Part shown: one piece after another, positions 1-32,000 of the stretch
Numbering within the stretch: the first letter of the stretch is position 1
Layout of the letters: every line of letters starts with the position of its first letter
Source: Azospirillum sp. ST 5-10
GTDB lineage: Bacteria > Pseudomonadota > Alphaproteobacteria > Azospirillales > Azospirillaceae
Assembly: GCF_051225715.1 (NCBI RefSeq)
Contig: NZ_JBPJSP010000040.1
Location: 20,015 to 52,014, forward strand
Direction: 5' to 3'
Length of the DNA: 32,000 nt
The notes under the pieces: generated by a model
Told to the model about the DNA's origin: nothing
Seen by the model: the letters and a program-made list of their open reading frames with translations, nothing else
Databases searched by the model: none
Translations under genes and position numbers: made by a program

Positions 1-555
1 GCGCGGCCCGTCGGCGCCGACGAGGTAGAGGGCGCGGATCAGGCGCGGCTCGCCGGTGGCCTCGGGCAGCACCTCCGCCTCGACGCCGGCCCCGGTGTCG
101 CGGAAGCCGCACAGCCGCCAGCCGTAACGCACCGAGACCGAGGGTTGCGCCTCGGCGTGGCGCCGCAGCACCGCCTCGACGAACTTCTGCGACACGCGGT
201 GGGCCGGCTCGGCGGCACTCCAGGGACGGTCGCCGCGCCGGATCTGCCGCGCCGCCTCGCGCGAGCCGGGCAGCGGGAAGCGGGCCAGCTCGTGGCTGGC
301 GTAGCGGGTGAAGTAGGCGACGTCGGTGGGATGGTCCGGCGGCAGCCCCTGGGCGCGGATCTCGTCGGCGAAGCCCAGCCGGCGGAAATGCTCCATGGTG
401 CGCGCCTGGGTGGCGTTCGCCTGCGGGTTGAAGGCGGTGGAGGGCTTCTGGTCGACCAGGATCGTCGCGACCCCGCGCCGGCCGAGCTCGTTGGCGAGCA
501 TGAGTCCGCAGGGCCCGCCGCCGACGATGAGCACCCCGGTGGTTTCCATGGTCAT
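1..555 (-). CDS. FAD-dependent aromatic-ring monooxygenase, 5' part only (gene runs off the window start)
   Basis: Absent from the ORF track because it is truncated. My reverse translation from ATG 555..553 gives MTMETTGVLIVGGGPCGLMLANELGRRGVATILVDQKP..., a GxGxxG FAD fold typical of PheA/TfdB/MhpA-type hydroxylases. GAGG lies about 5 nt upstream. It starts 20 nt after the stop of the upstream dioxygenase gene. Confidence 0.75.
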   Translation of the reverse strand, partial: MTMETTGVLIVGGGPCGLMLANELGRRGVATILVDQKPSTAFNPQANATQARTMEHFRRLGFADEIRAQGLPPDHPTDVAYFTRYASHELARFPLPGSREAARQIRRGDRPWSAAEPAHRVSQKFVEAVLRRHAEAQPSVSVRYGWRLCGFRDTGAGVEAEVLPEATGEPRLIRALYLVGADGPR

Positions 556-574
556 GGCGCCTCGGGTCATCGGG

Positions 575-1534
575 TCACGCCGCCGCTTCGTGGTTGACGG
601 TGAAGTCGGGCGGCGGCGGCGGACCCCAGACGTAGAAGGAGTCCTCCACCGGGTGGTCGGTCGCCTGCCAGTCGCAATGGGCGGGAACGAAGTCGATGTC
701 CGCCGAATACTCGGCGTAGCTGCCCCAGGGATCCCGGACGTAGTGGAAGTAGTTGGAGCCGAGCACGTGCCGCCCGAGGCCCCAGCCCTGGGAGAAGCCC
801 CGCTCGGCCATCAGCATCGCCCCCAGCCCGACGTCGTGGACCGAGCCGACGTCCCAGCTCAGGTGGTGCAGGCCGGGACCGGTGGATTTCGCCAGCGCCA
901 CCATGTGGTGGTCGGAGCCGTGGATGCCGTGCAGGAAGGCGACGAGGTCGCCGGAGCGGTCCGACAGCCGCAGGCCGAGGACGCGCGTGTAGAAGCCGAT
1001 CGCCGCGTCGATGTCGGCGGTGAACAGGAGGATGTGGGCCAGCCGGCGCGGCCGCACCGGCTGCGACGCCGAGCGGGAGTGCGAGCCCTGCGCTCCCGGC
1101 GGGGCGCTGGCCGGATCGAAGCGCGACTTCTCCGAGGGCGAGGACTTCTCCGCCGCCCGGACCTCCATCAGCAGGCCGTCCGGGTTGCGCAGCCACAGGC
1201 CGTCGCTCTCGCAGCCGGGCGGCGGGTCGACCAGCGCCACGCCGAGGATCTCCAGGTGCCGCTTGAAGGCGGCGAACTCGTCGGCGAAGACGCCGAAGGA
1301 GATGTGGGAGAACCGCTTGCGCGGCCCCTCGGCGACCGTGCCCCAGCGGTGCGGGTGGTCGAAGGTGTGCAGGTCGAGGCCGCCCCTCCCCTCCCGGACG
1401 TCGAGGCCGAAGGCGCCGTAGAAGCGCTGCGCGTCGGCCAGGTCGGGAACGACCAGGTGGAAACCGTCGATGGAATGCACGCCGAGCTCGCCCGGCCGGC
1501 GCGTCGGCAGCACACGGCTGCGGAGCTGGGTCAT
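575..1534 (-). CDS. two-domain VOC (glyoxalase/extradiol) family ring-cleavage dioxygenase
   Basis: ORF track 319 aa. Two tandem VOC modules (GVHSIDGFHLVVPD... and LAHILLFTADID...). His motifs HGSDHHM and HHLSW. RBS GGGGAGGA precedes ATG 1534. Size resembles PcpA/LinE-type hydroquinone dioxygenases (from memory). Confidence 0.8.
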   Translation of the reverse strand: MTQLRSRVLPTRRPGELGVHSIDGFHLVVPDLADAQRFYGAFGLDVREGRGGLDLHTFDHPHRWGTVAEGPRKRFSHISFGVFADEFAAFKRHLEILGVALVDPPPGCESDGLWLRNPDGLLMEVRAAEKSSPSEKSRFDPASAPPGAQGSHSRSASQPVRPRRLAHILLFTADIDAAIGFYTRVLGLRLSDRSGDLVAFLHGIHGSDHHMVALAKSTGPGLHHLSWDVGSVHDVGLGAMLMAERGFSQGWGLGRHVLGSNYFHYVRDPWGSYAEYSADIDFVPAHCDWQATDHPVEDSFYVWGPPPPPDFTVNHEAAA

Positions 1535-1564
1535 CGCGTCCTCCCCTTCGTCGATGGCATCCGC

Positions 1565-2422
1565 TCACCCCGCGGCGATCGGGTTGCGCAGGACGCCGAT
1601 GCCCTGGACGGCCACCTCGCAGACGTCGCCGGGCTTCATCCACAGGGGCGGCTTGCGCGCCAGCCCGACGCCGCTCGGCGTCCCGGTGACGATGAGGTCG
1701 CCCGGCGCCAGCGTGATCCCCTCGCTGATGATGGCGATCAGTTCGGCCACGTCGAACACCAGGGAGTCCGTCGACGCGCTCTGCACGACCGTGCCGTTGA
1801 GGCGGGTTTCCAGGGTCAGGCCGCGGGCGCCCGGCGGCAGCTCGTCGGCGGTGACGATGACCGGCCCGAAGGCGCCGGTGCCGTCGAAGTTCTTGCCCAT
1901 CGTCCACTGCGTCGTCTTCAACTGGTAGTCGCGCACCGAGGCGTCGTTGAAGATCGAGTAGCCGAACACGTGCGCCAGCGCGTCCTCGCGCCGGATGCCC
2001 CGGCCGCCCTTGCCGATCACCACCACCAGTTCGCCCTCGTAGTCCAGCTGTTCGGACACCGCCGGGCGCACCAGGGCCTCGCCGTGGCCGACCAGGGACG
2101 AGGCGAAGCGGGCGAACAGGGCGGGATAGTCGGGCTGCTGGAAACCGCTCTCCGCGGAGTGGTCGGCGTAGTTGAGGCCGACGCAGACGATCTTGGCCGG
2201 ATCGGCGATCGGCGGCAGCAGGGTCACGGCGTCGAGGTCGACCGGCTCGCCGCCGAGCAGGACCTCGCAGGCGGCGCGGAACGCGCCGTCGTCCAGGGCG
2301 GCCAACGCCCCGGCATCACCGGGAAAGTCCGGATGCGTGTCACGCAGACCGCGGAACGCGCGTCCGTCGGCGCTGACGGCGAGCCCCGTCCCGGCGGAAT
2401 CGCGATAGGCGGCAAGTCTCAT
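1565..2422 (-). CDS. fumarylacetoacetate hydrolase (FAH) family protein
   Basis: Track ORF 1565..2449. I prefer the internal ATG (MRLAAYRD, residue 10) preceded by GGAGAAGGG. Motifs VCVGLNYADH, YEGELVVVIG and FNDASVRDYQ are typical of FAH-family hydratases, decarboxylases and isomerases. Confidence 0.85.
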   Translation of the reverse strand: MRLAAYRDSAGTGLAVSADGRAFRGLRDTHPDFPGDAGALAALDDGAFRAACEVLLGGEPVDLDAVTLLPPIADPAKIVCVGLNYADHSAESGFQQPDYPALFARFASSLVGHGEALVRPAVSEQLDYEGELVVVIGKGGRGIRREDALAHVFGYSIFNDASVRDYQLKTTQWTMGKNFDGTGAFGPVIVTADELPPGARGLTLETRLNGTVVQSASTDSLVFDVAELIAIISEGITLAPGDLIVTGTPSGVGLARKPPLWMKPGDVCEVAVQGIGVLRNPIAAG

Positions 2423-2522
2423 GGTCCCTTCTCCTCGGCATCCGCTCATGCGGCCAACAATTGGTCGGATGCGCAGTCTAGCCGCCGAATTGATGACCGG
2501 AAGCTGCCAGTTTGATCCGATT

Positions 2523-2539
2523 GATACCGATTTGTTATC
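2523..2539. promoter_or_regulatory. candidate LysR-type box (T-N11-A inside dyad GATA-N9-TATC)
   Basis: GATACCGATTTGTTATC lies in the 133-nt divergent region between the FAH gene start (2422) and the LysR start (2556). It is nested in a wider dyad CCGAT...ATCGG. Confidence 0.4.
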
Positions 2540-2555
2540 GGGCTAGGGTTGCGCC

Positions 2556-3491
2556 ATGAAGCTCAACCAGCTCCGCGACATCACCGCCATCGCCGAGCAC
2601 GGCAGCCTCCGGGCGGCGGCGCGCCATCTCGGGCTGGCCCAGCCGGCGCTGACCCGCAGCGTGCACGAGCTGGAGCACGAGCTGGGCGCGCCCCTGTTCG
2701 AGCGCCGTGCCCGCGGCATGGCGCTGACACCGGCGGGAGAGGCCTTCGTGCGCCGCGCCCGGGCGATCCTGAGCGACGTCCGGCGCGCCCGCGAGGAGGC
2801 GGAGCAGCTCCGCGGCCTGGCGGCGGGATCGGTGGTGGCCGGGCTTTCCGTGGCCGCGCACATGGCGATGCTGCCGACTGCGCTGGCCCGCTTCCGCGGG
2901 CGCTACCCCGACGTGCGGCTCCACCTCATCGAGGGGTTCTTCCCGACCCTGGAGGCGGGGCTCAGGGACGGCACGGTCGACTTCTACATCGGCCCGCAGC
3001 CGGAGCGCGGCATGCCGTCCGACCTGGTGGCCGAGCTGCTGTTCCAGAACACGCGGATCGTCATGGCGCGCGTCGGCCATCCGCTCGCCGCCGCGACCTC
3101 GCTGGCCGATCTGGTGGGGGCGGAGTGGGTGACGACCTCCATCACCCACCGGGCGGCGGAGGAGCTGCAGGTGCTGTTCCAGGAGCGCGGGCTGCCGCCG
3201 CCGCGCCTGGCGACCCAGACCCAGTCGGCGCTGAGCATGATCCTGGCGATCGCCTATTCCGACGCGCTGGGCATGCTGCCCGTGCAGTTCACCGACTTCG
3301 CCCTGACCACCGGCACGCTGTGCCGCATCCCCGTGCGCGAGACCCTGCCGGCGCCGGACATCGTGATGATCCGCCGCGCCGGCTTCACCCTGACGCCGGC
3401 GGCGGAATGGCTCGCCGAGTGCTGCCGGCGCGTCGTTCCCGCCGCGGCTCCGGCGGACGCCGCGGCGGCACGGCGCCGGGCCGCCGGTTGA
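2556..3491 (+). CDS. LysR-family transcriptional regulator
   Basis: 311 aa. N-terminal HTH MKLNQLRDITAIAEHGSLRAAARHLGLAQPALTRSVHELEHELGAPLFERRARG. Divergent from a catabolic operon, the classical LysR arrangement. Confidence 0.9.
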   Translation: MKLNQLRDITAIAEHGSLRAAARHLGLAQPALTRSVHELEHELGAPLFERRARGMALTPAGEAFVRRARAILSDVRRAREEAEQLRGLAAGSVVAGLSVAAHMAMLPTALARFRGRYPDVRLHLIEGFFPTLEAGLRDGTVDFYIGPQPERGMPSDLVAELLFQNTRIVMARVGHPLAAATSLADLVGAEWVTTSITHRAAEELQVLFQERGLPPPRLATQTQSALSMILAIAYSDALGMLPVQFTDFALTTGTLCRIPVRETLPAPDIVMIRRAGFTLTPAAEWLAECCRRVVPAAAPADAAAARRRAAG

Positions 3492-3500
3492 CGCCGGCCC

Positions 3501-4706
<1,206 letters not shown>

Positions 4707-4758
4707 GGTCGTGTCGGCCCGGGTGCGGCCGCTCCCTCGCAAGGATGAACGAAGAGGT

Positions 4759-6282
4759 TCAGAGGGCCGACGCCGGCCCGCCGGCGACGGCGCGGCGCAG
4801 CAGGGCCGACGGGCGGTAGCGGTCCTCGCCGTAGGTGCGCTGCAGCGCCTCCAGCACGCCGAGCACCCGCGCCAGGCCGATCCGCCGCGCCCAGGCGACG
4901 GGCCCCAGCGGGTAGTTGACGCCCTTGGTCATCGCCACGTCGACGTCGGCGGCCGAGGCGACGCCCTGCAGCACCGCGTCGGCGGCCTCGTTGGCCAGGG
5001 TGGCGACGGTGCGCATGACCACCAGGCCCGGTGCGTCGTCGATCACCGACACCGCCATGCCCAGGGCCTGGAACAGCCCGGCAGCGGTGGCCGTCACCGC
5101 CTCCCCCGCGCCGTCCGCCGGAGCGAGCGCGATGCGGCCGGCGGCGGCGTAGTCCAGCGCCAGGTCGAACAGGACCAGCGGCCCGCCGCCCTCGGCGGCG
5201 GCGCGTTCCGTCGCCGTGCGGCCGTCGGTGAGGGCGAGGCGCACGCCGTCCAGCCGCAGCCGCCCCTCGCCCGTGGCCGGCCGCTCCTCCACGGCGACGC
5301 CGGCGGCGCGCAGGCGCTCCACCAGGGCGGCGGCCGGCCCGAAATCGCCCTCCGCCACCACCCGCGCCGGCGCCGGGGCGGCGGCCGCGGTGGCCGGCGG
5401 CGGCCGCTCGGCGCCGGCGGCGTACTCGTAGAAGCCCCGCCCGCTCTTGCGGCCGAGCCGGCCGGCCTCCACCAGCTCCTGCTGGACCAGCGAGGGCAGG
5501 AAGCGCGGGTCGTGGAAGTAGGACCGCCAGACCGAGCCGGTGACGGCGAAGTTCACGTCGTGGCCGATCAGGTCCATCAGCTCGAACGGCCCCATGCGGA
5601 AGCCGCCGCACTCGCGGGCGACGGCGTCGATGGTGGCCGGGTCGGCGGCCCGCTCCTGCAGCAGGCGCAGCCCCTCGGCGTAGAAGGGACGGGCCACGCG
5701 GTTGACGATGAAGCCGGGCGTGGAGCGGGCGTGCACCGGGCTCTTGCCCCAGGCGGCGGCGGTGTGGTGGAGCGTCGCGGCGACCGCGGGATCGGTCTGC
5801 AGGCCGCTCACCACCTCCACCAGCGCCATCAGCGGTGCGGGGTTGAAGAAGTGCAGCCCGGCGCAGCGCTCCGGCCGCGCCAGCCCGGCCGCCAGGGCGG
5901 TGATCGACAGCGACGAGGTGTTGGTCGCCAGGATGGCGTCGGCGGCCACCCGCTCCTCCAGCTCGGCGAACAGGCGCCGCTTGACGTCCAGGTCCTCGAC
6001 CACCGCCTCGATCAGCAGGGAGGCCGGCGCCAGGTCGGCCGTGCCGGACACCGGGACGAGGCGGGCGACCACCGCGTCGCGTTCCGCCGCCGCCATGCGC
6101 CCCTTCTCCACCAGCCGGCCGAGCGCCGCGGCGATGGCGTCGCGCGCCGCCGCCGCGGCGCCGGGCCGCGCGTCGTGCAGCAGCACGGGATGGCCGCCCT
6201 GGGCCGCCACCTGGGCGATCCCCTGCCCCATGGCGCCGCAGCCGATCACCGCCACGCTCGCCGTCCGCTCCAACGCCGCCAT
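4759..6282 (-). CDS. paaH: 3-hydroxyacyl-CoA (3-hydroxyadipyl-CoA) dehydrogenase
   Basis: 507 aa. Rossmann fold VAVIGCGAMGQGIA. HFFNPAPLMALVEVV and PGFIVNRV motifs, plus the long duplicated C-terminal domain seen in PaaH. Confidence 0.9.
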   Translation of the reverse strand: MAALERTASVAVIGCGAMGQGIAQVAAQGGHPVLLHDARPGAAAAARDAIAAALGRLVEKGRMAAAERDAVVARLVPVSGTADLAPASLLIEAVVEDLDVKRRLFAELEERVAADAILATNTSSLSITALAAGLARPERCAGLHFFNPAPLMALVEVVSGLQTDPAVAATLHHTAAAWGKSPVHARSTPGFIVNRVARPFYAEGLRLLQERAADPATIDAVARECGGFRMGPFELMDLIGHDVNFAVTGSVWRSYFHDPRFLPSLVQQELVEAGRLGRKSGRGFYEYAAGAERPPPATAAAAPAPARVVAEGDFGPAAALVERLRAAGVAVEERPATGEGRLRLDGVRLALTDGRTATERAAAEGGGPLVLFDLALDYAAAGRIALAPADGAGEAVTATAAGLFQALGMAVSVIDDAPGLVVMRTVATLANEAADAVLQGVASAADVDVAMTKGVNYPLGPVAWARRIGLARVLGVLEALQRTYGEDRYRPSALLRRAVAGGPASAL

Positions 6283-6283
6283 C

Positions 6284-7072
6284 TCACCGTCCCTCGAACC
6301 TGGGTTGCCGCTTCTCCAGGAAGGCGGTGACGCCCTCCCGGTAGTCCGCCGTCCGCCCGGCGAGGCGCTGGCAATCGCGCTCCAGCTCGAGCTGGCGGTC
6401 GAGCGTGTTGGTGGAGGACGCCTGCAGCGCCTTCTTGGCGAGCGCCAAGCCGCGGGTGGGCGCCGCGGCGAGGCGCCGGGCGACGTCCGTCGCCTCCGCC
6501 ATCAGCCGCTCGTCGTCGACCGCCTTCCAGATCATGCCCCAGGCCTCGGCCTGCTCCGCCGGGACGGGCTCGCCCAGCATCACCAGCGCCATGGCGCGGG
6601 CGTGGCCGACCAGACGCGGCAGGGTCCAGGTGCCGCCGCTGTCGGGAATCAGCCCGACCCGGGAGAAGGACTGCACGAAGCGGGCGGAGCGCGCCGCCAG
6701 GACGATGTCGCAGGCCAGCGCCAGGTTGGCCCCGGCCCCGGCGGCGACGCCGTTGACCGCGCACACCACCGGCACCTCCAGGGTGCGCAGGGTGCGCACC
6801 AGCGGGTTGTAGTTGGTCTCCAGCGACTCGCCGAGGTCCGGCGGCGCCCCGTCCGGCGGCGCCACGCGGGCGGCGAGGTCCTGGCCGGTGCAGAAGCCGC
6901 GGCCGGTCCCGGTCAGCAGCAGGCAGCGCACGGTGCGGTCCTTGCGCACCGCCGCCAGCGCCTCGCGCAGCTCGGCGTGCATCGCCGCGGTGAAGGCGTT
7001 GAGCTTGTCGGGACGGTTGAGGGTCACCTGGGCGACGCCGTCGGCGACGTCGAGAAGGATGGTCTCGGCCAT
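6284..7072 (-). CDS. paaG: crotonase-family enoyl-CoA isomerase/hydratase, PaaG-like
   Basis: 262 aa. Collinear with my memory of E. coli PaaG (TLNRPxxLNxF, RCLLLTGxGRGFCxGQDL, NPLVRxL, ADYREGVxAFLxKRxPxFxG). Its stop is 2 nt from the paaH start. Confidence 0.85.
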   Translation of the reverse strand: MAETILLDVADGVAQVTLNRPDKLNAFTAAMHAELREALAAVRKDRTVRCLLLTGTGRGFCTGQDLAARVAPPDGAPPDLGESLETNYNPLVRTLRTLEVPVVCAVNGVAAGAGANLALACDIVLAARSARFVQSFSRVGLIPDSGGTWTLPRLVGHARAMALVMLGEPVPAEQAEAWGMIWKAVDDERLMAEATDVARRLAAAPTRGLALAKKALQASSTNTLDRQLELERDCQRLAGRTADYREGVTAFLEKRQPRFEGR

Positions 7073-7075
7073 GGC

Positions 7076-7852
7076 TCAGCGTCCCCGGAAGCTTGGCGTG
7101 CGCTTGTCGAGGAAGGCGGTCACGCCCTCGCGCATGTCCTCGGTGGCGAACAGCAGGGCGAAGGCCTGGCGCTCGTGGGCCAGGCCCTGCTCCAGCCCCG
7201 GCTCGAAGCTCGCCAGCACCGCCTGCTTGGCAAGCCGCACGGCGACCGGCGGCTTATCGGCGATGCGCGCGGCCAGCGCCACCGCCCGCTCGATGGACAG
7301 CTCGGCCGGCGTCACCTCGGCGACCAGGCCGGCCGCCAGCGCCGCCTGGGCGTCGATGGGCTGGCCGGTGAGCACCATCCGCATGGCGAGCGCCTTGCCG
7401 ACCGCGTGGGTCAGCCGCTGCGTGCCGCCGGCACCGGGGATCAGGCCGAGGTTGATCTCGGGCTGGCCGAACTGGGCGGTGTCGCCGGCGACGATGATGT
7501 CGGCGTGCATGGCGAGCTCGCAGCCGCCGCCCAGCGCGTAGCCGTTGACGGCGGCGATCAGCGGCTTGGGGAAGCGGCGGATGGCGGTCCAGTGGCGCGG
7601 CCGCTCGTCGGCCAGCACGCTGACCGCGCTGTGCGCCGCCAGCTCGCCGATGTCGGCGCCGGCGGCGAAGACCCGCTCGCCGCCGGTCACGACGACCGCG
7701 CGCACCGCGTCGTCCGCCGCGGCGTCCGTCAGCGCCTCGGCGACGGCCCGCAGCAGCGGCGTCGCCAGCGCGTTGCGCGCGTGCGGCCGGTTCAGGGTGA
7801 GGCGCAGCACATGGGGGTGCGGCGTGTCCGTCAGCAGGATGTCGCTCGTCAT
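7076..7852 (-). CDS. paaF: enoyl-CoA hydratase (2,3-dehydroadipyl-CoA hydratase-like)
   Basis: Track ORF 7076..7918. Start moved to MTSDILLTD (residue 23). Crotonase motifs LNRPHARNAL, FAAGADI, AAVNGYALGGGCELA, EDMREGVTAFLDKRTPSFRG. Confidence 0.85.
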   Translation of the reverse strand: MTSDILLTDTPHPHVLRLTLNRPHARNALATPLLRAVAEALTDAAADDAVRAVVVTGGERVFAAGADIGELAAHSAVSVLADERPRHWTAIRRFPKPLIAAVNGYALGGGCELAMHADIIVAGDTAQFGQPEINLGLIPGAGGTQRLTHAVGKALAMRMVLTGQPIDAQAALAAGLVAEVTPAELSIERAVALAARIADKPPVAVRLAKQAVLASFEPGLEQGLAHERQAFALLFATEDMREGVTAFLDKRTPSFRGR

Positions 7853-7952
7853 GGCCCGTCGGTCGTTGTCGGGGATCGGCGTCGCCGGGGCCCGGCATAC
7901 CCGCCATGACATGAACAATCATGCAGCACGCGCGCGGCTGTCAAGCCGGATT

Positions 7953-7969
7953 ATGCATTATATAGCATG
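7953..7969 (-). promoter_or_regulatory. TGCA-containing 17-mer ATGCATTATATAGCATG with embedded -10-like TATAAT (minus strand); candidate paaF promoter/operator
   Basis: AT-rich island in GC-rich DNA about 100 nt upstream of paaF. Dyad ATGC-N8-GCAT. On the minus strand 7962..7957 reads TATAAT. 14/17 identical to the site at 9505-9521. Confidence 0.45.
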
Positions 7970-7977
7970 TCCGGCGG

Positions 7978-8913
7978 TCACGACGCGGCGCGGTGCGTCT
8001 CCAGACGGCCGAGACCCGCCACCAGCTCGGCCAGGCAGTCCTCGACGTCGCGGCCGGTGGTGTCGACGGTCAGATCGGCCAGGGAGTCGAGGGGCGCACG
8101 GCGGGCCAGGGAGTCGGCGACCCCGCCGGCGAAGGCGCGGCGCAGCCCGCCGTCGCCGGGCCGCGGCAGCGTGCGGCGGACGTGCTCCTCGACCGAAGCC
8201 CGCACCCACACGGTGGCGCCGTGGCGCCGCAACCGGTCGATCGCGGCGGGATCGGCGGCGGCCAGCCCGCTGAGCACGATCACCGCCGCGCCATGGCGGG
8301 CCAGGAGGTCGTCGATACAGCGCCGCTCCGCCGCGGCGAAGGCGGGAGGGCCGCACAGGGCGAGGAGGTCGGCGGCGGCCAGCCCGACGTCCCGCCCGAT
8401 CTCCTCGTCGACGACGACCAGGGGCAGGTCCAGACGTTCGGCGAGGCGGCGGCCGAGCGTCCTCCGCCCGGCTCCCGTCGTGCCGAGCAGCGCCACGCCG
8501 CGCCCGGCCGGCGACGCCGGGCCGCCGTCGCGCAGCAGCGCGTCCAGGGCGACGCCGGTGGCCTGCGCCACCGCGCGCAGCAGCAGGACGGAGATGTTGC
8601 CGTGGCCGGTCTCCAACTGGGCGAGGTGGCGCTCGGAGACGCCGGAGCGCAGCGCCAGCGCCTTGCGCGTCATGCCCTGGCCGACCCGCGCGGCCCGCAC
8701 CCGTTCGCCCAGCGCCTCGAGGAAGGAGGGGCGGTCGTCGGTCCCAACGGGGACCTCGGGGGCCGCGGCCGGCCGCGCCTGCGGCAGCGGCCGGCACGGC
8801 GGCAGGCTGCCGTCCCACACCGCCTCGAGCGGCGTCGCCTGCGACAGGGGCCGGATGGCGGGGCCGCCGGGACGGGGGGCGAGGCGGGCGGCGGTGTGGC
8901 GTGTGTCGCTCAT
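7978..8913 (-). CDS. XRE-type HTH fused to a shikimate-kinase-like domain (BzdR/BoxR-type acyl-CoA-responsive regulator)
   Basis: 311 aa. HTH LGERVRAARVGQGMTRKALALRSGVSERHLAQLETGHGNISVLLLRAVAQATGV. The C-terminal AroK-like domain starts at VALLGTTGAGRRTLGRRLAERLDLPLVVVDEEI. The architecture matches BzdR/BoxR of Azoarcus (from memory). Confidence 0.8.
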   Translation of the reverse strand: MSDTRHTAARLAPRPGGPAIRPLSQATPLEAVWDGSLPPCRPLPQARPAAAPEVPVGTDDRPSFLEALGERVRAARVGQGMTRKALALRSGVSERHLAQLETGHGNISVLLLRAVAQATGVALDALLRDGGPASPAGRGVALLGTTGAGRRTLGRRLAERLDLPLVVVDEEIGRDVGLAAADLLALCGPPAFAAAERRCIDDLLARHGAAVIVLSGLAAADPAAIDRLRRHGATVWVRASVEEHVRRTLPRPGDGGLRRAFAGGVADSLARRAPLDSLADLTVDTTGRDVEDCLAELVAGLGRLETHRAAS

Positions 8914-9002
8914 CGTTCCCTGCGCTTTCCTGGACGGGTCCCGGACGGGCGGACCCTATGCCGTCGCGGCCCGCGCCGTCCCCGCGGCCGTTTGTCGCAC
9001 CA

Positions 9003-9479
9003 TCAGTCCGCCGCCTCCATCGTCCGGCAGCGGGAGCGGTAGTCGGCGATGCGGCGCGCCAGCGGCTCGGGGATGGCGATGGCGCGCATCGCCTCGGTGT
9101 CGACGAAGGAGCAGACCCACACCCCGGCGAACGCCGCCACCCCGTCGCCGCGCCGCCCCTGCACGCGGAAGCGCACGGTGGAGCGGCCGGTGTCCTCCAC
9201 CAGCACGGTGGTCTCGACGGTGTCGCCGGGCACCAGGGGCGCCGTCATGTCCAGCTCGGCGTGGACGAAGGGGCTGCCGACGTTGCACGCCGTGTTGAGA
9301 TGGTACCAGCCGTTGGCCAGCACCTCGTCGAACCAGCCCTCGATCGCCTCGATGGCGTAGTCGAAGAGGCGAACCGTGTAGGCGATGCGCGCGGCGTCGG
9401 TGTGCCCGAACCGCACCTTGCGGCGGTGCACGTAGGGGGCGGGAAACGGCGCCTCCGGCACCTCGATCGCTCGCGACAT
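9003..9479 (-). CDS. hotdog-fold acyl-CoA thioesterase (YbgC/4HBT-like)
   Basis: Track ORF 9003..9506. Start moved to MSRAIEVPE (residue 10) preceded by GGAGA. VRFGHTDAARIAYTVRLFDY matches the Asp-containing catalytic N-terminus of 4HBT class I thioesterases. Confidence 0.8.
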   Translation of the reverse strand: MSRAIEVPEAPFPAPYVHRRKVRFGHTDAARIAYTVRLFDYAIEAIEGWFDEVLANGWYHLNTACNVGSPFVHAELDMTAPLVPGDTVETTVLVEDTGRSTVRFRVQGRRGDGVAAFAGVWVCSFVDTEAMRAIAIPEPLARRIADYRSRCRTMEAAD

Positions 9480-9499
9480 GGGTTCGTCTCCGCCGGCAG

Positions 9500-9523
9500 A
9501 ATGCATGCATTATGATGCATGAT
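9500..9523 (-). promoter_or_regulatory. TGCA-repeat palindromes overlapping a putative promoter for the thioesterase/regulator unit
   Basis: AATGCATGCATTATGATGCATGAT contains three TGCA cores and the perfect 10-bp palindrome ATGCATGCAT (9501-9510). The minus strand reads TTGTGC (9537..9532), N17, CATAAT (9514..9509). It lies 26 nt upstream of ATG 9479. Confidence 0.5.
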
Positions 9524-9541
9524 CGCGACGCGCACAACAGA

Positions 9542-9889
9542 TCACTGCTGTATAGCGCATGAATGGAGACGCCACGCGGCCCGGCCGACGTGCGGCAACG
9601 GCTTGATCGCGTCGAGGGCGTCGCCCAGCTCGGCGCGTGCGTTCTTCGTTTCGTAGAGGCTCTGCAGGTTGGTCCAGTAGCCGGGAGCGGTCCCGAACGC
9701 CTTCGCCAGGCGGAGCGCCATGGGAGCGGTGATCCGTCGTTGGCCGTTCGGGATCTCCGTCACCGCGTTCGGCGGAACGCCGATGTGCTCGGCGAAACGG
9801 CGGGCGCTCATCTCCAGCGCCTCCAGGTCGTCGCGCAGGATTTCACCCGGATGGATCGCCGGAAGACTGTCGATCGCGGGGCAAGTCAT
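9542..9889 (-). CDS. higA: HigA-family antitoxin (XRE HTH)
   Basis: Track ORF 9542..9901 begins at TTG; I use the ATG at residue 5 (MTCPAIDS). IHPGEILRDDLEALEMSARRFAEHIGVPPNAVTEIPNGQRRITAPMALRLAKAFGTAPGYWTNLQ is the HigA/VapI signature. Confidence 0.85.
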   Translation of the reverse strand: MTCPAIDSLPAIHPGEILRDDLEALEMSARRFAEHIGVPPNAVTEIPNGQRRITAPMALRLAKAFGTAPGYWTNLQSLYETKNARAELGDALDAIKPLPHVGRAAWRLHSCAIQQ

Positions 9890-9897
9890 GACCGGCC

Positions 9898-10110
9898 TCA
9901 ATGATCATCGGTGATCTCGACATCGTAGGCTTCACCCGGAAGCACCAACACGTCAACGTTGGCGCAGGCTTCCCCGATCGCGGCCCAGCGGAAACACACC
10001 CGCCACTGGGCATTGATCCTGATGCTGTATTGGCCGACACGATTGCCGTCGCAGGCGGCTGCGGCGACGACCCGCGGGGGCAGCCGTCCTGCGGCGTCCG
10101 CCCCGTGTCC
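9898..10110 (-). pseudogene. higB: higB (RelE/ParE-superfamily killer protein) remnant, N-terminally truncated
   Basis: Own translation of the minus frame ending at TGA 9900..9898: ...GRLPPRVVAAAACDGNRVGQYSIRINAQWRVCFRWAAIGEACANVDVLVLPGEAYDVEITDDH*. The GQYSIRINxQWRxCFRW...DVEIxDYH core is present. There is no start codon or N-terminal homology upstream, and the ORF track does not list it as an ORF. Confidence 0.5.
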
Positions 10111-10138
10111 TAAGCAGCTTTGCCCGGATTCGCCACGA

Positions 10139-10216
10139 TTGCCCCCACCCTCCCCACGGCTTCGCCGCGGCTCCCCTCCCTCCCCCGCTTCGCAGGGGAG
10201 GGAGGGGTGGGGGCAA
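10139..10216. repeat. nested GC-rich palindromic (REP-like) element
   Basis: Inner perfect 13-bp inverted repeat CCCCTCCCTCCCC (10173-10185) / GGGGAGGGAGGGG (10195-10207) with a 9-nt loop. Outer 12-bp arms TTGCCCCCACCC (10139-10150) / GGGTGGGGGCAA (10205-10216). Confidence 0.6.
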
Positions 10217-10264
10217 ACGTGTCGTGACCAACACCACTCCGCTTGGCGCGGCGGGGACCGTACG

Positions 10265-11737
10265 TCACGCCGCGCCGCCGGCCCAGGGGAGTGGCGCTTC
10301 GGCGAGGCTCCAGTACAGGCTCTTCTGGTTCATGTAGGCGCGGATGCCCTGGCGGCCCTTCTCGCGGCCGAGGCCGCTCTCCTTCACACCGCCGAACGGC
10401 GTGGAAATGCTGAACTGCTTGTAGGTGTTGATCCACACGGTGCCGGTGCGCAGGCGGCGCGCGACCCGCCAGATGCGGCGGTAGTCGGCCGACCAGATGC
10501 CGGCGGCGAGACCATAGACGCTGTCGTTGGCCTCGGCGATCAGGGCGTCCTCGTCGTCGAAGGGCAGCACGACCACGACTGGCCCGAAGATCTCCTCCTG
10601 GCAGACGCGCGCACGGTTGGACAGGCCGGCAATCACCGTGGGGAGGAGATAGCAGCCGGCCGCGTACTCCGCCCCCTCCGGCCGGGTGCCGCCGGCCAGG
10701 ACCTCGCCACCCTCCTCCACCGCCAGGCGGACGTACGCCTCGACGCCGTCGCGGTGGCGCGGATGGATCAGCGGCGCCACCTGGGTGCCCGGCCGCTCGG
10801 GATGGCCGACCCGCAGGCGCCGGGCGCCCGCCACCAGCCGCTCGACGAAGGCGTCGTAGACCGGCCGCTCGACGAACAGGCGCGAGCCAGCGATGCAGGA
10901 CTGGCCGCTGGAGCTGAAGATGCCGTAGAGGGCGCCGGCCACCGCGGCGTCGAGGTCGGCGTCGGCGAAGACGATGTTGGGCGACTTGCCGCCCAGCTCC
11001 AGGGACACCGGCATCAGCTTGTCGGCGGCGGCGTGGGCGATGCCGCGCCCGGTCGCGGTGCCGCCGGTGAACGAGACCTTGGCCACCAGCGGGTGGCGCA
11101 CCAGCGCGTCGCCGGCCACCGCGCCGGAGCCGGGCAGCGCCGAGAACAGGCCGGCCGGCAGCCCCGCCTCCTCGATCACGCGGGCCAGCTCCAGGCAGAC
11201 CAGCGGCGACCAGGCCGCCGGCTTCAGCACCACCGCGTTGCCGGCGGCCAGCGCCGGCGCCACCTTCTGGGCGTCGCTGGCGATCGGCGAGTTCCACGGC
11301 GTGATGGCGCCGACGACGCCGATCGGCTCGTGCAGGCTCATGGTCAGGCAGTCGCCGCGCGGCGGCGTCAGCTCCTCCTCCAGCGTCTCCAGCGCCGCCG
11401 CCATGTAGCGGAAGGTGCCGGCGGCGCTCGCCACCAGGGCGCGCGTCTCGGCCAGGGTCTTGCCGGTGTCGCGGGTCTGCACCCGGGCGATCTCCTCGGC
11501 CCGGCGCTCGATGCCGGCGGCGATGGCGGAGAGGTGGCGCGCCCGCTCGTGCGGCCGCAGGTCGCGCCAGGCCGGGTCGTCCATGGCCCGGCGGCCGGCC
11601 TCCACCGCCTCGGCCACGTCCTCGGCCGAGGCGCCCGCCACCTCGGCGTTGAGGCTGCCGTCGGCCGGGAAGTGGGAGGCGATGGTCTCGCCCCGCCCCT
11701 CGCGCCAGCGGCCGGCGATGAAGATCGGCTTGCCCAT
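10265..11737 (-). CDS. NAD(P)-dependent aldehyde dehydrogenase
   Basis: Track ORF 10265..11797 starts at TTG. I prefer ATG at residue 21 (MGKPIFIAGRW) preceded by GGGAGG. Motifs ELGGKSP and catalytic Cys GQSCIAGSR. Confidence 0.9.
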   Translation of the reverse strand: MGKPIFIAGRWREGRGETIASHFPADGSLNAEVAGASAEDVAEAVEAGRRAMDDPAWRDLRPHERARHLSAIAAGIERRAEEIARVQTRDTGKTLAETRALVASAAGTFRYMAAALETLEEELTPPRGDCLTMSLHEPIGVVGAITPWNSPIASDAQKVAPALAAGNAVVLKPAAWSPLVCLELARVIEEAGLPAGLFSALPGSGAVAGDALVRHPLVAKVSFTGGTATGRGIAHAAADKLMPVSLELGGKSPNIVFADADLDAAVAGALYGIFSSSGQSCIAGSRLFVERPVYDAFVERLVAGARRLRVGHPERPGTQVAPLIHPRHRDGVEAYVRLAVEEGGEVLAGGTRPEGAEYAAGCYLLPTVIAGLSNRARVCQEEIFGPVVVVLPFDDEDALIAEANDSVYGLAAGIWSADYRRIWRVARRLRTGTVWINTYKQFSISTPFGGVKESGLGREKGRQGIRAYMNQKSLYWSLAEAPLPWAGGAA

Positions 11738-11793
11738 GGTGGCCTCCCGGTCCGATGAGGATGGTTCAGACGGCGCCCGTCGAATGGCGCCGG

Positions 11794-12600
11794 TCAAATG
11801 GCGATGACGGCGTCGAGGTTGAGGAGCGACCGCGCGACGCTGAGCGCGGTCAGCATGGAGGTCTTCGGGTTGTCCGGGTCCGGCCGCCCTTCGAGGCGGA
11901 TGGCGATGCGCCCGCTGGCGCCCTCGGCCTCGATCTCGTGCACGTTGCCGGGGGCGGCCGGGTCGGCCACCAGCTCCACCGCCGTGTCGGCGAAGCCGAG
12001 CCCGGCCAGCGCCACCGTCGCCGCCACGTTGGCGTTCTTCGGGTAGCGCAGGGCGGCCTCGGCGGCGCTGCCGCGGTAGAAGGTCAGCGGCTCCTCCAGC
12101 CGGTCGAGATCGGCCGCCGCCTCGGCCGGGGAGCCCTTCCAGGCCGCCGGCGGCTTGCGCGAGCGGTAGGTGACCCGGGCCAGCCCGGACACCCGCATGG
12201 CGGCGATGGCGTCGATGCCGCCGACGGCGCCGGCCGGCAGCAGGACGCGCCGCCCCGCCGCCCGCGCCGCCTCCGTCAGCCGGCCATGGAGCGCCGGGTC
12301 GGCCAGCGCGCCGACCGAGATGACCAGCAGGTCGCAGCCGGCCGCCAGCACCGCCGGCCCGTGCTCGGCGACGGCGCCCTGCCCCGCCACCTCGGCGACG
12401 ACGTCGGGGCGGCGCGCCAGCAGATCGTCGAGGCGGTCGACCGCGTCCATCTCCCCGGCCCCCCCCTCGGCGCGCAGCGCCGCCGCGCGCGCCGGCGAGA
12501 CGAGGACGCCGACCAGGGAGTCGGCGCGGCCGGCCGCCCGAAGGTGCCGGGCGACGGCGCGGCCGATGGCGCCGTAGCCGATCAGGGCGATGCGGGTCAT
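11794..12600 (-). CDS. aspartate dehydrogenase-like (NadX family) amino-acid dehydrogenase
   Basis: 268 aa. Rossmann fold IALIGYGAIGRAV. C-terminal domain with AAMRVSGL...YRSRKPPAAW...NVHEIEAEG typical of L-aspartate dehydrogenases. Its ATG overlaps the TPP gene stop (ATGA). Confidence 0.8.
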   Translation of the reverse strand: MTRIALIGYGAIGRAVARHLRAAGRADSLVGVLVSPARAAALRAEGGAGEMDAVDRLDDLLARRPDVVAEVAGQGAVAEHGPAVLAAGCDLLVISVGALADPALHGRLTEAARAAGRRVLLPAGAVGGIDAIAAMRVSGLARVTYRSRKPPAAWKGSPAEAAADLDRLEEPLTFYRGSAAEAALRYPKNANVAATVALAGLGFADTAVELVADPAAPGNVHEIEAEGASGRIAIRLEGRPDPDNPKTSMLTALSVARSLLNLDAVIAI

Positions 12601-14318
12601 GGCTCAGCCCCCCGCACGGTGACCGGCGGACCGGCGAACCGGATGCCGAAGGCGCCGACGGCGGCCATGTCGACCTCGACCATCCGCGGCCCCCCGCCGC
12701 GGACCGCGGCGCCGACGACGTCGGCGAAGGCGGCGGCGCTGTCGACGCGGGCGTAGGGCAGATCGTAGGCGGCGGCGATCCGGGCGAAGTCGGGGTTGCG
12801 CAGGTCGGTGTACATGCGCCGCGCCCCGTAGGCCGCGTCCTGGATGTTGCGGATGACGCCGTAGCCGCCGTCGTTCATGACGATCAGGGTGACGTCGGCC
12901 GCCTCCTCGACCAGGGTGCCGAGCTCGCCCAGGCAGAGCTGCAGGGCGCCGTCGCCGGTGATGGCGACGGTCCGGCGCCCGGACGCGACGGCGGCGCCGA
13001 TGGCATGGGGCAGGCCCTGGCCGATGCCGCCGCCGGCGGCGTGCACCGCCTGCCCCGGCGCGCGCAGCACCGGCGAGCGGTTGCCCCAGATGGAGTTGGA
13101 CAGCGTGATGTCGCGCACCCACAGCGCACCGCCGTCGACGGCCGCGGCGACGGCGTCGCGCAGCGCCGCGTAGGGGCCCATCTGGCGCACCAGATCGGCC
13201 TCCGCCGCGGCGCGCGCCGCGGCCACGGCGTCCGGCCAGTCCGCCGCGGCGCGCCAGCCGTCCTCCAGCGCGTCGGCGAGGACGTCGAGCACCAGCGCGG
13301 CGTCGCCCTGCACGAAGCCGTCGCCGGGATAGCCGCGGCCGTCCGCCCGCGGATCGACGTCGACGCGCAGCAGCGGGCTCGGCAGGCGCAGCCCGTAGGT
13401 GCGGGTCTCGTTGCTGCGCAGGTGGGTGCCGGCGACCAGCATCAGGTCGGCGCGCCCGTAGAGCTCGGCCACCGCCGGCGCCGCGGTGTAGGCGGCGAGG
13501 CTCATGGCATGGTCCTCCGGCAGGATGCCGCGGCCGCTGACGCTGGAGAGCACGCCGACGCCGAGGTCGGCCAGCCGCCGCACCGCCGCTCCGGCATGGC
13601 GGGCGCCGCCGCCGACCCACAGCAGCGGCCGCCGGCTGGCGAGCAGCCGCACCGCCAGCCAGGCGACGTCGGCGGGCGCCGGCCGCACCGGGTCGGGCGG
13701 CGTCACCGCCAGGGACTCCGGCACCGCCGCCATGGCCTTCTGCACGTCGATCGGGATCTCCACGCTGACCGGCCCGGTGGGGGCGGCGAGCGCGGCGCGG
13801 ATCGCCGCGCGCATCACCGGCACCGCCTCGTCCGCCCGGGTCACGCGGAAGAACGCCTTGGACGCGGCGGCGAGCGTGCCCGGCTGGTCCGCCGCCTCGT
13901 GGATGAAGCCCCAGCCGCGGTCCAGGTAGGGACTGTCGATCTGGCCGGTGAGGTGGATCATCGGCGTGCCGGCGGTCATCGCCTCGACCAGCGCGCCGAC
14001 GCCGTTGCCCGCCCCGGTGCCGGTGCTGGTGACGGCCAGGGTCAGGTGTCCCGAGACGCGGGCGGCGGCGTCGGCCATGTTGACCGCCCCCGCCTCGCCG
14101 CGCGCCGTGACGAAGCGGATCGCCCCGCGCCGGCCGATGGCGTCGAGGATCGGCATGTTGTGCAGGCTGATGACGCCGAACGCCGTCGCCACGCCGGCCG
14201 CCTCCAGCATCGCGACGACCAGGTCGCCGACGGCGGCGGTGGCGTTCCCCGTCGCGTGCGGGGCGAGGTCCTTGGGCATCGCGGGCTCCGTGGTGAGGGT
14301 GGGCTCGGACAGGGTCAT
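12597..14318 (-). CDS. thiamine-diphosphate-dependent enzyme (acetolactate synthase / 2-oxoacid decarboxylase superfamily)
   Basis: The real gene is the last 573 aa of the 824-aa track ORF, starting MTLSEPTLTT at ATG 14318. Its ATG overlaps the hydrolase stop (ATGA). TPP motif GDGALQ...VMNDGGYG. N-terminal Pyr domain GVISLHNMPILDA...ARGEAGAVNMADA. Confidence 0.85.
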   Translation of the reverse strand: MTLSEPTLTTEPAMPKDLAPHATGNATAAVGDLVVAMLEAAGVATAFGVISLHNMPILDAIGRRGAIRFVTARGEAGAVNMADAAARVSGHLTLAVTSTGTGAGNGVGALVEAMTAGTPMIHLTGQIDSPYLDRGWGFIHEAADQPGTLAAASKAFFRVTRADEAVPVMRAAIRAALAAPTGPVSVEIPIDVQKAMAAVPESLAVTPPDPVRPAPADVAWLAVRLLASRRPLLWVGGGARHAGAAVRRLADLGVGVLSSVSGRGILPEDHAMSLAAYTAAPAVAELYGRADLMLVAGTHLRSNETRTYGLRLPSPLLRVDVDPRADGRGYPGDGFVQGDAALVLDVLADALEDGWRAAADWPDAVAAARAAAEADLVRQMGPYAALRDAVAAAVDGGALWVRDITLSNSIWGNRSPVLRAPGQAVHAAGGGIGQGLPHAIGAAVASGRRTVAITGDGALQLCLGELGTLVEEAADVTLIVMNDGGYGVIRNIQDAAYGARRMYTDLRNPDFARIAAAYDLPYARVDSAAAFADVVGAAVRGGGPRMVEVDMAAVGAFGIRFAGPPVTVRGAEP

Positions 14319-15139
14319 CGGACCGTCTCCAGGAAGGACAGCACGGGGGCGGCGTAGGCGGCGGGGTCCTCGGCGTAGCCGGCGTGCCCGACCCCGGGGA
14401 TCTCGGCGTACGTCGCCCCCGGGAAGGCGGCGGCGACGCGGCGCGCCGTTTCCGGCGGCACCACCGCGTCGAGGGCGCCGCAGGTGACGAGGCCGGGCAG
14501 CCGCAACCCCGCCACCGCCGCCGCCAGGGCGCCGCGGGCGAGCAGCGAACAGGCGCCGGCGTAGCCCGCCGGCCGCACCTCGGCCATGGCGCGGCGCACC
14601 GCCGCCACCGCCGCGGGCGCCGCGCCGGGGGCGCACAGGCGGCCGGCCCGCCGCTCGGCGAAGACCTCCGGCCCCAGCGCGCGCAGATCGCCGAGGCGGT
14701 CGGCGACGGCGGCCGGCCAGGGGGCGTCGGGCGGCAGCCCGTGGCCCGGCGCCGGATCGGCCAGCACCAGGGCGGCCGCCCGCCGCGGGTGACGGTCGGC
14801 CAGCGCCGCCGCTACCATAGCGCCCAGCGAATGGCCGAGCACGACGGCGCCCGCCACGTCCAGCGCCCCCAGGAGGGCGTCCAGCGCGTCGGCGTAGTCG
14901 GCCGGCCCCGGCCGTTCCTGCGCCAGCGGGTCGGAGCCGCCGTAGCCCGGGGCGTCCCAGGCGATCACCCGCCGGTGCGCCAGGAGCGGCAGCAGGGGCT
15001 GCCAGGACCCGGCGTTGGAGCCGATGCCGTGCAGCAGGACCAGCGGCGCTCCCTGCCCCGCCTCGATCCACGACAGCGTCCGGCCGCCGATGGCGAGGTG
15101 GCGCCGCGGCGCGGCGGCGCTGCGCACGGGGGCCGTCAT
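14315..15139 (-). CDS. alpha/beta-fold hydrolase
   Basis: 274 aa. Oxyanion region LVLLHGIGSNAGSW. Nucleophile elbow GHSLGAMVA. C-terminal IPGVGHAGYAEDP. Its start shares 1 nt with the SDR stop (TGATG). Confidence 0.85.
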   Translation of the reverse strand: MTAPVRSAAAPRRHLAIGGRTLSWIEAGQGAPLVLLHGIGSNAGSWQPLLPLLAHRRVIAWDAPGYGGSDPLAQERPGPADYADALDALLGALDVAGAVVLGHSLGAMVAAALADRHPRRAAALVLADPAPGHGLPPDAPWPAAVADRLGDLRALGPEVFAERRAGRLCAPGAAPAAVAAVRRAMAEVRPAGYAGACSLLARGALAAAVAGLRLPGLVTCGALDAVVPPETARRVAAAFPGATYAEIPGVGHAGYAEDPAAYAAPVLSFLETVR

Positions 15140-15888
15140 CAGGTGAACACGAAGCCGCCGTTCACCGGCAAGGTCTGGCCGGTGACGAAGGACGCCGCGT
15201 CCGACAGCAGGAAGACGGCGGAGCCGACGACGTCGCCCGGGACCTGCGCCCGGGTGATGGCCCGCCCGTTCTCATAGAGGGCGTGGCGTTCCGCCGGCAC
15301 GTACTCCGTCGCCTCCACCTTGGTGAGGCCGACCGCGAGCGCGTTGACCCAGATGCCCTTGGTCCCGAGCTCGCGGGCCAGCGAGCGGGTCATCGAGATC
15401 ACCGCCCCCTTGCTGGCGACGTAGTGCAGCAGGCGCGGCGCCCCCCACAGCGCGGTGTCGGAGGCGAGATTGACGATGCCGCCGCCGCGGTCCATCAGCG
15501 GCACCAGCGCCTTCACCACCAGCCAGACGCCGCGGACGTTGACCCGCAGCACCCGGTCGAAGGTGTCGACGTCGATCTCGTCGAAGGTCTTGCCGCCGAT
15601 GCCGGTGGCGATGGCGGCGTTGTTGACCAGGCCGTCGATCCGCCCCGCCCGTTCCCGCACGGCGGCGGCGAAGGCGTCGACGCTGTCGGGCTCGCCGACA
15701 TCCAGCGGCAGCGCCTCGGCGGCGAATCCCTGCGCCGTCAGGTCGGCGACGGCGGCGGCGGCGAGATCGTCGCGCAGCTCGCCGACGATGACGCGGGCGC
15801 CGGCCGCGCAGCACGCCTCGGCGAAGGCACGGCCGAGGCCGCGGCCGGCGCCGGTGACGACGATGGTCTTGCCGTCGAGCGCACCCAT
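15139..15888 (-). CDS. classical short-chain dehydrogenase/reductase
   Basis: Track ORF 15139..16020. Start moved to MGALDGKTIVVTGAGRGLGRA (residue 45) preceded by AAGGAGG. Motifs TGxxxGxG, NNAA and YVASK (YxxxK) are present. Confidence 0.9.
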   Translation of the reverse strand: MGALDGKTIVVTGAGRGLGRAFAEACCAAGARVIVGELRDDLAAAAVADLTAQGFAAEALPLDVGEPDSVDAFAAAVRERAGRIDGLVNNAAIATGIGGKTFDEIDVDTFDRVLRVNVRGVWLVVKALVPLMDRGGGIVNLASDTALWGAPRLLHYVASKGAVISMTRSLARELGTKGIWVNALAVGLTKVEATEYVPAERHALYENGRAITRAQVPGDVVGSAVFLLSDAASFVTGQTLPVNGGFVFT

Positions 15889-15911
15889 GTCCGTGCCTCC
15901 TTCGTCCCGCC

Positions 15912-16514
15912 TCAGCCCTGGGCGGCCTTGCGGCGCAGCCGCTCCGCCTTGGCGCGAGCGATGGGGTGGTCGTCGGGATAGTCCGGCAGGTCGGGCTTGT
16001 TGTTGCCGAGCATGACGCACATCAGCGACTCCTCCTGGCTCTCGTTGCGCAGGCCGCGGTAGACGCCGGGCGGCACGGAGATGACGTCGCGCTCGTTAAG
16101 GCGGGTCTCCCAGGTCTCGCCCTCGTACTCGAAGAACAGGACGATGCCGCGGCCGCGCAGGATAAAGAACGCCTCCTCCACATCGTGGTGGACGTGCAGC
16201 GGCCCCTCGCAGCCGGCCGGCAGGATCATCGTGGAGAAGGTGAAGTGCTCGGCCGGGATGGTGTTGGTGTCGCTGGCGACCCCGGCCGCCCCGGTGCCGA
16301 TGTAGCGGGTCTGGGCGCGGCGGTACTTGGGATCGACCTCGGCCTGCCAGGCCAGCGCGTTCCAGTCGTAGGTGCGGGTCTCGTGCTGGGCGATGCGGGT
16401 CTTCAGCCAGTCGCCGAGCGACGCGCCGGCAGGCTTCTTCCAGGTCGGGAACTCGGGATTCTCCTGCGACGGGATCGGCACCTCGGGGGCGGCGGTCTTC
16501 ACGGCAGCGCTCAT
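15912..16514 (-). CDS. cupin-domain protein (putative metal-dependent oxygenase, isomerase or decarboxylase)
   Basis: Track ORF 15912..16517 (GTG). ATG at 16514 lies 7 nt after AGGAGG. Cupin motif 1 GCEGPLHVHHDVEEAFFILRG. Motif 2 reads PPGVYRGLRN, with Arg where the usual His sits. Confidence 0.75.
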   Translation of the reverse strand: MSAAVKTAAPEVPIPSQENPEFPTWKKPAGASLGDWLKTRIAQHETRTYDWNALAWQAEVDPKYRRAQTRYIGTGAAGVASDTNTIPAEHFTFSTMILPAGCEGPLHVHHDVEEAFFILRGRGIVLFFEYEGETWETRLNERDVISVPPGVYRGLRNESQEESLMCVMLGNNKPDLPDYPDDHPIARAKAERLRRKAAQG

Positions 16515-16560
16515 CACGGGACCTCCTGCTGGGCCGGCGCGTCTCGCTTCGCCCGAGGGC

Positions 16561-16595
16561 GTTTCATATATGAGACGTGCGTTTTGATATGAAAC
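16561..16595. promoter_or_regulatory. operator-like palindrome GTTTCA-TATA-TGAGAC plus 9-bp inverted repeat GTTTCATAT/ATATGAAAC
   Basis: AT-rich segment in the 169-nt divergent region between the cupin operon (start 16514) and the SDR gene (16684). Core at 16561-16576; arms at 16561-16569 and 16587-16595. Same palindrome type as 24683-24698. Confidence 0.5.
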
Positions 16596-16683
16596 ATGCT
16601 AGAGAGGTCGGGCGGGCGCGTCAAGGGTTTCGACCGTGCGCACCGTCCACCTGCACCACCGGCACGAGGGGGAGGCTCCGGCG

Positions 16684-17463
16684 ATGGATCTCGGGTTGAA
16701 GGGCCGCACGGCGATCGTCTGCGCCGCCAGCCGCGGCCTCGGGCGCGCCTGCGCCGAGGCGCTGGCGGCCGAAGGAGCGGAGATCCTGCTGGTGGCCCGC
16801 ACGGCGGGGCCGCTGGAGGAGGCGGCCGCCGCGATCGCCGGCGCCCACGGCGCCACGGTGCGCTGGGTGGCGGCCGACGTGGCGACCGACGCCGGCATCG
16901 CCGCCGTCGTCGACGCCTGCCCCGATCCCGACATCCTGGTGAACAACGCCGGCGGCCCGCCGCCCGGCGACTTCCGCGACTGGGACCGCGCCGCCTGGCA
17001 CCGGGCGCTGGACGCCAACATGCTGTCGGCGGTCCTGCTCGTCCGGGCGACGGTGGACGGGATGAGCGCCCGCGGCTTCGGGCGCATCGTCAACATCACC
17101 TCCTCGGCGGTGCGGGCACCGCTGCCGATCCTCGGCCTCTCCAACGGCGCGCGCGCCGGCCTCACCGGCTTCGTCGCCGGCCTGGCGCGCGAGGTCGCCC
17201 GGCACGGGGTGACGGTCAACAACCTGCTGCCGGGCACCTTCGACACCGGCCGCCTGCAGGCCAACTTCGAGGCGCGCGCCGCCCGCGAGGGCCGCCCGGT
17301 CGAGGAGGTCCGCGCCGCGTCGCGCCGCGCCAACCCGACCGGCCGTTTCGGCGACCCGGCGGAACTGGGCGCGCTGTGCGCCTATCTCTGCAGCCCGCAG
17401 GCGGGCTACATCAACGGCCAGAACATCGTGCTGGACGGCGGGGCGCACAGCTCGCTGGCGTGA
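16684..17463 (+). CDS. atypical SDR-like oxidoreductase (BKR-like subgroup)
   Basis: Track ORF 16636..17463. Start moved to MDLGLKGRTAIVCAASRGLG (residue 17) after GGGGGAGG. The SDR fold is clear, but the YxxxK position reads LSNGAR. Confidence 0.8.
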   Translation: MDLGLKGRTAIVCAASRGLGRACAEALAAEGAEILLVARTAGPLEEAAAAIAGAHGATVRWVAADVATDAGIAAVVDACPDPDILVNNAGGPPPGDFRDWDRAAWHRALDANMLSAVLLVRATVDGMSARGFGRIVNITSSAVRAPLPILGLSNGARAGLTGFVAGLAREVARHGVTVNNLLPGTFDTGRLQANFEARAAREGRPVEEVRAASRRANPTGRFGDPAELGALCAYLCSPQAGYINGQNIVLDGGAHSSLA

Positions 17464-17669
17464 GGGATGGCGTGGCCACGCCGGGCATGCACCGTCGGGG
17501 CTGTGCCGGCCGGATTTTCGCCGCCGTCGGTGATGGGGAAACTAAGATGCGCAAGGCCGGCGCCGAGGGCGTGAGGCATTGCATCGGCTTCGGCCAGGGG
17601 CGGTGCACGTCATGCAGGCATGGACGTTAAAGACCGTTCTGTAGAAAACCTGGGGGTGCAAGGCAATCT

Positions 17670-17716
17670 GTTGGAATGATTGACAACAGGCTGCCGGTGT
17701 TGGTACATTTTCCAAC
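17670..17716 (+). promoter_or_regulatory. putative sigma70-type promoter bracketed by 7-bp inverted repeat
   Basis: TTGACA (17680-17685), 18-nt spacer, TACATT (17704-17709). Inverted repeat GTTGGAA (17670-17676) / TTCCAAC (17710-17716) ends directly at ATG 17717. Confidence 0.4.
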
Positions 17717-18013
17717 ATGAAAGCCCGTTCCCTCCTGGACCGCCGCATCACGCTGAGGCCGACGGTGTTTGCGGAGTTGGTTCTATGGGACGTGCCGGCT
17801 CCCGTCCCTGGCAGTGCTCACAACTACAAATACCGGTTGGCTCTGGTTTCCGGGGGCGTATGCGTCCTACGCTACGACAACGAGGCTGGAAAGGGCGATC
17901 ACGTTCATGTCGGCACCGATGAGCGGCCCTACCGGTTCGAGGGGGTCGACCGTCTGATCGCCGATTTCGAAATCGATGTGCGGAGGTGGCTCGATGAGCA
18001 CGGTGACTCTTGA
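17717..18013 (+). CDS. DUF6516-like small protein (putative toxin of a two-gene module; I recall RefSeq naming the family TumE)
   Basis: 98 aa. Core WDVPAPVPGSAHNYKYRLALV...LRYDNEAGKGDHVHVG...PYRF matches my memory of this family. Overlaps the next gene by 20 nt. Confidence 0.55.
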   Translation: MKARSLLDRRITLRPTVFAELVLWDVPAPVPGSAHNYKYRLALVSGGVCVLRYDNEAGKGDHVHVGTDERPYRFEGVDRLIADFEIDVRRWLDEHGDS

Positions 18014-18341
18014 AGTGTCCGACCTTAGCGAGGGACTGGCCGCGTTTCGCAAGGCATGGACGAGCGGACGCGCCGAGGAAGGAGCCCGCATCGGCTTCGC
18101 CTCGCCGGAGCTGCTGTGGAAGGTGCTCACCGCCAAGCGCTGGGAATTGCTTCGGACCATGACCGGTCAGGGGCCGCTGGCTCTGCGCGAGGTCGCAAGG
18201 CGCGTCGAGCGCGACGTGAAAGGCGTCCACACCGACGTTCACGCTCTGGTCGAGGCAGGCCTCATTCGCAGGACGGCGGACGGAAAGTTCGAGTTCCCGT
18301 ACGACGCGGTCCACGTCGATTTCATGCTGCGCGCTGCGTGA
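17994..18341 (+). CDS. winged-HTH DNA-binding protein (putative cognate antitoxin/regulator)
   Basis: Track ORF 17976..18341. ATG at residue 7 (MSTVTLEV) follows GGAGG by 7 nt. LLWKVLTAKRWELLRTMTGQGPLALREVARRVERDVKGVHTDVHALVEAGLI is a MarR/ArsR-like wHTH. Confidence 0.55.
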   Translation: MSTVTLEVSDLSEGLAAFRKAWTSGRAEEGARIGFASPELLWKVLTAKRWELLRTMTGQGPLALREVARRVERDVKGVHTDVHALVEAGLIRRTADGKFEFPYDAVHVDFMLRAA

Positions 18342-18362
18342 GCACCCGACCAAGGCGCCCGT

Positions 18363-18378
18363 CGTCAGCGCGCTGACG
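18363..18378. terminator. perfect 16-bp palindrome CGTCAGCGCGCTGACG between convergent genes
   Basis: Lies between the HTH gene stop (18341) and the purT stop (18438). No U-tract. Confidence 0.35.
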
Positions 18379-18410
18379 GCGCTGCCGCCGGCACCTTGAA
18401 CCGGACCCAC

Positions 18411-18429
18411 CGCGATCTCTTCGATCGCG
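18411..18429 (-). terminator. hairpin CGCGATC-TCTTC-GATCGCG just downstream of purT
   Basis: 7-bp stem, 8 nt beyond the purT stop codon on the minus strand. No clear U-tract. Confidence 0.3.
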
Positions 18430-18437
18430 CCCGGCGA

Positions 18438-19613
18438 TCAGGGTTCGTACCGGATGCGCACCCGCCCGGCCGCGCGCCGCGCCAGGTCGCGCGCCGCGTC
18501 GGCGGTGGCGCCGGTCGCCAGGGCGACGCCCATGCGGCGGTACGGACGGGTGGTCGGCTTGCCGAAGAGGCGAACCTCCACCTCGGCGTCCGGCGACCCC
18601 AGCCGCAGCGCCTCGTCCAGCCCTTCGAAGGCGAAGCGCTCGGACTCGCGGTCGGCGAGGATCACCGCCGAGGCGGCCGGCCCGCGCAGGTGCACGGCGG
18701 GGATCGGCAGGCCGAGGATGGCGCGGGCGTGCAGGTCGAACTCCGACAGGTTCTGGGAGATCAGCGTCACCATGCCGGTGTCGTGCGGCCGCGGCGACAG
18801 CTCGGAGAAGATCACCGCGTCGCCGGCCACGAAGAACTCGACCCCGAACAGGCCGTAGCCGCCGAGATCGTCGACGATCTTGCGGGCCATCTCCTGGGCC
18901 TCGGCGACGAGCGTGTCCGGCATGGCGACGGGCTGCCAGGATTCCTGGTAGTCGCCGCGCTCCTGGCGGTGGCCGATCGGCGGACAGAACACCACGCCGT
19001 CGCGCGTGCGCACCGTCAGCAGGGTGATCTCGTAGTCGAAGGCGACGAACTGCTCGACGATGACCCGCCGGCGGTCGCCGCGCATGTTGGCGACCGCGTA
19101 GGTCCAGGCGCGCTCCAGCTCCTCCTCGCTGCGCACCGTGCTCTGCCCCTTGCCGGACGACGACATCACCGGCTTGACCACGCAGGGCAGCCCGGTGTGG
19201 GCGACGGCGGCCCGCACCTCGTCGAGGCTCTCCGCGTAGCGGTAGCGCGAGGTGCGCAGGCCGAGCCCGCCCGCCGCCACCTCGCGGATGCGGTCGCGGT
19301 TCATGGTCATGACGGTGGCGCGCGCCGAGGGGACGACCGTGAAGCCCTCGGCCTCCAGCTCCTGCAGCACCTCGGTGCGGATCGCCTCGATCTCCGGCAC
19401 GATGAAATCGGGCCGGTGCCGCTCCACCGCCGCCCGCAGGGCGTCGCCGTCGAGCATCGAGAAGACCTCGGCCGCATCGGCCACCTGCATCGCCGGCGCC
19501 CCGGCGTAGCTGTCGCAGGCGACCACGTGGCAGCCGTAGCGCTTGGCCGAGATGGCGAACTCCTTGCCGAGCTCGCCGGACCCGAGAAGCAGGATCTTCG
19601 CCGTGAACGCCAT
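18438..19613 (-). CDS. purT: formate-dependent phosphoribosylglycinamide formyltransferase (GAR transformylase 2)
   Basis: 391 aa. KILLLGSGELGKE, VVKPVMSSSGKGQS (ATP-grasp), GLFGVEFF, SPRPHDTG and RRMGVALA are PurT hallmarks. RBS GGAGGAGAGG. Confidence 0.95.
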   Translation of the reverse strand: MAFTAKILLLGSGELGKEFAISAKRYGCHVVACDSYAGAPAMQVADAAEVFSMLDGDALRAAVERHRPDFIVPEIEAIRTEVLQELEAEGFTVVPSARATVMTMNRDRIREVAAGGLGLRTSRYRYAESLDEVRAAVAHTGLPCVVKPVMSSSGKGQSTVRSEEELERAWTYAVANMRGDRRRVIVEQFVAFDYEITLLTVRTRDGVVFCPPIGHRQERGDYQESWQPVAMPDTLVAEAQEMARKIVDDLGGYGLFGVEFFVAGDAVIFSELSPRPHDTGMVTLISQNLSEFDLHARAILGLPIPAVHLRGPAASAVILADRESERFAFEGLDEALRLGSPDAEVEVRLFGKPTTRPYRRMGVALATGATADAARDLARRAAGRVRIRYEP

Positions 19614-19639
19614 GAACGCCTCTCCTCCACCACAACGGC

Positions 19640-19672
19640 ACCGCCCGGCCGAGGGTAGCGCGGCCGGGCGGT
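19640..19672 (-). terminator. 12-bp-stem hairpin after the RHH antitoxin gene
   Basis: ACCGCCCGGCCG (19640-19651) / CGGCCGGGCGGT (19661-19672) with a 9-nt loop. It lies between the antitoxin stop (19704) and the purT start (19613). No U-tract. Confidence 0.4.
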
Positions 19673-19703
19673 CATGGGTACGGAGAAGTGAGGAGCGCGT
19701 GTC

Positions 19704-19955
19704 TCAGGCGGATTCCATCCGGTCATCGTCGCGCGGCGGGTTGCCAGTTCCGGAGCGGGCCAGGATGTCCTTGGCTTGGCCACGCTGCGCGCGGGCACCG
19801 CGGGCGGCGAAATAGCGCTCGGCCTCGGACTGGGCTCCGACCCGGGCCGCAAGGGCCGTCGCGATATACTGGTTGAGACTGACTCCCGCGGCTTCCGCCT
19901 GGGCAATGGCTGCCTTCTTCAAGTCGTCGGGAAGCCGGAGTGGAAAGCTGGTCAT
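19704..19955 (-). CDS. ribbon-helix-helix (Arc/HicB-like) antitoxin
   Basis: 83 aa. SFPLRLPDDLKKAAIAQAEAAGVSLNQYIATALAARVG is the RHH signature. Its ATG overlaps the PIN gene stop (ATGA). Confidence 0.75.
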   Translation of the reverse strand: MTSFPLRLPDDLKKAAIAQAEAAGVSLNQYIATALAARVGAQSEAERYFAARGARAQRGQAKDILARSGTGNPPRDDDRMESA

Positions 19956-20398
19956 GGACTCATCCTCCTGAGAACCTCGACCGGACGCAGAACGGAAATG
20001 CCGAACGGGGCCGCACCGGCCGTCAGGTCTCCAAGGTTGAAACTGACGATCACGTCCGCAGCCCCATTGATGGCGGTTTCCAAAACCAGATCGTCATCTG
20101 GATCCGCCGCGCCGGGTCGCCACCGGTAGTCGAAGGCGACCGGCACGCAAATCCCGGCGATCTCATCGAGGATATCATGCACGTCCGCGGCACTGATGCC
20201 GAACTTCGCGAGATTTTCCGGCCGGGTCAGCACCGCCTCGTACTCCACCATCAGCGTGGTCGAGAGCATGAGGTGTGCCTTGCCGTCCAGGACGTCGAGC
20301 AGAAGCCGACGCGATGCACCCACCGGGCTGTGAAAAGCCGCGAACATGACATCGGTGTCGAGGACAAGCTTCACCATCTCTGATATCGTATACGACAT
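19952..20398 (-). CDS. PIN-domain toxin
   Basis: Last 148 aa of track ORF 19952..21340, starting MSYTISEMVKLVLDTDVMFAAF (the first acidic PIN residue sits in LVLDTDV). Later DDDLVLETAINGAADVIVSFN matches the C-terminal acidic PIN motif. The start is uncertain; an alternative ATG lies at 20377. Confidence 0.75.
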   Translation of the reverse strand: MSYTISEMVKLVLDTDVMFAAFHSPVGASRRLLLDVLDGKAHLMLSTTLMVEYEAVLTRPENLAKFGISAADVHDILDEIAGICVPVAFDYRWRPGAADPDDDLVLETAINGAADVIVSFNLGDLTAGAAPFGISVLRPVEVLRRMSP

Positions 20399-20451
20399 CA
20401 CTCGCTCACGCAACGAGTGGGTCTCCCATACGACGCACTGTTGCCCCCGCC

Positions 20452-21480
20452 CTACTCCGCCGCCACCGCCGGCTCGACCAGGGCGCGCGCCTTGGCTTCC
20501 AGCAGGCGCCGCACCCGCGCCAAGCCGACGTCGTGCTGGTAGAGGAACTCGCGCTGGCGGGCGTCGGGGGCCATCGCCTCCAGGATCAGGCGGTCCTGCT
20601 CCAGCACCTGCCAGTGCAGCTCCTCGATCCGGGTGCGGTAGAGGAAGCGCCAGACGTCGCGCTGCCAGCCCTGCGCCTTGCGCACCCGCCAGAAGAAGAC
20701 CATGCAGTGGCCCTCGTCCACCGGGGTGGCGAAGCCGACGATGAAGAAGGGGCCGCCCGGGCCGAAGCGCTTGGCGTAGGGGATGCTGAGGCGCATCCAC
20801 AGACAGTTGGTGTCGCCGAACTCGACCCAGTCGAAGTTGACGCCCATCTGGTTGGTCTTCTCGAAGATCAGGCCGGTCGGCGTCTGGCGCACCGCCATCT
20901 CCGCCGACTTCTCGCCGTACGCCATGGAATGGGACACCGCGTGCAGGTAGCTGCCGTGCATCGGGTCCATGACGTTGTCGATGGCGTAGCGGTAGTTGCA
21001 GTCCCAGTGCGCGACGCACAGGTTGCGCCCGTAGGTGGCGTCGTCCGTCAGCTCCTCGGGCAGATCCAGCTCCGGCACCGCGTCGGAGCGGCCGTCGGAG
21101 AAGTACAGGAAGATCGCCCCGGCGACCTCGCGCACGGGATAGGTGCGCACGTGCGCCTTGCTCTTCATCGGGCAGTTGGGGGAGGCCGGCACGTCGGCGA
21201 CCTTGCCGTCGCCGCGCACCTCCACCCCGTGGTACCAGCAGGCCACCCGGTCGCCCAGGTTCCAGCCCATGGACAGGCGCGCCCCGCGGTGCGGGCAGCG
21301 GTCCTCGCAGGCGTGCACCTGGCCGTCGCGGTCGCGCCACACCACGATGTTCTCGGACAGGCGGGTGATCCCCACCGGCGTGTCCTGCACCGCCCAGCTC
21401 GCCAGCACCGGGTGCCAGACGTTGAGGATGCCGGTGTCGAGCCGGCGTTCCAGGTCGGACTTCATCGACGTCTCAGCCAT
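20452..21480 (-). CDS. Rieske [2Fe-2S] non-haem-iron oxygenase, alpha-only (phthalate/VanA family)
   Basis: Track ORF 20452..21510. ATG at residue 11 (MAETSMK) follows GAAGGAAG. Rieske motif CPHRGARLS...CWYHG. Iron motif DNVMDPMHGSYLH (Dx3Dx2Hx4H). No beta-subunit gene nearby. Confidence 0.9.
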   Translation of the reverse strand: MAETSMKSDLERRLDTGILNVWHPVLASWAVQDTPVGITRLSENIVVWRDRDGQVHACEDRCPHRGARLSMGWNLGDRVACWYHGVEVRGDGKVADVPASPNCPMKSKAHVRTYPVREVAGAIFLYFSDGRSDAVPELDLPEELTDDATYGRNLCVAHWDCNYRYAIDNVMDPMHGSYLHAVSHSMAYGEKSAEMAVRQTPTGLIFEKTNQMGVNFDWVEFGDTNCLWMRLSIPYAKRFGPGGPFFIVGFATPVDEGHCMVFFWRVRKAQGWQRDVWRFLYRTRIEELHWQVLEQDRLILEAMAPDARQREFLYQHDVGLARVRRLLEAKARALVEPAVAAE

Positions 21481-21518
21481 CGCGGTCTTCCTTCTTCCCG
21501 CCCCACTCACGCGCCCAC

Positions 21519-21815
21519 TCAGGCGCCCAGGCGCGCGATCTCGCGCTCGAAGCTCTCCACCGTCCAGGGGCGGTGGTCGGGCGTGCGCAGGCCCCGCGCG
21601 TTCAGCCCGTCGACCAGCGCCGGCAGATCCTCCGCACCCGCCTCGAAGCAGGCGATCAGGGCGTCGGCCAGGTCGCTCTCGTAGGGGGTCGGCGCCGCCG
21701 GGCGGGTCTGCCAGACGATGTTCGCCACGGCGCCGGGACGTTCGATCACGCCCTTGCCGGCGGCGGTGTTGGGCGCCGGCATGCGCCAGGGCGCCAGATA
21801 CGGGTTGTGGTCCAT
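21519..21815 (-). CDS. small conserved protein of unknown function (I recall RefSeq naming similar proteins recombinase-like HTH domain-containing protein)
   Basis: 98 aa. Plausible composition. Tightly packed: it starts 1 nt after the RidA stop and ends 38 nt before the Rieske start. C-terminal GLRTPDHRPWTVESFEREIARLGA. Confidence 0.55.
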   Translation of the reverse strand: MDHNPYLAPWRMPAPNTAAGKGVIERPGAVANIVWQTRPAAPTPYESDLADALIACFEAGAEDLPALVDGLNARGLRTPDHRPWTVESFEREIARLGA

Positions 21816-21816
21816 C

Positions 21817-22218
21817 TCAGCCCTCCTGTGCGGCGCCGATCACGGCGACCGCGTCGATTTCCACCAGAAGCCCGGGGGCCGCCAGCCCCGTCACCTCGAC
21901 CAGGGTCGAGCAGGGCGGCACCCCGTCGAAGACCGCGCGCCGGGCGGCGGCCACCTCGCCGCGCCGGGCCATGTCGGTGACGTAGACCGTCAGCTTCACC
22001 ACGTCGGCCATGGTCCCGCCGGCCGCCTCCACCAGGGCGCGGACGCGCCGCAGCGCCTCGCGCGCCTGCGCCTCCACGCGGTCGCCGCCGACCACGCCGC
22101 CGCCCGGCACCCCGGCGTGCTGGCCCGAGAGGTGGAGCGTGCCGTCGACCAGCAGGGCGTTGGAGAACAGCCCCGGCGGCGGCTCCGGCACCCCGGGGGC
22201 GGTGATGCGGCGGATCAC
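21817..22218 (-). CDS. RidA/YjgF-family enamine/imine deaminase
   Basis: C-terminal 133 aa of track ORF 21817..23088. GTG start after GGAGG plus 8 nt. FSNALLVDGTLHLSGQ, DVVKLTVYVTD and PCSTLVEVTGLAAPGLLVEIDAVA match the RidA fold. Confidence 0.8.
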   Translation of the reverse strand: MIRRITAPGVPEPPPGLFSNALLVDGTLHLSGQHAGVPGGGVVGGDRVEAQAREALRRVRALVEAAGGTMADVVKLTVYVTDMARRGEVAAARRAVFDGVPPCSTLVEVTGLAAPGLLVEIDAVAVIGAAQEG

Positions 22219-22241
22219 GGCCAAGTCCTCCGGCCGTCCCG

Positions 22242-23234
22242 TCACTGCACGAACGCGTTGGTGTAGAGCTCCTCGACCGGGGTCGCCTTCTGGACGATGC
22301 CCTGATCCAGGTAGAAGTCCTGCAGCTTCGCCAGGCGCCCGGCGTCCATGGCGCCGACCACGTCCTGCCCCTTGTACGTACGCTCGGTGTAGTTGGCGAA
22401 GATGCGGGTCAGCAGCTCCTCCTTGCCGGCCATGGACGGCTCCGCCTGCGCGTACGTCTTCGCCGCGCGGGCCGGGTCCTCCATGATGTACGTCATGCCT
22501 TTCAGGGTCGCCCGGACGATCGCCTTCACCAGCTCCGGCCGCTTCTCGATCGCCTCGTCGGAGGCGAGGATGGCCTGGGCCATGGAGGGGAAGTACTCCA
22601 TGGTCGGCATCGACACGGTGGCGCCGGGCAGGCCGTCCTTGACGTTGATCTCCCAGTCCGGCGTGCAGGCGCAGGCGTCGGCCTCGCCGGCGATCACCAG
22701 CTTCGGCACGCCGGCCGGGCCGACCGCCTGGGCGTTGACGTCGTTCTTGGTCAGGCCGACCGCGGCCAGGCTGCCCAGCAGGGCGTAGTAGGTGGTGTCC
22801 TGGTAGGACAGCGCGGTGACGGTCTTGCCCTTGAGGTCGGCCAGGGTCTTGACGCCGCGGTCGGCGCGGGCGACGACGGTGGTCATCGAGCCGCCGCCGA
22901 GCACGCCCACCGCCTTCACCGGGATGCCGTTGGCGCGGACGATGATGGGCGTGTCGCCGATGGCGCCGCCGATCATGGCGTTGCCGGCGCCCACCTGCTT
23001 GGCGACGTCGACGCCGCCGCGCGCGACCTGGAACTCCACGTCGTAGCCGGCGTCCTTGTAGTAGCCGAGGTGCTTGGCCAGCACCCACGGCGCGAAGGCG
23101 GGCAGCGACAAGGGTGCCGGCAGCAGGTAGGTCACCGTCTCGGCCGCCGCGCCCGCCGGCGCGCCGCCGATCCCCGCCGCCAGCACCGCGGCGGCCGCGA
23201 GCGCCCGCAGGCCCCCGATCAGGCTCGTGCTCAT
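22242..23234 (-). CDS. ABC-transporter periplasmic substrate-binding protein (NMT1/SsuA/TauA-like, NitT/TauT family)
   Basis: Last 330 aa of track ORF 22242..23597, from MSTSLIGGLRALAAAAVLAAGIGGAPAGAAAE (Sec signal peptide). The mature part resembles the SsuA/NMT1 fold. Confidence 0.85.
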   Translation of the reverse strand: MSTSLIGGLRALAAAAVLAAGIGGAPAGAAAETVTYLLPAPLSLPAFAPWVLAKHLGYYKDAGYDVEFQVARGGVDVAKQVGAGNAMIGGAIGDTPIIVRANGIPVKAVGVLGGGSMTTVVARADRGVKTLADLKGKTVTALSYQDTTYYALLGSLAAVGLTKNDVNAQAVGPAGVPKLVIAGEADACACTPDWEINVKDGLPGATVSMPTMEYFPSMAQAILASDEAIEKRPELVKAIVRATLKGMTYIMEDPARAAKTYAQAEPSMAGKEELLTRIFANYTERTYKGQDVVGAMDAGRLAKLQDFYLDQGIVQKATPVEELYTNAFVQ

Positions 23235-23590
23235 GGTCCCTCGTCTCCCTGTTCTTGGTGGAAGCCGTTCCCGGCCCGGGACGCCTGCCATTCGCGCGTC
23301 AGGCGCTCGCGGACCGGGACGAAGTCGTAGGTCGGATGGAACTCGGTGGAGAAGACGCCCCAGGCGCAGCGCTCGATCTCGACGTTGACGACGTTGAGGA
23401 GGCGCGGCGGCAGACGCAGGGTGACGATCTGGCCGACGCCCATCACCACGTTCCAGCTCACGATCTCGGCGCCGGCCGGGGGAAAGCGCTCCCACCATCC
23501 CGTCGCGGCGAGGTGGCCCTGGATCTGCTCCAGCGTCTTGCTCTGGTCGTGCTTCAGGAAGACGGTGAGCAGGATGGTCTCTTCCGGCAC
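23231..23590 (-). CDS. small hypothetical protein, operon member
   Basis: Track ORF 23231..23611. I favour GTG 23590 because GGGAGG lies 6 nt upstream. Its stop overlaps the SBP ATG (ATGA). I recognise no family. Confidence 0.5.
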   Translation of the reverse strand: MPEETILLTVFLKHDQSKTLEQIQGHLAATGWWERFPPAGAEIVSWNVVMGVGQIVTLRLPPRLLNVVNVEIERCAWGVFSTEFHPTYDFVPVRERLTREWQASRAGNGFHQEQGDEGP

Positions 23591-23618
23591 GGCACACCTC
23601 CCGCCTTTCATCCCGGGG

Positions 23619-24590
23619 TCAGATGTCGAGGACCAGGCGGCGGCCGCGGGCGCGCGAGACGCAGATCATCATGCTGCGTCCGGCGGCGCGCTCGGCCGCC
23701 GACAGGATGCTGTCGCGGTGGTCGGGCTCGCCCTCCAGCACCGCCGTCTCGCAGGTGCCGCACACCCCCTGCTCGCACGAGCACGGCGCGTCGACCCCCG
23801 CGGCCGCCAGCGCGTCGAGGATGCTGCGGTCGGGCGGCACGACGACGGTCGTTCCGGAGCGCGCGCACACCACCTCCAGCTCCGCCGACTCCCCGGCGGC
23901 GGCTGCCGCCGCGCTGCGCGGCGCGAACCACTCGAAGCGCAGGCTGCCCTCGGGCCAGCCGGCGCCGGCGGCCTCGACCGCCTGCATCAGCCGTTCCGGC
24001 CCGCAGCAGTAGACCAGCGTGTCGGCCGCCGGCTCGGCCAGCACCGCCTCGACCGACAGGCGCGTGCCCGCGGCGCTGGCGTGCAGCACCACAGCACCGC
24101 CCGGCACGGTCGCCAGCGCGTCGAGGAAGGGCGCGGCGGACACCGCGCGCACGCAATAGTGCAAGGTCCACGGCGCGCCGGCGGCGGCGGCCGCGCGCAC
24201 CATCGGCAGGAGCGGCGTGATGCCGATGCCGCCGGCGATGAACAGGTAGCGGGCGGCCGGGTCGAAGCGGAAGTTGTTGCGCGGGGCCCCGACGGTGAGG
24301 AGCTGGCCCGGCCGCAGCGTCTCGTGCACGGCGCGCGAGCCGCGCCCGTCCGGCGTCTTCAGCACCGCCACCGTGTAGACGCCGCGGTCGGCGGGGTCGC
24401 CGCACAGCGAATACTGGCGGATCACGCCGCCCGGCAGATGCAGATCGAGGTGGGCGCCGGGCGCGAACGGCGGCAGCGGACGGCCGTCGGGATCGCGGAA
24501 GTCGAGGGACAGGACGTCCGCCGCCTCCCACGTCATGCGGTGGAGACGCACCGTCAAGGTGCCGTTCGCGGGGCCTGCGCTGTCCTGCAT
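23619..24590 (-). CDS. PDR/VanB-type oxidoreductase (FMN/NAD-binding FNR-like domain + C-terminal plant-type 2Fe-2S ferredoxin)
   Basis: Track ORF 23619..24812. Start moved to MQDSAGPANG (residue 75). RQYSLCG flavin motif, FIAGGIGITP NAD motif, and C-terminal CSCEQGVCGTCET cluster. Confidence 0.9.
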   Translation of the reverse strand: MQDSAGPANGTLTVRLHRMTWEAADVLSLDFRDPDGRPLPPFAPGAHLDLHLPGGVIRQYSLCGDPADRGVYTVAVLKTPDGRGSRAVHETLRPGQLLTVGAPRNNFRFDPAARYLFIAGGIGITPLLPMVRAAAAAGAPWTLHYCVRAVSAAPFLDALATVPGGAVVLHASAAGTRLSVEAVLAEPAADTLVYCCGPERLMQAVEAAGAGWPEGSLRFEWFAPRSAAAAAAGESAELEVVCARSGTTVVVPPDRSILDALAAAGVDAPCSCEQGVCGTCETAVLEGEPDHRDSILSAAERAAGRSMMICVSRARGRRLVLDI

Positions 24591-24637
24591 CGGCGGGTAC
24601 CCCCCTGCCTTCGGTCCGTCATGATCGTTTCGTCGTA

Positions 24638-24698
24638 TTGACACTATCAACCTTCGATGCGACAATCCAGATATAAAATGACGTCTCATTAGTGAGAC
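24638..24698 (+). promoter_or_regulatory. putative promoter TTGACA-N17-GACAAT followed by perfect palindrome GTCTCA-TTAG-TGAGAC
   Basis: AT-rich divergent region between the reductase start (24590) and the ABC ATPase start (24793). -35 at 24638-24643, -10 at 24661-24666, palindrome at 24683-24698. Confidence 0.45.
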
Positions 24699-24792
24699 AG
24701 ACCCGCCCCGCGCCGTGGGGCGGGTGCCCTGAACACCGGGCGGCGCCGGACGGCACGGGACCATGTGCCGACGGCGCCAGGAGGGTCGAGGC

Positions 24793-25614
24793 ATGGCCGC
24801 AGCATCACTCACTCACGACGCGCCCAGTCACGCGCCGGCGCCGCGGATCGAGTTCCGCTCCGTCACCAAGCGGTTCGGCGGCGGGGCCGGCGGCGTGGTC
24901 GCCGTCTCCGGCGTCACCTTCACCATCGCCGACGGCGAGGTGGTCTCGCTGATCGGCCCGTCGGGCTGCGGCAAGAGCACCCTGCTCAGCATGGGCTCCG
25001 GCCTCTACGCGCCGAGCGAGGGCGTGGTGCTGGTCGACGGGGAGCCGGTGGACGGCCCCAACGACCACGTCGCCTTCATGCTGCAGAAGGACCTGCTGCT
25101 GCCCTGGCGCACCATCCGCGCCAACGTGGAGTACGGGCTGGAGATCAAGGGCATCGCGGTGGACGAGCGGCGGGCGCGTTCGCTCGAGCTCCTGGAGAAG
25201 TTCCACCTCGCCGGCTTCGGCGACCATTACCCGCACCAGCTCTCCGGCGGCATGCGCCAGCGCGCGGCGATGGCCCGCACCATCGCCGTGAACCCCACGG
25301 TGCTGCTGATGGACGAGCCGTTCTCGGCGCTCGACGCCCAGACCAAGATGGTGCTGCAGCAGGACCTCGCCGACACGCTGGCGCGCGAGGGGCGCACGGC
25401 GCTGTTCATCACCCACGACCTGGCGGAGTCCATCGCGCTCTCCGACCGCGTGCTGGTGATGAGCGCCCGGCCCGGCCGCATCATCGAGGAGATCGCCGTC
25501 GACCTCCCCCACCGCGACAACCCGATGGCCCGCCGCCGCCTCGGCGCGATGGCCGGCTACGTCGACCGCCTGATGGAGCTGCTGCATGTCGGCCACGACC
25601 TCGAGCCCGCGTGA
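24793..25614 (+). CDS. ABC transporter ATP-binding protein (NitT/TauT family)
   Basis: Track ORF 24763..25614. ATG at residue 11 follows AGGAGGG. Walker A GPSGCGKST, signature LSGGMRQR, Walker B LLMDEP. Confidence 0.9.
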   Translation: MAAASLTHDAPSHAPAPRIEFRSVTKRFGGGAGGVVAVSGVTFTIADGEVVSLIGPSGCGKSTLLSMGSGLYAPSEGVVLVDGEPVDGPNDHVAFMLQKDLLLPWRTIRANVEYGLEIKGIAVDERRARSLELLEKFHLAGFGDHYPHQLSGGMRQRAAMARTIAVNPTVLLMDEPFSALDAQTKMVLQQDLADTLAREGRTALFITHDLAESIALSDRVLVMSARPGRIIEEIAVDLPHRDNPMARRRLGAMAGYVDRLMELLHVGHDLEPA

Positions 25615-26494
25615 GGGCCGGATGACCATCGATCGGGACTACCCGGCCGGCCAGGGTGCCGCGCCGCGTCCGGCCGACGCCCTGCGGCGGCTGCCGTCCG
25701 CCCTGTTCGGCAACGTCGCCGTCGCCTCCACGCTCCTGCTGCTGGCCTTCCTGGCCGCCTGGGAGTGGGGGCCCGGCCTGGTCGGGCTGCCGCCCTTCCT
25801 GATGCCGCCCCTGTCCGACGTGGTGGTCGAGACGGGGCGGATGTTCGCCACCGAGAACCTGCTGTACCACACCGCCGTCACCGCGGCGGAGACCCTGGCC
25901 GGCTTCCTCATCGGCTCGCTGCTCGGCATGGCGATCGGCTACGTGCTGGGCATGTCGCCGAAGGCGGAGTTCCTGCTGTCGCCCTACATCCTGGCCCTGC
26001 AGATCGCGCCCAAGGTGGCGTTCGCGCCGCTGTTCGTGGTGTGGTTCGGCTACACCGTGACGCCCAAGGTGCTGGTGGCCGTGCTGATCGTCTTCTTCCC
26101 GGTCATGGTCAACGTGCTGGGGGCGATCCGCACGGTCGACCCCGACCTCGTCAACCTGGCGCGCACCTTCAAGGCGACGCGCTGGCAGATCTTCCGCACC
26201 ATCCAGTTCCCCGCCGCCCTGCCGCCCCTGTTCTCCGGCCTGCGCATCGCCTCGACCCTGGCCGTCATCGGCGTCATCGTCGGCGAGCTGGTGGGCGGCA
26301 ACACCGGGCTCGGCTACCTGCTGGTGTTCGGCGAGGGGTCGGGCAACACGGCCATGGTGTTCGTCACCATCATCATGCTGACGATGATCGGCATCGCCGC
26401 GTACGCCGCCGTCGTCGTTGCGGAGCGGCGCGTCCTGCATTACCTCCCGCGGGCACACCGGGACGCCACGACCACGGGAGGAAGCAGTGCCTGA
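25586..26494 (+). CDS. ABC transporter permease (NitT/TauT family)
   Basis: 302 aa, multiple hydrophobic segments, EAA-like region near RTFKATRWQIFRTIQFPAALP. Overlaps the ATPase gene end. The exact start is uncertain (alternative M13 at 25622). Confidence 0.85.
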   Translation: MSATTSSPREGRMTIDRDYPAGQGAAPRPADALRRLPSALFGNVAVASTLLLLAFLAAWEWGPGLVGLPPFLMPPLSDVVVETGRMFATENLLYHTAVTAAETLAGFLIGSLLGMAIGYVLGMSPKAEFLLSPYILALQIAPKVAFAPLFVVWFGYTVTPKVLVAVLIVFFPVMVNVLGAIRTVDPDLVNLARTFKATRWQIFRTIQFPAALPPLFSGLRIASTLAVIGVIVGELVGGNTGLGYLLVFGEGSGNTAMVFVTIIMLTMIGIAAYAAVVVAERRVLHYLPRAHRDATTTGGSSA

Positions 26495-27308
26495 CGAGAC
26501 CCGGAACGAGGACGCCGAGCGCTACCTGGTCCCCGGCCTGCAGCGCGGCCTGGAGATCCTGCGCGCCTTCCGCCGCGACCGCACCCACATCAGCCCGACC
26601 GAGATCGCCAAGGAGCTCAGCATCCCCCGCTCCACCGTGTTCCGCCTGATGACCACCTTGGAGTACCTGGGCTTCCTCGTGCGCTCGCGCGACGGCCGCT
26701 TCTACAAGCTGGGGCCGGCCGTGCTGACGCTGGGATTCGAGTACCTGGCCTCGCTGGAGATCACCGAGATCGCCCGCGGGCCGCTGGAGCGCCTGCGCGA
26801 CCGCACTGGCCTGCCGACCCACATGGTGGTGCGCGACGGGCGCGAGGTGGTGTTCGTCCTCAAGACCAACGTGCCGTCGGCGCTGGTCGGCTCGGTCAGC
26901 GTCGGCACCCGCCTGCCGGCCCACGCCACGGTGCTCGGCCGCGTCTTCCTCGCCCACATGAGCGAGGCGGAGCTGCGCGCGGTCTGCCCCGACGAGACCC
27001 TGGAGCGCTTCACGCCGCAGACCCCCGGCACGCTGGCCGAGCTGCGCGCCCTGCTGGCCGAGGACCGGCGGCGCGGCTACGCCATCAGCGAGAGCTTCTT
27101 CGAGAGCAACGTCTCGGCCATCGCCGCCCCGGTGTTCGACGACAGCGGCACCGTGGTGGCGGCGATCAACGCCATCGCCCGCGACGGCGCCGCCACCCAC
27201 GAGCAGCTCGTCGACGCGGTGGCGCCGGAGGTGGTGGCCACGGCGCAGGAGATCTCCCGCCACCTCGGCCACCGCGACACCGCCGCGCTGGCCGCGGCCA
27301 GCGCCTGA
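26487..27308 (+). CDS. IclR-family transcriptional regulator
   Basis: Track ORF 26418..27308. I favour GTG 26487 (GGGAGGAAG upstream), which overlaps the permease stop by 8 nt. HTH LVPGLQRGLEILRAFRRDRTHISPTEIAKELSIPRSTVFRLMTTLEYLGFL and the IclR effector domain. Confidence 0.85.
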   Translation: MPDETRNEDAERYLVPGLQRGLEILRAFRRDRTHISPTEIAKELSIPRSTVFRLMTTLEYLGFLVRSRDGRFYKLGPAVLTLGFEYLASLEITEIARGPLERLRDRTGLPTHMVVRDGREVVFVLKTNVPSALVGSVSVGTRLPAHATVLGRVFLAHMSEAELRAVCPDETLERFTPQTPGTLAELRALLAEDRRRGYAISESFFESNVSAIAAPVFDDSGTVVAAINAIARDGAATHEQLVDAVAPEVVATAQEISRHLGHRDTAALAAASA

Positions 27309-27309
27309 C

Positions 27310-27359
27310 CCGACCGGCGCGGTTCCGCGCCAGACCACCGACCGGCGCGGTTCCGCGCC
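27310..27359. repeat. two perfect 22-bp direct repeats, each containing a short palindrome
   Basis: CCGACCGGCGCGGTTCCGCGCC occurs at 27310-27331 and 27338-27359 (28-bp period). Each copy carries GGCGCGG-TT-CCGCGCC. Located between the IclR stop (27308) and the dioxygenase ATG (27378). Confidence 0.7.
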
Positions 27360-27377
27360 CGATCCGAGGACCTCCGC

Positions 27378-28298
27378 ATGATCACCGGCATCGACCGCAT
27401 CACCTTCGGCGTCGAGGACATGGACGCCTGCACGCGCTTCCTCACCGACTGGGGCCTCGCCGCCGCCGGGCGGGACGGCGACGGTCTGCGCTTCGAGACG
27501 CTGGACGGCGGCGAGGTCGTCATCCGTCCCAAGGACGACCCGTCCCTGCCGCCCGCCATCGAGCCGGGACCGACCCTGCGCGAGGTGGTCTGGGGCGTCG
27601 CCGACGAGGCGGCGCTGGCGGCGGTGACGGCGCGCCTGGACGGCGTGCCCGGCTTCACGGCGGCCGGCGGGCCGCCGGGCTGCCCCGACCCGGTCGGCCT
27701 GCAGGTCCGCGTCCGGGTGAGCCGGCGCCGGCCGGTGGCGGTCAAGGGCTCGCCCCTCAACACCATCGACGACCACCCCCGGGTCGACGAGCCGAGCCCG
27801 GTCTACGAACGCGCCACGCCGGTCAAGGTCGGCCACGTCGTGCTGTTCACCGACCGCATCGCCGAGCACGAGGCCTTCTACGTCGAGCGGCTCGGCTTCC
27901 ACGTCTCCGACCGCTACCCCGGCCGCGGCGTCTTCCTGCGCTGCCGCGCCCACGGCGGCCACCACGACCTGTTCCTCCTGCAGCCGCCGCAGCCCAAGGT
28001 CGGCCTCAACCACATCGCCTTCACCGTGCGCGACATCCACGAGGTGTTCGGCGGCGGCCTGCACATCAACCGCTGCGGCTGGCCGACCGAGATCGGTCCC
28101 GGCCGCCACCCCATCTCGTCCGCCTATTTCTGGTACGTGCGCAACCCCTGCGGCGGCCTGGCCGAGTACTACGCCAACGAGGACTGGGTGACCGAGAAGT
28201 GGCAGGCCCGGGAGTTCCAGCCCTCGCCGGAGATGTTCGCGGAGTGGGCGGTGCTCGGCGGCATCGACCACCAGACCCGCCGGCAGACGGCGCGCTGA
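27378..28298 (+). CDS. two-domain VOC-family ring-cleavage dioxygenase (paralogue of 575..1534)
   Basis: 306 aa. IDRITFGVEDMD and VGHVVLFTDRI VOC modules. HGGHHDLF and NHIAFTV His motifs align with the first dioxygenase. RBS GAGGA. Confidence 0.8.
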   Translation: MITGIDRITFGVEDMDACTRFLTDWGLAAAGRDGDGLRFETLDGGEVVIRPKDDPSLPPAIEPGPTLREVVWGVADEAALAAVTARLDGVPGFTAAGGPPGCPDPVGLQVRVRVSRRRPVAVKGSPLNTIDDHPRVDEPSPVYERATPVKVGHVVLFTDRIAEHEAFYVERLGFHVSDRYPGRGVFLRCRAHGGHHDLFLLQPPQPKVGLNHIAFTVRDIHEVFGGGLHINRCGWPTEIGPGRHPISSAYFWYVRNPCGGLAEYYANEDWVTEKWQAREFQPSPEMFAEWAVLGGIDHQTRRQTAR

Positions 28299-28305
28299 CC
28301 CTCGT

Positions 28306-28347
28306 CGCCGACCGGCGGAATGCCGAACGGCATTCCGCCGGTCGGCG
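28306..28347 (+). terminator. 19-bp perfect-stem hairpin after the dioxygenase gene
   Basis: CGCCGACCGGCGGAATGCC / GAAC / GGCATTCCGCCGGTCGGCG begins 8 nt after the stop codon. No U-tract follows, which is common in high-GC genomes. Confidence 0.55.
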
Positions 28348-28707
28348 GGGAAGGCGGCAGGGCTGGACAAATCTATCGGGAAGCCCGCCCGTTTCATTGT
28401 CTTTGGAGACAATCCGGTCCATTCCGTCCGCTCCCGGACCCCGCAATCGAGAAAATCGCTCCGGGTGCACAGCCGAAGCCGGGCGGACGTCAGTCGTCCC
28501 GATTCCCTATATTGCACAACCGCCGCGGGCAGCTTGCCTGCGGGAGCGGCGCTCCTCGCATATCCGTTTGACGTCTACCGGCGTCCACCGGATCACGGTA
28601 CAGTGGCCGAACGAAGCTCGAGATCCGGCGTGCAGCCCGGATCCGCCTTGCGGCGGCCGAAGGCCGGCGTTCCGCCGCGGCGCGCGGCGCCGGAGAAGGA
28701 ACGGGGG

Positions 28708-31695
28708 ATGGTGGGCGGTAGCCTTGGCAGGCCGCGCGGCGCACGGTCCCGCGCCGCCACGCGAGCGGCGTCCGGTGCGGACGCCGCATCGGCAACGCAC
28801 CGCCCGACCGGAGCGGTGCGCGCCGGCCGTCCCGCCGAGGTCGTCTTCGGCCCCTTCCGACTGGTTCCCCGCGCCCGCATGCTGCTGCGCGACGGCGCTC
28901 CGCTGCGGATCGGCAGCCGGGCGATGGACATCCTCCTCCTCCTCGCCGAGCGGCCCGGCGCCACCGTCGCCAGCGACGAGCTGATGGCGGCGGTGTGGCC
29001 GGGCATCCACGTCGAGAGCAACACGCTGCGCGTCCACATCGCCGCGCTGCGCAGACACCTCGGCGGTGCGGACGCCGGGCACCGCTACATCGTCAACGTC
29101 ACCGGGCGGGGCTACGCCCTCGTCCTGCCGCCGGAAGCGGACGGCCCGGCCGCGACGCCGGAGGGCGCCGGCGCCGCCCTCCCGGCGCCGGCCGCCGGTC
29201 ACGTCCGCCTGATCGGCCGCGACGCCCTCGTCGCCGACATCGGCCGGCGCTTGCGCGCGCAGAGGCTGGTGACGCTCGTCGGGCCGGGCGGCGTCGGCAA
29301 GACCGCGGTCGCGGCGGCGGCGGCCGCCATCGCCGCCCGCGCGGGCCTGGAGGTCGTCGCCGTCGACCTGTCGCCGCTGGTGAGCGGCGAGCTGCTCACC
29401 GGCACCGTCGCCAGCCGCCTCGGCCTGCCGGGCAACAGCTACGACGCCACGGCGACGATCCTGCGCTATCTCGCCGCCCGCCGCATGCTGCTGGTGCTCG
29501 ACACCTGCGAGCACGTCGTCGCCGACGCCGCCCGGTTCGCCGCGGCGATCCTCGACGGGGCACCGCAGGTCCACATCCTCGCCACCAGCCGCGAGGCGAT
29601 GCGGATCGCCGGCGAGCACGTCCACCGCGTGGACGGCCTCGCCGTGCCCGAGGCGGCCGGCGGCGATCCGTCCGAGGTGCTGGCCGCGCCGGCGGTGCGC
29701 CTGTTCGTCGAGCGCGCCGCGGCCGCCGCGGCCGGGCTGCGCTTCGCCGAGGAGGACGCCGACGCCCTGGCGGACATCTGCCGGCGCCTCGACGGGCTGC
29801 CGCTCGCCATCGAGCTGGCGGCGGCGCTGGCCCCCCGCCTCGGCGCCGCCGGCCTTGCCCGCGCGCTCGCCGACCGCTTCGCCCTCCTGACGAACGGCTA
29901 CCGGACGGCGCTGTCGCGCCATCAGACGCTGCACGCCACCGTCGACTGGAGCTACCGTCTGCTGGACGAGCGGGAGCGCACCGTGTTCCGGCGCTTCGGC
30001 GTGTTCCGCGGCGCGGTGACCTGGGAGGACGCCGTCGCCGTCCTCGCCCTCGACGACCTCGACCCCGCCGCCATCGCCGCGGCCCTCCACCGGCTCGCGG
30101 CGAAATCGCTGCTCGACGTGGCGCCCGGCGGCGGCGCGGTCCGCTGCCGCATGCTCGACACCAACCGCGACTTCGCCTGGGCCGCGCTCGCCGCCAGCGG
30201 CGAGCGCGACGCCGTGTCGGCCCGGCACGCCGCGCACTGGGCGGCGCGCCTCGAAGGCTGGTCGCCGGACTCGATGGCGGGCGGCCGGCGCGGCGACTGC
30301 GACGCCATGCTGGCCGACGTCCGCTCGGCCATCCGGTGGTGCTGGGCGACGGAGTCGCGGCACCCCCTCGGCGTCCGCCTCACCCTCGCCGCCGTGCCGC
30401 TGTGGACCAACCTCTCGCTGATCGCCGAATCGATCGGCACGATCGGCCATGCGCTCGCCTGCATCGACCGGACCGCCCCGGCGCGGCGGCGCGACGTCAT
30501 GGAGCTGCACGCGGCGCTCGGCGGCGCGCTGATGAACATCGACGGCGCCGGCGAGCGGGTGCACGGCGCCTGGTCCGTCGTCCGGCGCGTCGCCGGCGAG
30601 CTGGGCGACACGCGGGCGCACCGCAAGGCCCTGTGGGGCCTGTGGATCGACCGGCGCAACCAGGGCTTCGCCCGTGAGGCCCTGGGGATCGCGAAGGAGT
30701 TCGCCCGGCTCCAGGACGGCGACGGGGATCCGCTGTTCGCCCTCCTCGGCGACCGCATGCAGGGCATCTCCTGCTTCTTCGTCGGCGCTTTCGGGCGCGC
30801 CCGCACGCACATCGACCGCACGCTCGCGCGCAGCCGGGCCACCGGGCGCCGCGCCCAGATCGCCGCGTTCCAGTTCGACCAGGCGATCGCCGCCCGCTGC
30901 TTCGAGGCGCAGATCCTGTGGTTGCAGGGCTTCCCCGACCAGGCCCGCGCCGTCGCCGCGGGCAACGTCGAGGACGCCGTCGCCTGCGACCATGCGGGGT
31001 CGCTCAGCTACGCGCTGTCCGAAGCGGCGTGCCCGATCGCCCTGCGCTGCGGCCACCTCGACGACCTGGAGCGCTATGTCGGCCTGTTGCTGACCCGCAC
31101 CCGGGGCGCCGGCCTGGAGATCTGGCACACCCTGGGCCGCACCTACGAGAGCTTTCTGCGCATCGGCCGGGGCGAGCGCACGGCCGGCCTGCGGCAGCTG
31201 GGCGAGGTCGTCGACGAGCTGCGCTGCGTCCGGCACGGCCCGCTCTTCACCCCGGTGCTGGGGGAGTACGCATCGCTGCTGGCGGCGGCCGGGCGGCGCG
31301 CCGAGGCGGAGCGGGCGATCGCCGAAGCCTTCGACCGGCTCCGCCGGAACGGCGAGCTCTGGTGCTCGGCCGAGCTGAAGCGCATCCGGGCCGAGCTGGC
31401 CGCCGGCGCCGGCGATGCCGCGGCGGCCGAGCGCTGGTACCGCCGCGCGCTCGCCGCGAGCCGCCGGCAGGGCGCCCTCGGCTGGGAGCTGCGCGCCGCC
31501 ACCAGCCTGGCGCGGTTCCGCGCCGAACGGGGCGGGCCCGCCGCGGACGCCGCCGCGCCGCTGGCCGCCGTGCTCGGGCGTTTCACCGAGGGTTGGGAAA
31601 CCCAGGATGTCCGCACCGCGCGGACTCTGCTCGCCACCCTGCGCCCGGACCCGCCACGGCCCCCTGCCGGGGCGACCGCGCGGACGCCGGGGTGA
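28708..31695 (+). CDS. large transcriptional regulator: OmpR/PhoB-type winged HTH + P-loop NTPase (STAND-like) + TPR-like C-terminal region
   Basis: Track ORF 28465..31695. I start at ATG 28708 (MVGGSLG) after GGAGAAGG. wHTH FGPFRLVPRARMLLRDGAPLRIGSRAMDILLLLAERPGATVASDELMAAVWPG...RVHIAALRRHLG...NVTGRGYAL. Walker A LVGPGGVGKT. Walker B-like MLLVLDTCEH. The long helical-repeat C-terminus ends with WELRAATSLARF. Confidence 0.8.
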   Translation: MVGGSLGRPRGARSRAATRAASGADAASATHRPTGAVRAGRPAEVVFGPFRLVPRARMLLRDGAPLRIGSRAMDILLLLAERPGATVASDELMAAVWPGIHVESNTLRVHIAALRRHLGGADAGHRYIVNVTGRGYALVLPPEADGPAATPEGAGAALPAPAAGHVRLIGRDALVADIGRRLRAQRLVTLVGPGGVGKTAVAAAAAAIAARAGLEVVAVDLSPLVSGELLTGTVASRLGLPGNSYDATATILRYLAARRMLLVLDTCEHVVADAARFAAAILDGAPQVHILATSREAMRIAGEHVHRVDGLAVPEAAGGDPSEVLAAPAVRLFVERAAAAAAGLRFAEEDADALADICRRLDGLPLAIELAAALAPRLGAAGLARALADRFALLTNGYRTALSRHQTLHATVDWSYRLLDERERTVFRRFGVFRGAVTWEDAVAVLALDDLDPAAIAAALHRLAAKSLLDVAPGGGAVRCRMLDTNRDFAWAALAASGERDAVSARHAAHWAARLEGWSPDSMAGGRRGDCDAMLADVRSAIRWCWATESRHPLGVRLTLAAVPLWTNLSLIAESIGTIGHALACIDRTAPARRRDVMELHAALGGALMNIDGAGERVHGAWSVVRRVAGELGDTRAHRKALWGLWIDRRNQGFAREALGIAKEFARLQDGDGDPLFALLGDRMQGISCFFVGAFGRARTHIDRTLARSRATGRRAQIAAFQFDQAIAARCFEAQILWLQGFPDQARAVAAGNVEDAVACDHAGSLSYALSEAACPIALRCGHLDDLERYVGLLLTRTRGAGLEIWHTLGRTYESFLRIGRGERTAGLRQLGEVVDELRCVRHGPLFTPVLGEYASLLAAAGRRAEAERAIAEAFDRLRRNGELWCSAELKRIRAELAAGAGDAAAAERWYRRALAASRRQGALGWELRAATSLARFRAERGGPAADAAAPLAAVLGRFTEGWETQDVRTARTLLATLRPDPPRPPAGATARTPG

Positions 31696-32000
31696 CGCCG
31701 CCGGCAGCACGGCCGCCGCGGCCGGGGACGGATCCCATGACTTCCACCGCTTCCGGCGGGCCGGAGCGCTGAACACGTTCTACCCCTACCCTCCCCTGCG
31801 ACGCGGGGCAAAGTCAGGACGGGAGGCAATGGGTGTGTCGGCGCCCGGCTCGACCGTATGAACCGCGAGGTGCGCGCAAGACCGGCCGCGCCGGCCGGGA
31901 CGGCGCTCACACAACTTCACACCGCTTCACTCCGGTCCGGCGGCGGCGTCCGGTTAACCTCGACGCGCGCCGGCCACAACGGCCGCCGCGATTGACCGGA

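Follow-up and report, generated by a model that had tools for sequence, protein, structure and literature searches.

A widely conserved, unnamed gene cluster in Azospirillum sp. ST 5-10 that may serve the breakdown of kynurenate or a related heteroaromatic acid

The stretch of DNA analysed here (the window, 32 kb) comes from Azospirillum sp. ST 5-10 and carries six genes in tandem on the minus strand, read from 16514 down to 10265, together with a promoter-like element and a hairpin at their two ends:

16596..16624, minus strand: sigma-70-like promoter, TTGACG-17-TAGCAT, the sole promoter-like match in 9900-16750 (shuffles give 0.1)
15912..16514, minus strand: cupin, a Cupin_2 protein of 200 aa (Pfam match)
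15139..15888, minus strand: SDR (Pfam and NCBIfam matches)
14315..15139, minus strand: alpha/beta-hydrolase with a GHSLG nucleophile elbow (Pfam/NCBIfam)
12597..14318, minus strand: ThDP-dependent enzyme, 573 aa, three ThDP domains (Pfam); NF005470/PRK07064
11794..12600, minus strand: aspartate dehydrogenase family protein (AspDH), 268 aa, Pfam NAD_binding_3 and Asp_DH_C
10265..11737, minus strand: NAD(P)-dependent aldehyde dehydrogenase (ALDH), 490 aa (Pfam, NCBIfam)
10173..10207, minus strand: hairpin 3' of the ALDH stop, 16-bp stem, predicted -39 kcal/mol, without a U-tract

An earlier note on this DNA had described these genes as a translationally coupled operon. All six open reading frames were found on the minus strand at the coordinates above, its protein family calls agree with Pfam and NCBIfam, and its description of the junctions agrees exactly with the sequence. 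The cupin and SDR genes are separated by a 23-nt gap, SDR and hydrolase overlap by 1 nt (TGATG), hydrolase and ThDP gene by 4 nt (ATGA), and the ThDP/AspDH junction is again ATGA. AspDH and ALDH are 56 nt apart, with GGGAGG and a small GGCGCC hairpin inside the gap. High-GC operons often have overlapping start and stop codons, so the translational coupling seen here is ordinary, and the significance of the locus rests with the conserved gene set rather than with the coupling. The cupin gene starts at the ATG at 16514, with AGGAGG 7 nt 5' of it; its mechanical open reading frame begins one codon earlier (GTG, 16517). Pfam E-values for the six products range from 2e-10 (cupin) to 8e-167 (ALDH), third-position GC is 0.86-0.97 in those operon genes measured, and for each product the homologues number in the hundreds to thousands, all of which indicates real genes and not high-GC shadow frames. 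The hairpin downstream of ALDH likely marks the 3' end of the operon.

The region from 16.6 to 28.3 kb of the window carries the conserved partners of the operon that are listed next. Unless stated otherwise, counts out of 57 refer to ThDP-anchored genome loci whose 10-kb flanks are complete.

16561..16576, strand not assigned: operator-like palindrome GTTTCATATATGAGAC, past the -10 element and ahead of the cupin start, in the intergenic region from which the cupin and second SDR genes diverge
16684..17463, plus strand: second SDR, divergent from the operator-bearing region
20452..21480, minus strand: Rieske oxygenase alpha subunit (Rieske and VanA_C, phthalate family)
21519..21815, minus strand: small HTH_62 (PF20552) protein, E 1e-26, immediately 5' of the Rieske gene
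21817..22224, minus strand: RidA/YjgF family imine/enamine deaminase (start codon approximate)
22242..23234, minus strand: NMT1/TauA-type periplasmic binding protein of an ABC importer, conserved in 34 of 57 loci
23231..23590, minus strand: conserved small protein (~105-120 aa) without a Pfam family, 55-71% identity in 23 related loci
23619..24590, minus strand: Rieske reductase, FNR-like with a C-terminal 2Fe-2S domain (PDR/VanB type)
24683..24698, strand not assigned: second operator-like palindrome GTCTCATTAGTGAGAC, in the divergent reductase/ABC promoter region
24793..26494, plus strand: ABC importer ATPase (24793-25614) and permease (~25622-26494)
26487..27308, plus strand: IclR-family regulator, PcaR/PobR-like
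27378..28298, plus strand: two-domain VOC protein, a type I extradiol ring-cleavage dioxygenase

Within the window, 16561 and 24683 are the only sites of the palindrome GTYTCA-N4-TGAGAC (four strand matches against 0.12 expected), one at each of the two divergent promoters of the cluster. The motif is also present 100-350 bp 5' of the leading cluster gene in 13 related loci, which range from Pseudomonas to Cupriavidus. The IclR regulator presumably binds this putative operator. The roughly 15 genes probably make up one IclR-controlled catabolic regulon, of which the six genes would be the central and lower part.

The six operon genes occur together in 40 of the 57 loci, and together with the Rieske and VOC genes in 37. 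Taken singly, the hydrolase is present in 54, cupin in 53, AspDH in 51, SDR in 50 and ALDH in 46, and among the partners IclR in 53, Rieske in 52, VOC in 46 and RidA in 20. The six-gene set co-occurs with its partners across Alpha-, Beta- and Gammaproteobacteria, and Halomonas, A. baumannii (ABUW_2940-2953) and a conjugative plasmid of Cupriavidus keep the inventory in an altered gene order. The earlier note's reading of the six genes as one operon is upheld, and the Pseudomonas neighbourhood that it mentioned is real, loci there showing the order hydrolase-IclR-SDR-ThDP-AspDH-ALDH; PA3504 adjoins PA3505, which is filed under nicotinate/NAD metabolism. The idea of a self-contained six-gene pathway did not hold, as the genes appear to sit at the centre of a larger regulon for aromatic ring cleavage, with Rieske oxygenase, extradiol dioxygenase, RidA, IclR and transporters. 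The lack of an assigned pathway is borne out by NCBIfam release 20 and RefSeq, where the names are generic only. No published or curated assignment for the cluster was found in full-text literature searches, NCBIfam release 20 or RefSeq, and no genes assigned to the classical kynurenate 'quinoline pathway' were found. The cluster is a widely conserved yet unnamed bacterial gene set. In 63 of 68 loci its ThDP, AspDH and ALDH genes lie side by side in one orientation, an adjacency that would also fit direct metabolic hand-over among the three enzymes.

Several partners keep characteristic positions. Orthologues of the second SDR (60-65% identity) sit 3' of the ALDH gene in Comamonadaceae clusters, and the operon SDR has its orthologue directly 3' of the Rieske gene in three loci (L001, L166 and L168). 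The HTH_62 protein is kept in 49 related loci, mostly directly 5' of the Rieske gene, and the annotation of a C. pauculus plasmid concurs; the equivalent reductase gene on that plasmid is annotated 'PDR/VanB family oxidoreductase'. Orthologues of the ABC importer (60-73% identity) stand at the cluster head in most related loci, and in other genomes TRAP, TTT or MFS carboxylate transporters replace the binding protein. For the small protein at 23231..23590, the single-sequence AlphaFold2 model was unusable (pLDDT 50). At least 16 loci have, beside the cluster, an FAD-dependent aromatic hydroxylase that is absent from this window; our guess is a xanthurenate 7-hydroxylase. No kynurenine-pathway genes were found among the conserved neighbours of related loci, which counts against a kynurenate substrate. 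Sulfatase and GST genes flank cluster variants in Halomonas and Pararhodobacter.

Aligned to homoprotocatechuate 2,3-dioxygenase, the VOC protein keeps equivalents of all of H155, H200, H214, H248, Y257 and E267. The closest solved relatives of the Rieske protein are carbazole 1,9a-dioxygenase (CarAa), phthalate dioxygenase (PDO), DdmC and 2-oxoquinoline 8-monooxygenase (OxoO), and CarAa, OxoO and PDO attack N-heterocycles or phthalate beside a hetero-substituted carbon. The intact extradiol residues and these three relatives point to ring-cleavage chemistry, while the interchangeable transporters (ABC/NMT1, TRAP, TTT, MFS) point to a carboxylate substrate. In the cupin family alignment H108, H110, E114, E115 and H184 are invariant and the usual motif-2 histidine is missing; the AlphaFold2 model (pLDDT 74) resembles Ni-quercetinase, MncA, germin and 5-nitrosalicylate dioxygenase, fold matches that are generic. 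As a guess, the cupin may be a metal-dependent ring- or diketone-cleaving dioxygenase acting on a pyridone intermediate. The nearest named relatives of the alpha/beta-hydrolase are the PcaD enol-lactonase and esterases, again generic, and include 2-(acetamidomethylene)succinate hydrolase; we propose that it cuts an amide or ester product of ring cleavage.

The ThDP enzyme scores 734 bits against NF005470 (cutoff 495) and 265 bits against the next-best model, 5-guanidino-2-oxopentanoate decarboxylase (AruI type). E75 and GDG...N are invariant, and no close relative was found among solved structures. This closest named relative suggests a 2-oxoacid decarboxylase, whose aldehyde the ALDH is proposed to oxidise; the best named relatives of the latter are ring-fission semialdehyde and aryl-aldehyde dehydrogenases, every score being below the equivalog cutoff. 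The AspDH protein exceeds the cutoffs of NF009828 and NF009827, and its invariant H221 falls, on alignment, at the position of catalytic His193 in T. maritima TM1643. Its RefSeq GO term, 'NAD biosynthetic process', and the KEGG-style placement of PA3505 under nicotinate metabolism would suit a role like that of NadX in Thermotoga, the gene being in the operon by chance only. This reading is already disfavoured and highly improbable: neither nadA nor nadC was found among the window proteins scanned or the conserved neighbours and called genes of the related loci examined, and AspDH is joined to a catabolic operon by an ATGA overlap and retained there in 51 of 57 loci.

The earlier note had placed AspDH in an Ehrlich-type chain, in which it oxidatively deaminates a 2-amino acid that the cupin, hydrolase or SDR steps might release, before the ThDP enzyme decarboxylates the 2-oxoacid and ALDH oxidises the aldehyde. 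Contiguity of the three genes and their coupling here are in its favour, AruI works in such a chain in arginine catabolism, and RidA could hydrolyse an imine from the dehydrogenase. However, when metagenome loci were anchored on AspDH, 57 had usable flanks: 25 of these are molybdenum-hydroxylase clusters that lack a ThDP enzyme altogether, compared with only 17 ThDP clusters, and this speaks against AspDH feeding the decarboxylase. A homologous cupin (35-39% identity) accompanies AspDH in both kinds, the former being other clusters of N-heterocycle type, and on the C. pauculus plasmid the two kinds abut. Moreover, the protein passes the AspDH equivalog model with its catalytic histidine kept, and PA3505-type enzymes are reported to be aspartate-specific. 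Aspartate would give oxaloacetate, and turning this central metabolite into malonate semialdehyde makes little catabolic sense, while an extradiol ring-fission product already provides a 2-oxoacid without deamination. The chain as a whole is therefore unlikely, though decarboxylation followed by aldehyde oxidation is still the likeliest reading of the ThDP and ALDH genes. RidA in the cluster, and the molybdenum-hydroxylase clusters with their homologous cupin as the other main context of the AspDH family, point to nitrogen chemistry.

With moderate confidence, and judging from sequence comparison, we suggest that the cluster imports and breaks down a carboxylic acid of aromatic or N-heteroaromatic type. 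The likeliest substrate is the tryptophan product kynurenate (4-hydroxyquinoline-2-carboxylate) or a close relative such as xanthurenate. This substrate is proposed by matching the enzyme inventory to what would be the classical 'quinoline pathway' of the 1960s literature. The Rieske oxygenase and reductase would form the 7,8-dihydrodiol, which the operon SDR, as its proposed cis-dihydrodiol dehydrogenase partner, would re-aromatise to 7,8-dihydroxykynurenate. The VOC dioxygenase would open the benzene ring to give 4,6-dihydroxypicolinate with a 3-carboxy-3-oxopropenyl side chain, an enone whose double bond the second SDR is proposed to reduce. The 2-oxoacid side chain would then be decarboxylated to the aldehyde by the ThDP enzyme, and ALDH would yield 5-(2-carboxyethyl)-4,6-dihydroxypicolinate. 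The cupin may cleave the pyridone (beta-dicarbonyl) ring with O2, and the hydrolase may split the N-acyl enamine so formed, giving 2-oxoglutarate and aminofumarate/iminoaspartate. AspDH, proposed to interconvert iminoaspartate and L-aspartate freed from the ring, would probably run towards aspartate, or RidA would release oxaloacetate and ammonia.

Catalogued metabolites of the tryptophan pathway include 7,8-dihydroxykynurenate, 5-(3'-carboxy-3'-oxopropyl)-4,6-dihydroxypicolinate and 5-(2'-carboxyethyl)-4,6-dihydroxypicolinate. Going from the second of these to the third amounts to the net oxidative decarboxylation of a 2-oxoacid, as a ThDP decarboxylase and an ALDH would bring about together. 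The carbon count closes, C9 being C5 (2-oxoglutarate) plus C4 (the aspartate skeleton), and this fits a cluster without aldolase, hydratase or CoA genes. According to a review, pseudomonads turn kynurenate into glutamate, alanine and organic acids, an only indirect match to the predicted 2-oxoglutarate and aspartate or oxaloacetate. Growth on kynurenic acid has been reported for A. baumannii, a carrier of the cluster.

In A. baumannii, ABUW_2940-2953 rose along with the ssu, tau, sfn and cys genes of the sulfur-starvation regulon, an observation outside what the kynurenate model explains. With the NMT1/TauA type of the binding protein and the sulfatase genes adjoining cluster variants, it would suit organosulfur scavenging or sulfonate catabolism, for example of a substrate resembling cysteate, which the AspDH-like enzyme would oxidise before its decarboxylation and further oxidation. 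We consider this very unlikely, since desulfonating enzymes of the TauD, SsuD, Xsc or SuyAB type were not found in the cluster, the transporter class is interchangeable, and the Rieske and intact extradiol enzymes indicate aromatic ring cleavage for carbon, not sulfur release.

A possible, if somewhat doubtful, alternative to kynurenate keeps the same architecture and logic for another imported aromatic or heteroaromatic carboxylate (another hydroxyquinoline, quinaldate, an indole or pyridine carboxylate, or a phthalate-like acid), with the step assignments shifted. The comparative evidence fixes three things only, namely a Rieske oxygenase with extradiol cleavage, an importer of carboxylates and enzymes that handle nitrogen; these are not specific to kynurenate and such a substrate would share them, and the frequent FAD hydroxylase and the sulfatase and GST genes beside the Halomonas and Pararhodobacter variants would fit it too. 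However, no other documented pathway is known to us in which the 2-oxoacid side chain of a ring-fission product is first reduced and subsequently undergoes oxidative decarboxylation. In addition, AspDH, cupin and RidA together require a ring yielding a C4 amino- or imino-dicarboxylate, and the pyridine-2-carboxylate half of kynurenate supplies exactly that.

Six consecutive genes occupy the minus strand from 16514 down to 10265, as the open reading frames confirm, in a window with a G+C content of ~73%:

15912-16514, minus strand, cupin, first gene of the operon
15139-15888, minus strand, SDR
14315-15139, minus strand, alpha/beta-hydrolase
12597-14318, minus strand, ThDP enzyme
11794-12600, minus strand, aspartate dehydrogenase (AspDH) family protein
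10265-11737, minus strand, aldehyde dehydrogenase (ALDH), last gene of the operon

The family calls of all six proteins are secure (Pfam E-values from 2e-10 to 8e-167), and three of them (ThDP enzyme, AspDH, cupin) match Azospirillum sp. ST 5-10 proteins at 100% identity. Four junctions read from the sequence exactly as the earlier note had stated, with a 23-nt gap between cupin and SDR, TGATG between SDR and hydrolase, and ATGA overlaps at either end of the ThDP gene; the fifth (AspDH/ALDH) is a 56-nt gap with a GGGAGG ribosome-binding site. A promoter-like TTGACG-17-TAGCAT lies 5' of the cupin gene, and a hairpin with a 16-bp stem (-39 kcal/mol) follows the ALDH stop codon. The genes thus share one orientation, adjoin at overlapping or closely spaced junctions and are framed by one promoter and a terminal hairpin, which makes them a translationally coupled operon. 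The coupling had also been taken as an argument for a stoichiometric pathway. High-GC operons routinely show such ATGA and TGATG overlaps, so it says little by itself and is given no special weight here.

Partner genes of the operon are present in the window, divided among further transcription units:

16684-17463, plus strand, second SDR, a transcription unit of its own
24590 to 20452, minus strand, reductase, small protein, binding protein, RidA, HTH_62 protein and Rieske oxygenase, one unit
24793 to 28298, plus strand, ABC ATPase, permease, IclR regulator and VOC protein, one unit

Both divergent promoter regions contain the palindrome GTYTCA-N4-TGAGAC (16561-16576 and 24683-24698), which has no further sites in the 32 kb (four strand matches at one mismatch or fewer, against 0.12 expected). 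The copy at 16561 falls downstream of the predicted -10 element, ahead of the cupin start. Thirteen related loci have the motif as well, 100-350 bp 5' of the first cluster gene, including seven from Pseudomonas as well as Cupriavidus basilensis, Ideonella, Limnohabitans and an alphaproteobacterium. This is good sequence evidence for a conserved operator, and the IclR protein, which weakly resembles BhcR (137 bits, under the cutoff), presumably binds it. A shared palindrome at the cluster promoters and an IclR gene within the cluster are, at the sequence level, what an IclR-controlled regulon would display. Because the palindrome is common to both promoter regions, the six-gene operon is likely to be regulated together with the genes for oxygenase and transport.

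Between the halves of the regulon lies 17748-20383, which contains a 220-codon ORF without a family, purT (formate-dependent GAR transformylase) and a PIN-domain toxin gene. None of these three genes occurs in any related locus, and the segment looks like a lineage-specific insertion or rearrangement. Two small proteins lie within the minus-strand partner unit. The HTH_62 protein (PF20552, 'recombinase-like HTH'; 21519-21815, minus strand) is encoded directly 5' of the Rieske gene, a position kept in 49 related loci. The other (23231-23590, minus strand; ~105-120 aa) is encoded between the reductase and the binding protein and shows 55-71% identity in 23 related loci; it matches no Pfam family, and its single-sequence AlphaFold2 model is unusable (pLDDT 50). 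The IclR-VOC intergenic region has two tandem copies of GACCGGCGCGGTTCCGCGCC (27309-27365), each folding into a GC hairpin, and a third copy of the hairpin core is found at 31509-31524. These repeats may be a REP-like intergenic element.

A scan of 185,579 species genomes, anchored on an alignment of the ThDP enzyme, gave 80 loci in Alpha-, Beta- and Gammaproteobacteria, plus a few apparent strays. The taxa include Pseudomonas, Cupriavidus, Paraburkholderia, Caballeronia, Herbaspirillum, Comamonadaceae, Reyranella and Stellaceae. Genes were counted by mapping the window proteins with tblastn in the 57 loci whose 10-kb flanks are complete.

Table. Occurrence of window genes in the 57 related loci with full 10-kb flanks.
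Hydrolase: 54/57
Cupin: 53/57
IclR regulator: 53/57
Rieske oxygenase (VanA/phthalate type): 52/57
AspDH: 51/57
SDR: 50/57
ALDH: 46/57
Two-domain VOC protein: 46/57

The six-gene set proved to be conserved, being complete in 40 of the 57 full-flank loci, and in 37 it is accompanied by both the Rieske and the VOC genes. Related loci commonly carry the second SDR, the 2Fe-2S reductase and RidA too, together with an ABC importer whose binding protein is of the NMT1 type, and TctC, FAD hydroxylase, ferredoxin reductase, porin and MFS families are conserved beside the cluster as well. The inventory recurs on a metagenomic contig (L001) and in Halomonas (L166), there with a TRAP transporter and an altered gene order. 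Acinetobacter baumannii AB5075 carries it as ABUW_2940-2953 (ThDP, ALDH, AspDH, SDR, hydrolase, cupin, MFS, FAD oxidoreductase, VOC, SDR, ring-hydroxylating dioxygenase, ferredoxin). The whole cluster, with MFS and TTT components, lies at 163-186 kb of the Cupriavidus pauculus plasmid NZ_CP033971.1 (L168), a 334-kb conjugative plasmid (MOBH, MPF_T) from a clinical isolate; directly after it come another IclR gene, a TctC gene and the genes for the 2Fe-2S and MoCo subunits of a molybdenum hydroxylase. The operon had been presented as a pathway complete in itself, a view that does not hold, given that oxygenase, ring-cleavage, transport and regulator genes are conserved alongside it and share its operator. 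The six genes are very probably the core of a regulon for the catabolism of an aromatic or N-heteroaromatic acid. The full-text literature searched contains no functional assignment of the cluster, NCBIfam (June 2026) and RefSeq give its members generic names only, and in the NCBIfam/PDB comparison every member was either generically named or under equivalog cutoffs.

An aromatic hydroxylase of the FAD_binding_3 family accompanies the cluster in many related loci (L014, L017, L029, L041, L044, L045, L050, L053, L054, L058-L060, L068, L074, L078 and L080; also L001 at 12145-13305 and L166 at 2535-3662) and is missing from the 32-kb window. Either it is encoded elsewhere in Azospirillum sp. ST 5-10, or the strain lacks one entry branch.

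The Rieske oxygenase system, of the phthalate family (class IA-like), has both of its parts. The alpha subunit combines PF00355 with PF19112 (Rieske and VanA_C), its nearest solved relatives being carbazole 1,9a-dioxygenase, phthalate dioxygenase, dicamba demethylase and 2-oxoquinoline 8-monooxygenase. The reductase carries PF00111 (plant-type 2Fe-2S) and is FNR-like, of the PaaE/GbcB type (RefSeq names its orthologue 'PDR/VanB family oxidoreductase'). In several genomes (L001, L166 and L168) the orthologue of the operon SDR follows the Rieske gene immediately, where a cis-dihydrodiol dehydrogenase is usually encoded. The VOC protein (27378-28298, outside the operon) has a two-domain fold, and its alignment to homoprotocatechuate 2,3-dioxygenase (HPCD) keeps all six positions, namely the three metal ligands (2-His-1-Glu) and the acid/base residues His200, His248 and Tyr257 (HPCD numbering). 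It is thus credibly a type I extradiol ring-cleavage enzyme. The importer class swaps among genomes between ABC, TRAP, TTT and MFS types; since these classes are interchangeable, the substrate should be an organic acid.

The ThDP enzyme has the N, M and C TPP_enzyme Pfam domains, with the cofactor-activating glutamate (E75) and the GDG...N motif for Mg-ThDP (G455-D456-G457 and N482) invariant in 19 sequences. Its sole NCBIfam model above cutoff is NF005470 ('thiamine pyrophosphate-binding protein', 734 bits). The best named relative is the AruI-type NF005712 (2-oxoacid decarboxylase, 265 bits), while AruI, ALS, BFD and the other named subfamilies all score under their NCBIfam cutoffs; there is no close solved structure (best PDB match 161 bits). 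The cupin belongs to a family of ~2,500 members in which His108, His110, Glu114 and His184 are invariant. Motif 1 (His-X-His-X3-Glu) is present, with H108, H110 and E114 invariant in 30 sequences. The histidine ligand of motif 2 is absent, its position being Y153/R154 (PPGVYRGLxN), and to judge from conservation H184 might substitute for it; the homologous cupin of a molybdenum-hydroxylase cluster (L085) has a histidine at the motif-2 position. An AlphaFold2 model of moderate quality (pLDDT 74) gave generic Foldseek matches, including Ni-quercetinase and 5-nitrosalicylate dioxygenase, suggestive only of a non-specific resemblance to metal cupins. The hydrolase is a canonical serine hydrolase with PcaD-type lactonases and esterases as nearest relatives.

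The AspDH is assigned by NAD_binding_3 (PF03447, 9e-21) and Asp_DH_C (PF01958, 2.3e-33) domains and scores above two NCBIfam cutoffs (NF009828, 297.5 against 177; equivalog NF009827, 237.7 against 226). Its H221 aligns to the catalytic His193 of Thermotoga maritima TM1643 and is invariant in 17 family members. Related enzymes of the PA3505 type are said to be aspartate-specific. A linkage to NAD biosynthesis, which the earlier note would have counted against its reading, is not seen: nadA and nadC (quinolinate synthase and phosphoribosyltransferase) are absent from the scanned window genes, the conserved neighbours and the called genes of the related loci examined. RefSeq gives window-type AspDHs the term 'NAD biosynthetic process', which the genomic context contradicts.

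The proteins most similar to the window AspDH (60-70% identity, the top ones 65-68%) are found outside ThDP clusters. Their neighbours are two molybdenum hydroxylases of the xanthine-dehydrogenase type, Amidohydro_2, enoyl-CoA hydratase, TctC or NMT1 binding proteins, and a cupin of 176-177 aa with 35-39% full-length identity to that of the window. Such clusters occur at the following places:

L084, 9001-16335, molybdenum-hydroxylase/AspDH/cupin cluster
L085, 1937-11759, molybdenum-hydroxylase/AspDH/cupin cluster
~25 more metagenome loci (L086-L125 and others), the same cluster type

Among the 57 loci with usable flanks in an AspDH-anchored metagenome scan, 25 have the molybdenum-hydroxylase context, 17 the ThDP context and 15 other contexts. 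These counts and neighbours lead to the conclusion that the AspDH family, often with a homologous cupin, recurs in clusters of a second type, which lack a ThDP enzyme. Molybdenum hydroxylases are a signature of N-heteroaromatic acid degradation, and this N-heterocycle-type cluster, also without a functional assignment, reuses the AspDH-cupin pair. The contexts bear directly on the Ehrlich-type chain of the earlier note, by which the product of AspDH feeds the ThDP decarboxylase and then ALDH. The three genes are tightly adjacent in 63 of 68 ThDP-cluster loci, which would also fit such a chain; in 25 of the 57 informative metagenome contexts, however, the AspDH family does without any ThDP enzyme. 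Overall the chain appears improbable.

From the anatomy of the cluster and established aromatic catabolism we infer a different route. The importer would take up an N-heteroaromatic carboxylate, to be dihydroxylated by the Rieske oxygenase and its reductase, and the operon SDR would re-aromatise the dihydrodiol. Cleavage by the extradiol VOC enzyme would leave a 2-oxo-enoate side chain on the surviving nitrogen ring; the second SDR would reduce this chain, the ThDP enzyme would decarboxylate the 2-oxoacid and ALDH would oxidise the resulting aldehyde. The cupin and hydrolase, whose roles here are guesses, would then open the hydroxypyridine ring, and the part N-C2(COOH)-C3-C4, which has the aspartate skeleton, would be freed as aminofumarate/iminoaspartate, to be converted to L-aspartate by AspDH or to oxaloacetate and ammonia by RidA.

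A bacterial 'quinoline' pathway of kynurenate was reportedly described by the Hayaishi and Dagley laboratories in the 1960s, with kynurenate 7,8-hydroxylase, 7,8-dihydro-7,8-dihydroxykynurenate dehydrogenase and 7,8-dihydroxykynurenate 8,8a-dioxygenase said to be its enzymes. Its catalogued intermediates (7,8-dihydroxykynurenate, 5-(3'-carboxy-3'-oxopropyl)-4,6-dihydroxypicolinate and 5-(2'-carboxyethyl)-4,6-dihydroxypicolinate) demand hydroxylation, dehydrogenation of the diol, extradiol ring cleavage, a reduction and an oxidative 2-oxoacid decarboxylation. The cluster matches this step by step, with an NAD(P)H/O2 hydroxylase, diol dehydrogenase, extradiol dioxygenase, reduction and oxidative decarboxylation, and the end products would be convertible to glutamate and alanine. 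As far as found, the quinoline pathway is known from biochemistry alone and the match rests on the enzyme inventory; the proposed cupin, hydrolase and AspDH steps go beyond what is documented for it. Aldolase, hydratase and CoA genes are missing from the cluster, as would be expected if the remaining C9 unit splits into 2-oxoglutarate (C5) and the aspartate skeleton (C4). Such a split fits an old report, in the form in which a review cites it, that Pseudomonas extracts convert kynurenate to glutamate and alanine. Growth on kynurenic acid has been reported for A. baumannii, a carrier of the cluster. The odds that kynurenate or xanthurenate is the substrate come close to even; the fuller proposal, in which the cluster is their degradation pathway and mesophilic AspDHs are catabolic iminoaspartate reductases paired with ring-cleaving cupins, is advanced tentatively, as somewhat the less probable outcome. 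It is speculation that the FAD hydroxylase of many cluster versions feeds xanthurenate into the route. The conserved neighbours of the cluster include no TDO, formamidase, kynureninase or aminotransferase, and searches found no gene, and no reference sequence, assigned to the kynurenate degradation pathway.

A further observation comes from A. baumannii, where, in the data of PMC12892962, ABUW_2940-2953 are up 2- to 5-fold with vitamin B12, alongside the ssu, tau, sfn and cys genes of sulfur starvation. The kynurenate model offers no account of this co-induction. Sulfatase genes or fragments lie beside cluster variants in Halomonas (L166, 6723-7094) and Pararhodobacter (L167, 16427-18007), and together with the co-induction they may hint at sulfated aromatic substrates. 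A sulfonate pathway, raised by the TauA-like binding protein and the sulfur-gene co-induction, was rejected as the main reading, there being no desulfonating enzyme.

Taken singly, the enzymes are ordinary members of large families, and the cluster is best described as a meta-cleavage system with two unusual grafts, a ThDP/ALDH pair proposed for the side chain and a cupin/AspDH/RidA set proposed for the nitrogen ring. With the nah (naphthalene), car (carbazole) and oxoO (2-oxoquinoline) systems it shares the Rieske oxygenase and reductase, SDR diol dehydrogenase, type I extradiol enzyme and alpha/beta-hydrolase, CarAa and OxoO being among the closest solved relatives of the window Rieske protein. 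It differs in that the ThDP decarboxylase and ALDH would replace the hydratase-aldolase or MCP-hydrolase route for the side chain, and in the addition of cupin, AspDH and RidA for the nitrogen ring. An ALS-superfamily ThDP decarboxylase followed by an NAD(P)-dependent ALDH is also found in MdlC/MdlD (mandelate) and AruI/KauB (arginine transaminase), but the 2-oxoacid of the cluster would arise by ring fission, not from an amino or hydroxy acid by transamination or dehydrogenation, and the window ThDP enzyme, unlike MdlC and AruI, falls in an equivalog of its own (NF005470) without a named function.

For the nitrogen ring, the nic cluster (NicX/NicD) and vitamin B6 degradation follow a like logic, in which an oxygenase opens a hydroxypyridine ring, giving an N-acyl enamine or amide from which an alpha/beta-hydrolase then releases small central metabolites; the B6-pathway 2-(acetamidomethylene)succinate hydrolase is among the solved relatives of the window hydrolase (50.6 bits). 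The ring opener here, however, would be a cupin instead of a NicX-type or flavin enzyme (MHPC oxygenase), the cluster members score under all the equivalog cutoffs of those systems, and AspDH has no counterpart there. NadX (EC 1.4.1.21; T. maritima TM1643 and Archaeoglobus fulgidus) shares domain architecture and catalytic histidine with the window AspDH, whereas the latter belongs to catabolic ThDP or molybdenum-hydroxylase clusters without nadA/nadC linkage, and its proposed direction is the reduction of iminoaspartate from ring cleavage. The same reaction, iminosuccinate and NAD(P)H to L-aspartate with the nitrogen kept, would make it an analogue of BhcD in the beta-hydroxyaspartate cycle. 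BhcD is of the ornithine cyclodeaminase family and unrelated to AspDH, so the likeness is one of analogy and not of homology.

The cluster is carried by soil, marine and clinical Proteobacteria (the P. aeruginosa group, A. baumannii, Cupriavidus, Paraburkholderia and Halomonas) and by a conjugative plasmid; that every one of its genes has a generic name despite this spread is a large blind spot. Kynurenate is an abundant tryptophan metabolite of hosts, plants and insects, with signalling roles. The biochemistry of its bacterial breakdown dates back some 60 years. If the tentative kynurenate reading is true, assigning the genes would fill several orphan enzyme entries and would bear on the consumption of host kynurenine-pathway products by pathogens. 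A physiological role is also proposed for the mesophilic aspartate dehydrogenase, a question standing since its discovery outside Thermotoga. If the proposal is correct, a previously unrecognised family of ring-cleaving cupins and AspDH would recover the pyridine-2-carboxylate half of N-heteroaromatic acids as L-aspartate, and molybdenum-hydroxylase clusters would employ this module again on other carboxylates of pyridine or quinoline. Two families are brought into view, the NF005470 ThDP decarboxylases and that of the cupin.

The window contains further genes on either side of the cluster. Just 3' of the VOC gene, 28465-31695 (plus strand) encodes a 1,076-aa regulator with an OmpR/SARP-type DNA-binding domain followed by a STAND/NB-ARC NTPase, found in no related locus. 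Downstream of the operon, a separate beta-oxidation-like cluster (3501-9901, minus strand) encodes a thiolase, a 507-aa 3-hydroxyacyl-CoA dehydrogenase, two enoyl-CoA hydratases, a thioesterase and HTH proteins, its regulator having an XRE HTH and a shikimate-kinase-like domain (BzdR/BoxR architecture). With every gene present in only 0-4 of 83 loci, this set was rejected as part of the conserved cluster. Beyond them, 575-1534 encodes another extradiol-type VOC protein, 1565-2449 a member of the fumarylacetoacetate hydrolase family and 2556-3491 a divergent LysR regulator, and this region (575-3491) is probably another aromatic catabolic module.

Follow-up and report, generated by a model that had tools for sequence, protein, structure and literature searches.

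Two palindromes of the form GTYTCA-N4-TGAGAC lie 8 kb apart in the window, the 32,000-nucleotide stretch of DNA from Azospirillum sp. ST 5-10 that was analysed. They raise the question of whether two separated gene blocks form a single regulon, and which protein would bind them. The earlier note had proposed an IclR protein encoded in one of the blocks. The palindromes are indeed present, with the cores GTTTCATATATGAGAC at 16561-16576 (site 1) and GTCTCATTAGTGAGAC at 24683-24698 (site 2), both in AT-richer intergenic DNA between divergent genes as had been described, the GC content of the window being 73.5%. A 17-mer alignment of the two sites yields 13 matches out of 17, and not 14 as had been counted. 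When one mismatch at most is allowed, GTYTCA-N4-TGAGAC occurs in these two places only in the 32 kb, against 0.12 expected, and its observed count was equalled in none of 100 shuffles.

A weight matrix was trained on 86 related loci only, the window being left out. Its four best scores in the window fall on two tandem pairs, one at each site, and the best score after these four is 5.0. The pairs and the predicted promoters next to them are as follows.

16560..16577, no strand: putative operator site 1a, strong, 18-bp palindrome C-GTTTCATATATGAGAC-G, 25.2 bits, top score of the window
16579..16596, no strand: putative operator site 1b, weak tandem partner GCGTTTTGATATGAAACA, 10.8 bits, rank 4
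16596..16624, minus strand: predicted sigma-70-like promoter of the cupin operon, TTGACG-N17-TAGCAT, consensus match only
24638..24666, plus strand: predicted sigma-70-like promoter of the ABC-IclR operon, TTGACA-N17-GACAAT, 10 of 12 matches, consensus only
24663..24680, no strand: putative operator site 2b, weak tandem partner CAATCCAGATATAAAATG, 13.9 bits, rank 3
24682..24699, no strand: putative operator site 2a, C-GTCTCATTAGTGAGAC-A, 16.6 bits, second score of the window

In both pairs the starts are 19 bp apart. Site 1b has a good right half only. The 9-bp inverted repeat previously noticed at site 1 is present, with arms GTTTCATAT (16561-16569) and ATATGAAAC (16587-16595), and the latter arm is the good half of the weaker tandem site. 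The boxes of the window are GTTTC/GAGAC and GTCTC/GAGAC, compared with GTTTC...GAAAC in the consensus. Site 2a matches the consensus less closely, with 5 deviations in 16 positions and a score of only 16.6 bits. Its central TTAG variant, GTTTCATTAGTGAAAC, is found in many orthologous loci, and also in the H16_B0729 and Reut_B3569 sites among the published ones in the supplementary tables of PMC8222616.

The -10 element of the cupin promoter adjoins site 1b, and the centre of site 1a lies near +21 of the predicted transcription start site (TSS). Likewise, site 2b overlaps the -10 element and TSS of the predicted ABC-IclR promoter, the centre of site 2a being near +18. The reductase-Rieske operon has a sole predicted promoter, which puts site 2 near -76, no classical position for a repressor. 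In the related loci, most site centres are found between 0 and +30 relative to the predicted TSS, and comparable promoters are present in the loci L011 (TTGACC/TAACAT) and L010 (TTGACA/TAGGTT).

The genes around the two sites were assigned with Pfam and NCBIfam models.

10265..16517, minus strand: block 1 operon, six genes, the same genes adjoining IclR in orthologous loci
15912-16517, minus strand: cupin, gene 1
15139-about 15900, minus strand: SDR1, gene 2
14315-15139, minus strand: alpha/beta-hydrolase, gene 3
12597-about 14300, minus strand: TPP enzyme, decarboxylase-like, gene 4
11794-12600, minus strand: AspDH-like dehydrogenase, gene 5
10265-about 11737, minus strand: ALDH, gene 6
16684..17463, plus strand: SDR2, divergent from the cupin operon, with operator 1 in common
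17717..19955, no strand: spacer outside the regulon, its genes not found in the cluster of any related locus
17717-18013: TumE toxin, spacer
17976-18341: HVO_A0114, spacer
18438-19613, minus strand: purT, spacer
19704-19955, minus strand: HicB, spacer
20452..24590, minus strand: block 2 minus-strand operon
23619-24590, minus strand: FNR/VanB-type reductase, first gene
22242-about 23400, minus strand: NMT1/SsuA-type binding protein, second gene
21817-about 22260, minus strand: RidA, third gene
21519-21815, minus strand: HTH_62 small protein, fourth gene
20452-21510, minus strand: Rieske/VanA-like oxygenase, fifth gene
24793..28298, plus strand: block 2 plus-strand operon
24793-25614, plus strand: ABC ATPase, first gene
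25586-26494, plus strand: permease
26487-27308, plus strand: IclR regulator, predicted to be autoregulated via site 2
27378-28298, plus strand: VOC/extradiol-dioxygenase-like, last gene

By sequence reading, the most likely start positions are 24590 for the reductase and 24793 for the ABC gene. The earlier estimate of about 16 genes holds: the count is 16 after correction of the starts and inclusion of the alpha/beta-hydrolase of block 1. The blocks are parted by toxin-antitoxin modules and purT, as had been stated, and the GC content drops to 56-67% over the toxin-antitoxin module of the spacer. The IclR protein had been named as the only regulator within the blocks, but it is not the only protein there with a helix-turn-helix, as the HTH_62 protein carries a predicted one.

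That the two blocks are one unit, as the earlier note had suggested, is supported by synteny. Across 87 orthologous loci, the genes that the window has in two blocks stand together in a single uninterrupted array, mostly in the same direction and with the IclR gene among them; as the loci were sampled by fetching with IclR, the presence of this gene in every locus is by construction, and its co-occurrence with the motif is no independent test. The comparison of orthologous intergenic regions that had been called for shows the motif, of consensus YGTTTCATATATGAAACR, at the heads of the arrays and almost nowhere else. With three mismatches at most, 54 consensus matches were counted versus 0.75 expected from composition-preserving shuffles. 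Nearly all sites (138 of 144) lie outside the mapped coding sequences of the cluster. At least one site is present in 40 of the 46 loci that have six or more cluster genes, and the 6 siteless loci are cut off at the head of the cluster. Tandem sites are 19 bp apart in 72 pairs, and 6 further pairs are spaced by 18 bp. No consensus match was found in 133 kb around distant, non-orthologous IclR homologues, nor was the motif found at one IclR homologue locus without cluster genes.

Locus L011 is laid out like the window around site 1, with an SDR2 of 82% identity in the same divergent arrangement and a counterpart of site 1a in the same cupin/SDR2 region. The tandem seen at 1a/1b is found in L011, L010 and L012. 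Relatives of the regulator are also encoded in Pseudomonas aeruginosa, Burkholderia, Cupriavidus, Ralstonia and Azospirillum, and more than 540 metagenomic relatives come from soil, rhizosphere and marine samples.

The open reading frame at 26418-27308 belongs to the IclR family, with an N-terminal HTH_IclR domain (PF09339, E = 2.2e-15) and a C-terminal IclR_C domain (PF01614, E = 1.6e-38). It has full-length matches to solved structures of the family, the nearest being Pca-regulon IclR proteins. The top-scoring subfamily model is TIGR02431 (PcaR/PcaU/PobR), with 196.6 bits versus a curated cut-off of 284.75 bits; the protein is therefore related to PcaR, PcaU and PobR without being a member of this NCBIfam family. 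The best-known relatives, PcaU and PobR of Acinetobacter baylyi and PcaR of Pseudomonas putida, control protocatechuate or 4-hydroxybenzoate catabolism as activators or dual regulators. The window IclR protein shares their domain architecture and, like them, is encoded beside its presumed targets as a local regulator of what would be aromatic catabolism. The pathway differs, as does the DNA element. The second element of the window is a full palindrome in tandem, 19 bp off, whereas that of PcaU, PobR and PcaR is a third half-site in direct repeat. Their operators are palindromes of 15 nt with boxes of the GTTCG/CGAAC type (PMC8222616), compared with 16 nt and GTTTC in the window.

Boxes of the type GTTYC...GRAAC and tandem sites with centres 18-22 nt apart are typical of the IclR family, such tandems being documented for 94 orthologous groups (PMC8222616). 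Pairs 1a/1b and 2a/2b, at 19 bp each, fall within this class. The group 1 operator of the same study is GKTYCRYW3-4RYGRAMC, with a subgroup GTT-11-AAC. Its boxes GKTYC and GRAMC are found in the consensus and in the window sites, although the length is 16 nt with 6 nt between the 5-nt boxes, and not 17-18 nt with 7-8 nt between. The geometry is thus GTT-10-AAC. As the PA3514 and H16_B0728 sites in the supplementary tables of PMC8222616 are also 16 nt long, this variant with a shorter spacer is already among published data.

These last sites belong to the PA3508-group IclR regulog, which is given in Supplementary Tables 2 and 3 of Suvorova & Gelfand 2021 (Front Microbiol 12:675815, PMC8222616) and is itself an in-silico prediction, the sites being assigned to IclR orthologous groups. 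The tables place sites 10-55 nt upstream of the start codons of PA3514, Rpic_4511, Reut_B3568/9 and B3593, H16_B0728/9, RALTA_B0564 and B0579. They fit the consensus derived here, and the motif is found at the promoters of the orthologous clusters. The regulog and the window have in common the 16-nt palindrome (GTTTCATATATaAAAC, GTTTtATATATGAAAC, GTTTCATtagTaAAAC), the 19-bp tandem spacing and the gene cluster that is controlled. The latter was checked on a Ralstonia chromid (locus L094), where the published Rpic_4511 site sequences lie upstream of the same gene array and the IclR protein is 50% identical to that of the window. In P. aeruginosa, PA3504-PA3514 is one operon that includes PA3508, and the sites are borne by its first gene, PA3514. 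IclR orthologues with 47-50% identity occur in the genera of the published sites. A putative orthology of the window IclR protein to PA3508 itself is supported indirectly, by the sites in common, the place of PA3508 in this operon and the occurrence of such orthologues. The window differs in that its alphaproteobacterial host is outside the site list of these tables, that the cluster is in two loci with a tandem operator at each, and that three of the four strong half-sites read GAGAC instead of GAAAC. A literature search for published binding, footprint, TSS or expression data found none for the window IclR protein or PA3508.

It is very probable from these comparisons that the palindromes are tandem operators of the IclR protein, which as a tetramer would likely repress four transcription units until released by a compound of the pathway. 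Each operator would consist of a strong and a weak palindrome of 16-18 bp, with starts about two helical turns apart, and a dimer of dimers would sit on one face of the DNA. In tetramer-binding repressors such as TtgV and IclR, the paired palindromes are likewise spaced by about two helical turns on the same face, and the tandem of the window overlaps the promoter or TSS as in this class, although its sequence and effector are unrelated to theirs. Since the tandem at both loci would immediately follow a sigma-70-like -10 element and extend roughly from the transcription start to +30, IclR most likely represses the units cupin to ALDH, SDR2, reductase to Rieske, and ABC-permease-IclR-VOC. Autoregulation is predicted, as the IclR gene belongs to the last unit. 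Release would be caused by a substrate or intermediate of the pathway encoded by the 16 or so genes, which comprise a Rieske oxygenase, a reductase, an SDR, a VOC extradiol-type dioxygenase, an alpha/beta-hydrolase, a cupin, and AspDH-like, TPP decarboxylase-like and ALDH enzymes. The compound degraded is probably an aromatic or N-containing cyclic acid that the NMT1-type ABC system imports. The normally contiguous cluster is split here by toxin-antitoxin genes and purT, about 3 kb in all, and the duplicate operators would hold both halves under one regulator.

The mode of regulation is where the most serious alternative arises. The same IclR operators could serve an activator or dual regulator that recruits RNA polymerase with the inducer, like PcaU or PobR. 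This is possible but unlikely. The best subfamily model and the closest structures point to relatives that are activators or dual regulators, and the position near -76 of the sole predicted promoter of the reductase operon is activator-like. However, the tandem is found at about 0 to +30 at both better-predicted promoters of the window and in most related loci. This predicted position is repressor-like, and PcaU and PobR are activators. The distance of the tabulated published sites to the start codons also places them over or past the promoter (PMC8222616). As the TIGR02431 score is under the cut-off, the behaviour of PcaU and PobR is not transferable to the window protein.

The identity of the binder is less in doubt. 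It is improbable that another protein binds the palindrome, either the HTH_62 protein or a regulator encoded elsewhere, with IclR a mere neighbour. HTH_62 has a predicted helix-turn-helix domain and its gene is often the first one directly 3' of the motif, and the co-occurrence of IclR is built into the sample. But the motif is present without an HTH_62 match (E ≤ 1) in at least seven loci of 12 kb or more (L026, L042, L058, L070, L078, L084, L091), and in L011 (11.6 kb), which has no HTH_62 gene; in loci of this kind HTH_62 is lacking within 8 kb. Moreover, the boxes and the 19-bp tandem spacing match what is documented for the IclR family (PMC8222616), and such sites are assigned to IclR orthologous groups in the tables of that study. 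Two further regulators of the window are not conserved beside the cluster in related loci:

7978-8913: XRE/SKI regulator
28465-31695: STAND regulator

Still more improbable are RNA hairpins acting as terminators, attenuators or 5'-UTR structures. A simple scan does mark both sites as terminator-like, with a stem followed by a T-rich run, and they fold better than shuffles (z-scores of -2.4 to -2.8). Yet the stems are weak, at -7 kcal/mol per single site, and a terminator is not expected between divergent 5' ends. It is the specific GTTTC/GAAAC boxes that are conserved and not the pairing, and the fixed 19-bp tandem phase in either orientation to the gene is the signature of a DNA face and not of RNA. 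Finally, AT-rich intergenic islands of very GC-rich genomes have a common composition, and local shuffles of the window occasionally score high with the matrix (maximum 23.6, 95th percentile 13.8), so that the two islands might resemble each other by chance. This is effectively refuted by the comparative data: the motif is unique in the window, conserved and enriched at orthologous promoters, and recovered by a matrix blind to the window. The interpretation of IclR as the binder, already put forward in the earlier note, is supported.

The two separated blocks are best described as one catabolic regulon of about 16 genes, for which precise operator coordinates and a testable repressor model are now provided. 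The Azospirillum window is a new addition to a computationally known regulog, the same motif having been predicted in 2021 for the orthologous regulator in Pseudomonas and Cupriavidus. As computational predictions of the motif, the spacing and the link with the cluster already existed for Pseudomonas, Ralstonia and Cupriavidus orthologues, the wider value is modest. The PA3504-PA3514 operon of P. aeruginosa is one instance of this very widespread cluster. With chances that are about even, the regulon encodes a widespread, still uncharacterized catabolic pathway, the substrate of which is the effector of IclR. In this pathway a VanA-type Rieske oxygenase would act together with its conserved HTH_62 partner, an SDR, an extradiol-type VOC protein and a meta-cleavage-type hydrolase, followed by an unusual downstream module of cupin, aspartate-dehydrogenase-like, TPP decarboxylase-like and ALDH proteins. 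If this is true, the operator and regulator pair is a ready-made reporter for finding the substrate, and a promoter-operator reporter built from these sites would be usable in inducer screens. The window also offers a natural case in which toxin-antitoxin genes and purT have divided a cluster, and its halves are predicted to stay coordinated because each has its own operator.

The two palindromes claimed in the earlier note, GTTTCATATATGAGAC at 16561–16576 (site 1) and GTCTCATTAGTGAGAC at 24683–24698 (site 2), are present exactly as described, and the observation is confirmed. In the window, which has a GC content of 73.5%, they are the only matches to GTYTCA-N4-TGAGAC with at most one mismatch (0.12 expected). 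None of 100 shuffles reached this count, and a chance likeness of the two sites is excluded. The two 17-mers aligned in the note agree at 13 of 17 positions, not 14. The 9-bp inverted repeat around site 1 does exist; it turned out to be the well-matching half of another, weaker site. The ranking below comes from an 18-nt matrix that was refined on 117 sites of other loci and did not include the window.

Best positions in the window by the 18-nt matrix
16560–16577, site 1a, rank 1, 25.2 bits
24682–24699, site 2a, rank 2, 16.6 bits
24663–24680, site 2b, rank 3, 13.9 bits
16579–16596, site 1b, rank 4, 10.8 bits
Next-best position, rank 5, 5.0 bits

The start of each weak site (1b, 2b) lies exactly 19 bp from that of its strong partner (1a, 2a). 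From this pairing and the ranking, the window contains two predicted operators, each consisting of a strong and a weak site in tandem, and no others. Nothing else exceeded 5 bits in the matrix scan, for instance upstream of the VOC gene or of the flanking XRE regulator. The hexamers GTCTCG (16541–16546) and GTTTCG (24627–24632), separated from the strong sites by 20 and 56 bp, were rejected as boxes and are probably not functional; the segment 24626–24643 around the latter scores −1.7 bits, and 16541–16546 is absent from the 25 best window positions, of which only four score above 5.0 bits.

The gene map was based on Pfam and NCBIfam.

Genes of the two blocks and of the spacer between them
10265–about 11737, minus, ALDH, block 1
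11794–12600, minus, aspartate-dehydrogenase-like enzyme (AspDH-like), block 1
12597–about 14300, minus, TPP enzyme, block 1
14315–15139, minus, alpha/beta-hydrolase, block 1
15139–about 15900, minus, SDR, block 1
15912–16517, minus, cupin, block 1
16684–17463, plus, second SDR (SDR2), divergent from block 1
17717–18341, TumE/HVO_A0114 module (GC 56–67%), spacer
18438–19613, minus, purT, spacer
19704–19955, HicB, spacer
20452–21510, minus, Rieske/VanA-like oxygenase, block 2
21519–21815, minus, HTH_62 protein, block 2
Between HTH_62 and reductase, minus, NMT1/SsuA-type binding protein and RidA, block 2
23619–24590, minus, FNR/VanB-type reductase, block 2
24793–25614, plus, ABC ATPase, followed by a permease, block 2
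26487–27308, plus, IclR, block 2
27378–28298, plus, VOC/extradiol-dioxygenase-like protein, block 2

Sixteen genes are counted in this corrected map, in line with the estimate of about 16 in the note. An 824-aa ORF (12597–15071, minus) is an over-extended version of the TPP-enzyme gene; its TPP domains begin at residue 278, and it crosses and masks the real alpha/beta-hydrolase gene (14315–15139), which lies in a different frame. Over-extension of this sort is a typical artefact of high-GC DNA. Three toxin-antitoxin-type elements surround the cluster, namely TumE with HVO_A0114, HicB, and HigA (9542–9901). Of these, TumE with HVO_A0114 is well below the window as a whole in GC, and the spacer splitting the cluster consists of this module, HicB and purT. 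Two further regulators flank the cluster. The protein encoded at 7978–8913 (minus) is an XRE-type HTH fused to a shikimate-kinase-like domain and belongs to NCBIfam PRK08154, the "anaerobic benzoate catabolism transcriptional regulator" subfamily. That encoded at 28465–31695 (plus, 1076 aa) combines an OmpR-type winged helix with a STAND NTPase. Neither is kept beside the cluster in related loci, and the promoters of both are free of the motif.

The window IclR is identical (100%) to an Azospirillum sp. ST 5-10 protein. A protein search of reference genomes with IclR returned a single close relative, from Arenibaculum (72% identity). The contig ends 450 bp upstream of the IclR gene and was left out of the footprinting. 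Seven distant IclR loci from the same search served as negative controls only. The comparison loci were contigs with IclR orthologues at 59–66% identity and 80 metagenomic loci at 47–55%, onto which 15 window proteins were mapped by tblastn. The array is highly conserved, usually in the order [HTH_62-Rieske]-[ABC-NMT1-permease]-SDR-cupin-hydrolase-IclR-SDR-TPP-AspDH-ALDH-VOC-(reductase). The genes of both window blocks are thus normally contiguous, in a single cluster centred on the IclR gene, which supports the idea of one split unit independently of the motif. In several loci a second, divergent IclR paralogue (23–35% identity to the window IclR) is encoded directly beside the orthologue (L026 8813–9529, L044 8951–9586, L050 8977–9633, L060 8842–9543, L064 1482–2183, L089 2651–3421). 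In these loci the divergent intergenic region between the ABC and Rieske genes holds paired sites separated by about 0.26 kb.

In the orthologous intergenic regions, where the note had suggested looking, the palindrome recurs at the array heads, preceding the HTH_62, ABC and cupin genes. In locus L011 it lies between the cupin and SDR2, exactly the arrangement of site 1. Over 87 loci (981 kb), matches to GTTTCATATATGAAAC with at most 0, 1, 2, 3 and 4 mismatches numbered 1, 12, 33, 54 and 98, against 0, 0, 0.05, 0.75 and 7.7 in shuffles that kept composition within 40-bp blocks. Around the seven distant homologues (133 kb) there was no match with up to three mismatches. Among sites of at least 14 bits, 138 of 144 are outside the mapped coding sequences of the cluster. 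A site is present in 40 of the 46 loci with at least six cluster genes, and the remaining six are all contigs cut at the cluster head. The unselected flanks show Y at −1 and R at +17, extending the palindrome to 18 bp, and both window sites conform. The central TTAG of site 2 corresponds to a common variant, GTTTCATTAGTGAAAC, in orthologous loci. Neighbouring sites are spaced by 19 bp in 72 pairs and by 18 bp in six. A further variant of the operator, with CG in its centre (GTTTCGTATACGAAAC and the like), is found after the reductase gene (L094, a Ralstonia locus, 19759–19774; L063 15753–15768; L074–L076 at about 15755–15782). In Ralstonia it precedes porin and MFS-transporter genes, which suggests that the regulon in Betaproteobacteria extends to outer-membrane and MFS uptake genes.

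Sigma-70-like promoters were predicted by consensus at both operators.

Predicted promoters
16624–16596, minus, cupin operon, TTGACG-N17-TAGCAT
24638–24666, plus, ABC-IclR operon, TTGACA-N17-GACAAT

Site 1b, then 1a, directly follows the cupin promoter. Site 2b overlaps the −10 element and the transcription start of the ABC-IclR promoter, and site 2a comes next. The layout is equal in L010, L011, L012, L022, L031, L033, L042 and others. Counting only predicted promoters that match at 9 or more of 12 positions, 25 of the 40 site centres are located from 0 to +30. Relative to these consensus-predicted promoters, the geometry is repressor-like. No convincing promoter was found for the reductase-Rieske operon; the single weak candidate would put site 2 at around −76. 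This unclear promoter, and the kinship of IclR to PcaU and PobR, would fit an activator or dual control, which is given a fairly low probability. The reading of the palindromes as RNA hairpins or terminators was rejected as very unlikely: the stems are weak (−7 kcal/mol), the sites sit between divergent 5′ ends, the boxes are conserved and the 19-bp phase is fixed. A separate, strong GC hairpin (24701–24725, core CCCGCCCC-N7-GGGGCGGG, −23.7 kcal/mol), unique in the window and lacking a T-run, falls in the predicted 5′ UTR, after site 2a and ahead of the ABC start codon.

Four lines of evidence point to IclR as the predicted binder. The sites carry the signature of the family, as described by Suvorova & Gelfand 2021 (PMC8222616): GTTYC/GRAAC boxes in tandem sites two helical turns apart, a group 1 consensus GKTYCRYW3-4RYGRAMC with a GTT-11-AAC subgroup, and tandem sites 18–22 nt apart in 94 orthologous groups, read as tetramer binding. 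The cluster has the IclR gene inside it, and in the window this gene belongs to the operon behind site 2, which implies autoregulation. IclR was itself the query that retrieved the loci, so finding it in them is no independent evidence. The motif was not found around non-orthologous IclR genes, nor in L085, a locus with an IclR homologue and no cluster genes. Finally, the motif does not depend on HTH_62, the second predicted HTH protein in the blocks, where the note had taken IclR for the sole regulator. It is present in at least seven loci, each of at least 12 kb, that have no HTH_62 match even at E ≤ 1, and in L011 (11.6 kb), where the gene is absent. HTH_62 is therefore dispensable for the motif and was rejected as the binder, and a binder other than IclR is given only a slight chance. 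The HTH_62 protein (PF20552, about 100 aa) is a conserved member of the cluster, encoded just upstream of the Rieske/VanA-like oxygenase, and its gene is usually the first right after the operator (window 21519–21815, minus; L009 6348–6650; L012 3786–4082; L094 8294–8599). Possible roles for the protein are those of a partner to the oxygenase or of a second regulator.

Sites of this kind stand together in one block of Supplementary Table 2 of PMC8222616. They include those of PA3514 (−55 GTTTtATATtTaAAAC and −36 GTTTCATATATaAAAC, 19 nt apart), Rpic_4511 (cTTcCtTtTtgGAAAC, GTTTCATAggTaAAAC), H16_B0728 (GTTTtATATATGAAAC, GTTTtATATATGgAAC), and H16_B0729 and Reut_B3569 (GTTcaATATcTaAAcC, GTTTCATtagTaAAAC, 19 nt apart), with more Reut_B and RALTA_B genes. 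PA3508 is one orthologous group of that study, and belongs to the PA3504–PA3514 operon (bioRxiv 10.1101/2025.04.03.646983). Chromids of Ralstonia, Cupriavidus and Burkholderia encode IclR orthologues at 47–50% identity. In the annotated locus of Ralstonia wenshanensis the array matches that of the cluster (hypothetical protein, Rieske, SDR, cupin, hydrolase, IclR, SDR, TPP, aspartate dehydrogenase, ALDH, VOC, PDR/VanB reductase, porin, MFS), and the exact published Rpic_4511 site sequences are upstream of the first gene of this locus. The orthologues, the shared array and these exact sites tie the published sites to the cluster. The motif, the tandem spacing and the cluster association are thus already published as a computational prediction. 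Literature searches on PA3508, PA3505/aspartate dehydrogenase, H16_B07xx and the enzyme combination returned no binding experiment or functional study of the cluster, and preprints mention the PA3504–PA3514 operon only in passing.

By comparison with solved structures, the oxygenase is closest to VanA-class Rieske enzymes of the carbazole, phthalate and dicamba types, and the VOC protein to homoprotocatechuate and catechol 2,3-dioxygenases. HpaE is the best model for the ALDH, which scores below the HpaE cut-off. A Rieske oxygenase, reductase, SDR, extradiol dioxygenase and alpha/beta-hydrolase are the enzymes classically found where a ring undergoes dihydroxylation, dehydrogenation, meta-cleavage and hydrolysis. 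The AspDH-like, TPP decarboxylase-like and ALDH enzymes resemble a series of steps in which oxidative deamination is followed by decarboxylation and then oxidation. The presence of RidA and of the AspDH-like enzyme is a hint that the substrate is an amino compound or contains nitrogen. The comparison with solved structures narrows the pathway only as far as an aromatic compound or heterocycle, of Rieske plus extradiol type.

The interpretation as a split IclR regulon is supported, and the window regulon would add to an IclR regulog already predicted in silico a new member that is alphaproteobacterial and physically split. What interest remains centres on the substrate that this very widespread cluster handles and on the predicted regulator–operator pair.
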